Shown here piece by piece: positions 1 to 64,000 of a stretch of 64,000 nt of DNA. The notes beneath the pieces were generated by a model. That model did not search any database. It saw only the letters and a program-made list of their open reading frames with translations, and was not told the origin of the DNA. A program made the position numbers and the translations under genes. Source of the stretch: Clostridia bacterium. Its GTDB lineage: Bacteria; Bacillota; Clostridia; UMGS1883. Within the stretch, counting starts at the first letter, position 1; every line of letters starts with the position of its first letter. The stretch spans positions 10,294 to 74,293 of the forward strand of contig JAUNBL010000001.1 of the NCBI GenBank assembly GCA_030527235.1. The letters are read 5' to 3'.

Positions 1-707
1 TCTGTCCCCGGACGCAAGCCAAATTCTTGCTCACCGCCATAAATAATATTAGATAGAATTTCTCTGTTTTTTACACATAAGCAGCCTATACCTTTCGGGG
101 CGTGAATTTTATGTCCCGATACTGATATCATATCCACGCCAAGCTCATCTATAAATAGCTTAAAAGTACCAACTGCTTGTACACAATCTGTGTGAAATAA
201 TATCTTTTTATCCTTGCACAGCCTTGATAATGCTACAACATCATTTACCGTTCCGAGTTCATTATTAACGTACATAATTGACACCAGCCCAGTTGTTGGG
301 CGAATGGCTTTTTCGAACATCTCTATGTTCACAATACCATCAGGAACATCAATATAATCAACGTCAAATCCGAGGCTTTCCATCTTTTTCATGGCATTTA
401 ATACAGAGTGATGTTCGTATTTTGAAGTTATAATGTGATTTTTCCCGCATGACTTTAAAAAATCGGCAACTCCAATTATTGCAAGCGTGTTCGCCTCGGA
501 GCCGGAAGCGGTAAAGATTATATTATCCGGGATGGTTTGAAAAAAAGTCGAAATCAATTTTCTTGCATTGTCGATAGCTTGCTTTGATTTTCCCCCGAGG
601 GGATGCTTACTTCCGGCATTACCGTAACTCGAATAGAGGTATTCATCAATAATCTGTTTATATTTTTCAGACACTTGTGTCGTAGAGGCATTATCAAGAT
701 AAATCAT
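1..707 (-). CDS. Cysteine desulfurase (class V aminotransferase, NifS/IscS-like), 5' part only; continues past the left window edge
   Basis: Own translation of the minus strand from ATG 707-705: MIYLDNASTTQVSEKYKQIIDEY...FTASGSEANTLAI...SGHKIHAPKGIG...GGEQEFGLRPGT. It has the PLP-lysine motif SGHK and a GGxQExGxRxGT motif. The start overlaps the upstream stop (TAATG). It is absent from the ORF track because the window edge truncates it. Confidence 0.8.
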   Translation of the reverse strand, partial: MIYLDNASTTQVSEKYKQIIDEYLYSSYGNAGSKHPLGGKSKQAIDNARKLISTFFQTIPDNIIFTASGSEANTLAIIGVADFLKSCGKNHIITSKYEHHSVLNAMKKMESLGFDVDYIDVPDGIVNIEMFEKAIRPTTGLVSIMYVNNELGTVNDVVALSRLCKDKKILFHTDCVQAVGTFKLFIDELGVDMISVSGHKIHAPKGIGCLCVKNREILSNIIYGGEQEFGLRPGT

Positions 708-1465
708 TAGATATTTCCCTCTTTCATTTTCCGACTGCTCGGAGTAAAAACCGGCATTAATTCAAGTTTAAATTTGTTTTTATTGTGCAACACATCAATT
801 TTGTTTTTAATCTCAACATTCTCACATATTCCATCACGAATATATGTATCTAACGTTTCATATGTAAAACCAAGATTATCCTCATCGGTTTTTTGACACA
901 ATCCATCTGAAGGCGTTTTATATACGAGATTCTTAGGTAATCCTAATTCCAATCCTATTGCTTTAACCTCTTGAACGGTTAAGCCTCCTAATAACGAAAC
1001 ATCACCGGCACTATCCCCGTACCGTGTGGAATAACCTACATAATCCTCGGATAAATTACAGGTATTAATTACTCTGCCATTCATTGATTGCGACACTGCA
1101 TATAACACAGACATTCGTATCCTTGGTGGTAAATTAATGGTCGTCTGGCGTGAAATGTCAATACCGCAGTGTCTTAACTGACTATCTATTGCTGCTACAG
1201 CCACAGAAATCGGAACTGTAATATTTTTAATACCAAGGAATTCAACAAGCTGATAGCTATCGTTTATATCATCTTGCTTTAAATTCGGCATTAACACTCC
1301 AACAACCCTTTCTTTACCTAACGCCTCAACACATAATGCGGCACAAACCGAACTGTCTTTTCCACCAGAAATTCCTATGATTGCATTGCAATCTTTTCCG
1401 TTTGAGTCGAACCAATCACGTGTCCAATCAATCAGTTCGTCTTTTACTGTTTTTGCATCAAACAT
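707..1465 (-). CDS. nadE: NH3-dependent NAD+ synthetase-like PP-loop ATPase
   Basis: 252-aa ORF. It has the PP-loop GISGGKDSSV, then RIRMSVLY, GYSTRYGDSAGD and KTPSDGL..TDEDNLGFTYETLDTYI. These run colinear with NadE as I recall it. The gene is translationally coupled to the downstream desulfurase. Confidence 0.75.
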   Translation of the reverse strand: MFDAKTVKDELIDWTRDWFDSNGKDCNAIIGISGGKDSSVCAALCVEALGKERVVGVLMPNLKQDDINDSYQLVEFLGIKNITVPISVAVAAIDSQLRHCGIDISRQTTINLPPRIRMSVLYAVSQSMNGRVINTCNLSEDYVGYSTRYGDSAGDVSLLGGLTVQEVKAIGLELGLPKNLVYKTPSDGLCQKTDEDNLGFTYETLDTYIRDGICENVEIKNKIDVLHNKNKFKLELMPVFTPSSRKMKEGNI

Positions 1466-1475
1466 CTATTATCTC

Positions 1476-2750
1476 CTATTCATAGTTTAATTGATCCTTG
1501 TCTGTTCTTATAGAAATAAATATTGGAAACTGCAAACTTTCTGCGCGAGTACGCTTATCAGCTGATATTTCCTTATATTTTACTTCACACAGACAACCAA
1601 CAATATCTTCTTTGTGTTTCCAAAACCACTTTCTTTGATCATCGGTAAACCCCGAACCAACACTTACTTCGTTACCTTTGTAATCAAGAACAACTGCTCC
1701 AAGTGTGCCACATAATCTACCGCTACCTTCTTCACAACGTATGATTGGTAAATCCATAGTATAAAACCGTTTTATTTTTAATATTCCGTTGTGTCGATGA
1801 CATTTATATGGTGTATCTAAGTTGAGCATTAACCCTTCTTTATCTTCCGCAACCATTTTATCAAGAAACTTCGATATCATATTTTGGTCTTCGCCGGAAT
1901 ATAGTATCGGCAAAACACAAATATGTTCTTCATTTGCCAGATAATCTCTCAATGAATTTAAGTATAAACTTCTTCTGTTTTTATAACCTTTTGTACTTTC
2001 ACCGGTTTCAAACTCGCTTGTCGGCAATGCATCAAATATTGTGTAACATATTCGGCTCTTATCTTCATCTTCGGAATTAATTATACCGGTTGCAACTCTA
2101 AAAGCTTCATTATCACTAAGGCGTCCTTTGTCTTTTAAAGTTAGTTCACCATCAAATACCATTTTGTTATTATTCCATTCTAAGTGATTTGTTATATGGT
2201 CAAGCCCATCAAATGGTATTCCGCTTCTTCCGATAAGCTTGCCGTTATAATAAGTAGCTCTAACACCATTTAATTTTTCTGTTAGCGCAAACCAAGTTTC
2301 AGAATGTAATGGATACTTTTCTATTGTGTAAGCCTGTTGTACATTCCACTCCGGTATTAGATTTGGAATAATTTTATTAACTGTTCTTGCCGTAATCCCC
2401 AATTTGAGAGTTTTAGACAGAAGTTTTGTGTAGAAGGTGCGCAAATAATCTTCGTGACACTCCAAAAAGCATATAACCTGATATAAAGTTACATCATCAA
2501 TTGCTTTACGTTTGGAAAGATATTCGCACACCTCATATATATTAGTAAACGTCAATGTAATTAACGGTAAATTTCTAATTTTACGATTTAAAGTTTGTTC
2601 TGATACCTTGTATGTCAACATTGGATTTAGCGCATAATACAAATGCTTTTTAAAATGCTCATTATCTTTGTTTTTAAGGATAATTTCTTGCTTTTTAAGC
2701 ATACTTGGTTCATTTTGTAATGTAACTACTTCCTGTATAATATCAATCAC
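1476..2750 (-). CDS. ATP-dependent DNA (or RNA) ligase-like nucleotidyltransferase
   Basis: 424-aa ORF with the ligase motifs in order: I TEKLNGVRA, III FDGELT, IV EGLMLN, V LKIKRF. An N-terminal helical domain of about 150 aa precedes them. The substrate cannot be told from sequence. Confidence 0.65.
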   Translation of the reverse strand: MIDIIQEVVTLQNEPSMLKKQEIILKNKDNEHFKKHLYYALNPMLTYKVSEQTLNRKIRNLPLITLTFTNIYEVCEYLSKRKAIDDVTLYQVICFLECHEDYLRTFYTKLLSKTLKLGITARTVNKIIPNLIPEWNVQQAYTIEKYPLHSETWFALTEKLNGVRATYYNGKLIGRSGIPFDGLDHITNHLEWNNNKMVFDGELTLKDKGRLSDNEAFRVATGIINSEDEDKSRICYTIFDALPTSEFETGESTKGYKNRRSLYLNSLRDYLANEEHICVLPILYSGEDQNMISKFLDKMVAEDKEGLMLNLDTPYKCHRHNGILKIKRFYTMDLPIIRCEEGSGRLCGTLGAVVLDYKGNEVSVGSGFTDDQRKWFWKHKEDIVGCLCEVKYKEISADKRTRAESLQFPIFISIRTDKDQLNYE

Positions 2751-2754
2751 TTAT

Positions 2755-3252
2755 TCACCCACCATCATATTCGTATAGTGTAACGTCGCAATCTTTTAGA
2801 GAGGTTTCAATCATTTTTGAAACCACATTCCAGTCGCCGCCGCCTCTTACACAACCAAGTCCATATGGAATTGCTACCGTATACCCCTTAAACTGGATAT
2901 TTACGTTTTCCAAACATCTTTTTAATGCATCATAGTTAGTATAACATTTTCCGTCATAGCCGAATTTATCTTGAGAGAACATGTTTACAATCACTCTATT
3001 AGAATTATTTGTATCTCCGACAACATTATCATCAATGTATACTATTTGTATCATGCCAAGAAGGGGAGAGGTGGGAAAATGTTTTGGATTATATTCGTCA
3101 TTATCGCACCATGACTTATAATAATCATATACAATCGGATACCTTTCCCTAACTTGTTTTGCCACTCCGGAACCCATAACTCCCTGACAATTTACCTGAT
3201 GCAAAATTACATCCGCATTACTCTCAAATATATTTCCTTTTATATGTTTCAT
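2755..3252 (-). CDS. Macro-domain protein (ADP-ribose binding or hydrolysing)
   Basis: The ORF track starts at TTG 3264. I prefer ATG 3252, which has GGAGG 5 nt upstream. MKHIKGNIFESNADVILHQVNCQGVMGSGVAKQV... and ...IPYGLGCVRGGGDW are macro-domain signatures. Confidence 0.8.
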   Translation of the reverse strand: MKHIKGNIFESNADVILHQVNCQGVMGSGVAKQVRERYPIVYDYYKSWCDNDEYNPKHFPTSPLLGMIQIVYIDDNVVGDTNNSNRVIVNMFSQDKFGYDGKCYTNYDALKRCLENVNIQFKGYTVAIPYGLGCVRGGGDWNVVSKMIETSLKDCDVTLYEYDGG

Positions 3253-3264
3253 CGTTGCCTCCAA

Positions 3265-3360
3265 TCAGAATACTATTCTACGCTCTAAATCATAATACTC
3301 TCGAATAACGTATGGGATTTCATTCTGTAAATCCTTAAACATCGTTTCGAGCTCATTCAT
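3265..3360 (-). CDS. Possible 31-aa leader ORF of the macro/ligase/nadE operon
   Basis: Own translation gives MNELETMFKDLQNEIPYVIREYYDLERRIVF, with the stop directly before the macro-gene RBS. An AGGAGA lies upstream, but spacing to the first ATG is too short. There is no homology evidence. Confidence 0.25.
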   Translation of the reverse strand: MNELETMFKDLQNEIPYVIREYYDLERRIVF

Positions 3361-3380
3361 TCTCCTGCGATAATTCTCTA

Positions 3381-6300
3381 TTGTATTTTACAAGAAACAC
3401 AACTGATTATGAAAGACATTCTGTTGCGTGGGATTTATTTGAGTATGGTCAACAAACATTAACATCACTCTCCTATCCTTCCTACTCTTTCGGAGTATCT
3501 TCTGCAAACTTTATGTCTATTGAAGACTTCGTTTCTTTCGTGAGACAGTTGGAACTTGGACAAAAGATTTATCTAAACAGTGACAAAACAATTCTCGAAC
3601 CAATCTTTATTGGCGTAGAGATTGACTTTGAAAATCTTGAAGCTTTGTCATTGCAGTTTAGTGATAAGTATAGTTCGTCAGATAGTGCGTTTAGGCTTGT
3701 TGATTTGCTTGACCAAAGCATCTCCGTGGGTAAAACCGTAAATTCAAATAAGCTTACCTATTCTTCTTTCGTAGATAGTGGTGCGTCAAGCAAGGTAAAA
3801 GAATTTATGGACTCCGCCTTAGATGTGGCAAAGAACGCAATATTGTCAAGCAGCGGTCAGGGTGTTGTATGGGACAACACTGGTTTGCATTTAAGAAAGT
3901 ATATTGACACCAACAACACAGACTTAGGATATGAAGACGAACAAATCTGGATGATAAACAACAGCATCGTATTCACTGATGATAATTGGCAGACTGCTAA
4001 AATGGCGATTGGTAAAATCATTGATGAAAATATTGCTCGTTATCCAGAGACATCTGATACCACATTCAATGCGAATAAAGTTTATTACTATATAGATGAT
4101 GAGGGTGAGTATCAGGTATGGGAGGGTGACGCAGGAGATTGGGCTGATAGACCTTTGCTTTATGAAAAAGATATAACGGCCTATGGTATCGTAGCCCCTT
4201 ATATTGTTGGTACGCTTATTGCTGGTCAAAACTTAGTAATTGATACACCAGACGGTTCATTTAGAGTTGACTCGTCTGGTGTACATATTGACTCTATGAA
4301 GTTCTTTATTACGCACGATGGTGTCACAGAAGACACAGCACTTCAAGAAGAGTTGGATAAGCTGGCTGAGGAAGCAAATGATATAGCTCTTGATTTAGCA
4401 GGTGCTATAGAAAGTATTGGCGACCTTAACGATAAGGTTGAAAATACAGTAACAACATATTACCAATCTAAAATTCCAGATAACGCTCGTGAGGGTGATT
4501 TATGGTATGTTATTGATGACGAAATTGAAGATAGCCCCGAAGACAATGACGAGTATGAGATAGGAAAGTTATATAGATTTAATGGTGAGGGTTGGGACGA
4601 AATAACTGACGCTGCCGTTATTGAAGCTATAGAAAAGGCAAATAATGCACAGACAACAGCAGACGGTAAGATAACATCGTTCTATCAAAACTACATACCA
4701 CCCACCCCTTCTTTTGGTGATTTATGGTTTAATACCGCAGACTCTCAAACCGTAACAAGACCAATCGAGGTCGGAGATAATCTTGGCGGTATAACTTTAA
4801 CATTTGATACAAGAAAGATAATCACAAACGAAAGTAGCAAAGATATTATTACTGGCGGTGCGGGTTCGTCTGGTAGAATCAACCATATATTTGCATCAAA
4901 TAGGGGTGCTATGGGCAGAGGTGTTTGGTTAACCGCTAACATCAACGGGGTTTCCAAAATCATTTACAATGGAAGTTCGTGGTTGCTTCGAGCATTTACA
5001 GTACCTACAACATTCGGTGTAGTAACCGAGGTCACAAAAGACAGTGCGTTCTACGGGCGTATATATGGCACATTTACTAACAACTACTTAACAAAAAAAT
5101 GGTATAGATATAATGGCACAACTTGGGTTCTTGTTGAGGATGGAGACATCAGTACCGTTAAAAATAATATCAATAATATCACACAAACTCTCGGACAGTA
5201 TATCACCCAAGAAGGCTATCTAACTGCAAACAAACTCAAGGGTGCTATTAGCACAGCATTAACTACAATGCAAAACGGTATCGGTAATGTTGTATTTGAC
5301 GAGGGTGGTTTGTGGTTGTTAAATCAGGCAACAAAAGAAACTGCCACAACTGCGGTATGGATTAATGAAAGAGGTATTTTATTCGGCACAGGAACCAAGG
5401 GTTATATAGAAGCCGAAGATGGTGATGACAACGCTTGGACTTGGACTACGGCCATAGGACATGATGGTATTATTGCGGATGCTATGGCTACAAAAACATT
5501 AAGTGCATTTACTATTAATGGTGGCTCTATCAATATTGGTAATGGGAGGTTTGTCGTAGATAGCAATGGTAATCTCACAGCGCGGTCTGGTACATTCAGC
5601 GGTACACTTGACGCAGCAACAATCAGTGGTGATATAAAATCCAACACAGGTTCTGACTCTTGGATACTTGGTTGCGGTATTAGTATTGGTGATAACCCGA
5701 CAAATAGTTCAGGTAATTTCTATGTCGATACAGATGGCAATGTTACTATGAAAGGTAATATAAATATGTCTGAGGGTAACATCACTTGGAGTAGTAGTAA
5801 TACACCGGTGCAGGTACAGTATAGTGCTGACGGTTCAAGCTGGCATACAACTTTCAAGACGACAGATTACTATGCAAGGTATAGCTACGATGGAGGCACA
5901 ACTTGGACATCCGCCATCCCTGTTAAGGGCAAAGATGGTGAAAAGGGCGAACAAGGTGAGCAAGGTGAGCGCGGCCCGAGAGGATATGCCGGTGCTGACG
6001 GTAGTGATGCAGAAGTTACTTTTGCAAATGTAAATTCTGCACTCGGTTTATTATTTAAGACATATTCGGGTGGAACACCAACAACCATATCTGACTCGTA
6101 CATATATTCCCCACAGGTAAAAGGCGGAGAATTCTATGGTGGAACATTTTATGCAGGAACGGGTACTGGATTTTCGCAAATGTCTTCTGCCGGTTTTAAT
6201 GTGTTTGATGAAAATGGTAATAAGAAAATTGGTCTTGGATGTTATAGTGGTAATTGGTCTTATCCATATCTATCGCTCGGTGTTGGTGCTGGTACCTCTG

Positions 6301-6530
6301 CTAATGGCTCTGGTCTTGTTATGAAATTAGGAAGCGGTGTTTGGATTGGAGACTCAAGTATATTAACGGCTGGCGGTAATTATCCGGGGGGTGAGTCGTC
6401 TGCCACAAATATATCCAGTTCATATTCTAACGCAACTGGTATCTTTATAGATTTTAATAATGATATTGTTTATAGATATTACGAGGGTGTACCTTCAGAA
6501 ATCGGTAGCGGCACAGCAAAATTTGGATAA
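3381..6530 (+). CDS. Phage tail protein (Tal / minor structural protein family), apparently 5'-truncated, with a collagen-like segment
   Basis: 1049 aa. The collagen-like G-X-Y run GKDGEKGEQGEQGERGPRGYAGADG lies at nt 5928-6002. By eye the rest resembles the distal two thirds of Firmicute-phage tail-tip proteins. The frame opens only at 3339, and the start is TTG with no RBS. Confidence 0.7.
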   Translation: MYFTRNTTDYERHSVAWDLFEYGQQTLTSLSYPSYSFGVSSANFMSIEDFVSFVRQLELGQKIYLNSDKTILEPIFIGVEIDFENLEALSLQFSDKYSSSDSAFRLVDLLDQSISVGKTVNSNKLTYSSFVDSGASSKVKEFMDSALDVAKNAILSSSGQGVVWDNTGLHLRKYIDTNNTDLGYEDEQIWMINNSIVFTDDNWQTAKMAIGKIIDENIARYPETSDTTFNANKVYYYIDDEGEYQVWEGDAGDWADRPLLYEKDITAYGIVAPYIVGTLIAGQNLVIDTPDGSFRVDSSGVHIDSMKFFITHDGVTEDTALQEELDKLAEEANDIALDLAGAIESIGDLNDKVENTVTTYYQSKIPDNAREGDLWYVIDDEIEDSPEDNDEYEIGKLYRFNGEGWDEITDAAVIEAIEKANNAQTTADGKITSFYQNYIPPTPSFGDLWFNTADSQTVTRPIEVGDNLGGITLTFDTRKIITNESSKDIITGGAGSSGRINHIFASNRGAMGRGVWLTANINGVSKIIYNGSSWLLRAFTVPTTFGVVTEVTKDSAFYGRIYGTFTNNYLTKKWYRYNGTTWVLVEDGDISTVKNNINNITQTLGQYITQEGYLTANKLKGAISTALTTMQNGIGNVVFDEGGLWLLNQATKETATTAVWINERGILFGTGTKGYIEAEDGDDNAWTWTTAIGHDGIIADAMATKTLSAFTINGGSINIGNGRFVVDSNGNLTARSGTFSGTLDAATISGDIKSNTGSDSWILGCGISIGDNPTNSSGNFYVDTDGNVTMKGNINMSEGNITWSSSNTPVQVQYSADGSSWHTTFKTTDYYARYSYDGGTTWTSAIPVKGKDGEKGEQGEQGERGPRGYAGADGSDAEVTFANVNSALGLLFKTYSGGTPTTISDSYIYSPQVKGGEFYGGTFYAGTGTGFSQMSSAGFNVFDENGNKKIGLGCYSGNWSYPYLSLGVGAGTSANGSGLVMKLGSGVWIGDSSILTAGGNYPGGESSATNISSSYSNATGIFIDFNNDIVYRYYEGVPSEIGSGTAKFG

Positions 6531-6535
6531 ATATA

Positions 6536-6561
6536 AAGAGCCCTTGCTACAGGGCTCTTTA
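6536..6561 (+). terminator. Hairpin after the tail gene (weak terminator or processing site)
   Basis: AAAGAGCCC-ttgctaca-GGGCTCTTT. Only a short T tract follows. Confidence 0.35.
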
Positions 6562-6580
6562 ATAATGGAGGTGATTTGAT

Positions 6581-8314
6581 TTGTTTAAGACAAAAGGTTA
6601 TACGGGTGCAAAGAGAACAAATTGCGTAAGGAGCTCTGCGATGTGTCTCAATAAACGAAAGCAAAGTTCTGGGAGTAGCTCTGGGAGTAGCGTATATTCT
6701 GGAACTTACTTGCAAATGGATTTTTATCCTACCCGAGTTGATAAGTGTGCACTTCTAATGTCGTGGCACGATTATGCCGGGGGCGATATGTATGATATTG
6801 TTAGCATAAGAATGCTTGTTACATCTACTAATCCATCCAATATAAAATTCAATAATTCTTGGTATGTGGGCGATAGCAATCCTCTGTCTGACAGTATGAC
6901 AACAATCGAAAACCATAACATTACAACGCAGGCAGGCGAAGGGGAGCTTTTTAGAGCTTGGATTAACCCCGGTTATTATGTAATCATACTATTTCAGTAT
7001 CGCGATAGAGCTGGCGATAGGTGGGGTAGATATTGGTATACTCTATCTCGTTCATCAAGCAATGTATATTCGTCTGCTCCGTCGTTTAGTTATAATCAAA
7101 ATACAAATCAATTTATCATAGGAACATCTATGACCGGTCGCAGAATTATAGAGTTCTACAATACGGATAGGTCGTATGGGTATCCAACATCTATAAGAGA
7201 TGAGGAGACTCTAAACGAAATGTACTATGCGTCTGTCGTAGATATGGAGTGGGACTCTAACCCCTATAAAGGATATTACCATTTGAACGGTTCGAGCTTA
7301 ACGAGATGGGCACCCGGCAGATATACTGTGGGCGTACAATTCAATACATCAACAAATGAATTAGTAATCAGTTCTGGAATTGATAATGCTATCTATGAGT
7401 TAAATAATGTATTAAATGATTATGGAATATATTTTACGAGAAGCGGAACATCTGGAGATATTTCTGTTATTGTTGACTCAGAACAAAGTCTATATGATAT
7501 AGACCCCGAAGCAGATGATGTATGCGGTGGAACTTGGGAAACCGATGTAGACAGCGATGGTATTATTCACGGTGCTACTATACGGTTGGCAAATGATTAT
7601 TACGAACATATTCCGTATATGCCCTATCGTAGTGTGGCATTAGAGGAACTCGCTCAGGCTATGGGTGCAGGATATGACCAAACAGAATATCCATTTAACA
7701 CGATTCATACAGACTTTAGCTATCACAACAAACCAGACTATCTCACTACTAAGGATAAAGACATTCTTAAACTTGTTTATTCAGATTATGTAGAAGCCGG
7801 TGATGATTATACAGATATCGCTCTCAATCTTAATATTCCAAAAGGGTGTTATATGCCAAGTACATCAACCACAAACAGCCAAAGAATTGTACCAGCGTCT
7901 TTTCTACAGAGAGGATGTACATATAATGTCAGGGTGTTTATAGTTAATTCAAGTGGCAGAGTTAGTGAAACGAGCGACTGGATAAGAGTAACCATACCAG
8001 AGAAGGTAAGACCGAGCGATTTCTATTGGACTTATTCCAAGATATCTGGCAATAGTTTTAATCTCACTGCTTCTGAATGGAATTCATTTACATCGAGAAT
8101 AAATGAATTTCGAGAGTATTGCGGTTTGTCTGCGTATAGTTTCACAACCGCATATACAGGAAACGACTTCACTGCTTCGATATATAGACAGGCAAGGACG
8201 GCCATACAAGCAATAGATGGATATGGAACTTATATCCCCTATGTATCTTCCGGAGATGATATAACGGCGGATATGATGAATGTGCTTGTTAGTGAATTGA
8301 ACGCAATTCCATAA
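6581..8314 (+). CDS. Phage structural protein, function unknown
   Basis: 577-aa ORF with GGAGGTG 7 nt upstream of TTG 6581. It sits in the tail module. I recognised no motif. Confidence 0.5.
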   Translation: MFKTKGYTGAKRTNCVRSSAMCLNKRKQSSGSSSGSSVYSGTYLQMDFYPTRVDKCALLMSWHDYAGGDMYDIVSIRMLVTSTNPSNIKFNNSWYVGDSNPLSDSMTTIENHNITTQAGEGELFRAWINPGYYVIILFQYRDRAGDRWGRYWYTLSRSSSNVYSSAPSFSYNQNTNQFIIGTSMTGRRIIEFYNTDRSYGYPTSIRDEETLNEMYYASVVDMEWDSNPYKGYYHLNGSSLTRWAPGRYTVGVQFNTSTNELVISSGIDNAIYELNNVLNDYGIYFTRSGTSGDISVIVDSEQSLYDIDPEADDVCGGTWETDVDSDGIIHGATIRLANDYYEHIPYMPYRSVALEELAQAMGAGYDQTEYPFNTIHTDFSYHNKPDYLTTKDKDILKLVYSDYVEAGDDYTDIALNLNIPKGCYMPSTSTTNSQRIVPASFLQRGCTYNVRVFIVNSSGRVSETSDWIRVTIPEKVRPSDFYWTYSKISGNSFNLTASEWNSFTSRINEFREYCGLSAYSFTTAYTGNDFTASIYRQARTAIQAIDGYGTYIPYVSSGDDITADMMNVLVSELNAIP

Positions 8315-8351
8315 GGTTATATCTTATAAATAAGAATACAAGGAGAGTAAT

Positions 8352-8525
8352 ATGAAGAACGAAATGATACAAAAACTTGGTGCGGTTATTAATGCACTAA
8401 ATAATGTTTATGTCAAAGGTGAACAGAACCTTGCTAACCTTAGCGGCAGCATTACTATATTAAAAGAAGTTGCTGAGCAACTTAATATTTACGAGGTTGA
8501 AGAAAAATCAACCAACAAAGAGTAG
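8352..8525 (+). CDS. Small phage protein (57 aa)
   Basis: Own translation gives MKNEMIQKLGAVINALNNVYVKGEQNLANLSGSITILKEVAEQLNIYEVEEKSTNKE. AAGGAGAG lies upstream. It is below the ORF-track cutoff and fills an otherwise empty gap. Confidence 0.5.
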   Translation: MKNEMIQKLGAVINALNNVYVKGEQNLANLSGSITILKEVAEQLNIYEVEEKSTNKE

Positions 8526-8544
8526 AAAGTAAAGAGGTGGTTTA

Positions 8545-10047
8545 ATGGCTTTTAACGGATGCTATTTCAGCTTTGACGGAATACCTTGTACAGAGTATGG
8601 TCTTATGCTATATGACATCGGTACAAAGAGTTCTGACACAACAACAGATTTATCTGTTAATACAGAAATAGTTGAAGATAGGATTGCACGAAGATACACG
8701 CCTTTACATTATGGAACAATAACCAATGAACCGCTTGAATTTACAATGACATTCGGTGCAGATATAAACGCAATTGATAAAGGTGAGTATCTGGACAGAT
8801 GGGATTTGGAAACGATAGCTCGATGGCTAACTGCGCACAATAAATATAAATGGCTTGAGATAACACAGCCTGATATGGAGATGTTTAGATATAAATGTTT
8901 TATCACTGACTTAAAGCATATTGATGTTGCAAATCTTCCTTGGGCTTTTAGCTGTAAAGTTATTTGCGACTCCCCGTTTGCATATCAGTATCCAGAAGTA
9001 TTCAGGTATGTTGTGAATGGCACAACAGAAGTTGAGCTATTAAATAAGAGTTCTTATCGTGGGTTTTATAAACCTAAGATGGTACTATTTTTACCAAGAG
9101 GCGGTTCGGTTGATGTTAGCTTGTTAGAAACTGCATTGACACACGGATATGACGATAAACTTCTTAGAGATATAGACCATTACCCATTATTTGTTTTAGA
9201 CCACGGCGGTGGGTATAACTATTTTTCACTTAAAGAAAGTACAACTAATATCAGGAAGACAATATATGCAAGCCTGCAAGAACAATCAATGAGTCTTGTT
9301 TTCAGTGCCGGTATGGCTCTTGTGGAAACTATGGGTTTAGAAGAACACAATATGACCTTATCGGTAAGCGGAGACATAACAAGGATAATGACGCTTACAA
9401 CACCAAACCTGTCTGCTAAATTAAAGAATCAAATAAAAGCTAATATGACAAATCTATGTGAACTCATAATGAATGCCACAGGAGTTCACTGGCTTGATGG
9501 GTACTTGCACGAATATGACGACAGACTACTTTCAGATATGTATGTAACATATCCGAATATGTCTCTTGTTTCAATGTGCGACAAGGTATATATGAAGTTC
9601 TCGTTTGAACCCGAAGGACACAATATGTCACTTGATGGTAGCGCACCAGACTTTGTAACGACATCAATTATAAAGGATGCGGTTAGGTCTGTAATGCAGT
9701 TAGACTCAGGAACTTCATTTGAATACGAGGTTGTAATAGGATGTAATCCTATGGATACATCATTAAATTCATCTGAGGTATCATTAAATGTTATTGCGTA
9801 TATGTATCCAGAGGCAATCGAGACGAGCTTCTCAAACAGAACGGTACGAGATATACACACCAAGAGTGCTCTTGCTGTTACATCACAGAGTAGGCTCAAC
9901 ACTTCTGTCACAGAAGAAATAGAGATGTATTATGGACTTGGACATTTCGATAGGAATTATCTATATTATTGGGATACATATACTATCGAAGATATGTCGG
10001 CAGAAATTACCGTTAGGTCGCAAGGCGGCTCTGTAGATAATAACTAA
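8545..10047 (+). CDS. Phage tail/baseplate-associated protein (Dit-like N-terminus?)
   Basis: 500 aa with an RBS (AGAGGTGG). The N-terminus MAFNGCYFSFDGIPCTEYGLMLYDIG resembles phage tail-family proteins. The assignment is weak. Confidence 0.45.
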   Translation: MAFNGCYFSFDGIPCTEYGLMLYDIGTKSSDTTTDLSVNTEIVEDRIARRYTPLHYGTITNEPLEFTMTFGADINAIDKGEYLDRWDLETIARWLTAHNKYKWLEITQPDMEMFRYKCFITDLKHIDVANLPWAFSCKVICDSPFAYQYPEVFRYVVNGTTEVELLNKSSYRGFYKPKMVLFLPRGGSVDVSLLETALTHGYDDKLLRDIDHYPLFVLDHGGGYNYFSLKESTTNIRKTIYASLQEQSMSLVFSAGMALVETMGLEEHNMTLSVSGDITRIMTLTTPNLSAKLKNQIKANMTNLCELIMNATGVHWLDGYLHEYDDRLLSDMYVTYPNMSLVSMCDKVYMKFSFEPEGHNMSLDGSAPDFVTTSIIKDAVRSVMQLDSGTSFEYEVVIGCNPMDTSLNSSEVSLNVIAYMYPEAIETSFSNRTVRDIHTKSALAVTSQSRLNTSVTEEIEMYYGLGHFDRNYLYYWDTYTIEDMSAEITVRSQGGSVDNN

Positions 10048-10068
10048 AAGAATTGGAGGAACAAATAA

Positions 10069-11586
10069 ATGAGTTATACACCAAACATAAATTTGATGCT
10101 TACTCCCGAAGATGATACCAGCACAACATTCAAGCAGTGGCGTACTGGTATGAACGGCGAGGATAGCGATTCTAACATGATGAAAATTGATGAAGCTGTC
10201 GGTGCTCTTGATGAACACTGCGATAGACTTCAGGCTAAAGTCGATACCGTATCGAGCAAGGTATTCGGCGAGTCCCCTCAGACTTGGGCAGATGTCCAAA
10301 CTATTGTTCGTAGCGGTGCAGCGTCTCAATATTTTGATGTTGGAGACCAGTTCATCGTTGAGAGATTAACAGGCGTAACAGCTTCTGTGGGAGAAAGTGA
10401 GGGCATATCTGCTGTGACCGTTGACTCAAACACATTTGTTGATGGTATGGGCGAGGTACACGCAGGTGATTATCTTTTCACATACGACGGCGTGTCTTGG
10501 AGAAATGAGGTTGGTGAAATAGTAAACATTGAAACGCTTGGTATTACATACACAGGCACGCCAACTGCCGGAGATAACATTACTGTTACAGAAGCCTCTA
10601 CACAATTAGCTTTCGATGTTATTGGCATTGACCATGACACTCCTGCTGACGCAAACCACACTCACAGTATGACATTACAACTCCACAACTTATGGTCAAG
10701 TACTATGACATATGATGCAGCCGAGGCTATGTTCGCAGTAGATGCAGAAACATATCCCGATGGTCTTCCCGCCGGAACTTATAACTTTACTTGGAATTAT
10801 GCGACCGGTAGTATGGTAAATGGTACCTATCAGTTTACTATTGAACAACCGATACCGATTGGCGGTCAGATTGTTATTGAAACAAACTCAAGCTCTACCG
10901 CCATCACCTCTTGTAAAATTAAAACATATGCAACTGCTGGTGCAACAAAAACTATCGAAACTAATATTGCAATTATAACGGGTACAGAAGGTACAAGTCT
11001 TGGCACGATATTAAGTACAACTTCTTCTGCGACAAATCTCAACTGTGCTCAGCGTATTATGTGGGGTTCAAACAACTGGAGTGAGTCCTCTCTTCGTCAG
11101 TGGTTAAATACAGATGCGGCAGCAAACTCTTGGTGGGAACCTAAGACTGTCTTTGATAGACCCGCAAACACTGATAGTGTTGGTTTCTTAAAAGATTTAG
11201 ACCCCGCATTCCTCGATGTTATTGGAGATGTGACAAAGACAACTCAATTGAGTGTTTCTGATGACTATGGTTTAGAGACATCTACTGAACGCTTCTTCTT
11301 ACTTTCAAGACCTGAAGTTTACGCGGGTACTGAAAGAAGTGCAGACGGAACAGATGGCACAGTATACGTATACTATGGCGCTGGCTATTCTGATTTGACC
11401 GCTCCGGGTACCGGTGCAGACTCAAATAGAATTAAATACAGAAATGGCAGTGCAACATATTGGTGGTTGCGTACTCCTCATTCTACCGTCGGTGGCCATG
11501 TTCGTAATGTCCACCCAACGGGCTCCTTGAACATCTACAATGCCAACAACAGTACCGGTGTGGCTCCGGCTTGCGTAATCGTGTAA
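10069..11586 (+). CDS. Tail fibre / receptor-binding protein, the DGR target (VR at the extreme C-terminus)
   Basis: 505 aa with a tail-fibre-like N-terminus, MSYTPNINLMLTPEDD..SN.MKIDEAV. The C-terminus ...YWWLRTPHSTVGGHVRNVHPTGSLNIYNANNSTGVAPACVIV contains the VR. Confidence 0.85.
   Translation: MSYTPNINLMLTPEDDTSTTFKQWRTGMNGEDSDSNMMKIDEAVGALDEHCDRLQAKVDTVSSKVFGESPQTWADVQTIVRSGAASQYFDVGDQFIVERLTGVTASVGESEGISAVTVDSNTFVDGMGEVHAGDYLFTYDGVSWRNEVGEIVNIETLGITYTGTPTAGDNITVTEASTQLAFDVIGIDHDTPADANHTHSMTLQLHNLWSSTMTYDAAEAMFAVDAETYPDGLPAGTYNFTWNYATGSMVNGTYQFTIEQPIPIGGQIVIETNSSSTAITSCKIKTYATAGATKTIETNIAIITGTEGTSLGTILSTTSSATNLNCAQRIMWGSNNWSESSLRQWLNTDAAANSWWEPKTVFDRPANTDSVGFLKDLDPAFLDVIGDVTKTTQLSVSDDYGLETSTERFFLLSRPEVYAGTERSADGTDGTVYVYYGAGYSDLTAPGTGADSNRIKYRNGSATYWWLRTPHSTVGGHVRNVHPTGSLNIYNANNSTGVAPACVIV
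11465..11570 (+). repeat. DGR variable repeat (VR)
   Basis: It aligns without gaps over 106 nt to 12235-12340. There are 14 mismatches, and at every one TR has A. The 3' end is the invariant GC-rich GGTGTGGCTCCGG. Confidence 0.9.
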
Positions 11587-11725
11587 TAATCCAGCCGACA
11601 GGGTGATTATTATAGATTATTTTACAATGGGTACACCCCTTATGGTTATGAGCGTAGGGAGCTGTTATGTAGGTGGTGTAGTCGCAGGTGTAAAACAATC
11701 ACAAAAATCATAGGAGGTATCAAAA

Positions 11726-12184
11726 ATGAGCGTACCAGAAGGTAAGAGAAAAATAGGCAAACTCACGATTGAGACTGAGGGTGAGAAGCTTTTGCAGTAT
11801 ATTATTGATGTTACAGTTAAATATTACCTACCTCCTACGCACGAAGACAACATATCGTCACAGAGTAAAATAGTTGAATATGCAAATGCTAAATGGTTTG
11901 CCGAATGTATGAGGTCTGAAATGTTATCGTGTCTTTCTAATATTCAAGCTGCAAATAAAATTGTAGTTCTTGACGAAGAAAGCTACCACGAAAGAAGGCT
12001 TTGTCAAACACAAGCAGAACGATGTGTTGAAAAGGTGTTAACTGCTTCTACACTTATGTATCGCAAAAAGCTAATTAAAAGCAAAAGGATTAAGTTTATA
12101 GGGCAACAGATTTATCATATAAAGCGTATGCTACAAAACTGGCGTAAATCTGATAAAGCCCGATATACAAACCGCGAGCAATAA
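11726..12184 (+). CDS. avd: DGR accessory variability determinant (Avd-like helical protein)
   Basis: A 152-aa basic helical protein lying between the target gene and TR. This is the canonical Avd position. The call rests on size, position and composition only. Confidence 0.65.
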   Translation: MSVPEGKRKIGKLTIETEGEKLLQYIIDVTVKYYLPPTHEDNISSQSKIVEYANAKWFAECMRSEMLSCLSNIQAANKIVVLDEESYHERRLCQTQAERCVEKVLTASTLMYRKKLIKSKRIKFIGQQIYHIKRMLQNWRKSDKARYTNREQ

Positions 12185-12234
12185 TATTTAGGGGTAGTCG
12201 TTGTAAGAAGTTCCGTGCTGTTTTGGGGTTCCCG

Positions 12235-12340
12235 GGTTGCGTACTCCTAATTCAACCAACGGTAACAATGTTCGTAATGTCAACCCAACGGGCAACTTGA
12301 ACAACAACAATGCCAACAACAGTAACGGTGTGGCTCCGGA
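12235..12340 (+). repeat. DGR template repeat (TR)
   Basis: Non-coding copy of the VR. In the VR frame it reads LRTPNSTNGNNVRNVNPTGNLNNNNANNSNGVAPD, which is rich in AAC/AAT codons. Confidence 0.9.
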
Positions 12341-12521
12341 TTGGGTGGAAAAGTAAGTAGTAGCACTATATGTGACGAAACCGAATACCCACGCAAGGAA
12401 TGACTATCCCTGCCGTTAAAGGTGAAACTGGTGCGTCGATGCAGTCTACTCAACCAACGGTAGTAGGTACTCGCTATACACGGCGCACAAACAAAAAAAT
12501 AACAATCGAAAGAGGTGCTTA

Positions 12522-13626
12522 ATGAACACTACAAGTGCACCTGCTGTTCGTGAAACAGCTTGTGACTTTGAAAGTCTATATAACGCTATGAATGTTTGCA
12601 AAGGAGATGTTATGTGGAAAGACAGCGTTGCTGGCTGGGTTAAGAACGGAATAATCAATTGTGCCAAGCTTGAGGAACAATTAAATACTGGCACATACTC
12701 AATAGACGAGTATTCACGATTTACGATATTTGAACCGAAAAAGCGCGATATTGTAAGTACTCGTTTCAAAGACAGGGTGTTTCAAAGAAGTCTTTGTGAT
12801 ACCTATCTAACAAAACAAATCACAAAATCATTTATATATGATAATGGTGCTTGTCTTGAAGACAAAGGGACGGAGTTTGCACGAAGAAGAATTATCGCAC
12901 ATATGCAAAAGTTCTACCGTAAACACGGTCGTAACGGGTATGTATTAAAGTGTGACATAACTAATTACTTTGGTTCTACTCCTCATAGCGTTGTTAAAGA
13001 TAAAGTGAAAATGTTATGTGATGATAAGTGGGCGTATTTAGAACTATGCAGAATCATCGATAGTTTTTGGAACGCCAGACAATCCAGATGTTGGAATGGG
13101 TTTGGGTTCGCAGGTGACACAACTGTGTCAGCTTGCAGTGTTAAACGATATCGATCACGGGCTAAAAGAGCGAAAGCGAATTAAACACTATGTTAGGTAT
13201 ATGGACGATTTAATACTTATTCACCAAGACAAAGAAGTATTGAAGGATTGTCTTAATTATATCAAAACCGAGATGGCTGATATGGGGTTAAAATTAAGTG
13301 AAAAGAAAACACAAATATTCCCTATCACTCAACCAATTCATTTCCTTGGATTTTCACTTCGTCTAACAGAGACAGGCAAAGTCGTTAAGAAAGTTCTGTC
13401 CAAGAAAGTATCGCACGAGCGTCGCAAATTAAAGCGTATGGTGGGTCTTGTTGAAAATGGGAAGATGACCCGCGAGAAGGTTGATAAGTGCTTTGAGTCT
13501 TGGTTGGCGCACGCCACGGCAGAGCCATCTCCTCAAAGGAAAGGAACACCTTTTCTTTGTAGGTCAGATGATTATTTCACTATAGAAAATATGAAACGAT
13601 TTTATAAAACGATATGGGAGGTTTAG
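12522..13626 (+). pseudogene. DGR reverse transcriptase, split by a +1 frameshift in a T5 run (13064-13068)
   Basis: The ORFs 12522-13184 and 13096-13626 overlap. The second frame is open from 13042 and reads ...GTPDNPDVGMGLGSQVTQLCQLAVLNDIDH...YVRYMDDLILI, containing the DGR-type GxxxSQ motif and YMDD. Removing one T fuses them as IIDSF-GTPDNPDVGMGLGSQ. Confidence 0.85.
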
Positions 13627-13627
13627 T

Positions 13628-13801
13628 ATGCAGTATTTATCACTTAAAGACCAGCTCTTAAAAGAGCGTCAAAAAAATGCAGCTCTTACTGCTGAAGCAG
13701 ATAAGAATACAGCAGATATAGATTACATCGCAATGATGTGTGATGTTGAACTTACCGTACCCGAAAACGAGGGTATGAATAACGAAACTGAGGAGGGTTA
13801 A
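13628..13801 (+). CDS. Small phage protein (57 aa)
   Basis: Own translation gives MQYLSLKDQLLKERQKNAALTAEADKNTADIDYIAMMCDVELTVPENEGMNNETEEG. It starts 2 nt after the RT stop and is below the ORF-track cutoff. Confidence 0.5.
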   Translation: MQYLSLKDQLLKERQKNAALTAEADKNTADIDYIAMMCDVELTVPENEGMNNETEEG

Positions 13802-13804
13802 TAA

Positions 13805-13954
13805 ATGGAACACGGTGCAAAGTTTTATAAGGTGAAAAACTACTATGACCGTGGTCTTTGGGATGAAACTCGTGTAGCTAATGCAGTTCTCAAAGGCTGG
13901 ATTACCGTAGATGAATACGAGGAAATCGTAGGCAAGAAATATGAAGAAGTATAA
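13805..13954 (+). CDS. XkdX-like small phage protein (49 aa)
   Basis: Own translation gives MEHGAKFYKVKNYYDRGLWDETRVANAVLKGWITVDEYEEIVGKKYEEV. The KGWIT..EY..I pattern matches XkdX-family proteins as I recall them. Confidence 0.6.
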   Translation: MEHGAKFYKVKNYYDRGLWDETRVANAVLKGWITVDEYEEIVGKKYEEV

Positions 13955-13968
13955 TAGGAGGAGATATA

Positions 13969-14187
13969 ATGGCAATTAGTGTTTATTATTACAAAGACGA
14001 GCCTACAGCTCCACACCGTACATTCTTATGTGATTCTGACGCAGATATAGATAATCTTCCAACACAAACGAAGAAGACTGCGGATTATCCCAACGGAACA
14101 CCTACCGGTTCTACTGCGTTGGTAGTGACATCTGATGGTGTTAGTGTGTGGATTTTGAATAACATAGGGAATTGGATAAAAATATAA
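13969..14187 (+). CDS. Phage protein, unknown function (72 aa)
   Basis: ORF with GGAGGAG upstream, co-oriented in the phage late operon. Confidence 0.5.
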   Translation: MAISVYYYKDEPTAPHRTFLCDSDADIDNLPTQTKKTADYPNGTPTGSTALVVTSDGVSVWILNNIGNWIKI

Positions 14188-14198
14188 GGAGGTAGCTT

Positions 14199-14996
14199 AT
14201 GATTGATTTTATTACATATGCGGCATCCGTTACAAAGGCTACCAAGAACGCGAAAAATTATACAGATAGCGTTATATCAATGCTGCCAAACGGTATCGTG
14301 TACAAAGGTGGTGTTAGTTATTTTTCAAGCCTTCCGTCAAATCCAGATATCGGAGATGCTTATATAATTAAATATACAGGGTCAGAAGGTACAAATCCTG
14401 ACGGCAGGGAGTATGTATGGGGCGAATATGACGGCACACCGCAATGGATTTTAATTTCGGGAGTATCAGATATAATAGATTCGAGCGGAGAATCAATAGT
14501 ATCAAACGGGATAGCGGTAATACCGGACGCTATGACAACGCTTCCGAGCGAACTCTTTGGAAAGACATTCAATACTGCCGAAAGTCTTATAGCCGCTGCA
14601 AATTCTGCGTTTAGTGCAGGACATATTAAAATGTCAAATGTGTACAGAGGCGGAATTAACACAAATACAATGCTGTTAAAAAATAACGGCGATTACTTTG
14701 TGGGGAATATCGAACTGTGGCTAAGCGTAGTTCCAAATACAAGCAACAGTGCTGTTTATATATTCGAGGCTATTTCAGTTACGGATGCGCCATATCTTTG
14801 GCAGTGTTATGCCTGTGCTGACGGAAGAAACACCGATTGGATAGTTTCACCCACACGAGCAGAACTTAAACTGCATACAGACAGCAATGTAACATCGGAA
14901 GAGGGAGCTCATAATTTGAGATATCATAACAATACTTTGGAATACTTTGACGGAACTGACTGGGTGGCTTTGTCTATTGCAAATTTATTTATTTAA
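14199..14996 (+). CDS. Phage protein, unknown function (265 aa; possibly fibre-associated)
   Basis: ORF with AAGGAGG upstream. It is the last gene before a strong terminator. Confidence 0.5.
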   Translation: MIDFITYAASVTKATKNAKNYTDSVISMLPNGIVYKGGVSYFSSLPSNPDIGDAYIIKYTGSEGTNPDGREYVWGEYDGTPQWILISGVSDIIDSSGESIVSNGIAVIPDAMTTLPSELFGKTFNTAESLIAAANSAFSAGHIKMSNVYRGGINTNTMLLKNNGDYFVGNIELWLSVVPNTSNSAVYIFEAISVTDAPYLWQCYACADGRNTDWIVSPTRAELKLHTDSNVTSEEGAHNLRYHNNTLEYFDGTDWVALSIANLFI

Positions 14997-15008
14997 TTAA
15001 TTAAATAT

Positions 15009-15037
15009 ACCGCCGCCATATTCGGGCGGCGGTTTTA
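15009..15037 (+). terminator. Rho-independent terminator of the tail/DGR operon
   Basis: ACCGCCGCC-atattcg-GGCGGCGGT followed by TTTT. Confidence 0.8.
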
Positions 15038-15055
15038 TGCTATGGAGGGATAGTT

Positions 15056-15397
15056 TTGAAAAACAAAAACAATAATCCCGTTTGTAAATTGCTAAATAAT
15101 ATCAAGAAAATGATTTGTGTGATATTAGAAAAGCGGGACAAAGAATATTCAAAAAGATTACTCACTCGAATCATAAATCACTCACTTTTTATGATGTGGG
15201 CATCGTATGCTCTTGCGTGGTTTGGGCGCACTGATATTGCAGAAACATTATCTAAAACAATTGTCACTTCGGTGATAGCGGTTGTGATTGGATATCTTAC
15301 TAAATCTGTTATCGAGAACATCAGTAAAAACACGACTACCTTTGGTAAAAATATCGAAATGGAACACAATATTAATAAAGATATGCGAGATTGTTAG
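15056..15397 (+). CDS. Putative holin / small membrane protein
   Basis: 113 aa, TTG start with GGAGGGA upstream. It has two hydrophobic segments (LFMMWASYALAWFG and VTSVIAVVIGYL) and sits at the head of the lysis cassette. Confidence 0.5.
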   Translation: MKNKNNNPVCKLLNNIKKMICVILEKRDKEYSKRLLTRIINHSLFMMWASYALAWFGRTDIAETLSKTIVTSVIAVVIGYLTKSVIENISKNTTTFGKNIEMEHNINKDMRDC

Positions 15398-15408
15398 GAG
15401 GTTATAAA

Positions 15409-15573
15409 ATGGATAACAAACCTGATGTATGGGCACAGGAAGCTGTAGAATGGGCAGTCGAGAACAAGGTTTTGTTTGGAGATGAGAACGGCAATTATAA
15501 GTTGCATGATACTTGTACGAGACAGGAAATGTTAGTGTTTCTTGACAGAGTATACAATCTGATTAAAGCCTGA
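15409..15573 (+). CDS. Free-standing cell-wall-binding (SLH-like) domain protein, a paralogue of the endolysin C-terminus
   Basis: ATG 15409 with TAGGAGG upstream. MDNKPDVWAQEAVEWAVENKVLFGDENGNYKLHDTCTRQEMLVFLDRVYNLIKA aligns with endolysin residues DNVPDAWAETAVQNAIDNKIIFGDDTGDLKLHKNCTRQEMLVFLYRFYKNII. Confidence 0.6.
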   Translation: MDNKPDVWAQEAVEWAVENKVLFGDENGNYKLHDTCTRQEMLVFLDRVYNLIKA

Positions 15574-15607
15574 TTCTCTGTATTTTTTTAAAGGAGGATG
15601 TGTTAGT

Positions 15608-16516
15608 ATGACAGCACAAAAAATAATTAATATGGCAGCATCTCAGATTGGAACAAAGGAGTCCCCTGCAAATTCGAACAACGTTAAGTATAATACCGAC
15701 TATTATGGTCGGGCAGTAAGTGGCTCAAGTTACCCTTGGTGTTGTGCATTTATATGGTGGATATTTAATGCTTGCGGCGCTTCCGAGCTTTTTTATGGTG
15801 GAAAAAAAACCGCATATTGTCCTACTGTCGAAAGCTATTACAAGGCAAATGGAATGTGGTTTAATTCCGGCAAGCCGGGGGATTTGGTTTTATTTGACTT
15901 TACCGGCAAGGGAATTTCCGGACATATTGGAATTGTAGAATCCGCTAATTCCGATGGTTCATATACAACAATTGAAGGTAACACCGGTTCCGGAAATGAT
16001 GCCAATGGCGGAACAGTAATGAGAAGGACTCGTTATAAATCTTCTATTCGTGGATTTGCGAGACCTAACTATGCGAGTGATGTTATTCAGTTTACTGAGA
16101 CATCTGTAAACCTCATAGGTACAATAAATGCAAGCGTTTTAAATATAAGAAAACAACCGTCAACGGCATCTGAAATTATCGGCAAACACAGCAATGGAGA
16201 TGTTGTTAATATAACGGCAAAAACAGATAATGGTTGGTACAGAGTTGATTATCCCAATATTGGCACAGGTTATCTGTATGCCGATTATGTATCAGTGGCA
16301 GAGCCGACACCCGAACCTGTTGTGCAACAACCTTATACTCCACCGACCGAAGAAAAAGATAACGTTCCCGACGCTTGGGCGGAAACTGCCGTTCAGAATG
16401 CTATTGATAATAAAATCATTTTCGGTGATGATACCGGGGATTTAAAATTACATAAAAATTGTACAAGACAGGAGATGCTTGTATTCTTATATAGGTTTTA
16501 TAAAAACATAATTTAG
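15608..16516 (+). CDS. Endolysin: CHAP amidase/peptidase + SH3-like + SLH-like wall-binding domain
   Basis: 302 aa. The CHAP Cys is in YPWCCAFIWW and the His in GHIGIV. The middle segment NASVLNIRKQPS...GWYRV is SH3b-like. The C-terminus is an SLH-like module. Confidence 0.85.
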   Translation: MTAQKIINMAASQIGTKESPANSNNVKYNTDYYGRAVSGSSYPWCCAFIWWIFNACGASELFYGGKKTAYCPTVESYYKANGMWFNSGKPGDLVLFDFTGKGISGHIGIVESANSDGSYTTIEGNTGSGNDANGGTVMRRTRYKSSIRGFARPNYASDVIQFTETSVNLIGTINASVLNIRKQPSTASEIIGKHSNGDVVNITAKTDNGWYRVDYPNIGTGYLYADYVSVAEPTPEPVVQQPYTPPTEEKDNVPDAWAETAVQNAIDNKIIFGDDTGDLKLHKNCTRQEMLVFLYRFYKNII

Positions 16517-16531
16517 TTAGGTGGTGCATAT

Positions 16532-16927
16532 ATGAACAACATTGTAAACTTTATTTCTGCATATTGGATTGAGATTGTAAGTTGCATACTGATAGTTATT
16601 GGGACAATTACCGGAATTGTAAAATTCCTTTCACAACCTAAAGCTAAACAGATTGAACAAATCAAGGCTTGGTTGCTCGGTGCAGTAACCCTTGCCGAAG
16701 CCGAATTTGGCAGCGGCACAGGAAAAATAAAGCTTTCTGTTGTCTACGACGCTTTTGTTGAAAAGTTTCCGTGGATTGCGAAATTTCTTTCATTTACAAT
16801 TTTCGGCAAATATGTTGACGAAGCTTTGGTAGAAATGAGAAAGCTGTTATCGACAAATGAGGCTGTTGCTGCGATTGTTGAATCTCCGGACAGCATTAAA
16901 ACTGAAATCAACACTGAGGAGGGTTAA
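16532..16927 (+). CDS. Holin-like protein (LL-H-type?)
   Basis: 131 aa with an N-terminal TM segment (IEIVSCILIVIGTITGIV), lying next to the endolysin. Confidence 0.5.
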   Translation: MNNIVNFISAYWIEIVSCILIVIGTITGIVKFLSQPKAKQIEQIKAWLLGAVTLAEAEFGSGTGKIKLSVVYDAFVEKFPWIAKFLSFTIFGKYVDEALVEMRKLLSTNEAVAAIVESPDSIKTEINTEEG

Positions 16928-16930
16928 TCA

Positions 16931-17317
16931 ATGACTGAGAATGAAAAAGTATTACTGGAATGCGAGCAAAGGTCTAAGTCTAACTCCCACAGAATTGACG
17001 GTCTCGAAAAAGATATGAAGGAAATGAAAGAAGATAATAAAGCTATTTACAAAATTGCCACTTCGGTTGAAGTAATGGCAGAAAAGCTTGGAAATATTGA
17101 AGAAAAAGTTGACGAGACTAACCGCAAGGTTGACGAAACAGCTAAAGCTCAAAGAATTTCCGAGGATAGATTTTTGCAAAGAGTTGCAGATATAGAAGGT
17201 CAACCTGCAATTCAGCTTCAAAAGAATGTAAACGAGATTAAAGTTAAAGTGATTACAGCGATTATAACCTTTCTTGTAACAGGTGCGCTTGGCGCTTTGA
17301 TTTATTTTGCGAAATAA
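16931..17317 (+). CDS. XhlA-like coiled-coil protein with a C-terminal TM anchor
   Basis: 128 aa. MTENEKVLLECEQRSKSNSHRIDGLEKDMKEMKE... plus the C-terminal TM VITAIITFLVTGALGALIYF. This architecture is typical of XhlA in PBSX-type lysis cassettes. Confidence 0.55.
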   Translation: MTENEKVLLECEQRSKSNSHRIDGLEKDMKEMKEDNKAIYKIATSVEVMAEKLGNIEEKVDETNRKVDETAKAQRISEDRFLQRVADIEGQPAIQLQKNVNEIKVKVITAIITFLVTGALGALIYFAK

Positions 17318-17349
17318 TAAAACGAAAGCAATCCGAGTTTCGGTGTCGG

Positions 17350-17412
17350 TTATCGACGGACGATAACACGACGTTTCACAGTTCTTTGAACTGTTACTTT
17401 GGTTTTACCCAT
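17350..17412 (-). CDS. Micro-ORF A, 20 aa: MGKTKVTVQRTVKRRVIVRR
   Basis: GGAGGT, then 7 nt, then ATG. Its last 10 codons align to micro-ORF B with 8 identical residues, 6 of them encoded by codons differing only at the third position. Confidence 0.5.
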   Translation of the reverse strand: MGKTKVTVQRTVKRRVIVRR

Positions 17413-17549
17413 ACATAACACCTCCCTTCAATATACACCACCCTTGCCTTACGGCTCCGTTGTTTGGAACGGTGTGGGATGGTTGTGGTAGTTTACCACA
17501 CTGCATAGCAGTAAATATTGAAAGGAATAATTTTCTCGGATTGCTCTCA
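17413..17549 (-). promoter_or_regulatory. Structured 5' leader A (candidate cis-regulatory RNA)
   Basis: The closing helix pairs 17515-17525 with 17424-17434 and overlaps the SD. The internal hairpins at 17485-17499 and 17457-17472 have the same architecture as leader B, with compensatory changes. Confidence 0.45.
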
Positions 17550-17555
17550 AAGAGC

Positions 17556-17584
17556 AGTATATCATAAAAGTTTTATACATGCAA
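17556..17584 (-). promoter_or_regulatory. Promoter of unit A
   Basis: On the minus strand: TTGCAT-N17-TATACT, with a TG one base upstream of the -10 (extended -10). Confidence 0.5.
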
Positions 17585-17618
17585 GCATAAGATGAAAGCA
17601 ACCCTTTCACTACGCCGC

Positions 17619-17693
17619 TTACTTGCGAACAAATACACGGCGTTTAACGGTTACTCGAACCGTTTTCTTGATAGTCACAATGACCTTAGCCAC
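17619..17693 (-). CDS. Micro-ORF B, 24 aa: (M)AKVIVTIKKTVRVTVKRRVFVRK, GTG start
   Basis: GGAGGT, then 7 nt, then GTG. It is a paralogue of micro-ORF A, and differences between them are mostly synonymous. Confidence 0.5.
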   Translation of the reverse strand: MAKVIVTIKKTVRVTVKRRVFVRK

Positions 17694-17832
17694 AGGACAT
17701 ACCTCCTTTCAATATGCCACCCTTGACCATATAGGCTCCGTTTCGTGTGGAAACGGCGTGGGATGTGCTGTGCTTGTTAAGCACTTCTGTATGCAGAAAT
17801 ATTGAAAGATTTTTAGTGTTAGGGCTGCTTTC
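17694..17832 (-). promoter_or_regulatory. Structured 5' leader B (candidate cis-regulatory RNA)
   Basis: The closing helix pairs 17799-17809 with 17705-17715 and overlaps the SD. Internal hairpins lie at 17770-17784 (loop AAC) and 17738-17756. Confidence 0.45.
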
Positions 17833-17838
17833 TGATAC

Positions 17839-17867
17839 ATTATAACACAAAATTTTATCAAATGTAA
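17839..17867 (-). promoter_or_regulatory. Promoter of unit B
   Basis: On the minus strand: TTACAT-N17-TATAAT, preceded by TGT (extended -10, TGnTATAAT). Confidence 0.55.
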
Positions 17868-17888
17868 TTTTAAAAATGCAAAAAAAAT

Positions 17889-17924
17889 GGGACTGCCTAT
17901 GCAAAATAGGAGTCCCTGTTTTTT
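17889..17924. terminator. Bidirectional rho-independent terminator
   Basis: GGGACTGCCTAT-gcaaa-ATAGGAGTCCC, flanked by an A8 run upstream and a T6 run downstream. Confidence 0.6.
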
Positions 17925-17979
17925 ACGATTTTTAAGTATAAAATCTGTATTCTATTTTCAAAAATTCACATAATATATA

Positions 17980-18008
17980 TTGACAAATAATAGGGATGGT
18001 GGTACAAT
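17980..18008 (+). promoter_or_regulatory. Promoter of the TA pair
   Basis: TTGACA (17980-17985), 17-nt spacer, TACAAT (18003-18008). Confidence 0.55.
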
Positions 18009-18058
18009 ATATGTGTGAAGATTTAAGTAATCATAATAACTCGAAAGGAGATGTTGAT

Positions 18059-18226
18059 ATGCCGACAGCAGTAAATAAAATAGACATTGCATTAGCCGAA
18101 TTGTTAAGGAAAAATAAGGACAAAATCAAATCAATAACTCCTTCCAATCCTCCCATTTCTAAAGATGATGAATGGCGAGATGAAGATGAGTGGGATGATT
18201 TATATAAGGAGTTACAGGACAAATGA
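18059..18226 (+). CDS. Putative antitoxin (55 aa, acidic C-terminus)
   Basis: ATG 18059 with AAAGGAG 8 nt upstream: MPTAVNKIDIALAELLRKNKDK...DEWRDEDEWDDLYKELQDK. Its stop overlaps the toxin start (ATGA). Confidence 0.5.
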   Translation: MPTAVNKIDIALAELLRKNKDKIKSITPSNPPISKDDEWRDEDEWDDLYKELQDK

Positions 18227-18551
18227 GAGTTTGGGAGCTATGGTTTGCCGACTTTCCGTATGAAGAAGATAATACAATTGTTAAAAGCAGACCTGTTATC
18301 ATTCTCAACGTAGAGCCTTTAGAAGTATTGTCGGTTAAGGTTACATCACAGCAGTCGCGTAATAGTGATAAATATGATATGCCAATCGTTCATTGGCAGT
18401 ATGCGGGGTTAAAAAAGCCGTCGGTTGCTCGTATATCCAAAACAATGTTTCTGGACAAAAATAATTTCACCAAAAAATAGGAACTCCTCATGACGATGAC
18501 AAGATTGCAGTTCTTACGAAGTACACCGAATACTTAAAGGAAATTACATAA
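18223..18551 (+). pseudogene. MazF/PemK-like toxin interrupted by a frameshift at an A6 run
   Basis: MRVWELWFADFPYEEDNTIVKSRPVIILN...VKVTSQ...GLKKPSVARISKTMFLDKNNFTKK stops at 18478-18480. The -1 frame from A18477 continues IGTPHDDDKIAVLTKYTEYLKEIT, which restores a typical toxin of about 109 aa. Confidence 0.65.
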
Positions 18552-18676
18552 CAGTAAATCTTTCCGTTCCCTTTGAGAACGCATAGTCGAGGTTTTATCC
18601 GACGCAATTTATATAACGCTTGATGGCGCTGTATGTTGTGTCGGATTTTTTTGCGCCATCGGAAAGGAGAGTATTA

Positions 18677-19579
18677 TTGCCAACATTCAAGAACACGCCA
18701 AGAGGAACTTGGTTCTGCAAGTTTTACTACACCGATTGGACTGGCGAACGAAAGCAAAAGAAAAAAGAAGGCTTTGCTACCAAACGCGAAGCGCAAGAAT
18801 GGGAACGAGACTTCTTAAATAGGTGCAGTATCGAATCGGACATTACGTTTGAAAACTTCTGCATTAAGTATATGGAACATTGTAAGGCTCGCCTGAAGCC
18901 CACAACATACGAGGGTAAAAAGAATATGATAGAGACCAAATTACTGCCGTATTTTAAGCATATGAAGCTTAAAGATATAAAGGCAAGTACATTACGCACT
19001 TGGCAAGATAAATTGATTACAAGCCCAAATAACTACGCTGAGACGTATCTTAAAACTATTAATAATCAGATGTCCGCTATCTTAAATTTTGCTGTTAACA
19101 ATGACTACATTGGTTCAAACCCCATGCACAAGTGTGGCAGTATGGGAAAGAAACACGCAGAAGGCTTGCAGTTTTGGACTGTAGACGAATATAAGTTGTT
19201 CTATGAAGCTATTAAGGATAAGCCAATGTCCGCCGCTATCTTTCCATTGTTCTTTTACAGCGGTATGCGTGAGGGTGAAGTATTAGCCGTAACACTAAAT
19301 GACTTTGATTTTGAAAACAATACTGTTAATGTTAATAAGAGTTATGCCAAACACAACGGCGAGGATTTGATACAAACACCTAAAACTCCTAAGAGTAAGA
19401 GGATTATCACTTTACCTGAGCAGATAATGGAATTGATAAAAAAATATGCAGGCTCAATCTACGATTATCAGCCAACCGACAGATTGTTTGCCTGCACAAA
19501 ATATTATTTAGCTCACGAGATGAAGCGCGGATGCGAGAAGTCAGGCGTGAAGAAGATAAGAATCCATGACCTCAGACAC
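18677..19579 (+). pseudogene. Phage tyrosine integrase, 3' end replaced by the ICE insertion
   Basis: The probable start is TTG 18677, with AAAGGAGAG upstream. The N-terminus LPTFKNTPRGTWFCKFYYTDWTGERKQKKKEGFATKREAQEWE is arm-binding type. Integrase-like sequence runs through IRIHDLRH (ending at 19579). Downstream of that, the frame is antisense to the serine recombinase gene. Confidence 0.75.
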
Positions 19580-19609
19580 CCGTATGTCAAGCTAAAACTA
19601 AAAATTTTA

Positions 19610-21151
19610 TCAGCCTATTTCAGCCGCACTTTCGGCGCAAAAGTCCTTGATTTTCCACTCGATTTCAAGCCTATTATCGGGATATACACACACCTTTTCG
19701 ATAAGCATATCGGCAAGTGCCTGTGTTAAGGCGGTTTCTTTTTTTACGGCTTTCGCCGTTTGAATAATTTTTGCCCTGTTTTCAGTTTCAAGCTGTGAGC
19801 GTTCCTCCGATTTGCGGAATTTATCGTATTGAATACGGTAATTCTCGGTTTTTGTGTCATATTCCTGTTTTAAGCATTTATACTCATCAAGTGTAATTTC
19901 TTCTGTTAAAAGCTGCTCATACAAGAGTTGTTTTTTCTTTTGGCAAGCCGTTATCTGCTTTTCAATATCCGCAAGCTGCTCTGTTTTTATCTGTGCGGTA
20001 TCAACCTTTGAAACATCATCAATATTCAATATGCTTTCGGCTTGTTTTGAGATTATATCAAAAATTGCTTGGTTTAACGCACCTTCCGTAATTTCCGATT
20101 TATAGCAAGGCTCCGTTTCGTCATTCCTTGTATAGCTGCACCGATATATCGGTATTTTTTTCGGCACATAATCCATTGCGTGCTTGCAGCAGCCGCACTC
20201 AACCTTTCCACGAAGCGGATAGCTCCGCTGTTTTTTATTCGGCTGCTTAAATGTTCGCCGCACCGCATTAGCCTTTTCAAACAATTCCTCCGAAACAATC
20301 ACATCGTGGTGGTGCGGTATCTTTATCCACTCGCTTTCATCACGCTTGACCATTTTTGTGCTGCCCACATCTTGTACCCTCTGCTTCAGCATCACAAACA
20401 TCCCCATATATTGTTCGTTGACTATAATTCGGTTTATGGTGGAAATGCTCCAATATTTGCAGTTTGGAAAACGAGAGCCGTAGTTTCCTTTAATGCCCTT
20501 GTACTGTGCAGGAGTAGGGATATTTTTATCGAACAACAGCTTTGATATATATGCGGCAGACTTGCCATCGGCGGTAAGCTCGAATATCATTTTAACCGTT
20601 TCGGCGGCTTTCTCATCTATAATCTGCTCGCCGTTATCTCCGGCTTTATAGCCGTATGTATAATTCCCCGATTTATATTCGCCACGCCGCATTTTTGTAT
20701 ATTTGGCACTCTTTGTTTTAACCGATAAATCACGGCTGTAATACTCGTTTACGAGATATTTCACCGCAACGGCAATGCCACCCGTATCGCCCTTATGTTC
20801 GTCACTGTCATAGTTATCGCTGACCGATATAAACCGCACACCGAACAGAGGAAATATTTGTTGTGTAAAATACCCAACCTCTATACTGTTCCTCCCGAAA
20901 CGGGAGAAGTCCTTTACCAAAATGCAATTCACCTTATAAGCTTTAACATCATTCAAAAGCTGCTGAACGGCGGGGCGTTCAAGATTAGTCCCAGAATAGC
21001 CGTTGTCAACATATTCGATAATTTCAACATTATCGCCGAGAGCTTCCGCATATTTACGGAGCAAAAGCCTTTGTGATTCAATGCTCATACTCTCAACACG
21101 CTTATCTTCAACAGACAAACGCAGATATATGGCTATAATGTATCTATCCAT
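19610..21151 (-). CDS. Large serine recombinase (3rd of triplet)
   Basis: 513 aa. The N-terminal resolvase domain reads IAIYLRLSVEDK...SIESQR...YVDNGYSGTNLERPA...ILVKDFSRFGR. A recombinase and zinc-ribbon region and a coiled coil follow. Confidence 0.9.
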   Translation of the reverse strand: MDRYIIAIYLRLSVEDKRVESMSIESQRLLLRKYAEALGDNVEIIEYVDNGYSGTNLERPAVQQLLNDVKAYKVNCILVKDFSRFGRNSIEVGYFTQQIFPLFGVRFISVSDNYDSDEHKGDTGGIAVAVKYLVNEYYSRDLSVKTKSAKYTKMRRGEYKSGNYTYGYKAGDNGEQIIDEKAAETVKMIFELTADGKSAAYISKLLFDKNIPTPAQYKGIKGNYGSRFPNCKYWSISTINRIIVNEQYMGMFVMLKQRVQDVGSTKMVKRDESEWIKIPHHHDVIVSEELFEKANAVRRTFKQPNKKQRSYPLRGKVECGCCKHAMDYVPKKIPIYRCSYTRNDETEPCYKSEITEGALNQAIFDIISKQAESILNIDDVSKVDTAQIKTEQLADIEKQITACQKKKQLLYEQLLTEEITLDEYKCLKQEYDTKTENYRIQYDKFRKSEERSQLETENRAKIIQTAKAVKKETALTQALADMLIEKVCVYPDNRLEIEWKIKDFCAESAAEIG

Positions 21152-22787
21152 TTGCTATCGCCTCGCTTTCAAATTCGTTATCAAAACTATATGTTATCTC
21201 AACTCGTTTGCCTTTGTAAATATCTATTCTCGAAACCAGCTTGTCTATAAGCTCTTTGGTTAAAGTGTTGTTTTCAGCAATATCCGAAACGGCGTTCGAC
21301 AGGTCGCAATATCGGTTATAGCTTTTTTCAAGCTTCAAGCGGCGGTTTTCAACCTCGGTTATCTTTTTCATTGTATCGGAGATTTTATCGCCGTAGCTTT
21401 TACGCATTTCTTGATATTCCTCCTGTGTTATAATGCCGTTTACAAGATTTTCATATAAGCTGTTCAAAAAATTCCGATTTTTTGATATGTAAGCTCGTAA
21501 GTCCTTTAATTCCGCCTGTTGAGCTTCTATTTCTTTCTTATCATTCAGCGAATAGAATATCAGATTTTTTCTGTCGGCAAGTACAGACGTTTGCGATTTT
21601 ATTGCGGTTATAACCACATTGAGCAAATCTTTTTCGAGAATACTGCCGTTATCGCATCCGTCACGCTTATATCTTGTATTTGTAAGACAGTTTATATTAT
21701 ATGCAAACCCTGTTTTTACTCTTGAAAATCTTGAACGATGTAACGCTCTGCCGCACTCGCCGCAGAAAATTTTACCTTTCCATATATTTTCGGTGTAGGG
21801 TATTACGGTTAGCTTGCTGTGCTTATTTTTTAACTGCTCCATACGCTCCTGTGCTTTATCAAACATATCCTGTGAAATAATAGCCTCGTGCGTGTTCGGA
21901 ACGACTATCCATTCATCTTTGTCAACAGCGGTCTGCTTTTTAGCCAAGCTGTCACTTCTGCCCTGAACGAGCTTGCCTGTATATATTTCGTGTGTTAAGA
22001 TTTGCCGAACGGTCATAGTCTGCCATAATCCGCTGCCGATACTCTTTTTTGAGGTTATATATCCCTTTTGATAGCCGTATGCACCCGGTGTTAGGATTTG
22101 CTGTTCGTTAAGCTGCAAGCATATCTCATTTGTTGACATACCACCGTTAAAAAGCTCAAATATCAGCTTGACAACGGGTGCGGTTTCGGGATTTACGATT
22201 AGCTTATGACAGTCATTCGGATCTTTCAGATAACCGTATTTCGGTCTTGCACTCACATATTGTCCGTCACGCATTGCCTGTCGTGCCTGTGTTTTGATTT
22301 TCTTTCCGATGTCCAAAGCGTAGGCTTCATTTATAATATTTTTGATATAAAGGAGCATTTTATCACCGTTTGAGGGGGTATCCGTATCAAAGTTATCGTT
22401 TACGGCAATAAACCGCACCTTCTTTTCGGGAAAGTAGGTGTCTATATAAAAGCCTGTGTCAATACTGTTTCTGCCGAGCCTTGACAAGTCCTTTACGATT
22501 ACGCAGTCTATCTTGCCGCTTTCAATATCCTCAATCATATGCTGAAATTCAGGGCGGTGAAAGCTTGTGCCTGTCGCTCCGTTGTCGATATATACTCCTG
22601 CCAAACGCATATTTCCGTTTTGTGCGATATAATCATCGAGTATCATCTTTTGATTTTCGATGGAATTACCCTTGTTGTGGCTGTCCTCAACCGATAATCT
22701 TATATACTGTGCCGTTTTTATGTATATAGGCATATTTTCCGGCTTTGTCTGTGCAGCAGTGATATTTTTTCTGCTTTTTCTTGCCAT
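21144..22787 (-). CDS. Large serine recombinase (2nd of triplet)
   Basis: 547 aa: YIRLSVEDS...SIENQK...YIDNGATGTSFHRPE...VIVKDLSRLGR. It overlaps the next gene by 8 nt. Confidence 0.9.
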   Translation of the reverse strand: MARKSRKNITAAQTKPENMPIYIKTAQYIRLSVEDSHNKGNSIENQKMILDDYIAQNGNMRLAGVYIDNGATGTSFHRPEFQHMIEDIESGKIDCVIVKDLSRLGRNSIDTGFYIDTYFPEKKVRFIAVNDNFDTDTPSNGDKMLLYIKNIINEAYALDIGKKIKTQARQAMRDGQYVSARPKYGYLKDPNDCHKLIVNPETAPVVKLIFELFNGGMSTNEICLQLNEQQILTPGAYGYQKGYITSKKSIGSGLWQTMTVRQILTHEIYTGKLVQGRSDSLAKKQTAVDKDEWIVVPNTHEAIISQDMFDKAQERMEQLKNKHSKLTVIPYTENIWKGKIFCGECGRALHRSRFSRVKTGFAYNINCLTNTRYKRDGCDNGSILEKDLLNVVITAIKSQTSVLADRKNLIFYSLNDKKEIEAQQAELKDLRAYISKNRNFLNSLYENLVNGIITQEEYQEMRKSYGDKISDTMKKITEVENRRLKLEKSYNRYCDLSNAVSDIAENNTLTKELIDKLVSRIDIYKGKRVEITYSFDNEFESEAIANG

Positions 22788-22788
22788 A

Positions 22789-24396
22789 TCAAACCACCTC
22801 CCGATACTCGCTTAATGCAGCTAATGTCTGTTCGTATTCGTCTTTGAAATTAAATGCTATCTGTATGTGCGTTTTATCATAAATATGGATGCACTCTATA
22901 AGGCGGATAACGATGTTGCGGTCAATTTTATCAATATTTTCAAAGGCTTTGAAGCGTTCTATCCATTGCAGCTTTTTCGAGGTGTTGTTTCTGCACTCGT
23001 CAAGCTCGGTTTCAAGCTGTTTTAATGCGTCCTCCAACCGTTTCTTGTCTTTGGAGTAGGAGTTGTTAAGCGTTTTGTAATCCTCTTTATTCAGAATACC
23101 GGAAATGTAGTTTTCATAAAGGGTTGATTTGTATTCACTTGTTTTGTCAAGCTGTTTTTGTACCTCGCCGATTTGCACCGATATTTTATTGCACATATCC
23201 TTGTTTATTGCATTGTTGTTGATGCCGCCTATTAAAGCGTTCAGCGAAGCAACATTTCTTATGTGTCCCTTAATGCTGTCCGTAACACAGTTTACAAGGT
23301 CGGTTTCTTTTATCATATTACCGCCTGTGCAGCCGTTTTTCTTTCCGGTGGGGCAATAATAGTAGAAGTATTTTTCGCCGTTATGTGTAACGGTTTTGCG
23401 TGTCATACGATTTCCGCAGCAGCCGCAGATTAAAATTCCCGAAAACAAATGCAGTTCATTCTTTTTCGGTGATGTTCTTGTGTCGATACGCATAATTTTC
23501 TGCACAAGCTCAAAATCTTGTCTGCCGATTATCGCTTCGTGTGCGTTTTCGGTTACAAACATCTCATCGGCGTTGCGTTTTACATACTCCTTAACCTTGT
23601 AATTCGGCTTGCCGCATTTGCCTTGTATCAGCTTGCCCGTATAGATTTCGTCTTTGAGAATACGAATTACGGTTGTTGCCGACCATTTTGAATTTTCCTT
23701 ATCGCAGTAGCCGCCTGTGGGGAGTGAGATGTTGTTGTCCTTTTTATATTCCCTCGGCGATAGAACCGCAAGTCGGTTCAGCTCATTTGCGATTCTCTCC
23801 GCACTGTAACCGTCTGTCCGCATTTTGAATATATCCTTTACCACCTGTGCGGCATATTCATCAATTACAAGCTGATTTTTATTATCATCAGCTTTTTTGT
23901 AACCGTAAACGGGAACGGCTCCGACATAATCGCCGTTTTTCCTTTTGATATTGAGTGCCGTGCGTACCTTTACGGAAATATCACGGCAGTATTCATCATT
24001 CATTACACCCTTAAAGGATACGGAAATATCTCCCGTAACGGCTTCCTTTGCGGTGTCTATATTATCGTTTATGGCGATAAAGCGAACACCGAGAGCAGGG
24101 AAAACTCGCCGAAGATATGTAAAGGTTTCGTTGTACTCTCTGCCGAGCCTTGATAAGTCTTTCACGATTATACAGTTGATTTTTCCGCTTTTGATGTCCT
24201 CAAGCATTGCCTTAAATGCGGGCCGATCAAAAACGATTCCCGAATAACCGTCATCTACCTGTTCATTAACGATTTTGATGTCGGGGTTTCGTTTGACAAA
24301 CTCATCAATGTATTTTCTTTGGTTTGCTATGCTGTCGCTTTCGTTTGCTCTGTCGCTTGTGTAGGATAAGCGAAGATATTTTGTAGCGTTATACAT
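22789..24396 (-). CDS. Large serine recombinase (1st of triplet)
   Basis: 535 aa: YLRLSYTSD...SIANQR...DDGYSGIVFDRPA...IIVKDLSRLGR. Confidence 0.9.
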   Translation of the reverse strand: MYNATKYLRLSYTSDRANESDSIANQRKYIDEFVKRNPDIKIVNEQVDDGYSGIVFDRPAFKAMLEDIKSGKINCIIVKDLSRLGREYNETFTYLRRVFPALGVRFIAINDNIDTAKEAVTGDISVSFKGVMNDEYCRDISVKVRTALNIKRKNGDYVGAVPVYGYKKADDNKNQLVIDEYAAQVVKDIFKMRTDGYSAERIANELNRLAVLSPREYKKDNNISLPTGGYCDKENSKWSATTVIRILKDEIYTGKLIQGKCGKPNYKVKEYVKRNADEMFVTENAHEAIIGRQDFELVQKIMRIDTRTSPKKNELHLFSGILICGCCGNRMTRKTVTHNGEKYFYYYCPTGKKNGCTGGNMIKETDLVNCVTDSIKGHIRNVASLNALIGGINNNAINKDMCNKISVQIGEVQKQLDKTSEYKSTLYENYISGILNKEDYKTLNNSYSKDKKRLEDALKQLETELDECRNNTSKKLQWIERFKAFENIDKIDRNIVIRLIECIHIYDKTHIQIAFNFKDEYEQTLAALSEYREVV

Positions 24397-24517
24397 AAAT
24401 TTTTACCTCCTTGAAATTTACGGCTTGTCCGCAAAATCAAAGAGTATTGAATTTATCTTGTATTCAATTCTTTTTCCGTAATATATTTTATCACGGAACG
24501 GCGAACACCGCAAAAAA

Positions 24518-24733
24518 TTATATGATAATACTTTGCAGACAATCCTCGATGGATAAGCCTTTGTCACTGTATTTTGCCGTAACGACAAAATTTCCGCACT
24601 TAAACCGGTACGGGTTTTTAATCTGCCGTATGTATTCCTTGATACGCTCCGGCTTTGGCAAGTCCTTGTTTACGGATATATCGTTTATATCCACAAGAGT
24701 GTCAGGGTTGGTTAAATCTTTAATATCTGTCAT
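24518..24733 (-). CDS. Small conserved ICE protein upstream of the recombinase triplet (71 aa)
   Basis: AAGGAGG RBS: MTDIKDLTNPDTLVDINDISVNKDLPKPERIKEYIRQIKNPYRFKCGNFVVTAKYSD. I recall this type next to serine recombinases in Clostridia. The family name is uncertain. Confidence 0.5.
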   Translation of the reverse strand: MTDIKDLTNPDTLVDINDISVNKDLPKPERIKEYIRQIKNPYRFKCGNFVVTAKYSDKGLSIEDCLQSIII

Positions 24734-25205
24734 AATGCGACCTCCTTAAAAATTCTTTAATATCACAAATTAAAGCACTTATAAAATGCGTTAATTTCTA
24801 ATATTAAAGGTAAGCCGTACCCGTCCCGAAAGACGGGTACAACTTATTTTCTTTGTTTTGAAGCAATTTCAGACGATGTTTTGCAAAAACACTCCATAGG
24901 AATTTCACCTCTCCGCCATCCGACCGAGCTGCCCCCATTGCCTGCGACGCTTTTAACGCTCGGACTGTGGCTGGACAGAAGTATCATTGTCCCGGTAAAG
25001 AGTCATCGCCCGCAAAGCTGCCGCTTGCATTGTAACGCTGATATTTCTCGCTCTTATAGCTTTTCATCAAGAAAGAAGGATGAAGTAGAAGCAAAACTAT
25101 CGTCTTGGCGTATCCGTCACTCGGCTCGTCCGTACCGGAATGTATCCGTTTGCCGTTATTCTGCACCGCCGTTATCTTGCGTGCTTTCTTTGTAAAATGA
25201 AAGGG

Positions 25206-25550
25206 TTATGTACTCTGTTTAGACATCGCGTACTTGTTAATTATTGTCGCAATCAGATGTTGCTCGTTTTCGCAAACGGTAGGCATAAGCCTTAACAAAA
25301 GACTTTCCTCGTCTATGGACAAAGGTAAATAAAACTCTTTTCGGTACCCGCTCATTAAAAACGCTCCTCCATCTATTCCTGTTTTGGTACATATAGGTGC
25401 ATATCGGCTCAAAAACAGTATATCCCTGCGAATTGTCCTGTCTGAAACAGAATAATGAAATGCCAAGTCTTTCATAGAGCATTTATTGTTTCGCATAAGG
25501 ATAAAAAGAATTTCAAGTCTTCTTTCAAAAGAAGTTAATTGCCTATCCAA
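25206..25550 (-). CDS. HTH transcriptional regulator (114 aa)
   Basis: N-terminal winged-HTH pattern: RRLEILFILMRNNKCSMKDLAFHYSVSDRTIRRDILFL. Confidence 0.6.
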   Translation of the reverse strand: MDRQLTSFERRLEILFILMRNNKCSMKDLAFHYSVSDRTIRRDILFLSRYAPICTKTGIDGGAFLMSGYRKEFYLPLSIDEESLLLRLMPTVCENEQHLIATIINKYAMSKQST

Positions 25551-25625
25551 GCCGAATGCACCTCCTTTCGCTAACTATTCTAAATGATATTGCGGACAGT
25601 TCTTTTCCTAAATCAAAAAATAATT

Positions 25626-25784
25626 TCATAATTTCACCCTTTTGCGTAAATTTTGTTGAATTTGCACAAAAGAGAGAGGCGGAGCACGGCTATAATACGG
25701 TGGCGGTTTTCTGTGATGTTTTCCCGAAGATTTGCGGTGATGTCCTTTAGGCTTATGCTTTTTGCGCTTTGCTCTGTGCTTCAT
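25626..25784 (-). CDS. Possible 52-aa highly basic protein
   Basis: GGAGGA, then 6 nt, then ATG 25784: MKHRAKRKKHKPKGHHRKSSGKHHRKPPPYYSRAPPLSFVQIQQNLRKRVKL. Low complexity and no homology evidence. Confidence 0.3.
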   Translation of the reverse strand: MKHRAKRKKHKPKGHHRKSSGKHHRKPPPYYSRAPPLSFVQIQQNLRKRVKL

Positions 25785-25911
25785 AAAGTGTCCTCCGTGC
25801 CGCAGGGCATATCCGACAAAAAGCATAATTTTGTCCTATGCAGGGCAATTTTTTATTTATGCGATAATCGCTTTCGCTTCCTTTGCTTTGTAATATCATA
25901 TAAAAAGGCAC

Positions 25912-25959
25912 AAAAAAGCCGCCCGGCAATAAAGGCGTTTTGCCTCTATACCGGGCGGC
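25912..25959 (-). terminator. Rho-independent terminator of the 1743-aa gene
   Basis: A 9-bp GC stem, GCCGCCCGG / CCGGGCGGC, followed by T6 on the minus strand. Confidence 0.75.
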
Positions 25960-26005
25960 CTGCTATGCCGTCACCAATTTCCTGTTCGGAAAGCTTTATT
26001 TAGTG

Positions 26006-29000
26006 TTACTTTGTTTCAGCCTTTTTGATTTCGGGCTTTGTGATAATTACCTTCTTATCCTTTTCAACCCATTCGACGCTTGCACCGAGTTCTTCTGAAA
26101 TAAAGCGTATAGGTGTGTAGGTGCGGTCGTTTTCGATAAACGCAGGAGAATCAAGCTTGATTTCCTTGCCGTTTACCTTCGCTGTCGCAGCACCGATGGT
26201 AATAAGTATAGTTACATTCTCATCGGTTTTAAGGTTTTTACCCGTAATGGTTACAAGCTCTTTTTCGCCGTTCCATTCAACCTTTGCGCCAAGATTTTCC
26301 GCTACAAACCTTGCCGGAAGCATTGTGCGGTCTTTTTCGATTTTCGGAGCAACGTCGTTCGATTTTGATTTGCCGAATACCTGTGCGTCTTTTTTGCCGA
26401 TTGTTAAGATAATCTGATTTATCGAATTATCCTTTTCCGTCCATTTTGCATAGAGTGTGAAGCTCTTTGTTACCTTTGCGGAAAAATCGTACTTGGTTTT
26501 GAGTTCCTTATCCGAGTACCAACCGTCAAAATCAAAGTTTTCCTTTGTCGGCGCTGTCGGCTCTTTCATCACTGTATTTCTCGTTACACTCTGGCTTGAC
26601 ACCTTGCTTCCGCCGTTTGTTTCAAATGACACAGTATAGCGGGTTGTTCCGCCGCCACCGCCGCCACCGGAATATGTCCACTGTGCATAAACCGTTGCGT
26701 TTTCGCTAAAGACAGTATCGGTTGTAATCTTTGTTCCGCCGCTTGCCGCAGTATACCATCCCTTGAAGGAATAGCTGCCGCTGCGTGTAGCTGTCGGCAG
26801 AGTAGCGAGCTTCTGACCGGTGGTGGTCATTCCGGAAGCAGAGGGAGTACCGCCGTTGCCATCAAAAGTGATGGTGAACTCAGGAAGAACTGCATTTACC
26901 GTGATAGCCTGCGTAGCTGTCTTGGTCACGCCTCCCTCGGTGTAACTGATTGTTATGCTTGTATCACCGGTTGTCAGTGCTTCGGTAGGTGCAAATGTAT
27001 AGCTTGTTACCGCTTTTGTACTGCTGTCACTGTATGTAGCCGTTACTACCATTCCGGATGTATCGAAGTATTCTCCTGCCGTATAGGTTACCTTTGTAGG
27101 TGCTGTTGTTACTGCGATACTGCTCAATGTTTTGGTTACTGCATTCACCGTGATAGCCTGCGTAGCTGTCTTAGTCACGCCACCCTCGGTGTAACTGATT
27201 GTTATGCTTGCATCACCGGTTGTCAATGCTCCGGTAGGTGTAAATGTATAGCCTGTTACTGCTTTTGTACTACTGTCACTGTAAGTAGCAGTTACCACCA
27301 TTCCGGATGTATTGAAGTATTCTCCTGCCGTATAGGTTACCTTTGTAGGCGCTGTTGTTACTGCAATGCTGCTCAGTGTCTTGGTTGCTGCATTTACCGT
27401 GATAGCCTGCGTAGCTGTCTTAGTCACGCCACCCTCGGTGTAACTGATTGTTATACTTGTATCACCGGTTGTCAGTGCTTCGGTAGGTGCAAATGTATAG
27501 CTTGTTACCGCTTTTGTACTGCTGTCGCTGTAAGTAGCTGTTACTACCATTCCGGATGTATTGAAGTATTCTCCTGCCGTATAGGTTACCTTTGCAGGTG
27601 CCGTTGTTACAGCAATGCTGCTCAGTGTCTTGGGGGCTGTGTACGCCGCAACAGTTACTGTTTGGTTGTCAGATGCCAGAACAGTTCCGCTGTATTTTAT
27701 GCGCACATAATACGTGCCGTTTGCAAGTCCTGTTACTTCTGTACCGCCGCAATCCGTCCAGGTCGAAGTGTCCGACTTTTTATACTGCATTGCGGTGGTC
27801 ACATTTTGAAGCTTACCATCGTTATTTGCGCTTGTGGTACATGCCACGCCGGTTACACCGGTAGGTGTTGCGGCCTTTGTAACATCGATGGTCTGAATAT
27901 CGGAATCCAGCTTGGTGTTGGGATCGGATGCCGGCTTGTAGACCTTAATATCCTTGTCGGCTAATACATTGTATATTGCTTTGTAGTCATAACTGCTTGT
28001 ATTTTCCGTCCAGGTAACACCGCCGTCTACACTGTACTTCATACCTGTTGGCCAATTCATGAGGTTGCCGAAATCGGGGCCTTGGGCGTCAAAGGTAGCG
28101 GTAGGAGTAGCTTCCTTCGTTTTTGCCGTTGCCGGAGTCAATGTTATTGTCGTATTCGCAGTAGGCGTACCGGAAACCGTAATTTGAGTATAACTGTTTC
28201 TCGTCACGGTAATGCCGTTCACTGCCGATACGGAGTAATCCGTCGGGAAATAGTAGCCGTCAGCCGCTGTATATACAGTGTCTGTCATAGCGCCGCTCAA
28301 ACCGCTTTGGTTTGCATTGCCCGAAGCAAGTGTCATATTCGCACCTGCATTAATGGTCACGGTATAGATTGCAGAAGTCGTCCATGTTACTGTAAAATCG
28401 TTGCTGTAACCCCATCCGCCGGGGAACAAAACCTTGAACATAAAGGTCTTTGTAGTCGGCGAACTCTTTGCGGGAATATACATTCCGGAGGGGTATCCTG
28501 ACTTGTCGCCGCTGCCGACCTGGGTCGAATCCTCAAACCGCTGATACGAAATTGCTCCTTCCGGCCACGGAACAGTCACATCAGTCCCCACGGGAACCGT
28601 CTTATTATCAATATGAGGTACTGTGCCCGTCCCGGGCGAGGTTGCCGTCACCGCGCCGATGTCGATGGTAATAGACTTGCTGATGCCTCCCTTATCCGTC
28701 ACCTTGACTATAGCTGTGGTGGCGTCACACACGGAAGCCCGGGTGTAGACCAGCTTGTTTTCAGCGTTGATGGACAGACCGCTGGGCTTTGTGCCCTCAA
28801 ACTCGTATCTGTACTCTCCGCTACCGCCGGTAGCGGTGAGTGCAACGGTTGCCGTGTAGCCGGTGCCTTTCGTACCGGCGGGAATATCATAATCCGCCTT
28901 ATCCTCAAAGGTCAGCGGAGTGATGACCTCATACTTGTAATCTGCATATCCGAGACCGCTTTGGACAGACTGGGTGACAAGGAAGCTGTCATTTTCAAAA

Positions 29001-31207
29001 TACTGTTCGCTTCCCGCGGCATTTGTCCAATCTTCGTCTTCGATCTTACTGTCGCTCTTGGCTGCGTAGTAGGCGGAACCCATCCCATTCGTCAAACTGT
29101 AAGTGTCAGGCATATTCACGGTAATGGCAGCATTGGCGCCTACATTCAGCTTGTTGTCCCCAGAGAAACCGGACACAGACGTCCAGTTGGAAGCGCTTGG
29201 CGAACCCGAGCCGGTGTAAGTCAGGGTGATGGCAGTCTTGCCGTTCAGCGTGATGTTGCCTTTGGAACGAAGACCGTTGGCGAGACCGATGCTGGCGGAG
29301 CTCAGGGTGACGTTCAGCTCCGCGCCCTCCGCCACGGTAATGGGGCCGCCCGCTGAGACCTTTACGGTAGAAACACCGAACACTTGGGCTTCTGTGTCCG
29401 CTGCGGTAACATTCACAGTCACCTTGCCGCTCTGGAAGGTCAGGTTTTCAGCGGCGGGGGCGGATCTGTCCAGCCAAATGCCAAAGACCTGCGTTAAACC
29501 GCTTCCCGCGTTGGTGTTCACAGTCAGGGTACCGTCGCCGATGAACGTCACATTGTCTGCATTTGTAATATTGATACCGACACAGACGTTGCCGACGCCT
29601 TCTTTAGGTGCACTGGTGGTGACGGTGTTGGTTCCCGTCAGCTTGACGGTCACATCATAGGCGTTGGAGCTGCCGATGATGATGGGGCCGCTGTTATAGT
29701 TTTTCAGTTCCAGTATGCCGGTAGCCGGATCATAGTGGGCATTGTAGTCGGTGCTGTCATTGGTGGTGTCCGCACTGCCGTTTTTGTAATACAGCTTATC
29801 CGAGGCAAAACTATGGCCATTGACGGATACGGCACCGGCGTTTGTATATAGCGTGCTGTACGCCACCACGACCTGCTTGGTAGTGGAGTCCGCCTGAAAC
29901 AGCTTGCCGCCGCCTGCATTGGTGCCATCCGGAGTAGAGCGGAAGCTGCCCTCAGTTATCTTTGTGCTGCTGCCCAAGTTGAAATAACCCTGCACGGGGA
30001 AAGCGTAGTCGGTTTCCTCCGAGGATGTGCTTTTTACGGTAACGCTGCCGCCGGAGGTAAGGTTGATTTGATGAACGCGGGTGGAGGAAGTGCTTCCACC
30101 CTCCTGCACAACCAGTGCCTTATAGTCGGTGGAGGTCAGGGACACCTTGGCATCGCCGGTAATCTTCACAAGGCCGGTCTTGTTGGCGCTGTCTTGGTCG
30201 AACAGCCAGAGTGCCGAACTTGCGGTGTTAGCTGTCACCGTTCCGCCGGAGATGGTGACGCCGTTGTTCCAGGAGACGATGCCGAGGCTGTCGCTTGTGG
30301 TAGAGGTGACATTCACCGTGCCGCCGCTGATGACCACATCTGCAAAGGCTGTGTCATGTCCCTTGGTAAAGGCAGCGATGCCATAATAAGCATTCGTCAC
30401 AGTGACAGTGCCGCCGGTGACGGAGATGACGCCATCGGTGTTGCTGCTGGAGCCACGGTTAGCAATTCCGTATACCATGCCGCTCCCGGTGCTGCCGCTG
30501 TCACGTGTAATTGTCACAGTGCCTGCCAGCTCAATGTCGCCGTTATCGGTAACGCTTGCGGTGTATGCTTCGTTATAAATGCCGTACATTCCGTTGCTTC
30601 CGTTGTTGGTTACCTTGACCGCCACCTCGGCGCCGCTATCCACAGTGAGCTTGCCGGTCTTACAGTAGAGGCCGCGGCCATCGGAAGTGCCGGTGATGTT
30701 CGCAGTGAGCTTTCCGCCGGTAACGGATAAGCTGTCGTTGGCGTTGACGCCGTAAACCATTTTACTGCTGTTGGCGTTGATGGTTACCGTGCCGCTTGTC
30801 ATGGTGAAGTGCCTGCACTCAATACCATAAATCAAATTTGATCCGTTCGTAGCGTTGATGGTAAGACTGCCGCTGCCGCTGATATTGAGATTCTGATTGT
30901 TTCCAAGGGCAATACCTTTGGCATTTGTATCATCAACTGTGATGGCGTTGGTTCCCTCAAGCACCAGGTTGAGCGTATTTAACCCGGAGCCTTGGATATA
31001 GCCACCGCTGTAGCCACTCAGGGTCAAGGTCTTGGTGCTTTCTACATAGCTCCAGCCTGTGCCGCTGCTGTCGGCGGTGGAGCCTGTAATGCTGATGCCC
31101 GGCTCTGCCGCAAACGCCGTCAGGCTCATGGCAGGGAGCATTCCCAGCAACATTGCCAGCGCAATAAGCATACTGAGCAGGCTGTTTAGTTTCGTTTTTG
31201 CTTTCAT
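26006..31207 (-). CDS. Giant secreted surface protein: signal peptide, beta-helix-like G/T/N-rich repeats, Ig-like repeats, two Listeria-Bacteroides (Flg_new) repeats, two C-terminal copper-amine-oxidase-N-like wall-binding domains
   Basis: The preferred start is ATG 31207, with AAGGAGG 8 nt upstream: MKAKTKLNSLLSMLIALAMLLGMLPAMSLTAFA. The Flg_new repeats read FTITFDGNGGTPS...FKGWYT and YTVSFETNGGSKV...FDGWYS. The C-terminus reads TIGKKDAQVFGK...MLPARFVAENLGAKVEW and TIGAATAKVNGK...YTPIRFISEELGASVEW. Confidence 0.85.
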   Translation of the reverse strand: MKAKTKLNSLLSMLIALAMLLGMLPAMSLTAFAAEPGISITGSTADSSGTGWSYVESTKTLTLSGYSGGYIQGSGLNTLNLVLEGTNAITVDDTNAKGIALGNNQNLNISGSGSLTINATNGSNLIYGIECRHFTMTSGTVTINANSSKMVYGVNANDSLSVTGGKLTANITGTSDGRGLYCKTGKLTVDSGAEVAVKVTNNGSNGMYGIYNEAYTASVTDNGDIELAGTVTITRDSGSTGSGMVYGIANRGSSSNTDGVISVTGGTVTVTNAYYGIAAFTKGHDTAFADVVISGGTVNVTSTTSDSLGIVSWNNGVTISGGTVTANTASSALWLFDQDSANKTGLVKITGDAKVSLTSTDYKALVVQEGGSTSSTRVHQINLTSGGSVTVKSTSSEETDYAFPVQGYFNLGSSTKITEGSFRSTPDGTNAGGGKLFQADSTTKQVVVAYSTLYTNAGAVSVNGHSFASDKLYYKNGSADTTNDSTDYNAHYDPATGILELKNYNSGPIIIGSSNAYDVTVKLTGTNTVTTSAPKEGVGNVCVGINITNADNVTFIGDGTLTVNTNAGSGLTQVFGIWLDRSAPAAENLTFQSGKVTVNVTAADTEAQVFGVSTVKVSAGGPITVAEGAELNVTLSSASIGLANGLRSKGNITLNGKTAITLTYTGSGSPSASNWTSVSGFSGDNKLNVGANAAITVNMPDTYSLTNGMGSAYYAAKSDSKIEDEDWTNAAGSEQYFENDSFLVTQSVQSGLGYADYKYEVITPLTFEDKADYDIPAGTKGTGYTATVALTATGGSGEYRYEFEGTKPSGLSINAENKLVYTRASVCDATTAIVKVTDKGGISKSITIDIGAVTATSPGTGTVPHIDNKTVPVGTDVTVPWPEGAISYQRFEDSTQVGSGDKSGYPSGMYIPAKSSPTTKTFMFKVLFPGGWGYSNDFTVTWTTSAIYTVTINAGANMTLASGNANQSGLSGAMTDTVYTAADGYYFPTDYSVSAVNGITVTRNSYTQITVSGTPTANTTITLTPATAKTKEATPTATFDAQGPDFGNLMNWPTGMKYSVDGGVTWTENTSSYDYKAIYNVLADKDIKVYKPASDPNTKLDSDIQTIDVTKAATPTGVTGVACTTSANNDGKLQNVTTAMQYKKSDTSTWTDCGGTEVTGLANGTYYVRIKYSGTVLASDNQTVTVAAYTAPKTLSSIAVTTAPAKVTYTAGEYFNTSGMVVTATYSDSSTKAVTSYTFAPTEALTTGDTSITISYTEGGVTKTATQAITVNAATKTLSSIAVTTAPTKVTYTAGEYFNTSGMVVTATYSDSSTKAVTGYTFTPTGALTTGDASITISYTEGGVTKTATQAITVNAVTKTLSSIAVTTAPTKVTYTAGEYFDTSGMVVTATYSDSSTKAVTSYTFAPTEALTTGDTSITISYTEGGVTKTATQAITVNAVLPEFTITFDGNGGTPSASGMTTTGQKLATLPTATRSGSYSFKGWYTAASGGTKITTDTVFSENATVYAQWTYSGGGGGGGTTRYTVSFETNGGSKVSSQSVTRNTVMKEPTAPTKENFDFDGWYSDKELKTKYDFSAKVTKSFTLYAKWTEKDNSINQIILTIGKKDAQVFGKSKSNDVAPKIEKDRTMLPARFVAENLGAKVEWNGEKELVTITGKNLKTDENVTILITIGAATAKVNGKEIKLDSPAFIENDRTYTPIRFISEELGASVEWVEKDKKVIITKPEIKKAETK
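26885..27631 (-). repeat. 3 x 249-bp near-identical in-frame tandem repeats (83-aa Ig-like module)
   Basis: The anchor ACCGTGATAGCCTGCGTAGCTGTCTT recurs at 26898, 27147 and 27396, a period of 249. The unit encodes KTLSSIAVTTAP.KVTYTAGEYF.TSGMVVTATYSDSSTKAVT.YTF...ISYTEGGVTKTATQAITVNA. Confidence 0.9.
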
Positions 31208-31475
31208 AAGCATTTCCTCCTTGTTTCTTTCCGACATTCTGCCGGATAATCTGACCGTGCATATTGTTTTGTCTGCTCACCCACACGGCAAGGAGAGCCT
31301 CCGCCATTCTTCACTTTTGAGGATGGCGCATTGTTCGGTACATTCACATCATATCATCACATCACCCCTGTCCTTCTCGCAGTGCGACGAGCATTGCCTG
31401 CCGGCTCTCTCGCCACATGATGAGTATTCATTCATGCACCTGTTTTACAACATTATCCTAACAGATAAAGTGTAT

Positions 31476-31540
31476 AAAAGATATTCTCCAATGGATAATT
31501 TTTGAGCTTTTTCTGCAATATTATCATTGGATAATGTGCA
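31476..31540 (-). promoter_or_regulatory. Conserved operator/promoter block, copy A (upstream of the 1743-aa gene)
   Basis: About 57 of 66 positions are identical to 46096-46162. It contains the palindrome-like sites 31483-31499 and 31520-31535. Confidence 0.6.
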
Positions 31541-31588
31541 AAATATACAAATAATTAACATTGTATATAGACATTTTCGCCTAAAATG

Positions 31589-31831
31589 CTACTTGCTCTC
31601 CAAAGCTTTGCCGCAGTATTCGCATTTTCCGCTGCTTCCGGCACGAAGTCGTGTGGTTCCGCCGCAGATGTCACAAACCGCATTGACAAAGCCGGAGCCG
31701 TCTATGTCGGCTCTGCCGTCTGAAAGAAGGACACAGGGCTGACCGTTTTTCTGCAAAGAGCAGTTGCACAAATATCCATTTTCAACCAATCGTTCCAACT
31801 CCGAGAGAATTTGAGCGGTTGCTTTTCCCAT
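31589..31831 (-). CDS. Small Cys-rich (zinc-ribbon-like) protein, 80 aa
   Basis: AAGGAGG RBS, with CDICGG...CEYCG pairs at the C-terminus. Confidence 0.5.
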   Translation of the reverse strand: MGKATAQILSELERLVENGYLCNCSLQKNGQPCVLLSDGRADIDGSGFVNAVCDICGGTTRLRAGSSGKCEYCGKALESK

Positions 31832-31855
31832 GCTGCCCCTCCTTAATAACTGATC

Positions 31856-31885
31856 GCGGGATATCCGACAATGCAGATATCCCGC
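31856..31885 (-). other. 10-bp perfect intercistronic hairpin
   Basis: GCGGGATATC-N10-GATATCCCGC, between the 590-aa and 80-aa genes. No T tract follows. Confidence 0.4.
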
Positions 31886-31902
31886 ATCTAAATTAAAAGT
31901 TT

Positions 31903-33675
31903 TTACCTCAGCGTAATTGTTTTTCTTGCACTGCCGTCAAACATTCTTGTTAAGATTGCCGCAACCTCACTTCTGACGATATTGCTCTCCGGGTTAAAGG
32001 TTCCTTCATTATCACTGCCTACCAAAATACCCGCACGGTAAAAAGCATATATTTCTTTTGCGGATTTTGCAATTAACGAAACATCGGGAATCGCATTATT
32101 TGCAACTTCATTAATTACGGCATACTCGCTTGCAGGCAGAGCTGCGTAAAAGATTTTTACAAAATCACTTCTGGTAATTTTCTCGTCTGCAACTGCGGTC
32201 AAATCAATTTCAATAATCCCCTTTTCGAGGGCATAGCTCATATAGGTGCTGTACCATACACTGCTTCCTGCTGTCAAAGTTACTTTTTTGTCGTGATAAA
32301 GCTGGTGCATTGCACAGGCAAGCTTTACCGCCTCGGCATATGTCATATTATCGTCAGGATAGAACATGGTATCGCTTTTTCCGTTGACAAGACCGTTCTT
32401 GTGAGCAGTTTCAACGTCTTTTCTGTACCATGCACCTTCAGCAACATCGGTAAAGGGGAATTTGTAGCTTTCGTCCGGCTTTACAGAACCTGTTCCGGAT
32501 CCGGTAGAACCACTGCCTGAACCGCTGTCCACAGCATCTTTCAGTTTCGGGAAGTCATATGCCGCAATCCACATATCATCTGTTTCGGATGCCTCTGTAA
32601 CCGTAGCCACCTTACCGTTAATTGTTGCGCTTACCTCGTCAAGGTTTTTCGGCATAATGTAATCCTTATTTAATTCAAAATAAACGTGCGCGGTATAACC
32701 TTTGCCGGCTTCGAACTTGTCGGAGACACTTTTTTTGGTATCTGTATCAAACCATTTTACATAGTAAACAGAAATGCCTTCTGTGGTTGTTTTCGCAGCA
32801 TCCATTTTGGGTGCTGCATCAGCAACCGGCTCGTCAATAATGACATTGACTTCCTTGATCGTATTTACTGCCGACGCAGCTGCCACCTTATACTCGGGAG
32901 AATCGGCGATGGCATAACGATTTGAGCTTTGAACAGGACAGGAATAGTATGCCGCAGGTGCGCCGTTGAATGTTACAGGGATATCTTCTGCCGAAGGTAT
33001 CTCGTACCCGTCCTCTGCTGTCAGATACGCCTGGCAGTGATAGGTCTTGCCAGCGACGAATTTGTCGCCGACTTTATATTCATTCCAGTCCTCATCCAGC
33101 CAGTAAAAATCATAAAAGGTAACACCGGGGGTCTCAATCGTCGGCAGGACAACAGCGGCTTCCGCAGCAGGGACCGGAAGGGTCATGGCAATGCTGCTCA
33201 CGGTTGTCTTAGCCGATTCGGGGCAGGTGAAGTTAATAGTCACGGCGCGCTGCTCCGATTCTCCGTAAACGCTGACGACTTCCACCGGTTCACCGTTGAC
33301 GGTGGCCGTCATATCGCCGGCGTCAGCAAAAGTATAGCCGTCGTCGGGAAGAAAATAGAAGCTGGCTCGGTAGGTCTTTCCCCCCTGGAAGGTGCTGACG
33401 CTGTTCATCTGCAGTGAGCCGTCATGCCAGCTCATGCTTTTCAGAGTATAGCCCGTTCCCCCCAGCTGGCATGTCTCCACCGGCTTGGCACCGTCCACGG
33501 GCGCTTCAACTCCTGTCACTGTAATTTCAGAAATCTTTGTCGTTATAAGATAAGCACCTTTTCCCGGCGTAGCAGGCATCCTGTCAGCCGAAGCCGTGAA
33601 TGGCAAGGATGCTGTCATCATACACAGCGCAATCAAACAAGTGATAAATCTATTGCATTTTTTCATAAATCTCAT
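31903..33675 (-). CDS. Secreted surface protein with C-terminal SLH domains
   Basis: 590 aa. Signal peptide: CLIALCMMTASLPFTASA. The C-terminus FPFTDVAEGAWYRKDVETAHKNGLVNGKSDTMFYPDDNMTYAEAVKL plus two further modules are SLH-like. Confidence 0.75.
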   Translation of the reverse strand: MRFMKKCNRFITCLIALCMMTASLPFTASADRMPATPGKGAYLITTKISEITVTGVEAPVDGAKPVETCQLGGTGYTLKSMSWHDGSLQMNSVSTFQGGKTYRASFYFLPDDGYTFADAGDMTATVNGEPVEVVSVYGESEQRAVTINFTCPESAKTTVSSIAMTLPVPAAEAAVVLPTIETPGVTFYDFYWLDEDWNEYKVGDKFVAGKTYHCQAYLTAEDGYEIPSAEDIPVTFNGAPAAYYSCPVQSSNRYAIADSPEYKVAAASAVNTIKEVNVIIDEPVADAAPKMDAAKTTTEGISVYYVKWFDTDTKKSVSDKFEAGKGYTAHVYFELNKDYIMPKNLDEVSATINGKVATVTEASETDDMWIAAYDFPKLKDAVDSGSGSGSTGSGTGSVKPDESYKFPFTDVAEGAWYRKDVETAHKNGLVNGKSDTMFYPDDNMTYAEAVKLACAMHQLYHDKKVTLTAGSSVWYSTYMSYALEKGIIEIDLTAVADEKITRSDFVKIFYAALPASEYAVINEVANNAIPDVSLIAKSAKEIYAFYRAGILVGSDNEGTFNPESNIVRSEVAAILTRMFDGSARKTITLR

Positions 33676-33742
33676 CCTTTCTTAATGTTGGTTGTAATTT
33701 CATCTCTCCGTAAATGTTTTTCGCATATTCGTGAGCAAAAGC

Positions 33743-34918
33743 TTATTGATTCAGCTTTTCCGCCTGACTCTTGTATTTATCCTGTATATCCTTTGCATCC
33801 TTATCAGTGAGACCGTCGATAACAGCCGCTAAGGAGTCAAAGGTTTCCTTTGAACAATGGACTGCGATATTTTCTACCGCTCCGCTCCTTGCAAAACCGT
33901 TTGCATTTGTATCCTTTATAATATCCGTCATTATCTGCGCGAACTCATCTTCGCTAAAGTATGTAGCCTTTGCGCGCCATTCTTCATAATGGCTGTCGTT
34001 TTTGTTTTTCAAGCTGCCTACTGCTGTCCAGGACGGTACATCTTTTGTTCTCGGAGTTTTCTTGAAATAATCCATTGTCGCCCTATAGGCTGCCTCGCTT
34101 GTTTTCTCATGGAACGGGAAATCATACCAAAGCTTGTTTAAGCTATCAATTCCGTTTCCGTGCAGCTCGGCGTCCTCCGGATTATTCAGCATAGTTACAA
34201 TAGGCTCTATAATCTTTTCATCACCCAAACCGCCTGCATATTCATAGGCACGGCTTCGCACATCCTTATCCGAGTCGCCCATAAGCGTAATCATTGCGTC
34301 AACCGCTCCGTCAAGGCCTTTATTCCAAGAGCTGCCGATTGCCATGGCTGCCTGCTTTCTTACCTTGCTGTTTTCGTTTTTTGCTGAGTTAAGTAAAAAT
34401 GCGCCTATATCCGCATCCTTTCCGCCTTCATTTGCAAGCGCCCGCACTGCGCAGCAGATAACATAAGGATCTTTTTCGTTTTTAAGCATTTCTTTTGCAG
34501 CGGAAATATGACCGTCGCTTACCCCAAGAAGGGAACCGACATTCGATATTGCATATCCCCGAACCTGCGGAGCTTCACTTTTCAAAAGCGGCTCAACAAA
34601 TTCCTTTGCCGCCGGCAGCTTTGCTTTATTCTCTTTAAGCTTTTTTATTGCTTTGTCTGTTATATTTTCATCAAGCTCAAGCTTATCGTTGATTGTTGCA
34701 TATGAATATGTGGAAGCAAGGTTTATAAATTCGTCCAGGGTTATGTTCTGCTCATCCTTTATAAACTCTTTTATCAAATCGTCCTCCGTCATATTTGCGT
34801 AGTCAATCTTTTTAGCTCCATTGCCTTGGTTTCCGCCGCTTCCGGTCTTGTCTCCTCCGCACGATGCGAGTGTGAATATCATTCCGATTGTCAAAATCAA
34901 TGCTAATAACTTTTTCAT
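33743..34918 (-). CDS. Lipoprotein with HEAT-like repeats
   Basis: 391 aa. Lipobox: LTIGMIFTLASCGG. Repeated ...VR..A...LG... helical pairs occur (PQVRGYAISNVG, VICCAVRALANEG, SKVRKQAAMAIG, KDVRSRAYEYAG). Confidence 0.6.
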   Translation of the reverse strand: MKKLLALILTIGMIFTLASCGGDKTGSGGNQGNGAKKIDYANMTEDDLIKEFIKDEQNITLDEFINLASTYSYATINDKLELDENITDKAIKKLKENKAKLPAAKEFVEPLLKSEAPQVRGYAISNVGSLLGVSDGHISAAKEMLKNEKDPYVICCAVRALANEGGKDADIGAFLLNSAKNENSKVRKQAAMAIGSSWNKGLDGAVDAMITLMGDSDKDVRSRAYEYAGGLGDEKIIEPIVTMLNNPEDAELHGNGIDSLNKLWYDFPFHEKTSEAAYRATMDYFKKTPRTKDVPSWTAVGSLKNKNDSHYEEWRAKATYFSEDEFAQIMTDIIKDTNANGFARSGAVENIAVHCSKETFDSLAAVIDGLTDKDAKDIQDKYKSQAEKLNQ

Positions 34919-35022
34919 AATACAAAATTCCTCCTGATTCTTTTATTGTTATCATTATCACCGAATATTTTGCTGTATTCCGGCGGTGAATGCCCGGAAC
35001 AGCTCTTTTTTGTTTTAAGAAA

Positions 35023-35511
35023 TTATGTCCACGCATCCACCTTCGACGGGATCCGAATCCCGGAAAGAATACTGGAATATTCCCACAAATACCAGGAATC
35101 ACCTTTTTGTCGAAGCTTTATCGGTCGCGGAGAGTCTGCACCGGTCGTCTTTAAAAACAACCTGAGGTATCCTTCCCCGACATCCTGCGGTCTGCTATCC
35201 TCAATAACTTCGAGGGTAAGAGGATTACTCGGAACATAGTTGTTTGCCGGAGTCGCACCGCCAAAATAAGCAAGCGGAAGATAACTTTTTCCGCGCAAAC
35301 GGTCTCTTAAAAACTGAATATCATAACTGCTGAGCGGTCTCGGACCTCTCAGTGTATTAAGTGCGGCAACACCTGCATCGCTGTCTTTCAGATACAGTGC
35401 AAGCGCCAACAGGAACATTGCACAGGTATTTTCCGGCTTGGAAAGATCATTCTGCGGCAGAGCAGAAAATTCTTCCGACGTTGTCGGAACAGATGAAATT
35501 GTCATCTTCAT
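35023..35511 (-). CDS. Hypothetical protein (162 aa)
   Basis: ORF co-oriented and closely spaced with its neighbours. I recognised no motif. Confidence 0.45.
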   Translation of the reverse strand: MKMTISSVPTTSEEFSALPQNDLSKPENTCAMFLLALALYLKDSDAGVAALNTLRGPRPLSSYDIQFLRDRLRGKSYLPLAYFGGATPANNYVPSNPLTLEVIEDSRPQDVGEGYLRLFLKTTGADSPRPIKLRQKGDSWYLWEYSSILSGIRIPSKVDAWT

Positions 35512-35561
35512 TGTTACTTGCTCCTTTTCTTATTCACCACATAGTTTTTGCTGTCGCAATT

Positions 35562-43091: not shown

Positions 43092-45632
43092 TTATTTATA
43101 TCTGCATGCAAAACCAAGCGGTTTTATAGCAGACAAACCGTCCCAAATCATAATCTTTGCATATGCAGCAGAGTTAAAGTAGGTTTCAAAATTCTTAATC
43201 CGAGTTGAATTGGTAAGATTAAACATTTGGATTACTGTCATGCTGTTTTCGCCCTTCGCAAGATTATATCCGTTATTGATAAAATTGCTTATCATTCGTC
43301 CGTTTTTATTATAGAACGCAACTGCAAAGCATACGGTTTTTGCCTCAGGCGCTGTGACGGTAAAATCTACATTATTATCTTTTTTAACTTTAAATCTCGG
43401 CTCCGTTGCGGTGAACGGTGTTCTGACAATCAGTGTAGTGCTTGTATTGGTAGTGCCGCTGATATATACTCCATATTCCGTGCCGTTTATTTTCATTTTG
43501 TTATTGCCGAAAATATAATTTTCCTCTGTCTTTATGGGAACATAAAGATAATAGGTCGTCCCCTCTGTCGCAACAGTGCCTGCAGGGAGCTTGTTTGCAA
43601 CACCGTACGCTTCTGTTGGACACCAATAAAGCGTGCTTACATAGTAGTTAGCTGAGACTGTTGTAAAGTCGTCCTTCTGCGCAAGAGTGCTGCCGCCTTC
43701 GGGCGGTTCAAAGAAGATTTCTGCGTTGTTTAATACTCTTACATAAACAATCAGCTTGCTTGAACTTACACGAACCGTATCGGTCATCTGCTGATTGTTC
43801 ACCTGCAAATCAAGGTTATCCGCGGTAAAAAATCCATTCAATGTTATTTTTGCAATATAGTTTTTGCTCATATCAAATTTATCGGTTTCATTCATTGCGT
43901 TTGCGGCCGTATATGTATCGCCCTTGCACCATGAAACAGAGTCAACTGAGAAGCTGTCTTTATTAGGCGTATATACTACATCCGCGGGCGTTTCGCACTC
44001 ATACATATTCGTCATTACAAGCCTTGCCGCCTTTATTTTCTCACTTTCCCACACGGCATATGCCGTAGTTGTATCAGATACATTTACTTGCTCTCCTACA
44101 CCGTACAGCTTGCCGTCCACTCTCCAGCCCACAAAACTGTCGTCGTCTTTGGTGTAGGTACATTCCGGTAGGATAAATTGCCCGTCAGCAGTCAAAAGTT
44201 TTGACATACTTCCCGAGCCGCCATTTGAGTTAAAATGAAGAGCGCACAACGGTTCCGGCAGATCAACCGCGAAAGTATTTGAGCTGACGACATAGTGCGG
44301 TGTACATTCTCTTCCGTTAATCGTTACCGGCGGCCACGGATATTTCAATTCAAACTCCGAGCCTGGTATTGACTTAAGCGTTATTTTAAGCCGATATTCG
44401 TATCCTTTCGTAAGCTTCGAATTGGTTTTGTCAACCCATTCCGTTTCACCTATCTTTCTGCCCTGCCACTGATAGGTGTCTATAACCGCTCCTTCCGAGG
44501 GAATGTATACAACCGGTTGGAATACACCGTAGTAATAATTAGGCACAGAAAGTTCTATTTCCGGTATCGGCGCTTTGCTGGTGCCCTTGACATGATCGCA
44601 ATATTTACAGACGTCATTGACGTAGCTATGTCTTTCATAGCCGCGGAAAGCGCCGCAGCCCTTGCAGGTTTTTCTATGGTGAGTTGCGCCGTAATATATG
44701 GTATCGCTGCCGCTGGAGGTTTCGCCGTATTCATATGCCTCCTCATAGCTTGTGTTTACATGCGTTACGGTAACGGTTGCTTTATCGCTGTACACCTCTC
44801 CTGCACGGTTATATACCTTGCAGTAATATTCCACACTGCCCTGCCATGAAAAGCTGCTGTCTGTGGTAAGCTGTGCGCCGCTGCCAAGGCATACGGGGTC
44901 CTTGCCTTCAACCTGATAGTACCAAAGATACTTAAGCCCTTCCCCGGTTGCCTCGATGCTAAGTGCTACGCTTTGATTGCATTTTTTCGTAACATTTTGG
45001 GGCTGGCTTGTAATCACCGGCAGCGCATATGTTGTTTTATATCCGCAGTCGGTACACACGCCGTCCTTAAAGTAGTGTTCGTATTTAAAGCTTTCAACAT
45101 TAAATATATAGGGGCAACCCGTGACAGCGCATTTATATCCGTGATAATCCTCGTCGATGGCACCGTAGGAATTCATATCCGCTTCATGCACATGGGAACC
45201 GTCGTCAATGGCATAGCCCCTCATAATTTGGATAACTACAACATCATCCTCGTCCGCAAAAACACTATAATCAACATTTTTCGTGAGCACCTCGCCGTTT
45301 ACGGTGACCGTAACGCTTTCGGAAAACTCATATCCGTCCTTCGGCGCAATCACAAAGAGGTAACCGTATATTCCGGCGGAGGCAAAGCTTGTTATAATGC
45401 TTTCTTTTTCCAAATCACCCCAATAATGAATATCCGTGCCGTCGTAATTCTTTACCGTATAATTTGCTCCCGAGGGAATCGACAGATATTTGCAGCTGCC
45501 GTTTGCCACGGGAATAATATCTCCCGTAAGAGTAACTGTCGTAATTTCTGTTGCCGCAAACGCTGTATTAGGCAGAATCGCTAACAATATGCAGAGTGTC
45601 AAAACTGCCGACAAAATTTTTTTGCTTTTCAT
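43092..45632 (-). CDS. Large secreted protein with His/Cys modules and a Flg_new repeat
   Basis: 846 aa. Signal peptide: ILSAVLTLCILLAILPNTAFA. Modules include HVHEAD...YKCAVTGCPY, GVCTDCGYK and THHRKTCKGCG...CKYCDH. Flg_new repeat: LHFNSNGGSGS...FVGWRV. The C-terminal tail is shared with the 1083-aa protein. Confidence 0.7.
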   Translation of the reverse strand: MKSKKILSAVLTLCILLAILPNTAFAATEITTVTLTGDIIPVANGSCKYLSIPSGANYTVKNYDGTDIHYWGDLEKESIITSFASAGIYGYLFVIAPKDGYEFSESVTVTVNGEVLTKNVDYSVFADEDDVVVIQIMRGYAIDDGSHVHEADMNSYGAIDEDYHGYKCAVTGCPYIFNVESFKYEHYFKDGVCTDCGYKTTYALPVITSQPQNVTKKCNQSVALSIEATGEGLKYLWYYQVEGKDPVCLGSGAQLTTDSSFSWQGSVEYYCKVYNRAGEVYSDKATVTVTHVNTSYEEAYEYGETSSGSDTIYYGATHHRKTCKGCGAFRGYERHSYVNDVCKYCDHVKGTSKAPIPEIELSVPNYYYGVFQPVVYIPSEGAVIDTYQWQGRKIGETEWVDKTNSKLTKGYEYRLKITLKSIPGSEFELKYPWPPVTINGRECTPHYVVSSNTFAVDLPEPLCALHFNSNGGSGSMSKLLTADGQFILPECTYTKDDDSFVGWRVDGKLYGVGEQVNVSDTTTAYAVWESEKIKAARLVMTNMYECETPADVVYTPNKDSFSVDSVSWCKGDTYTAANAMNETDKFDMSKNYIAKITLNGFFTADNLDLQVNNQQMTDTVRVSSSKLIVYVRVLNNAEIFFEPPEGGSTLAQKDDFTTVSANYYVSTLYWCPTEAYGVANKLPAGTVATEGTTYYLYVPIKTEENYIFGNNKMKINGTEYGVYISGTTNTSTTLIVRTPFTATEPRFKVKKDNNVDFTVTAPEAKTVCFAVAFYNKNGRMISNFINNGYNLAKGENSMTVIQMFNLTNSTRIKNFETYFNSAAYAKIMIWDGLSAIKPLGFACRYK

Positions 45633-45660
45633 AAATCTTCCTCCTTTTTGTATTAATGGT

Positions 45661-46041
45661 TCAAAAAATCAAACTGACAGTAGTTTCTGCTATAACCGGT
45701 TTCCCCGATTCGTGCAGCCTTTCTGCACAGTTTTTGCACATCTCGATTTCATCGCATATCAAAAAGCACCGGTCACATATCAATCCATGGCATATCGGGC
45801 AAATGCTAAAATGATTTATTGCATCATCCAAAACGGCATTCCGCGCATTAATCCACTCTCTTCTGTAAAGTGCATCATAAATCACTTTTTTGTTTTTATC
45901 CGATACTCTGCTGCCAGCCTGCGAAAATGGTATTGGCTTACTGTACCACCATGTTCCGCAGGATGAACATAAGAACTTAAAGCAAAACTCATCTTCTGTC
46001 GAACAATCTTTCATGTACTTTATCAATTCGTCTTTCATCAT
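45661..46041 (-). CDS. Cys-rich small protein (126 aa)
   Basis: CSSCG...CPICHGLICDRC...CKNCAE. It is the first gene downstream of operator block B. Confidence 0.5.
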   Translation of the reverse strand: MMKDELIKYMKDCSTEDEFCFKFLCSSCGTWWYSKPIPFSQAGSRVSDKNKKVIYDALYRREWINARNAVLDDAINHFSICPICHGLICDRCFLICDEIEMCKNCAERLHESGKPVIAETTVSLIF

Positions 46042-46095
46042 AGCGATTTACTCCTTTCAACTGTATTATGATTTTATTGTAGCTGAAAAAAAGAA

Positions 46096-46162
46096 AAAAA
46101 GATATTATCTATTGGATACTTTTGGGGCTTTTTCTTAAATATTATCCATTGGATAATGTGCA
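46096..46162 (-). promoter_or_regulatory. Conserved operator/promoter block, copy B
   Basis: Perfect 17-bp palindrome ATTATCCA-T-TGGATAAT at 46141-46157. A degenerate second site lies at 46104-46120. Homologous to 31476-31540. Confidence 0.6.
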
Positions 46163-46213
46163 CATTTAACAATATAATACACCTTTATTTGTTAAAAGCG
46201 CCCAAATAGTTTG

Positions 46214-46247
46214 CAAAAAAAGAACCGACCGAATAATCAGTCAGTTC
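46214..46247 (-). terminator. Rho-independent terminator of the LuxR-type gene
   Basis: On the minus strand: GAACTGAC-N10-GTCGGTTC (one mismatch), followed by T7-8. Confidence 0.6.
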
Positions 46248-46262
46248 GATAAAATATATTCT

Positions 46263-47864
46263 TTAAATTTTTGTACTACGGCGAAGCTCGTCAAGACGTC
46301 CGCATCGTTTGAGCAAATCTATATAAAGCATTAGTTCATCTCTGGATGAAACCTCTAATTTTTCATAAATACTTCTGTTATGTCTTCTTACTGTACTCAT
46401 ACTGATATACGCGAGATTGGGTATTTCCATAATCTGATATCCTTCAATATAATATTCTAAAATATTGTATTCTGCATTTGTCAAAGTTTTTGCACGTTCG
46501 ATAAAGTTATCAAAAATTTCCTGTATCCCCTCCGGTATACCGGTGTTTTCAGATATTGTGTTTTGTTGCTGCGTATGCAGGAAATTCATAAGTTCGTCTA
46601 TTTCAGACAGTCCGGTTTTAGATTCATGCGTTAAATTCCCGTTTTGAATTGCCTCAAGCTGTTTTGCAATGGGCTGCACATATTTTCGCGAGAGAAATAC
46701 CGACATAATTATCATAATTAGTAATAATGCGGCAAATACTGTAATATAAATTACTTTCCTTTTAACGGCATACTCACGGAAATTCGACGCCGGCAAAAGA
46801 ACCGAAACCGTCCACTCTGTATCGTTTAACGGAGAAGACGATATTGAAATTTCCTTTGAAAGTCCAACATACTTTCTTTCATCTGATGTATAGTAGTTAA
46901 AATTACCCGATGGCTTTATACAAAAAATTTGCTCGGAAAATTTACCTCTGTTATCAGCACCGCATAGCCCCTTTGACAAACATAAATTTCCATTTTCGTT
47001 CGGAGACAATGCCGTAACAATTGTTCCAAACTTACTTTCAGAGGACGGATGAGCAAGCCTGAAATACAGTTCACTTATTTCAACACCGCATATACCGTAA
47101 AATTCTCCTTGGCTACCGATAATAGGAACAACAAGCAGCATTGCTTTTTCCCATGTGTCCGTAAGCGATTCCTTTTTCGCCCATAAATACGAATTTGCTG
47201 CGCGCATCGGAGAACTTTGCTGCATTTCCATGTAATAAGGAAACTTTTTTATATTAAACTCCATATTCCATCGATTATGCAGTTCAAGCTTGTTTTTTCT
47301 TGCAACCTCTTTCATACCGCGAAACAGTGCTGTTTCCGAATTGACAGGATTGCTGTCATTGACGCTCGTGCGGCGAAGATATAGTCCACAGCGTGAAAAT
47401 TCGGAGTCCTTTGCCGCAGTATTGACCGTCACATCCAAAACAACATAAGCTCCGCTGCCTTCGGATGATTCCAAAGCTGTATTAAGCAAATTATACATTG
47501 ATTGCTGCAAATCTCGGATTTGCATAGGATCATTATTTAAGCTCTCAAACGACCGATTATTTTTTTTCAGTAAATATTCTATTTCCGTGCTTATTTTACT
47601 TGAAAGCTTAATGCCTTGAGCATTGGTACGGTCAAACTGCTGCATAATTTTAGACGAAGAATTTTCAAGCGTCATTGACAGACATTGGTTTAAATGCTGC
47701 TTTGAAAACGAAAATACATCCGTCACAGAGCAAATTATAAGCAAAATGCAGATAATAGCCGAAACGATGGACAAAAAATAATACATTAGTTTTTTCTGCA
47801 TACTTGTGCTGCGATTCTTCATCTGACGGTATATCATTTTTAAATTTTCCAAGTATTTTTTCAT
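46263..47864 (-). CDS. Membrane-anchored one-component regulator: TM, extracytoplasmic sensor domain, TM, LuxR/GerE-type HTH
   Basis: 533 aa. TM1: YFLSIVSAIICILLIICSV. TM2: VIYITVFAALLLIMIIMSVFL. C-terminal HTH: NAEYNILEYYIEGYQIMEIPNLAYISMSTVRRHNRSIYEKLEV. Confidence 0.7.
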   Translation of the reverse strand: MKKYLENLKMIYRQMKNRSTSMQKKLMYYFLSIVSAIICILLIICSVTDVFSFSKQHLNQCLSMTLENSSSKIMQQFDRTNAQGIKLSSKISTEIEYLLKKNNRSFESLNNDPMQIRDLQQSMYNLLNTALESSEGSGAYVVLDVTVNTAAKDSEFSRCGLYLRRTSVNDSNPVNSETALFRGMKEVARKNKLELHNRWNMEFNIKKFPYYMEMQQSSPMRAANSYLWAKKESLTDTWEKAMLLVVPIIGSQGEFYGICGVEISELYFRLAHPSSESKFGTIVTALSPNENGNLCLSKGLCGADNRGKFSEQIFCIKPSGNFNYYTSDERKYVGLSKEISISSSPLNDTEWTVSVLLPASNFREYAVKRKVIYITVFAALLLIMIIMSVFLSRKYVQPIAKQLEAIQNGNLTHESKTGLSEIDELMNFLHTQQQNTISENTGIPEGIQEIFDNFIERAKTLTNAEYNILEYYIEGYQIMEIPNLAYISMSTVRRHNRSIYEKLEVSSRDELMLYIDLLKRCGRLDELRRSTKI

Positions 47865-47897
47865 TGAATGACCTCCTTGTTTTTTGTCTTATGAGGT

Positions 47898-49250
47898 CTA
47901 TTGAAGCTCTGATTGCAGCCTTTCAAAGTATTTGCCAGATATGTCATATACAGCCGAATCAGGATTTCCTCCCGCATCCACTATATCTATATATTCTTGT
48001 CGGGCATCTGAAAGCAGCCGCCGAACGGTGACGGTAAATGCTGTTTCAGAATCCAGATAACTGTCAAAGCGCGGAGGATATACAAATTCATAATCAGGAT
48101 TAATATCCTGTATTGTTTTATATAAATCTTTGTATTTCGGATCCGTAAGCTGCTCCGTTTCCTTGATTAAATACTTATCGTAAGCCTCGTAGCATACAGG
48201 GACATAGCCGAGAGAAGTCACGAATTTCGTGTTTTGCTCCGGAGCTGTCAGCCATTTGATAAACGTGCAGGCTGCCTTTTCCCGTTCCGGTGTCGATTTT
48301 ACCGTACAAAATCCGCTGCCTCTTTGCATAACCATCTTTTTTCCATTTTCAAAGTTCGGATAGGGCAAGGAAATAATTTCAATTTCCTCCGAGGTATTGT
48401 CCTCGTATGTAACAATATTTTCATAATACAAGACGCTTGCCGAAGAAGCAAGAGTAGCAATGGCGTCACCTGTACGCAGCGCCTCTGTGGCATAGCCCTC
48501 TCCCAGCCACACACCGCCTTTTATTGCAGCCGGCGCAAGCACATCCCAGGCTGTTTGATACGATTGGCAAAAGGAAAATTGTTCGTCACGAAAGAAATCC
48601 TCGCCAAGTGCCTGCACACCTACTTGAAAATAATGAAAGGGGTAATCGTTTGCCAAAAACGCCTTACCTCCACTCCACTCCGCGTATAATGACGCCGCTT
48701 TGTACAGTCCTTCCCATGTAGCAAGGTCATCTAATTTTGCTCCCGTTTCCTTTGCAAAACGATCAAACAAGGTTTTATTGATAAACAGAAGCTCCGTGGA
48801 CTTAGCAACCGGGAAAATGAGCAGTCGCTTGTCAAAGGTTCCCTCATCCAAAAACTCTTTTATGTAGCCTTCAAGATCCGCATCGCTAAAATAATCTCTA
48901 TAATCTACCAACATATCCGAATCCTGCATTGCGGACACAGTTTTGGGGTAACAGTTGAAAATATCCGGAAGTTCAGGTGCGCCCGGTTCATGATTTACAG
49001 CCGCCAAAACACCCTCATGTATTTTGTTGCTGTTTGATACAGACGTTACTGTAATTTGAATTCCTTCTTTTTGTCCGACCGTGCTGTTAAATTCATCAAT
49101 TAATTCATTAATGGGCGATGCCACCTGTTCTCCGTACACATGCCAAAGTGTCAGTTGTATGGGTTCTTTGTTTTTGCTTACACCGCATCCCGCCATTGAA
49201 GTAATCAGGCATATTCCGCATAAAGCGCATAGTATTTTTTTGTGTTTCAT
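47898..49250 (-). CDS. Orphan extracellular solute-binding lipoprotein (ABC SBP family 1-like)
   Basis: 450 aa with lipobox ITSMAGCG and a general SBP pattern. The window contains no permease or ATPase genes. Confidence 0.65.
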   Translation of the reverse strand: MKHKKILCALCGICLITSMAGCGVSKNKEPIQLTLWHVYGEQVASPINELIDEFNSTVGQKEGIQITVTSVSNSNKIHEGVLAAVNHEPGAPELPDIFNCYPKTVSAMQDSDMLVDYRDYFSDADLEGYIKEFLDEGTFDKRLLIFPVAKSTELLFINKTLFDRFAKETGAKLDDLATWEGLYKAASLYAEWSGGKAFLANDYPFHYFQVGVQALGEDFFRDEQFSFCQSYQTAWDVLAPAAIKGGVWLGEGYATEALRTGDAIATLASSASVLYYENIVTYEDNTSEEIEIISLPYPNFENGKKMVMQRGSGFCTVKSTPEREKAACTFIKWLTAPEQNTKFVTSLGYVPVCYEAYDKYLIKETEQLTDPKYKDLYKTIQDINPDYEFVYPPRFDSYLDSETAFTVTVRRLLSDARQEYIDIVDAGGNPDSAVYDISGKYFERLQSELQ

Positions 49251-49305
49251 ATCGTTATCCTCTCTTTATTGTTTTACGAGCTTTCTGCGGCTGCTCATTT
49301 CATTC

Positions 49306-52300
49306 TTATTTTATCGTGTATGCCTCGCAAAGCGGTTTTATAGTTTCCATGTTTTCCCAAAGGAAAATTTTATCTCCGACATACATTTCTATATCCTCTG
49401 GCTTATTTACATAATTAACTCCGGCACTATATTTTTGCGTAACCAGTTTTATATTATTTAAGACATTTCCTTCGTAATCGGCAAATACCAATGTATATTC
49501 TCCGTCTTCCGCACAGGATATGTTTGCCGATTCTCCGTTTAAATCATATAAATCAATTGAGAATACGCTTTCAGTATCGCTTACAACAACATCTGAAAAT
49601 TCTGTCACATTGAATGATACCCAGTTACCGGCTGAAGAATATGAAATATTGAAGGCTTCAGCCTCTCCGCTCTCAACTTTCGCATGCCCTGACGGATAAA
49701 AATATTCTTTTGTTCCGTCTTGTTTTATGTGAATTATTTCTTTCGGTTCCATTGTGCCGACATAGATAGAAACATTCATTAACTTACTTCCGTTAAAAGA
49801 AGAATCATCAATATTGACAGTATTTGTATCATTTATAGTCATTGTTGGGGTAAGCGAGAATGTAATGGAGGAACCTGTTCCTTCTTTTTCATTGCCCTCT
49901 ATGTAATCTGTTACCGAAATATTCACGTCTACGTCAAGTTTAACGATATTTTGTGTACTCCAGTCCTCTACATAGCCTATAAGAGTTTCGTTTATTGCCT
50001 CTTGTGTTAGCGCTTCAGACATACCCGAAATGGTAGATAAATCCACCGCTGCATTTTCCGATGCGCTAGGAGTGTCTCCTGTCAGCCTTGTAAAATCCTT
50101 CGTGGAGGACGCGTCATTTAGCGTATAATTAATGCTCTGTTCTGAATTTAGCGGGTTCGCAACCGTGCCGTTTTCCGTCATTCGGTAAAGATAGACTTTT
50201 GTTTCGGTAACAGAAGCGCCTTCATATTTTGCACCTATTCCGTTATAATAATCTTTTTCCAATATAGAGAATCTGTGCAGTCCGTCTATGCTGTAAAATC
50301 TTAAATATCCGCTTTCGGTATCAGCCCATGCTTCATTATAAACAGATTGTAAATTTACCGTTTTGTCATCGTTTAATCTTATACGGTAACCGTATTTTGC
50401 ATAAGCGTCGCCCATCCAAAAATGTCCGCCGTCGTCTGCAAGAGAAGAAACCATTCCGTCAACTGTACTCTGCAGTGAATATCGAATTTCTCCGTTATCT
50501 AAATCACTGCAATCCGCAGCAAATTCTGTCGTAAAGATAAATACGTTTTGGTCATCTGCGTCTTTATACTTAAACGTGCTGCCGTCCTCCGACATAGTTA
50601 TCGGAACGGCAGGAAGCAACGTATCGTCCGATAAGCCGCCTTTTTCACCCTTATCATCTGCGCCTACCGGAGCCACAGCATAATAACTGTCTCCGTATTG
50701 TGCAACAAGTATATACTTGTTTTGCATAACAATTTCATCTGATTTTGTTACTTTGGTAAATATCGGCATACTTTTTTCGCAATAATCACAAAAATCATCA
50801 TCGTTTTCGTCCTTTGCGCCAAGAGCAAGGATAATAAGATCATCTTTATTCCAAATTTCCGAAATACCTTCGCTGTCAGAATAGTACATATCGCATACAT
50901 TACACGTCCAATATTCCTTCATACCGTTTGTATAACAGGTCGGCGCAACTTCAGGCGAATGAATAAGACCGTCTTCATGATGACATTTTTCATAATATAC
51001 ATAAGCTTTTATATGATTTTCATCTATTGTATTTGATACTGAAAAATAAGGTTCGCCGTCATTTGTTATAAGGCAAATATATTTTTGACTGTCTGTATCA
51101 TCATTCATATAACCATATTCATATCTCCAATAGGTTGCATTTTCTTTTGTGCATACAAACTTCAGGTTTCCCGAATCGTTCTTCAGATAATTCTGACCGA
51201 TTTTTATATATTTCGGAGTATATGTGTAACCGTCACTGCTTGTTGTTGAGCTGCCGTCTTCTATGGTTGCAAATGCGGCGGTATCATTGCTTGCTTTAAA
51301 CACGCCGGTTATTTCTTCGCTGATTTCAACGGCAGCCATTCCTTTTTCGTTCGGCATACCCATTGCATAAATTTTACCATTATATTCTGCTGTGAAAATC
51401 TTTTTAGAACCGTCTCCGGTATTGTTGTAGCCAAAGTATGAAGTTACAACTTCAGCGCCGCATACACTACATTTTCCGTCTGCATAGCTATGGTTTATTG
51501 ACGGTATATCTATAGTGTTTATATCAATCTGCGTATTTGTTGAGCTTCCTTCAAAATATTTGCCGCAGTCTTCACATTTTGTATAGGCAATATTTCCGTG
51601 TTCTGTGCAGGTTGCTTCCTTCGGCGGCACAATTGTAGTATGCGCGTGCGCGGCAAGCGGCAATACCGTATCGGCAAGCTTGATTTCCGTAGTTTTATCT
51701 GCCTTTAAATATCCGCAGCAATTTGAGCAATAATAATATTCAATATTTCCTTGCTCCGAGCAGGTGCTTTCCTTTGCATCATAATGAGTCAGACCCGCTT
51801 CATCGTGCGTACATACCTCCTTGTACAAATATGTATTTACCGGTATGTTATCTTCTGTAAGGCCACCTGTTGTCAGACCGGTACCGTCAAGATCAATATT
51901 GTTGTCACTAATCAGTCCTCCGGAAAATGCCGGATTGGTCATACTGCCGCTTTGATAGTGGAAAAACCGAATATAGGAAGACTTTTCCTCTGAAATCGCT
52001 TGATTGATTTTAAACTCTTTGGTGGTTTTAAACAGCACTGTCCCGTCCACACGAAATTTCAGTTCCCATTCGCTCATTCCGTTGCTATCCATATGAACAG
52101 GCAAGCTTTTGGACTTGGTATCGGAAAAGTCAGAGGTTTGAGAAACGGTAGAATAAAAAGCGCTCAAATATTGTAATAAATTGTCCGCATTTTTAAACGT
52201 GTACTGTCCTTGAGTTCGATATGCTCCAAGCCTGACAGCGAGAGGACGTATACTATTGCTGTAATCCTCCGCCAGACTAAGTGTATCATCTGCATTTTTC

Positions 52301-52557
52301 TGCATCGGAACCGCTGACCGCCTGCCGGTGTTAAGTGTATTAGTGTCAGATACTTCATCACCAAGCGCATAATATGCTTTGGCATCCGCATCATAGCCGA
52401 CAATCAGATATTTCGCACCTACCACAAGGTCATCCGCGGAAGTAACTCGCCTAAAGCGTACTGTGCTGTCAATTGCTGCCGCCGCCGGTATACTCGGCAG
52501 CATTGCAATAAGCATTGTAATCATAGTAAAAATACAAAGAAATTTTTTGACTTTCAT
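49306..52557 (-). CDS. Large secreted protein with repeated His/Cys modules
   Basis: 1083 aa. Signal peptide: ITMLIAMLPSIPAAAA. Modules include STCSEQGNIEYYYCSNCCG, ATCTEHGNIAYTKCEDCG, GKCSVCG and PTCYTNGMKEYWTCNVCD. C-terminal tail: KIFLWENMETIKPLCEAYTIK. Confidence 0.7.
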   Translation of the reverse strand: MKVKKFLCIFTMITMLIAMLPSIPAAAAIDSTVRFRRVTSADDLVVGAKYLIVGYDADAKAYYALGDEVSDTNTLNTGRRSAVPMQKNADDTLSLAEDYSNSIRPLAVRLGAYRTQGQYTFKNADNLLQYLSAFYSTVSQTSDFSDTKSKSLPVHMDSNGMSEWELKFRVDGTVLFKTTKEFKINQAISEEKSSYIRFFHYQSGSMTNPAFSGGLISDNNIDLDGTGLTTGGLTEDNIPVNTYLYKEVCTHDEAGLTHYDAKESTCSEQGNIEYYYCSNCCGYLKADKTTEIKLADTVLPLAAHAHTTIVPPKEATCTEHGNIAYTKCEDCGKYFEGSSTNTQIDINTIDIPSINHSYADGKCSVCGAEVVTSYFGYNNTGDGSKKIFTAEYNGKIYAMGMPNEKGMAAVEISEEITGVFKASNDTAAFATIEDGSSTTSSDGYTYTPKYIKIGQNYLKNDSGNLKFVCTKENATYWRYEYGYMNDDTDSQKYICLITNDGEPYFSVSNTIDENHIKAYVYYEKCHHEDGLIHSPEVAPTCYTNGMKEYWTCNVCDMYYSDSEGISEIWNKDDLIILALGAKDENDDDFCDYCEKSMPIFTKVTKSDEIVMQNKYILVAQYGDSYYAVAPVGADDKGEKGGLSDDTLLPAVPITMSEDGSTFKYKDADDQNVFIFTTEFAADCSDLDNGEIRYSLQSTVDGMVSSLADDGGHFWMGDAYAKYGYRIRLNDDKTVNLQSVYNEAWADTESGYLRFYSIDGLHRFSILEKDYYNGIGAKYEGASVTETKVYLYRMTENGTVANPLNSEQSINYTLNDASSTKDFTRLTGDTPSASENAAVDLSTISGMSEALTQEAINETLIGYVEDWSTQNIVKLDVDVNISVTDYIEGNEKEGTGSSITFSLTPTMTINDTNTVNIDDSSFNGSKLMNVSIYVGTMEPKEIIHIKQDGTKEYFYPSGHAKVESGEAEAFNISYSSAGNWVSFNVTEFSDVVVSDTESVFSIDLYDLNGESANISCAEDGEYTLVFADYEGNVLNNIKLVTQKYSAGVNYVNKPEDIEMYVGDKIFLWENMETIKPLCEAYTIK

Positions 52558-52666
52558 AAAATATTTCTCCTTTCAGATAATACCACATTTTTGCACAGCT
52601 CTCGGCTGTGGCTGTCCGAGAGCCGCATACTTGCCTTGATTTTACCGCAGTAGCCTACGCCGCCTT

Positions 52667-53050
52667 TTACAACGTATCAACAACGGCTGATAAATACGCC
52701 GCTGAAACAGAGCTGTAAATAAAATTATCAATCAGACCGTCTTTTTTTGCCTGAAGCACACGCCGTGCCAGCGTCTTTTCAGCATTTTCATCGACAATCA
52801 GGACAATTTTACACTTCGGACTGTAACACTTTACTTCATCCCTTATTTTGAGCCGTTCTTCCAGCATCCACGGAGTATATCCGGTTACTTCGCAAAGAAG
52901 CGCATACGGCTTGAAAAGATTACAAAGCTCTGCCGTTTTGTCCGGGCTTTCCGACATTCGTACATCAAAATCGGAATCTGCTCTTTTTAAGGCTTGCACA
53001 ATTGCATCAGCAAAAAGATAGTTTTGCATATCTACAACAATCCGCTGCAT
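52667..53050 (-). CDS. Stand-alone pseudo-receiver (REC-like) protein
   Basis: 127 aa with a CheY-like alternation. At the expected phospho-acceptor position the sequence is LLCEV (Glu rather than Asp). Confidence 0.45.
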   Translation of the reverse strand: MQRIVVDMQNYLFADAIVQALKRADSDFDVRMSESPDKTAELCNLFKPYALLCEVTGYTPWMLEERLKIRDEVKCYSPKCKIVLIVDENAEKTLARRVLQAKKDGLIDNFIYSSVSAAYLSAVVDTL

Positions 53051-53170
53051 TTCCTCACCCTTCTTTCTTTAAATAGGCATACTTATATCTTCTATAATGA
53101 TATTATAAATGATTTCAAAAAAAACGCATTCCCCAAATGGGTACTTTTGCAAAAAAAAATTAAAAAATTT

Positions 53171-53211
53171 TAAAAAAATAAAAAAAGCATCCAACTTTTT
53201 TATTTGGATGC
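53171..53211 (-). terminator. Rho-independent terminator after the response-regulator gene
   Basis: GCATCCAA-N9-TTGGATGC, followed on the minus strand by a long T tract. Confidence 0.7.
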
Positions 53212-53231
53212 CGTAATATTTTGTATTTTCG

Positions 53232-53855
53232 TTAAAACCCGTTGACAATAACTCGTTTGCTCATCACCATAGCCGCAAGCTTGGTCTTGGAAGTGAAGCC
53301 TGTTTTAGACAGCATATTTCCGATATGCTTTTTCACACAATCCGATGTTACGCCGAGCTGTTCGCCCATCTCTTTATAAGTCATTCCGTCCACCAACAAA
53401 CGAAGGACATTTATTTCCGCTTCACTGAATTCATAAACAGATGCATTTCCGATTTTTACTTCCGGAGTTCTGTCAGGGTAGACAGATTCTCCGTTTACAG
53501 TCATTTCCACAACTTTCATCAGTTCCACACGGCTTATATCCTTATACCAAAGGCTGTCTGCACCGACTTCTTTTGCTCTTTTCAAATATCCGACATCCAG
53601 CATGGATGTTACAATGATAACCTTAATTCTCGGAAATTGTGCTTTTATCGCTTTTGTAGCTTCAAAGCCGCTTTCATCGTTTTCCGTGCAGACATCCATC
53701 AGCACAAGATCTACCTGCGTAGTTTTGCAGAAGGCTTTAGCAAGGCTTGCCCATGCTATAGAGCCGGCAAGCTTATACCCCTCCGTCTGATTGATGTAGT
53801 TTTCCATTGTTTCGCGCATCATACGCTGATCCTCGACTATCAATACATTTATCAT
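53232..53855 (-). CDS. NarL/LuxR-family response regulator
   Basis: 207 aa. REC domain: MINVLIVEDQ...DLVLMDV...IIVTS. HTH: SEAEINVLRLLVDGMTYKEMGEQLGVTSDCVKKHIGNMLSK. Confidence 0.85.
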   Translation of the reverse strand: MINVLIVEDQRMMRETMENYINQTEGYKLAGSIAWASLAKAFCKTTQVDLVLMDVCTENDESGFEATKAIKAQFPRIKVIIVTSMLDVGYLKRAKEVGADSLWYKDISRVELMKVVEMTVNGESVYPDRTPEVKIGNASVYEFSEAEINVLRLLVDGMTYKEMGEQLGVTSDCVKKHIGNMLSKTGFTSKTKLAAMVMSKRVIVNGF

Positions 53856-54799
53856 AGCTTTTCCTCCGTTTTAAGCGGGACTGATACCGTTAATTCAAAT
53901 TGCGGCGAGTGTTTTACCCGCATCGTTCCGCCGCACTTTTCAATGCGAAGCTTCAGTGAGGTCAAACCGCCGCCGAGCGAGATTTCGCCGTTTGGCACAG
54001 CTCCGTTATTGGTTATAACGGCAACAGCCGTATTCTCATCACCGGTAATATGCACATATAACTCTTTAGCTCCTGCATGGCGCACCGCATTGGTCATACA
54101 CTCCCGTATAGCCGCAATCAAGACTTCCCCGGCAATATCTTTCGGAAGATTTCCTTCTAAAATTATTTTAATACCTATACTGTACGCAGCGCTCATAAGC
54201 CCGGCAACGGCATCCTGTTCTTCGGAAAGCTCAATTTCATGCCTTAAAAGACTGACGACATTTTTCCATGGTATCAGATCCAATTCCTCCATTGGTCTGT
54301 TCTGTTGCAAAAAACGTCTTGCCGAAATAACGCTCCTGCCAATATCATCATGCACGCGCATTTTCATATTCAAAATTTCTTCTTCGCGTATCAGCGCTAT
54401 GGTATTTGCAAAGAGGCGGCGCATACGCTTTGCGTACTCCGCAAGGGCAATATTATCCTGTTCGAGTTCTTTTGTTTTGCTATACAATTCGGTTACATCA
54501 GAGGCTATAACCTGCGTATATATCTTATTATCCGGTGTGGTAACGGTTTCCAAAGCAAAGCGCCATGCGGTTTTGTCATCTTGTAAAAAAACTTGATTTT
54601 CTCTGCTTTTTGCAGTATTGTCATTCAAAAACTCCTGCAATTCCGACAGGCTTTGTAAATCCTTGCCCGTCAGTGCAAAGAACAAGCGATACATTTGATG
54701 ATTGCACAGCGTGAGTATGCCGTTTTTATCAAAAAAACAAATTCCGCTTGGCAGATTATCAAAGGCTTCTTTTACGGAATTTCTTATAAATCGTTTCAT
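53852..54799 (-). CDS. Soluble HisKA_3-type histidine kinase (N-terminal PAS-like domain)
   Basis: 315 aa. H-box: RVHDDIGRSV. ATPase: NAVRHAGAKELYVHI...ITNNG...GGGLTSL. There is no TM segment, and both gene ends overlap their neighbours by 4 nt. Confidence 0.8.
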   Translation of the reverse strand: MKRFIRNSVKEAFDNLPSGICFFDKNGILTLCNHQMYRLFFALTGKDLQSLSELQEFLNDNTAKSRENQVFLQDDKTAWRFALETVTTPDNKIYTQVIASDVTELYSKTKELEQDNIALAEYAKRMRRLFANTIALIREEEILNMKMRVHDDIGRSVISARRFLQQNRPMEELDLIPWKNVVSLLRHEIELSEEQDAVAGLMSAAYSIGIKIILEGNLPKDIAGEVLIAAIRECMTNAVRHAGAKELYVHITGDENTAVAVITNNGAVPNGEISLGGGLTSLKLRIEKCGGTMRVKHSPQFELTVSVPLKTEEKL

Positions 54800-56502
54800 T
54801 TGCCGTCACCTCCCGTATTCATACGAAGGGTGAGCTTCCATTCGTTATCCTCATCACGTTCCACAGTAACATTATCCGAAACAAAATCAGAAAAATCAGC
54901 GGCGGAATCCGTATTTATATTCAAAAACAAAAAACCGTCTTTTTTCCCGGCATATACGGTAATACTGCATATGTGGTCAAGAGCGCGCTCTGCGATATTT
55001 TCAAAAAAATCATACATTGCGATTATTTGATAAGCCAAAACCGGCTCTGTAAGCTCTGTGCGAAAGCCGCAGGAAAATCCGCAGACCTCCAAATTGTCCA
55101 TGGATTCTCCTATGGTCAGTACAAGCTCGTTTGCGTCAAGCGTAGAGGACTTATCTGCCAAGAAAACAAGATTGCTGCGCCGTTTTAAATAGGCGCCGAT
55201 TACCAGCATTTTTTGCAAAAGCCTTCGTTTTTCGTCACCGTCCGCTGTTTCGGCTTGCTTTATCATAGTATCCATAAGGCAAATCTGATGTGCGGTATCA
55301 TGCTGTATGATATTATAAAGCCTATCCTGCTCCATAATGTGTGCTTCTCGTTTTTTGAGCGCTTGTTCTTCTTCAAGAATTTTGTTGCTGTCCTCTAAGT
55401 TTTCTTTTGCTTCCTGCAACTCCTCCAACACTTTTAATAGCGGAGACATATCCTCTGTCCAAACCACATGACCTTTTCTTATAGGTGCGCCGGATAATCG
55501 GACGCCGCCTTGGAGCATAACCGATTCATTTTTTGTCTTTGCAAGGGTTTCCGTATCAACGTTCTTTGCCGCCACGGAGGATAGAAGTACCTGATAATCC
55601 TTATCGGTGATCTGTGCGCCTGCGGTAGAGACACAAAACAATTCCATATAGTTTGTATTCGCCTGAATAAAACCGCACTGAATGCACAGTTCAAGCGTTG
55701 CGGCATACATAAGGCAGATGACCGCCGTTACATCTCCCCAAATAACCCGCAGCCACGAAACACCGGAGTAATAGAATATCAGATACAGGAGCAAAGCGAT
55801 GATTGGAATACAAGGAACAAAAATCAGTTTTTTGCTTTCTGCAATTCTTCGCTTCTTACTCATTACATAAAGCATACTCAAAGCGCAGAAAAGCATCCAT
55901 GCAGTGACAATGTAATATCCCACACCGTAACTGTAATCATTATCCGTCCGAACTGCCGCATCTGCCGGAAATGTGAACACAAACTCATGCAGATCATTTG
56001 TGATGACCAACAGAAAAAGAAACAGTGGCGGTATGTATAAAAGCACCGCCTTCTTAGGCAAACGTGAGTCCTCTGTTTTTCCGATGGACATTGCCACATA
56101 CACTGCCAGCAGCGGAATAAAAAGCATAGAAAGGTAATACGAATACCAGAGATGCCGTACAATGCCGGGATATAGTTCTGCAGAAATGAAAAAGTATTTC
56201 AACGTTCTTATAATAAACCAGAATATCATAAGAAGTGCAATAGCAGACATATAACACCGTATCCGCGTTTGAATAATTCGATTATAGAGAGATGCACCCC
56301 ATGCGGCAAACAGTGAAATAAATATAAAGGAACGCAGAAGCCCGACTTCTGTTACATAATATCCGTTGTTGCCGATAATGCGACAGCTATAAGCTATAAG
56401 GAGCATAACTGTAACGACAAACATCATAATGGCAGTCTTATTTTTTGACTTTATCACGGCGGTCACCTCACTTTTCCGAAAATCTTTATCGCTGCCGCAC
56501 AA
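54796..56502 (-). CDS. Polytopic membrane sensor with a HisKA_3-like DHp and a degenerate ATPase domain
   Basis: 568 aa with about 8 hydrophobic segments in the first 290 aa, then a coiled coil and EQDRLYNIIQHDTAHQI (H-box-like). I saw no clear N/G boxes in the C-terminal domain. Confidence 0.6.
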   Translation of the reverse strand: MCGSDKDFRKSEVTAVIKSKNKTAIMMFVVTVMLLIAYSCRIIGNNGYYVTEVGLLRSFIFISLFAAWGASLYNRIIQTRIRCYMSAIALLMIFWFIIRTLKYFFISAELYPGIVRHLWYSYYLSMLFIPLLAVYVAMSIGKTEDSRLPKKAVLLYIPPLFLFLLVITNDLHEFVFTFPADAAVRTDNDYSYGVGYYIVTAWMLFCALSMLYVMSKKRRIAESKKLIFVPCIPIIALLLYLIFYYSGVSWLRVIWGDVTAVICLMYAATLELCIQCGFIQANTNYMELFCVSTAGAQITDKDYQVLLSSVAAKNVDTETLAKTKNESVMLQGGVRLSGAPIRKGHVVWTEDMSPLLKVLEELQEAKENLEDSNKILEEEQALKKREAHIMEQDRLYNIIQHDTAHQICLMDTMIKQAETADGDEKRRLLQKMLVIGAYLKRRSNLVFLADKSSTLDANELVLTIGESMDNLEVCGFSCGFRTELTEPVLAYQIIAMYDFFENIAERALDHICSITVYAGKKDGFLFLNINTDSAADFSDFVSDNVTVERDEDNEWKLTLRMNTGGDGK

Positions 56503-56830
56503 TTATTCATTTTAGGCTGTGCCGAAAAATAGTTAACTATAATTATTATATCATTAATTTCTCAATTTGTCCATTGACGGAATATGAGAAATTTATTATG
56601 CTTTTTTATGCACTATCGGCGATACGAATAAATTTCATTTTCGGAGTAAGATAACTTGACGTTGTCTGTTAAAGCAACAGCGGCTCGGTTTTTTTATTGT
56701 ATTTTTTAATCATGGATTGCAGCGTTTGCAAGATTCATACTGCCGGCGAAACGTCTGCTTCTTCGATAGGCTCTACCGACTTACTCGTGCAGGATATTTA
56801 TATAGAGTCAAAGGAATTAAATTGACTTAC

Positions 56831-56879
56831 AAAATGAAAAGGCAGCGAAAAGCATTGTAAAAATGCCAATCGCTGCCTT
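56831..56879 (-). terminator. Rho-independent terminator after the hydrolase gene
   Basis: AAGGCAGCG...CGCTGCCTT long hairpin, followed on the minus strand by TTTTCATTTT. Confidence 0.7.
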
Positions 56880-56884
56880 GTCTT

Positions 56885-59278
56885 TTAATACGCACTCGGT
56901 CGTGCCGCAAAGCCGAAACCGCTGTTTGTGGTTATGACAACATTGTTGTTGCTGCTTGAACAATGGATAACAAGAATATTGCCGTTTGTATCTTTTCCGG
57001 CTATAATTCCGACGTGGGATAAATCGCCGTAAAAGGCTAAATCTCCGGCTTGAGCGTTGCTCCAAGAGATACGGCTGCACTTTGCAATTTGCCCTTGCGT
57101 TCCGTGTCCGATAGAATTTGCGGAGAAACCGGAATTGATAAAGCTCCAAGTAACAAAACCCGAACAGTCAAGTCCGAAAGGTCTTTTTGTCCCGGTTGTT
57201 TTACTGCCCTCCGCCGATACTGTTTTCAGCTTGCCCCATTCTGAGTCCCAGCCGATAGCAGACGATTTACCGCCCCAAAAGTAATTCACCTTGCCTACAA
57301 GCGAGCAGGCGGCTTTTATAATTTTCTTTCGCTCCGTTGATAAACTGTCGGGTAAGTTTTTCAAAATATCCTGTGCGGTAGCGTCTGACACTGCGAGCGA
57401 CTGCGCTGCGGAAATCAGCACCTCATCTTGTTCCAAAAGCGTATCGAGCGCTTCCTGCTGCTTGCGTGTAAAATTATACTGTGAAATCATATCCTCTTTT
57501 GTTTTCACCGTAATTGTGATATACACGACTTTTTCAGACTTATCACCGCTTGCAACCGTTTCTGTGCGTGAGGTTATTTCGTGCATATCCCAAAACACAT
57601 TTTTGAGCTTTTGTTTTTTATTCTCCGTGATAACGACAACATCTTCGACCGTATCATCTTCCGCACCCGCAACCTTTGTTGCAAATACGGCGAGTACCAA
57701 GTCCCAATTTGCCTGTTCGCCGATAATTTCGCTGCGGTCGGCGGCTGCGGCATTTTCTATGTCATCGAGCTTATTTGAAAGCTCCATATTGCACTCTGCG
57801 ACAATAGCGGAAATGGGGATACTGTCATTATCCGCCGCTTCATCGGAAATGAAGATACCGAAAGGACTTGCAGCTATCGCCGCAACCACGATTACAACAA
57901 TTAAAGCGACTAACAGTACCGCCCATCCACCGAGTGCGGCAAGTGCGGAAACAATGGCTTTTGCCGCTGCCGCTACCATTTGAGCGACTTTAACTGTGAT
58001 TTTAACAGCCGCTTTTGCGGTTGCCTTTGCGGCTTGTGCAGATTTCTGAGCAACCTCTTTCGCTTGCTTGGCAGCTTGCTTTGCCGCTTTTTTCGTGATT
58101 TCCTTCTGCGTCTTTGCCGCCCGTTTAGCAGATTTAACAGCTTTTTTCTTTGCAGCTTTGCCGACATAGGAATTGCCTGTTTTTACGGCCTTATTTGTGC
58201 TTTTCAAAAGACAGTCTTTTGTTTTAACCGCCTTTTTTGTCCCGGTCGATACATTTCGGGTAACGGTATGAGTATTTTGCTTCGGCATTGTTTTTGCTCT
58301 GTGCGGTGTTTTTATGAGGTCGGACGGAGCTTTGCCGTGTGAGCGTATGTAGCTTTCCTTTGTTTTCGGCATAGATTTTGAGGGTAAAGAAGTATCAAGC
58401 ATATTTTCGAAATTGACATTTGGTGCTGACATATCACTTTTGATAAGCTCCGCATTTGTTTTTGGCAAATTCCCGTTATGTATCGGCATATCCGAAGTAT
58501 GATTTTGCCGTGCTGCTTTTTCAGCTTCAGCTTTTGTTTTCAGTTTCTCCGAAACATATTTTTTCCGTGCGTCCTTTATGGCTTGCTCTTTGGTTTTTGG
58601 AGTGGGAGCAGAGGAAAATGCGGTGTTTTCTCTTGTTTTCGGTGCAATTTCGCTCAGTTTTTGCTTGATACCGTCCTTAACTTCGGCGGTTTTGTGCTGT
58701 TTTATGTAATTAGCCTTTGTTTTAACCGTATCCGCTGATTTTTCCGGCATATCCGCTTTCTGCGACTTTATATATGCTTCTTTGGTCTTAACCTGTGCGG
58801 TAGGCTTGTTTTGCACCTTTGGAGCATTTTCGTGTGCAGATGTTTTATGCTCCGCTTGTATGCTCTCTTTTGCTTTCGGAGCATTATTAGGCTGCTTGGG
58901 TGTGTTCTGCACCTCTGAAACATTGTCATTTTGAGGTGTATGCGGTGTATCTGCGTTTTGATTTTGCCGTGTTTTCACTTGCTGACGGTGCTGCTTCAAC
59001 TTATTTTCCGCAAAATGCTTACCTTTTTGGTAAACAGTATCGACGGCGGAATAGTAGGTGTTTTCAACCTGTTCGGTTGCTTCAACTTCGGCTCGCTGCG
59101 GCTGTTCCGACTGCCGTGTATCAAGCCGCTTATCTACGATATTTTTGATAAACACATCTTTTGACACGGTTTTTATATCCTTGATAGCTTCTTTTGCAAA
59201 GCGGTCTGCGGCTTTCGGAGCGTTCTGAACAGCCTTAGTGGTTGTTTTCGGCTTTGTCTTTATATCTTTTTCGCTCAA
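56885..59278 (-). CDS. Conjugation cell-wall hydrolase (Lys/Ala-rich N-terminal region, TM segment, NlpC/P60 C-terminal domain)
   Basis: 797 aa. TM: GGWAVLLVALIVVIVVAAIAASPFGIF. C-terminus: YFWGGKS...GLDCSGFVTWSF...HVGII, which is an NlpC/P60 Cys/His pattern. Confidence 0.8.
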   Translation of the reverse strand: MSEKDIKTKPKTTTKAVQNAPKAADRFAKEAIKDIKTVSKDVFIKNIVDKRLDTRQSEQPQRAEVEATEQVENTYYSAVDTVYQKGKHFAENKLKQHRQQVKTRQNQNADTPHTPQNDNVSEVQNTPKQPNNAPKAKESIQAEHKTSAHENAPKVQNKPTAQVKTKEAYIKSQKADMPEKSADTVKTKANYIKQHKTAEVKDGIKQKLSEIAPKTRENTAFSSAPTPKTKEQAIKDARKKYVSEKLKTKAEAEKAARQNHTSDMPIHNGNLPKTNAELIKSDMSAPNVNFENMLDTSLPSKSMPKTKESYIRSHGKAPSDLIKTPHRAKTMPKQNTHTVTRNVSTGTKKAVKTKDCLLKSTNKAVKTGNSYVGKAAKKKAVKSAKRAAKTQKEITKKAAKQAAKQAKEVAQKSAQAAKATAKAAVKITVKVAQMVAAAAKAIVSALAALGGWAVLLVALIVVIVVAAIAASPFGIFISDEAADNDSIPISAIVAECNMELSNKLDDIENAAAADRSEIIGEQANWDLVLAVFATKVAGAEDDTVEDVVVITENKKQKLKNVFWDMHEITSRTETVASGDKSEKVVYITITVKTKEDMISQYNFTRKQQEALDTLLEQDEVLISAAQSLAVSDATAQDILKNLPDSLSTERKKIIKAACSLVGKVNYFWGGKSSAIGWDSEWGKLKTVSAEGSKTTGTKRPFGLDCSGFVTWSFINSGFSANSIGHGTQGQIAKCSRISWSNAQAGDLAFYGDLSHVGIIAGKDTNGNILVIHCSSSNNNVVITTNSGFGFAARPSAY

Positions 59279-59296
59279 AGTATATCACCTCCGGCG

Positions 59297-59782
59297 TTAT
59301 TTTTTACTCTTTTTATCCTTATACATTTTCTCATCGGCACGACAGATTATATCGTCAATGCTTTTACTGTATTTTTCGTGGAATCTTGAATACCCTATCG
59401 AAACAGACAGGTTATACAGCTTTTCATTGTTGATAAAGTATATCGTGTCCTTAAATTGCGATATATACGGCAGCACATTGCTTTCGGATATGCAGACAAA
59501 TTCATCACCGCCGATACGGAAAATGTCAGCCTTTAATCCGATAGTATCCCGGAGAGCCTTTGCAACGGTCTTTATTGCGTCATCACCGCAAAAATGCCCG
59601 TAGTTGTCGTTTATCTCTTTCAAGCCGTTTACATCGACAACAATAACCGTAATGCGTGAAATGTTTGCGTTAGGCTTTCGGAGCTTTTTTAAGCGTTCCT
59701 CATAAGCGTTGCGATTTTGCACTTCGGTCATACTGTCGGTATAGGCAAGCTCAAATAATTTTTCTGTCATTTTATTTTTCAT
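59297..59782 (-). CDS. Stand-alone GGDEF-domain protein (putative diguanylate cyclase)
   Basis: I prefer ATG 59782, which has AAGGAGG upstream. DSMTEVQNRNAYEERL...VIVVDVNGLKEINDNYGHFCGDDAIK...RIGGDEFVCI. There is no sensor domain, and I saw no RxxD I-site 5 residues upstream of GGDEF. Confidence 0.75.
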   Translation of the reverse strand: MKNKMTEKLFELAYTDSMTEVQNRNAYEERLKKLRKPNANISRITVIVVDVNGLKEINDNYGHFCGDDAIKTVAKALRDTIGLKADIFRIGGDEFVCISESNVLPYISQFKDTIYFINNEKLYNLSVSIGYSRFHEKYSKSIDDIICRADEKMYKDKKSKK

Positions 59783-59840
59783 AGCGTCCTCCTTGCAAAA
59801 ATTCAGCGGCGGAGTTTTTTCTGCTCCGCCGCATATAATA

Positions 59841-62186
59841 TTACTGCTCATTAATTTTTGTCGACATCAGTTTATAGAGTTCCGTATCGGTCGGAAACTC
59901 ATTGATAAACGGCACAATGGAACCGCCGACCTTGATAAGTCCCCGTCCTGCTCCGGCATTGGTGATGTAGCTCATCTGCGTATCGGATATGGATAAAAGC
60001 TCCGACAGGTCTTTTCTGTCGGACGGCGCTTGATTTAAGAGCAGCAGAAATTCGCTGTTTGAAAGCATACCTCTTGCCGTTTCGTTTAACAGGCAGTCGG
60101 AAATGTTCTGTGTGATACCTGTCAAGAGTCCGCCATATTTTCTAAACCGCTTCCAACACTTCAAAAGAAAATCTGCACTGTACGGATTTTTGAAATACAA
60201 ATGTGCTTCATCGACATAAACACGGGTGTATTTGCCACGCCGTCTGTTTGCCATAACACGGTTGAAAATATTATCGAGCATAATCAAAAGTCCGATAGAC
60301 TTCATCTGTTCGCCAAGCTCCAAAATGTCATAAGCAACAATGCGGTTATTGGTGTTAACATCGCTCTGATGTGCAAATGCGTCAAGCGAGCCTGTTGTAA
60401 ATATTTCAAGCGACAGAGCAAGGTCTTGTGCTTCGTCCTCCGGCTGACGGAGTAATTCGTTGCGGAAGTCAACCAAAGTAGGCATATATTCCAATTTGCC
60501 GCTTAAATATTCGCCGTAAACCTTAATGGCACAACGGTCAATGATAGATTTGTCCTTTGCACCTACACCGCCGCCGAGTCTTGAATCATTGCTTTTGAGT
60601 AATTGGTCAAACAAAGAAATCAAAAACTCCGATTTTATCGACACGGGGTTTTCGTCCATATCAATATCATTATTTATTTCAAGTGCATTGATATGGTTTT
60701 TTGACGATGCGGAAAGTGTGATAACCTCACCGCCGAGATTTCGTATGAGTGAGCCGTATTCACGCTCAACATCTATGACGATAATATCATCATTTGAAAA
60801 CAGAGCCGACATCAGAATTTCCATTTTTGCCGCAAATGATTTACCCGATCCGGACACACCGAGAATAAAGCCGTTTCCGTTCAGCAGTAATTTTCTGTTG
60901 CACATCAAAAGGTTATGGGAAATAGCGTTAATGCCGTAATACAAACCGCCCTTGTCGATTATTTCTTGTGTTTTGTACGGTGATAAAACCGCCGTACTTT
61001 CGGTCGTGAGTGTTCGCATTGCCTTTATATTCAGAGTTCCGAAAGGTAATACCGTCTGCATACCGTCCTCCTGCTGATATTTCAGCGTTGCAAAATTGCA
61101 GAGGTGTTTTCTGCCTATTGACATCAGCGTTTCGGTATCGTTATCGAGCTGCTCCAAGCTGTCGGCAATGTGCAATAGCGTAACCGTTACAAACATCATT
61201 CGCTGGTCACGGGTAGTTAAATCGTCAAGAAATTCTTTGATTTCTTTTCGCATTTGCTCCATTTCATACGGAATGTTTGCGGAAAAGTTATTGTTTTCGT
61301 TCTGCTTCTGCTGCCATTTGGTTATATCCGTTTCAATGGCGAGCAGTTTTTTCTGAACTATCTTAACCGCCTCATCAGTCGGTATCGGCTGAATTGTGAT
61401 AGAGAGCATCATACTCCGTGAAAAGTCGGTTAATTCTGAAATCATACTGTCTTTTAGGAAAGAGGGATATTCCTTTAAGAAAACCGTTCTTGCGTATTTA
61501 TCGCCGATTTTTATATAGTCTTTCTTAAATTCCAAGCTGTCGGGTGCAATGTAGTCTTTGAAATCCGCACCTTTCGCCATAGCTTTTTTGAGGTCAAAAT
61601 CAAATTCTTCATTTTCGCCTGTTTTGAAGAAGTCATTAAAAATGCGAAGCCTGTCCTTGTAACCAAGCTCCGCTATTTTTGACGATATTTTCGCATAATC
61701 GGCTGTGAGGTCATTTCCCACACGGGTGAAAAATGTCCGAGCCTCCTCGATGTTTTTCTTTTCGGTTGCAACCGTAATATATTTCTCGTGTACGATATTG
61801 TTGCTTTCCGACATCTTATCACAGAGTATGCCGTTGAGTTCTTTTGTGTATTTTCTGTAATTCGGGTTATCGGACGGTGTTGTGATTTGCTCAAATACCT
61901 TGTTGTGAAGCTGTCGGTTATATATCGTGATTTCAGCCATAGCGTCTGTCGGAAGTCCGTTAAGAATTGCAGAGTGGGCAAGGAACATTTGCAGCTGGTC
62001 ATCATCTGAAGCTACGGCATAGTTTATGTCCGAGAATTTCCACGACTTTGAAAACAGCCGTCCCGTCCGAAAAATGCCGTCTTTGTATATCGCATCAATG
62101 GGTATCGACTGCTGAACCGTCCTTGCAATTTTTCTTTTTTGCTTTTTTATTCGGTTTTTTCTTCCGAACAGATTTAGCATTGCCAT
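59841..62186 (-). CDS. VirB4/TcpF-type conjugation ATPase
   Basis: 781 aa. Walker A: GVSGSGKSF. Walker B-like: RVYVDEAH. Confidence 0.85.
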   Translation of the reverse strand: MAMLNLFGRKNRIKKQKRKIARTVQQSIPIDAIYKDGIFRTGRLFSKSWKFSDINYAVASDDDQLQMFLAHSAILNGLPTDAMAEITIYNRQLHNKVFEQITTPSDNPNYRKYTKELNGILCDKMSESNNIVHEKYITVATEKKNIEEARTFFTRVGNDLTADYAKISSKIAELGYKDRLRIFNDFFKTGENEEFDFDLKKAMAKGADFKDYIAPDSLEFKKDYIKIGDKYARTVFLKEYPSFLKDSMISELTDFSRSMMLSITIQPIPTDEAVKIVQKKLLAIETDITKWQQKQNENNNFSANIPYEMEQMRKEIKEFLDDLTTRDQRMMFVTVTLLHIADSLEQLDNDTETLMSIGRKHLCNFATLKYQQEDGMQTVLPFGTLNIKAMRTLTTESTAVLSPYKTQEIIDKGGLYYGINAISHNLLMCNRKLLLNGNGFILGVSGSGKSFAAKMEILMSALFSNDDIIVIDVEREYGSLIRNLGGEVITLSASSKNHINALEINNDIDMDENPVSIKSEFLISLFDQLLKSNDSRLGGGVGAKDKSIIDRCAIKVYGEYLSGKLEYMPTLVDFRNELLRQPEDEAQDLALSLEIFTTGSLDAFAHQSDVNTNNRIVAYDILELGEQMKSIGLLIMLDNIFNRVMANRRRGKYTRVYVDEAHLYFKNPYSADFLLKCWKRFRKYGGLLTGITQNISDCLLNETARGMLSNSEFLLLLNQAPSDRKDLSELLSISDTQMSYITNAGAGRGLIKVGGSIVPFINEFPTDTELYKLMSTKINEQ

Positions 62187-62517
62187 TGTTAAGTTCCTCC
62201 TTTATCATTTCATAAAGATAATTCGTGCTTTCAAATTTTCGCACTCCGGCAGCGAGAAATTCGGACCTAAACCACGCTCCGACAAATTCTTCAAAGTTCA
62301 TACCGTTGTATTTGAAAAAGCCGGTAACAGCAATAGGTGCTGCCGCCACAATACAAAGCCAAGATACCGTTTCCTTGTCGATATAGTTTTTAAGTCCGAA
62401 ATATATCCCGACAGCGGCTCCGACCGCTGCTACCGAACAGATAAACTGCCTTGTGGACAGTCCGAAAAACAGGCTTTCGTGATAGTCTTTAATTTCCTTA
62501 TTGATTCTTATCTCCAA
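62095..62517 (-). CDS. PrgI-like small conjugation membrane protein
   Basis: 140 aa. IKDYHESLFFGLSTRQFICSVAAVGAAVGIYF plus a second TM segment. The basic tail overlaps the VirB4 ORF by 92 nt. Confidence 0.6.
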   Translation of the reverse strand: MEIRINKEIKDYHESLFFGLSTRQFICSVAAVGAAVGIYFGLKNYIDKETVSWLCIVAAAPIAVTGFFKYNGMNFEEFVGAWFRSEFLAAGVRKFESTNYLYEMIKEELNNGNAKSVRKKKPNKKAKKKNCKDGSAVDTH

Positions 62518-63475
62518 AATTGATTACCTCCGTTTCATTGGTCAGTTGTAAAATGCGTTCCCGTGCCGTTTTGCAGTATTCGGGGTTAATGTCTATGCCG
62601 ATAAATTTTCGGCTGTTTTTCACTGCAACAATGCCTGTTGTACCGCTGCCGAAAAATGGATCGAGGACAACACCGCCGACAGCTGACCCTGCCATAATGC
62701 ACGGCTCAATTAGTTTTTCGGGATATATCGCAAAATGCCCCGGAATATGCGACGCATTTATCGCCACGCTCCACACATCGCGCCTGTTTCGCATATCCGA
62801 AAAATCCGTTTTATCCCTCGGCATAAATATACCTTGCTTTCTGTCCCTATACTTTGTTTTATCCGACACCCCACGGCTGTATCTTAATATACTGCTCTGT
62901 GCCGCAGGCTCTTTTACTGCGTCATAATCATAATAATACTTTGATGATTTTGAAAGCAGAAATATATGCTCATAGCACTTTGAGGGGCGGTCTTTGACAG
63001 ACTCCGGCATACAGTTTTTCTTGTGCCATATAATGTCCGAGCGTAAATACCAGCCGTTTTCACGCAAGGAAAAGGCAAGCAGCCACGGAACACCTATCAT
63101 ATCCTTTGCTTTTATTCCGTGCCAAATCTTGGGCATATTATAACAAGACGGGTTGTGTTGAGGATTAAGATTTTTATTGCTCCATTCGGATATTTGTTTG
63201 TTCCAGCCGCCTTTACCGTTTCCGGCATAACTGTCAGCAATGTTTAGCCAAAGTGTACCGTCAGCCCTTAACACACGCTTTACCTCATTAAAAACAAGTA
63301 GTAAATTCTGTATGTATTCATACGGCGTTTGCTCGTTTCCGATTTGTGCCTCTATGCCGTAATCACGCAAGCAGTAATACGGCGGACTGGTTACGCACAT
63401 ATTTACGCTTTCCGCAGGGAACGAACGCAATACATCAACTGCGTTTCCGCAAAAAATTTTATTCACATAGAACAC
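62498..63475 (-). CDS. Orphan N6/N4 DNA methyltransferase (beta class)
   Basis: 325 aa with SPPY (CVTSPPYYCLRDY) near the N-terminus and DPFFGSGTT near the C-terminus. No adjacent endonuclease gene. Confidence 0.8.
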   Translation of the reverse strand: MFYVNKIFCGNAVDVLRSFPAESVNMCVTSPPYYCLRDYGIEAQIGNEQTPYEYIQNLLLVFNEVKRVLRADGTLWLNIADSYAGNGKGGWNKQISEWSNKNLNPQHNPSCYNMPKIWHGIKAKDMIGVPWLLAFSLRENGWYLRSDIIWHKKNCMPESVKDRPSKCYEHIFLLSKSSKYYYDYDAVKEPAAQSSILRYSRGVSDKTKYRDRKQGIFMPRDKTDFSDMRNRRDVWSVAINASHIPGHFAIYPEKLIEPCIMAGSAVGGVVLDPFFGSGTTGIVAVKNSRKFIGIDINPEYCKTARERILQLTNETEVINFGDKNQ

Positions 63476-63476
63476 C

Positions 63477-63998
63477 TCATCTTTCCGGCACTGTCTTTCT
63501 CGGTGCTTTCGGCTGCAAGTCGGTCGGTTTTTCGCCGCTTTCGGGTTTTATGAAATCTATTCGATTTGCCGCATAAAAGGCGTTATGATTAAGCTGCCTT
63601 TGCCAAGCCTTATCGCTCGGTGCCCAGCGAAAACCATTAGACTTTAATATCGTTCTTTGTTCTTCGCTCGGTTTGTCATCAAATATTAGCTGCAAACGGT
63701 TTTTATCTTCGTTTATGACCGCTTCGCCGCCGTTAAATTTCCAACCGACAAACTCCGTATTCTGCGTTGCCGTAAGGCTTTCGATACGCTTTTTCAGTCT
63801 GCGTATTTCGGCATTGTTATTTGTAAGGCGGTACGACGGAAACGGCTGCTTATCCCACGAATACGCCTGTTTTATATTTTCATCAAGTTTTGCCGCAAGC
63901 TCGTCCGAAATGCCATCGCAGCCTTTCGTTGTGCCGTTTTTCTTATAATAGGCGTTTACATTTTTCATAAATTCCTGTTCTTTTTCACATTTTTGCAA
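63477..63998 (-). CDS. Conjugative-element protein with a C-terminal GFRWAP module (DUF3560-like?); start uncertain or off the window
   Basis: The frame is open to the window edge (TTG at 63998). A possible ATG lies at 63968. ...LQLIFDDKPSEEQRTILKSNGFRWAPSDKAWQRQLN. Confidence 0.4.
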   Translation of the reverse strand: MQKCEKEQEFMKNVNAYYKKNGTTKGCDGISDELAAKLDENIKQAYSWDKQPFPSYRLTNNNAEIRRLKKRIESLTATQNTEFVGWKFNGGEAVINEDKNRLQLIFDDKPSEEQRTILKSNGFRWAPSDKAWQRQLNHNAFYAANRIDFIKPESGEKPTDLQPKAPRKTVPER

Positions 63999-64000
63999 TT

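Follow-up and report, generated by a model that had tools for sequence, protein, structure and literature searches.

A candidate activator-type promoter with paired inverted repeats, shared by two operons of a gut Clostridia bacterium and probably read by the adjacent membrane-tethered LuxR-type protein

What do two intergenic regions lying 14.6 kb apart in a Clostridia genome have in common, and which protein reads it? The question arose in a stretch of 64,000 nucleotides (contig JAUNBL010000001.1; the window, hereafter, is this whole stretch), for which an earlier note had described a control block of about 65 bp shared by two operons for surface proteins. Global alignment of 46096-46162 (block B) with 31476-31540 (block A) yielded 57 identities over 67 columns with a single internal 1-nt gap, in agreement with the note (about 57 of 66). 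Its further claim, that the surroundings of the two copies are unrelated, is slightly too strict: the homology exceeds the 65-bp core by about 20-40 nt at both ends and takes in the -10 element described below, bringing its length to ~120 nt. When the intergenic region of block A was compared with the window by BLASTN, one other copy was found (46058-46178, 121 nt, 76%, E = 1.1e-17), and the next-best matches in the 64-kb window had E-values of at least 0.018, a third copy being absent. The genes on either side of both blocks are all encoded on the minus strand. Block B is located between the terminator of an operon encoding a solute-binding protein (SBP) and a LuxR-type regulator and the gene for a 126-aa protein (ATG at 46041), and block A follows an 80-aa ORF and is separated by ~240 nt from the start codon (ATG) of a 1743-aa gene further downstream. 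The terminator that the note had placed ahead of block B is represented by a hairpin and T-run running from 46247 to 46222 on the minus strand.

46058-46178, minus strand: promoter block B, delimited by BLASTN against block A and aligning with orthologous intergenic regions
31437-31555, minus strand: promoter block A, paralogous to block B and preceding the 1743-aa gene, also present in L011 and L027
46222-46247, minus strand: terminator-like hairpin and T-run closing the SBP/LuxR unit, conserved in close relatives

Within block B, positions 46141-46157 form a perfect 8-1-8 palindrome, ATTATCCATTGGATAAT, and the distal site of copy A (31520-31535), read directly, is the same palindrome minus one C; both had been pointed out previously, as had the presence of two sites per block. 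From centre to centre, the sites of B measure 37 bp and those of A 36.5 bp. Allowing up to two mismatches, ATTATCCATTGGATAAT matched the window three times (at 46141, 46104 and 31483) against 0.05 matches expected from shuffles, with none of 100 shuffles reaching three, and the 17-bp palindrome and its variants were found nowhere else in the 64 kb. At three mismatches the 15-mer motif was no longer above chance (9 occurrences in the window versus 4.3 expected), and hence only the four sites within blocks A and B are considered real. Scanning the window and the orthologous loci with a PWM revealed no further strong motif sites and none upstream of the SBP/LuxR genes, providing no evidence of autoregulation through the motif. 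A site with two mismatches at 15402-15416 was rejected, as it scores below the PWM cut-off and is without a partner site.

46141-46157, unstranded: block B site 1, the distal candidate operator, a perfect ATTATCCA-N-TGGATAAT with its centre at about -80 from the predicted start
46121-46140, minus strand: spacer between the sites of block B, containing two A-tracts (gene strand: ATTTAAGAAAAAGCCCCAAA)
46104-46120, unstranded: block B site 2, the proximal candidate operator, AGTATCCAATAGATAAT on the gene strand, with its centre at about -43 from the predicted start
46076-46081, minus strand: candidate -10 hexamer of block B, TACAAT, a -10-like hexamer at a conserved offset
31520-31535, unstranded: block A site 1, the distal candidate operator, with a 1-nt deletion in the window strain, ATTATCCAAT-GATAAT on the gene strand
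31483-31499, unstranded: block A site 2, the proximal candidate operator, ATTATCCATTGGAGAAT on the gene strand, with 1 mismatch to the palindrome
31455-31460, minus strand: candidate -10 hexamer of block A, TAGGAT, 31 nt after the centre of site 2
31238-31454, minus strand: predicted untranslated leader of ~217 nt, from the block A -10 to the ATG of the 1743-aa gene

The two blocks follow the same order on the gene strand. TTGTwA is followed after ~10 nt by site 1 (ATTATCCAATGGATAAT) and then by a 20-nt spacer in which ATATT precedes an A-tract, GC and a second A-tract; site 2 (kTATCCAwTrGAkAAT) comes next, followed by ATATCTTTT, 13 nt and TAnnAT. The inverted-repeat symmetry is perfect in site 1 of block B, has 1-2 mismatches in the other sites and is kept across lineages, including those in which the sequence itself has changed. 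The 1-nt deletion in the distal site of block A should shift the register of its half-sites; it represents a strain polymorphism, given that the distal palindrome is intact in a MAG contig from another strain that is 97% identical (L027). A promoter scan recovered no sigma-70 -35/-10 pair on the gene strand of either block, and in block B the hexamer at -35 spacing (17 nt) is TATCTT, which does not match the consensus. The only good sigma-70 matches were on the opposite strand; they use TGGATA of the palindrome as a -35 and were taken as a by-product of the motif. Placing the candidate hexamer at -12 to -7, an assignment of the start that rests on conservation, would put the centre of site 2 near -43 and that of site 1 near -80. 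Given the 37-bp spacing, two dimers bound at the two sites would be on opposite faces of straight DNA, which, like the register shift in block A, counts against joint action of the two sites as proposed below. What had been described as a shared pair of operators thus stands, in refined form: the block extends beyond the operator pair alone and has the makings of a whole activator-type promoter.

To follow the block beyond the window, loci from 11 lineages, not phylogenetically independent of one another, were fetched through homologues of the small protein or of the 533-aa regulator; protein identities ranged from 37% to 97%. The gene order is the same in all 11: SBP, transmembrane LuxR-type regulator, an intergenic region of 170-400 nt and the gene for a small Cys-rich protein. 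Two inverted repeats are present in the intergenic region in 10 of the 11 lineages, the exception being L036 (helix TVRRHNANIYQKL), where no convincing site pair with the 37/31 geometry was found. In each of the 14 promoters measured, the site centres are 36-38 bp apart. In 10 of 11 lineages there is a TAnAAT-like -10 hexamer (TACAAT, TAAAAT, TATAAT, TAGAAT or TAGGAT) whose first base is exactly 31 nt from the centre of site 2, other offsets being found in at most 3 of 11. Site 1 of block B is identical or nearly identical in L001, L012, L019, L022, L024 and L032, and strain variants of its site 2 occur in L003 and L012 (AGTATCCAATGGATAAT) and in L001 (AGTATCTAATGGATAAT). The positions of the A/T-tracts in the spacer are conserved in all lineages, with T-tracts at the same positions in L034, and the flanks outside the operator and -10 elements are not conserved. 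Such a pattern appears to be the footprint of a functional, protein-dependent promoter and not that of a mobile repeat. Phylogenetic footprinting therefore backs the proposal that the operons are co-regulated through a common cis-regulatory block, on which a dimeric HTH protein encoded nearby would find two sites.

The same data bear on a reading without regulatory meaning, in which the block is a MITE-like mobile or selfish repeat or a recent local duplication. Two ~120-nt copies containing inverted repeats, with an IS110 element in the same cluster, are what one might see in that case. However, the window holds just two copies, and among 185,579 species genomes (one per GTDB species) a stringent 22-nt pattern of site 2 matched only 8 loci, of which 3 were true, all orthologous to A or B, and 5 were chance matches. 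A DNA scan detected none in viral contigs, so that the multicopy mobile repeat named by the earlier note as grounds for abandoning its proposal was found neither in the 64 kb, nor with the 22-nt pattern in the GTDB species genomes, nor in viral contigs. Position, orientation and distance to the -10 and to the gene start are conserved next to a flanking regulator that has diverged to 40% identity in L032 and 37% in L034. Block A is not a recent copy of the window's own block B: its site 2 and spacer are closer to the B blocks of other lineages. We regard the mobile repeat or recent duplication as extremely improbable.

Conservation of the genes downstream tells which of them are likely to be the core targets. 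The earlier note had block B heading an operon for 126-aa and 846-aa proteins and block A preceding the 1743-aa gene, and these placements hold; the description of the targets as surface proteins does not extend to the conserved first target, which is small and Cys-rich.

45661-46041, minus strand: 126-aa Cys-rich protein, first gene after block B, the conserved target in all lineages
43092-45632, minus strand: 846-aa secreted protein, second gene after block B, with a signal peptide and weak Ig-like matches
26006-31237, minus strand: 1743-aa surface protein encoded after block A, its domains being Big_3, Flg_new and Cu_amine_oxidN1

The 126-aa protein has 9 invariant Cys and is likely zinc-binding. 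Its AF2 model (pLDDT 91) has no fold match in the PDB, no Pfam or NCBIfam match was obtained, and its relatives, in >1,100 clusters, are all hypothetical. A BlaI/BlaR-like autoregulation by this protein was rejected, as it has no HTH and no Pfam/NCBIfam match and its Cys-rich fold is without a PDB match. The exact protein is encoded on 20 metagenome contigs, one of them or more from a pig-gut metagenome, and homologues with 60-89% identity are found in MAGs of Lachnospirales and other Clostridia; the 127-aa gene at 52667-53050 is unrelated to it. Members of its family also occur in Butyricicoccus pullicaecorum, Anaerotignum lactatifermentans and Intestinimonas massiliensis. Plasmid tblastn returned nothing, and a metagenome scan with the regulator alignment yielded one short contig only. 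The genes behind the 126-aa gene vary by lineage. The 846-aa gene is variable or absent in other lineages; in the window it is followed by genes for Zn-ribbon, TPM-domain, DUF4428, LRR_5/SLH, SPFH, HEAT and SLH proteins. In L037, a Flg_new protein gene comes directly after the small-protein gene within the operon, whereas in the window species the gene for such a protein (1743 aa) is preceded by a promoter copy of its own, block A.

Three proteins had been suggested as binders, namely the membrane-tethered LuxR-type regulator encoded at 46263-47864, the NarL-type response regulator at 53232-53855 and the HTH protein at 25206-25550. The first is the favoured one, its helix tracking the operator. 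The third, a 114-aa DeoR-like protein, does not belong to the conserved neighbourhood in any locus fetched.

46263-47864, minus strand: proposed cognate regulator, 533 aa (Pfam GerE, hydropathy, AF2, Foldseek, helix/operator co-variation)
47898-49250, minus strand: gene for a family-1 extracellular solute-binding protein (Pfam SBP_bac_8/1)
53232-53855, minus strand: NarL-type response regulator, the rival binder (Pfam GerE HTH)

By hydropathy, the 533-aa protein has two transmembrane segments (TM1 at ~29-49, TM2 at ~371-391), the second followed by a linker and a GerE/LuxR HTH at 460-514. An alignment of 73 sequences gave an AF2 model with a mean pLDDT of 83.5, in which long helices (22-48 and 359-408) flank an ectodomain that in Foldseek searches matches dCache ligand-binding domains of chemoreceptors and of KinD (Tlp1, Tlp3, PctA, TlpQ and KinD; ~50-360; E = 4e-7 to 3e-4). 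Searches against Pfam and NCBIfam recovered the GerE HTH only, with no sequence-level Pfam match for the ectodomain and no phosphorelay domain. With two transmembrane segments, a dCache ectodomain and a GerE domain but no phosphorelay, the protein is thus predicted by these models to be a membrane-tethered one-component regulator of TM-dCache-TM-GerE architecture. Its 216 homologues at E <= 1e-5, from Lachnospirales, Oscillospiraceae and Anaerovoracaceae, all carry generic names, and the family is widespread and uncharacterised in gut Clostridia. The SBP gene is directly upstream of the regulator gene in every locus, and no ABC permease genes were found in the neighbourhoods examined. By its adjacency, the SBP is likely a sensing partner of the regulator; SBPs often pair with receptors of the dCache type (PMC8050422).

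The assignment of the sites draws on the joint variation of recognition helix and operator. Proteins of the GerE/LuxR family bind as dimers to inverted repeats of 16-20 bp. The helix STVR[RK]HNRSIYEKL is found together with ATTATCCAaTGGATAAT in the window and in L012, L015, L019, L029, L030 and L032, and the TATCCAnTGGATA operator is kept in all lineages with this helix, even in L032, where the regulator is 40% identical overall. Three lineages have other helices, and in each of them both half-sites of both sites are altered in the same way:

L037: helix TVRTHNRNIYKKL, operators ATCATCCAAAGGATGAT and ATCATCCTTTGGATAAT
L018: helix TVKTHNKSIYKKL, operators ATCATCCCAAGGGTGAT and ATCACCCTTAGGGTAAT
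L034: helix TVKKHNTNINRKL, operators TATACTACTTTGTAGTATA and TACTACTCTGTAGCA

Among lineages with the common operator, the HTH of the transmembrane LuxR-type protein is 75-99% identical. The NarL-type response regulator behaves otherwise. It too carries a GerE HTH, and a gene pair for a kinase and a response regulator accompanies the module in the window, L012, L015, L019 and L032, so that the sites might be operators of the response regulator, under the neighbouring HisKA_7TM kinase, with the transmembrane LuxR-type protein acting elsewhere. Yet its HTH is only 35-45% identical among lineages sharing the operator (window, L015, L019 and L032), its recognition helix differing in each (VKKHIGN, LKSHIKS, VKTYIHG and VKYHKMN). 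The L034 locus has the two-site promoter with neither kinase nor response regulator within 5-7 kb on either side, and where the pair is present its gene order relative to the block varies. Binding by the response regulator is accordingly disfavoured, and we rate it as quite unlikely. Together, the co-variation of helix and operator and the mismatch of the response regulator lead us to assign the sites to the 533-aa protein as their most likely binder; the match is correlative and comprises four classes only, one lineage (L036) having no interpretable site pair.

Co-variation with a protein also weighs against readings in which the palindromes act as nucleic acid structures (RNA or DNA hairpins serving as an attenuator, processing site or terminator) or as DnaA boxes. 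A short hairpin is possible at each site, and the changes in site 2 of L015 keep the pairing, G-U on the sense strand included. Against this, the RNA fold of the block is no better than that of shuffles (z = -1.1), and both sites precede the conserved -10 and have their sequence in common rather than merely being able to pair. A riboswitch or other RNA element in the 217-nt leader or the blocks was likewise rejected, since no Rfam match was obtained in either block or in the leader and the fold z-scores (-1.0 for the leader) are non-significant. The resemblance to DnaA boxes (TTATCCA to TTATCCACA) amounts to 7 of 9 bases of the box, and one of the chance matches mentioned above, L021, is an apparent DnaA-box cluster. 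However, the half-sites TTATCCAAT or TTATCCATT have 2 mismatches to the 9-mer TTATCCACA, where up to 1 is allowed, and in other lineages they become ATCACCC or ATACTAC, following the LuxR helix, whereas the specificity of DnaA is, to our knowledge, invariant across bacteria. We judge hairpins or DnaA boxes to be a very improbable account of the palindromes.

Even with the transmembrane LuxR-type protein as binder, it could act as a repressor or roadblock, or two different GerE proteins could each take one site. Palindromic operators overlapping the -35 region can also repress; here there is no recognisable -35 to occlude (the 17-nt spacing yields TATCTT), and a site centre near -43 is the classical position of a class-II activator. 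Two binders would fit with most loci encoding two GerE proteins and with site 2 of L015 and L029 (AGTGTTCGwTGGAyAsT), which departs from site 1 in the presence of an unchanged helix and for this reason suggests that the two sites may be non-equivalent. On the other side, the same half-site is found at both sites in most lineages, and the two change jointly in L018, L037 and L034. Repression or a division of the sites between two proteins is, in our estimation, unlikely.

We consider it probable that each block is a class-II-like, activator-dependent promoter of sigma-A type for the adjacent transmembrane LuxR-type protein (46263-47864), with the block A copy standing before the 1743-aa gene. 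In this scheme, in which binding, the position of the start, a positive rather than a negative effect on transcription and the part played by the SBP are what we infer from the sequence comparisons, cytoplasmic GerE dimers would bind the two 17-bp inverted repeats (ATTATCCA-N-TGGATAAT) 37 bp apart. The proximal site would lie ~43 bp upstream of the start, at the usual place of a -35, and the distal site, usually the better match, near -80, with phased A-tracts between them. Occupation of the proximal site, aided by the distal one, would then recruit RNA polymerase in the manner of a class-II lux box. Block B would turn on an operon for the small Cys-rich protein first and for secreted and cell-envelope proteins after it, and block A would make the 1743-aa surface protein respond to that signal as well. 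It is plausible that a membrane-tethered regulator could reach a promoter lying 14.6 kb away from the gene that encodes it. An extracellular ligand probably provides the signal, and the dCache ectodomain would sense it either directly or through the co-transcribed orphan SBP.

The cis-element itself is conventional, being a palindromic operator pair in an activator-type promoter. A wider reading, which we advance tentatively and hold to be possible rather than probable, is that the block is the readout of a module, widespread in gut Clostridia and not found described in the literature searched, in which an orphan SBP gates a dCache-LuxR protein acting on two operators on opposite faces of the DNA to control a zinc-binding mini-protein and lineage-specific surface proteins. 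If so, the mini-protein (>1,100 sequence clusters, fold without a match) could be a feedback partner of the regulator, and the pairs of helix and operator (RR/RK with ATTATCC; RT/KT with ATCATCC) would constitute a readable specificity code of the family. The locus offers a concrete pairing of regulator and candidate operator that can be put to the test, for what is a large family of membrane-tethered sensors of LuxR type (216 regulator homologues), and the natural operator variants that track helix changes are ready-made material for specificity swaps. The targets, which include large surface and S-layer-associated proteins, suggest remodelling of the commensal surface in response to an extracellular cue.

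How does this arrangement compare with known systems? Activation by LuxR and TraR proceeds from sites that have their centre near -42.5. Like the lux box and the tra box, the sites described here are inverted repeats suited to a GerE/LuxR-type HTH dimer (17 bp versus 18-20 bp in lux/tra), and the regulator gene adjoins the target promoter; one of the sites would be placed ~42-43 bp upstream of a start, here deduced from the conserved -10, and would replace the -35. Unlike LuxR and TraR, the regulator is without an acyl-homoserine-lactone-binding domain and is embedded in the membrane, with a dCache domain on the extracytoplasmic side; its promoter has a pair of sites at a spacing of 37 bp instead of a single one, and the host is a Gram-positive member of the gut Clostridia. 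No description of a TM-dCache-GerE regulator family was found in the literature searched, which is weak evidence of absence.

In domain layout, the closest parallels come from Bacteroidota, where SusR and BguR are one-component regulators that span the membrane and carry a GerE domain at the C-terminus (bioRxiv 10.64898/2026.01.10.698779). According to the BguR preprint, this architecture had so far been described only for SusR; GerE-output transmembrane one-component regulators have hitherto been described only in Bacteroidota (SusR, BguR). Like them, the 533-aa protein combines a sensor outside the cytoplasm, a membrane span and a GerE HTH on the cytoplasmic side in a single chain devoid of phosphorelay domains, and, as proposed here, regulates the adjacent operon through a conserved intergenic motif beside its own gene. 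The sensor differs from that of BguR, a dCache here against a beta-propeller/Y_Y_Y there, and the Clostridia protein differs from SusR and BguR in having two transmembrane helices rather than a signal peptide and one transmembrane helix, in its pairing with an SBP and in its phylum. The targets are Cys-rich and surface proteins rather than polysaccharide utilisation loci, and no SusC/D or CAZyme genes, as would mark a SusR/BguR-type locus, were found in the neighbourhood. ToxR, TcpP and CadC (PMC10269533) are similar in having a membrane-tethered DNA-binding domain, often a co-encoded extracytoplasmic partner and nearby promoters; their DNA-binding domain is an N-terminal OmpR-type winged helix acting on direct repeats, in contrast to the C-terminal GerE HTH and inverted repeats seen here.

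Finally, the adjacency of an orphan SBP gene to a dCache-type membrane receptor recalls LuxP/LuxQ, HptA/HptS, NspS/MbaA and CBP/ChiS (PMC8050422), with the difference that the interaction of SBP and receptor proposed here is deduced from gene adjacency alone. For SBP-stimulated dCache receptors, the review lists outputs through kinases, chemoreceptors, c-di-GMP enzymes and Ser/Thr kinases but none through a direct HTH (PMC8050422), and the direct transcriptional output predicted for the 533-aa protein would thus stand apart from the known ones.

In every lineage carrying the promoter of the membrane-tethered LuxR-type regulator (TM-LuxR), the first gene behind it is always one for a cysteine-rich protein of the type found here:

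45661-46041, minus strand: 126-aa Cys-rich protein with nine invariant cysteines (C25, C28, C81, C84, C89, C92, C96, C102 and C105)

The corresponding family comprises more than 1,100 sequence clusters from gut Clostridia and is covered by no Pfam or NCBIfam model. AF2 predicts the fold confidently (pLDDT 91), and comparison of the model against the PDB returned no significant match. The promoter in front of this gene and its homologue in front of the 1743-aa surface protein gene share a further element, upstream of site 1, the distal site:

46159-46185 and 31537-31560, gene strand: TTGT(A/T) motif, preceding the centre of site 1 by ~23 nt

The distance of TTGT(A/T) to site 1 is fixed and the motif is kept in nearly all lineages. 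Any -10-like hexamer is 20-22 nt away, too great a distance for a -35 element.

TM-LuxR is encoded next to a solute-binding protein (SBP). In contigs L032 and L033 (positions 1-5300), representing one distant lineage, the module of SBP, TM-LuxR, small protein, histidine kinase and response regulator genes directly adjoins genes for ParB, a T4SS coupling protein, a relaxase and AbiE, and therefore may ride on a conjugative element. A contig from another related lineage, L036, carries two divergently placed SBP/TM-LuxR pairs (1599-4600 and 5588-8572); thus, the module can undergo paralogous duplication within one genome. At the one L036 pair examined, operators with the usual geometry were not recognised.

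The 1743-aa surface protein gene is distinguished by its leader and by internal repeats:

31238-31454, minus strand: unusually long leader of ~217 nt
26890-27648, within the gene: three tandem 249-nt repeats, 92% identical

The repeats are repeated domain units. The leader has a higher G+C content than the promoter block and yielded neither an Rfam match nor a significant fold; a 116-aa ORF overlapping the leader region (30957-31307) is probably spurious. The sole window match at the Rfam gathering threshold adjoins the small DeoR-like HTH gene (25206-25550):

24894-24990, minus strand: pemK RNA (RF02913; Rfam, 62.5 bits)

Finally, the regulated cluster is interrupted by an insertion (38628-40442), absent from strains L001 and L002, that splits the DUF4428 gene from the LRR_5/SLH gene:

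39035-40198, plus strand: IS110-family transposase ORF with DEDD_Tnp_IS110 and Transposase_20 domains

The ORF is bracketed by perfect direct repeats of 125 nt (38628-38752 and 40318-40442), and a duplication of this length is atypical for IS110 elements.

Follow-up and report, generated by a model that had tools for sequence, protein, structure and literature searches.

Two separable signalling modules, a predicted pseudokinase cassette and a solute-binding protein-LuxR pair, on a conjugative element of a gut Clostridia bacterium

Bacteria can control a real kinase through a non-phosphorylating membrane protein that modulates it by direct contact, as in RetS/GacS, UhpC-UhpB and LiaF-LiaS. RetS of Pseudomonas keeps its kinase motifs and carries a 7TMR-DISM domain rather than HisKA_7TM, and UhpC and LiaF are without a kinase fold. 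In the DivL-CckA-DivK circuit of Caulobacter, a DHp-CA pseudokinase whose phospho-His position is occupied by Tyr controls another protein, a real histidine kinase that contains PAS, and a single-domain receiver belongs to the circuit (PMC4211667, PMC5361649). Labour is also divided in the FasB/FasC/FasA system of group A Streptococcus, which has two adjacent kinase-like genes and one regulator; FasB and FasC form a heterodimer in which the FasC His is required and the FasC kinase domain is dispensable (PMC12675982). Receptors with a dCache domain that are stimulated by a solute-binding protein (SBP) are established for LuxP-LuxQ, NspS-MbaA and HptA-HptS, where a transporter-less SBP is encoded beside a dCache-type membrane receptor, and the review of these systems contains no GerE/LuxR output class (PMC8050422). 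Finally, a tethered DNA-binding domain is controlled from outside in CBP-ChiS, ToxR/ToxS, TcpP, TfoS and CadC, with ChiS being under the control of a periplasmic binding protein (bioRxiv 10.1101/2020.01.10.902320; PMC11856585).

We analyzed a stretch of 64,000 nucleotides (the window) from a gut Clostridia bacterium and found that a seven-gene island, which is cargo of a conjugative element, consists of two separable, recurrent signalling modules, A and B (Table 1). All seven minus-strand open reading frames listed in an earlier note on this DNA were recovered at the same positions. We propose that a pseudokinase governs module A, that an SBP and a LuxR regulator form module B and that the two are wired in series, an explanation of the whole that we favor with modest confidence. 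Both modules are widespread yet unstudied, and the mechanisms given below are deduced from sequence, predicted fold and gene context. The earlier note did not recognize the combination as a described system, and we likewise found no description of either system in Pfam, NCBIfam, PADLOC or the literature searched.

Table 1. Features of the island and its downstream flank (positions in the window)
Feature	Position	Strand	Basis or remark
846-aa surface protein, weak Ig-like matches	43092..45632	-	ORF and domain search
126-aa Cys-rich protein (zinc-ribbon/RING-like)	45661..46041	-	conserved; first gene 3' of the LuxR gene
Two palindromic boxes, TATCCAATGGATA and TATCCAATAGATA	46106..46155	-	5' of the 126-aa Zn-ribbon gene
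Intrinsic terminator 3' of the LuxR gene	46222..46247	-	terminator scan; 11-bp stem, T-run
Transmembrane LuxR regulator, 533 aa	46263..47864	-	Pfam GerE, AF2, Foldseek
Solute-binding lipoprotein, SBP_bac_8/SBP_bac_1, sugar-type, 450 aa	47898..49250	-	Pfam, lipobox
1083-aa secreted protein, repeated Cys modules	49306..52557	-	ORF and sequence
Stand-alone pseudo-receiver, 127 aa	52667..53050	-	alignment, hhalign
Pseudo-receiver promoter	53102..53143	-	imperfect palindrome TACCCATTTGGGGAA at 53129-53143; -10 TATAAT at 53102-53107
Intrinsic terminator 3' of the regulator gene	53180..53212	-	read from sequence; GCATCCAA, 9-nt loop, TTGGATGC, T-run
NarL/FixJ-type response regulator, REC + GerE HTH, 207 aa	53232..53855	-	4-nt overlap with the kinase gene
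Soluble PAS-HisKA_3-type histidine kinase, 315 aa	53852..54799	-	4-nt overlap with the TM7 gene
7TM pseudo-histidine kinase (TM7)	54796..56502	-	ORF of 568 aa from TTG; Pfam, AF2, Foldseek, alignment
Promoter-like site 5' of the TM7 gene (TGGACA, 17 nt, TG-TATAAT)	56545..56573	-	consensus match only

The membrane protein of module A, TM7, has HisKA_7TM as its sole Pfam match, and its product is likely 553 aa long, starting from the GTG at 56457 that is favored by databases and by a ribosome-binding site (GAGGTGA). The promoter-like site upstream of the gene matches the consensus at 11 of 12 positions and was the top-scoring site of the region in a promoter scan. After the HisKA_7TM membrane domain, TM7 continues with a small beta domain resembling PAS, then a DHp-like hairpin and a CA-like domain that has no lid, and the AF2 model (pLDDT 91.5) retrieved PAS-DHp-CA kinases as its top Foldseek matches (YF1, ThkA, DivL in the form of structure 4q20, DesK and HK853). 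The earlier note had credited TM7 with an H-box-like motif and saw no N/G boxes. The latter point holds in the family alignment, where both boxes are absent; the CA-like fold is without an ATP lid, and the Pfam search gave no HATPase match. The H-box did not hold up: the cited His (QHD) varies among 70 TM7 sequences (R in 13, N in 10, S in 9, E in 8, and others), and the column homologous to the phospho-His, five residues upstream, is a conserved Tyr (65/70). A moderate profile alignment (hhalign probability 60% global, 35% local) placed RLYD of TM7 on RVHD of the soluble kinase and a Glu on its N-box Asn. As judged from alignment and model, the cytoplasmic part of TM7 is predicted to keep the histidine-kinase fold while being catalytically dead. 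TM7 therein resembles DivL but differs in being a 7TM membrane receptor whose CA domain lacks the lid, and its interaction with a partner is only predicted.

Since the TM7 tail remains strongly conserved when more than 1000 clusters (50% identity) are compared, with K425, R426, E376, R379, Y381, E451, Y482 and E490 invariant or nearly so, it appears to have a selected function. This conservation weighs against the idea that TM7 is merely a membrane anchor, a scaffold or a transporter-like protein with a vestigial tail, leaving the PAS domain of the kinase to sense the input. Although the soluble kinase does have a PAS domain of its own, and pseudokinase domains can be vestigial, the membrane part of TM7 also contains invariant polar residues (N154, H157, D242 and N267) whose conservation suggests a ligand or ion site, and we consider a mere anchor unlikely.

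The soluble kinase of module A has weak PAS and HATPase_c matches in Pfam and its own H-box. It is UhpB/NarQ/LiaS-like, with UhpB as its best NCBIfam match, and its CA domain is nearest to those of DevS/DosT/DesK. In its family of 78 members, His150 is invariant (78/78), the N-box Asn is present in 77, the G2 box (GGGL) is conserved and the G1 box is atypical, TN(N/D)GxxP, with Asn where Asp is expected. The regulator gene follows the kinase gene in 70/70 loci, its product matches Response_reg (9.6e-18) and GerE (4e-10) in Pfam, and the kinase would phosphorylate it. The hairpin that ends this gene, which the automated terminator scan missed owing to its 9-nt loop, has equivalents in related loci.

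The earlier note had suggested that a membrane sensor may rely on a catalytic domain borrowed from a soluble partner kinase. We found that the pairing it implies is obligate: the kinase gene comes next after TM7 in all 74 related loci, the 4-nt overlap is available in 65 of 76, and one natural TM7-kinase fusion protein of 1050 aa exists. TM7 and the kinase would be made together by translational coupling. The borrowing itself fared poorly. In a split heterodimeric kinase of the FasB/FasC type, TM7 would provide the His that accepts the phosphate, with the ATPase supplied in trans by the soluble kinase, for which there are the FasBC precedent, the HD dipeptide in the DHp region of the window's TM7, the pairing and the fusion. 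However, because TM7 has no conserved His, because Tyr occupies the homologous position and because the kinase, with an invariant His-Asp in its own sequence, needs no donor DHp, trans-phosphorylation of TM7 is unlikely, and we regard a split kinase as very improbable. In Fas, the catalytically dispensable partner holds the essential His, whereas here the live soluble kinase carries both His and ATPase. On the sequence evidence, it is more likely that the pseudokinase controls the kinase allosterically than that TM7 borrows from it, and we infer that TM7 may act through protein-protein contact with the DHp or PAS domain, as DivL does on CckA and RetS on GacS. Compared to CckA, the partner kinase is small, HisKA_3-type and feeds a NarL-type regulator; it is also soluble, which sets it apart from the partners in RetS/GacS, UhpC-UhpB and LiaF-LiaS as well. 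Unlike those of DivL-CckA-DivK, the genes here make up a single cassette with translational coupling, in Clostridia.

A stand-alone pseudo-receiver is encoded in 43 of 55 TM7 loci. Glu54 is invariant at the phospho-acceptor position in the family alignment, and the conserved Lys is lost. The protein has no Pfam match, and its best PDB sequence matches, CheY and a receiver protein, are weak (E 0.12-0.15). Profile-profile comparison with the receiver domains of the cognate regulators (hhalign probability 88%, E 3e-6, MEV on MDV) bore out the earlier description of a REC-like protein with Glu at the acceptor. Where DivK is a single-domain receiver with Asp, this one has Glu, and it would most likely be a feedback element docking on one of the two DHp domains. 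At its promoter, the -10 element begins 22 nt after the palindrome core TACCCATTTGGGGA, and most related loci likewise have a palindrome 20-23 nt 5' of the -10. Strong palindromes were present in 17/43 loci, compared to a shuffle mean of 2.4 (maximum 8), and the palindrome sequence co-varies and groups with the recognition helix of the regulator across loci. The palindrome is probably a site of the NarL-type regulator, which would activate the pseudo-receiver promoter from this co-varying element at about -41.

Module B pairs an SBP, which among solved structures is closest to sugar SBPs and UgpB, with a membrane-anchored regulator that has a transmembrane segment (22-48), an extracytoplasmic dCache-fold domain, a second transmembrane segment (about 359-385) and a GerE/LuxR HTH (460-514). 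In the AF2 model (pLDDT 83.8), the sensor domain had the dCache ligand-binding domains of chemoreceptors and KinD as its top Foldseek matches. In 28/28 loci, drawn from 26 genera, the LuxR gene is immediately preceded by the SBP gene, and a paralogous SBP-LuxR pair, 27% identical, has the same layout in the same genome (C63). This gene context lends good support to the earlier suggestion that the SBP is a co-sensor for the tethered regulator, which we consider probable; the SBP would present its ligand to the dCache domain. The SBP was also said to have no cognate permease, and indeed no BPD_transp_1 permease is encoded anywhere on the window's contig, nor is a permease gene found near the annotated related pairs (L094, L008-L013). 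The SBP might instead be an ordinary transport protein whose permease is encoded elsewhere, co-regulated with the LuxR regulator or secondarily sensed by it, given that MBP, ChvE and CBP signal and also serve transporters (PMC8050422) and that other contigs of the genome encode 15 BPD_transp_1 permeases. However, the element was horizontally acquired, its family being absent from 10/10 same-family and same-order genomes sampled, and a dedicated host permease is therefore unlikely; with no permease near the pairs, we think ordinary transport quite unlikely. The likeness of the co-sensing pair to LuxP-LuxQ, NspS-MbaA and HptA-HptS extends to the SBP family, since NspS is also SBP_bac_8, but here the receptor polypeptide itself carries the output, a GerE/LuxR DNA-binding domain and not a kinase, a chemoreceptor or a GGDEF/EAL domain. 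In ToxR and CadC, which span the membrane with a single TM, the wHTH is N-terminal, whereas the GerE-type HTH here is C-terminal, after TM-dCache-TM; in ChiS, a cryptic HTH forms part of a hybrid kinase; and, unlike all the tethered systems named above, this one is in Firmicutes.

The earlier note had both circuits converging on a shared operator block, which our findings do not support: the 53129-53143 palindrome occurs only once within the window and is unlike the boxes at 46106-46155. Instead, the layout suggests a serial arrangement in which module A drives an operon containing module B. The pseudo-receiver, 1083-aa, SBP and LuxR genes are framed by a terminator-promoter on one side and by the strong terminator 3' of the LuxR gene on the other. 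How much of module B is made is therefore probably determined by module A, and expression of the surface protein would need both signals, in sequence. The terminator scan found no strong minus-strand terminator between 53050 and 46263. Co-transcription through to the SBP gene is still a proposal because the pseudo-receiver and SBP genes are separated in the window by the 1083-aa gene, along with a hairpin at about 52600-52635. The 1083-aa protein has a signal peptide by inspection and no family match in Pfam or NCBIfam; its gene, also 3' of the pseudo-receiver gene in another locus (L014), is variable cargo inserted between the two.

Both modules were present in only 4 of 300 sampled genomes (TM7 in 20, the LuxR regulator in 32) and adjoin in 8 of 47 TM7 loci, and because they so rarely co-occur or adjoin, the cascade is optional and no defining feature. 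The modules could then be independent neighbors, with SBP-LuxR under its own promoter and placed by an accident of mobile-element cargo assembly. They are apart in most genomes, SBP-LuxR pairs exist without TM7 (L011-L013, L094), and the 1083-aa gene separates them in the window. However, a gene carried by about 10% of genomes would by chance adjoin TM7 far less often than this, and the SBP gene directly follows the pseudo-receiver gene in seven related loci, the order being kept with gaps of 0-46 nt at 35-50% protein identity and in several families. With a second, different order in L008-L010 as well, independence is a possible but doubtful reading.

Downstream of the LuxR gene, related loci have two lineage-specific repeated boxes at the same place as those in the window, which are the probable, sequence-predicted operator of the tethered LuxR regulator. 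The regulator would bind these paired palindromes 5' of the Zn-ribbon and surface-protein genes. Homologues of the 126-aa protein, one with a weak Prok-RING_2 match, follow the LuxR gene in L008-L010, L025, L037, L040, L049, L054, L065 and L096. The 846-aa surface protein is likely an output gene product of the LuxR-controlled operon, and a homologue of its gene stands directly after the pseudo-receiver gene in L001 and L002.

All seven ORFs that the earlier note had described at 46263-56502 on the minus strand were found in place, and we confirmed the two 4-nt overlaps, one between the first gene and the kinase gene and one between the kinase and regulator genes. The first gene encodes a seven-transmembrane protein (TM7), and its likely start is a GTG at 56457 with the ribosome-binding site GAGGTGA before it, giving 553 aa as in the database calls. 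The 127-aa and 1083-aa proteins had no matches in Pfam or NCBIfam. Since the island is flanked by genes for a VirB4-like ATPase, an NlpC/P60 hydrolase, a GGDEF protein and a DNA methylase and by an IS110 element, we take it to be cargo of a conjugative element. The TM7 family and the family of the tethered LuxR regulator were both missing from all 10 genomes sampled in the same family or order, which fits horizontal acquisition of the island, and a megablast search of the island against plasmids gave no match. A defense-system reading was dropped because PADLOC returned no match.

Features of the island and its downstream region, in minus-strand order
Feature	Coordinates	Strand	Description
TM7 gene	54796-56502	-	7TM protein; 568-aa ORF, probably 553 aa
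Kinase gene	53852-54799	-	soluble 315-aa protein
Regulator gene	53232-53855	-	207-aa NarL-type protein
Terminator		-	after regulator gene
Regulator-type operator	53129-53143	-	palindrome TACCCATTTGGGGAA
Pseudo-receiver gene	52667-53050	-	127-aa protein
GC-rich hairpin	52600-52635	-	GGCTCTCGG...CCGAGAGCT, without T-run
1083-aa gene		-	between pseudo-receiver and SBP genes
38-nt shared stretch	49306-49343		3' end of 1083-aa gene
SBP gene	47898-49250	-	450-aa lipoprotein
LuxR regulator gene	46263-47864	-	533-aa TM-dCache-TM-GerE protein
Strong terminator		-	after LuxR regulator gene
LuxR boxes		-	before 126-aa gene
126-aa gene	45661-46041	-	Cys-rich protein
846-aa gene		-	surface protein
38-nt shared stretch	43092-43129		3' end of 846-aa gene
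Membrane protein genes	40333-42986		DUF4428, TPM-domain and zinc-ribbon proteins

HisKA_7TM was the only Pfam domain found in TM7, with no HATPase match, and a PDB sequence search returned nothing useful. The family is large, with 2611 clusters at 50% identity for E<=1e-3 and 1142 for E<=1e-30, and nearly all members are about 550 aa long. In a confident AlphaFold2 model built on an alignment of 70 diverse members (pLDDT 91.5), the polytopic membrane domain is followed by a small beta-rich domain (residues 280-336), then by a long helical hairpin and a compact alpha/beta domain (443-547). When the cytoplasmic part was searched with Foldseek, PAS-DHp-CA kinases came out on top (YF1, ThkA, DivL, DesK and HK853; E 9e-7 to 1e-3), and model and matches together place the DHp and CA (Bergerat) fold of histidine kinases in TM7. 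Domain and structure prediction of the C-terminus, suggested as a check in the earlier note, found no complete ATPase domain; the CA-like domain spans about 108 aa and is missing the ATP-lid segment. The 70-member alignment likewise contained no N, G1 or G2 boxes, as the earlier note had read from this single sequence, but the His of its H-box-like motif is not conserved, the column holding R13, N10, S9, E8 and other residues across the 70 sequences.

Profile alignment of TM7 with the partner kinase family by hhalign (E 1e-5, probability 60% global) set the conserved RLYD of TM7 on the RVHD of the kinase and a TM7 Glu (62/70) on the N-box Asn. Since RLYD falls on RVHD, Tyr takes the place of the phospho-His in 65/70 TM7 sequences, a column assignment made by a moderate-probability profile alignment (60%). 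A split kinase had been proposed, in which TM7 would supply the His and borrow the catalytic ATPase domain of its soluble partner. We rejected this reading because the cited His is not conserved, and the Tyr in the homologous column also makes it unlikely. The TM7 tail does keep invariant or near-invariant residues (K425, R426, E376, R379, E451 and Y482), which points to selection for a role outside catalysis. We therefore read TM7, from its sequence family and predicted structure, as a putative pseudokinase that has kept the kinase fold and lost the catalytic signature. DivL of Caulobacter likewise has Tyr for the phospho-His with the DHp-CA fold kept (PMC4211667, PMC5361649), and TM7 resembles it by profile alignment and predicted fold. 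A second, more distant member of the TM7 family lies elsewhere in the same genome (G000:C91:11587-12918, E 4e-67) within an 855-aa open frame and is of the longer type, as in related loci L008-10 and in G008.

The 315-aa protein had weak PAS and HATPase_c matches in Pfam and resembled UhpB/NarQ/LiaS in NCBIfam, and PDB sequence matches put its CA domain closest to DevS, DosT and DesK. Among 78 family members, H150 is present in all 78, D151 in 71 and the N-box residue N237 in 77, and the GGGL G2 box is conserved; the G1 box (residues 263-269) reads TN(N/D)GxxP, with Asn in 75/78 in place of the Asp that contacts adenine in HisKA_3 kinases. The 207-aa protein is a NarL/FixJ-type regulator, with Response_reg (9.6e-18) and GerE (4e-10) matches in Pfam and an LMDV acceptor motif. 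When GTDB species, represented by one genome each, were scanned with 13 closer sequences as query, 590 confirmed TM7 relatives were obtained, and 80 of the 590 loci were analyzed. Cultivable carriers include Oscillibacter sp. PC13, Eisenbergiella porci, Clostridium porci and Faecalicatena contorta. The kinase gene follows the TM7 gene in 74/74 loci with room, the NarL-type regulator gene comes after it in 70/70, and a start codon giving the 4-nt TM7/kinase overlap is available in 65 of 76. These features indicate that the 315-aa protein is a genuine kinase and that its pairing with TM7 is obligate. One 1050-aa protein of the representatives library, P0359, is a candidate TM7-kinase fusion, with residues 720-1047 36% identical to the 315-aa kinase; a linker of about 160 aa separates its pseudokinase and PAS kinase parts, and the protein may be a gene-call artefact.

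Comparison of the 127-aa protein with the cognate regulators' receiver domains in hhalign gave a probability of 88% (E 3e-6, 101 columns) and set its MEV motif on MDV; PDB sequence matches were to CheY and a receiver protein and were weak (E 0.12-0.15). Since MEV falls on MDV and Glu54 is invariant within this motif in 28 homologues, the earlier observation of a REC-like protein with Glu at the acceptor position holds. With Glu54 in place of the acceptor Asp, and Gly/Ser where receivers have a conserved Lys, the protein is best described from its sequence as a predicted pseudo-receiver.

The pseudo-receiver gene is present in 43 of 55 TM7 loci, and in most loci a palindrome lies between the regulator terminator and this gene, with 20-23 nt from its end to the downstream -10 hexamer. 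With a finder anchored on the -10 hexamer, strong palindromes were found in 17 of 43 loci, whereas shuffles gave 2.4 on average and 8 at most. The palindrome sequence varies together with the recognition helix of the regulator across loci: TACCC..GGGTA pairs with helices of the TDCVKKH, IDTVKAH or KDNVKYH type, ACTGGCAC..GTGCCAGT with SKNGVRWN, and CTGTAC..GTACAG with ERTVKYH. These co-varying pairs offer ready-made specificity predictions, and they suggest that the pseudo-receiver gene is a conserved target of the NarL-type regulator. Between the pseudo-receiver and 1083-aa genes of the window we also observed a GC-rich hairpin, which could be a processing site, an attenuation site or a scar of the insertion of the 1083-aa gene.

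The second part of the island pairs the SBP with the tethered LuxR regulator. The SBP matched SBP_bac_8 (6.6e-33) and SBP_bac_1 (3e-14) in Pfam, and its nearest solved relatives bind sugars or glycerol-3-phosphate. The earlier claim that it has no cognate permease was borne out, with no BPD_transp_1 permease on the whole contig of the window and no permease genes near SBP-LuxR pairs with annotated neighbors (a paralogous pair on contig C63 and loci L008-L013). The AlphaFold2 model of the LuxR regulator (pLDDT 83.8) shows a TM helix, a long helix with two alpha/beta modules, a second TM helix and an HTH. The predicted sensor thus has the dCache arrangement of a long N-terminal helix and two PAS-like modules between TM helices; almost all of its top 50 Foldseek matches were dCache ligand-binding domains (best E 8e-7), and Pfam gave no dCache sequence match. 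The GerE domain (residues 460-514) follows the second TM helix, and this regulator, by sequence and predicted fold, resembles transmembrane transcription regulators of the ToxR/ChiS kind (bioRxiv 10.1101/2020.01.10.902320; PMC11856585) in combining a DNA-binding domain and TM segments in one chain.

Of 300 genomes sampled from the class, 32 (~10%) carry the LuxR family, which is spread over 26 of 178 genera. In every LuxR locus with room (28/28), the gene immediately upstream has the same orientation and encodes an SBP of the family found here, making the two an obligate pair. This adjacency, the paralogous pair, the lack of a nearby permease and the dCache fold support the proposal of the earlier note that the SBP is a co-sensor for the tethered regulator. 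Stimulation of dCache receptors by SBPs is well known from kinases, chemoreceptors and GGDEF/EAL proteins (PMC8050422), and dCache-tethered GerE output is not among the receptor classes listed there. CBP-ChiS provides a precedent in which a binding protein controls a membrane-embedded DNA-binding regulator. The paralogous pair in the same genome (G000:C63:81710-84733; L094 8684-11734) is adjacent and 27% identical to the first. Its neighbors encode a 1577-aa beta-helix/GH141-like/Laminin_G protein, SLH and PA14 proteins and zinc-ribbon proteins, with no TM7/kinase/regulator cassette nearby.

We refer to TM7, kinase, regulator and pseudo-receiver as module A and to the SBP and LuxR regulator as module B. 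The TM7 family was found in 20 of the 300 sampled genomes, the LuxR family in 32 and both in 4, compared to about 2 expected; since this genome-level overlap is weak, the modules are not called one obligate system and are separable. In 8/47 TM7 loci, which come from several families, the SBP-LuxR genes directly follow the pseudo-receiver gene at a distance of 0-46 nt, and L008-10 have a different joint order of the two modules; in the window, the 1083-aa gene is inserted between the pseudo-receiver and SBP genes. The earlier note had thought it plausible that both circuits converge on a shared operator block. This is not supported: the operators of modules A and B differ, and the 64-kb window contains no regulator-type operator other than the one before the pseudo-receiver gene. 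The layout instead looks like a cascade.

In such a cascade, TM7 would sense a membrane or external cue and control the soluble kinase through contact, the kinase would phosphorylate the NarL-type regulator, and the phosphorylated regulator would activate the pseudo-receiver operon. That operon would supply the Glu pseudo-receiver, serving as a feedback element, and on this mobile element also a second sensor pair, whose SBP-loaded dCache-LuxR regulator would switch on surface-protein operons. By analogy with DivL, we can also imagine, as a rather improbable extension, a four-gene "reversed" circuit in which the TM7 DHp surface would dock the phosphomimetic Glu pseudo-receiver, whose gene the phosphorylated regulator would induce. 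Docking would flip the kinase to phosphatase mode, giving delayed negative feedback or a pulse generator, and the same promoter would deliver the SBP and dCache-LuxR regulator, with surface genes firing only upon two external signals in order.

The earlier note did not recognize this combination as a described system. Its parts are of known kinds (pseudokinase, pseudo-receiver, SBP-stimulated dCache receptor and transmembrane transcription regulator), but we found no description of these architectures, obligate pairings or serial wiring in Pfam, NCBIfam, PADLOC or the literature searched. Both modules represent large unannotated families of gut and rumen Clostridia. Both lie beside genes for surface proteins of secreted, SLH-anchored, Ig-like and beta-helix types, in many cases on mobile elements, and they probably time changes in the surface or glycan-binding repertoire of gut anaerobes. 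Module A would offer a compact, genetically tractable pseudokinase and pseudo-receiver beside a real kinase-regulator pair outside Alphaproteobacteria, and module B would add a direct transcriptional output, the dCache-tethered LuxR, to the known SBP-stimulated receptor classes.

Downstream of the island, the 126-aa gene is the first gene after the LuxR gene in many distant loci and is preceded by two lineage-specific repeated boxes. Its product contains CxxC pairs, with a weak Prok-RING_2 match in a homologue, and may belong to the LuxR module rather than being mere output. The DUF4428, TPM-domain and zinc-ribbon membrane proteins of the window also occur in L003/L006/L007 (67% identical), and since they lie there directly after the TM7 cassette, we count them in its recurrent output set. 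Lastly, a 38-nt stretch at the 3' end of the 846-aa gene recurs at 71% identity at the 3' end of the 1083-aa gene and encodes a common C-terminal tail of the two proteins.
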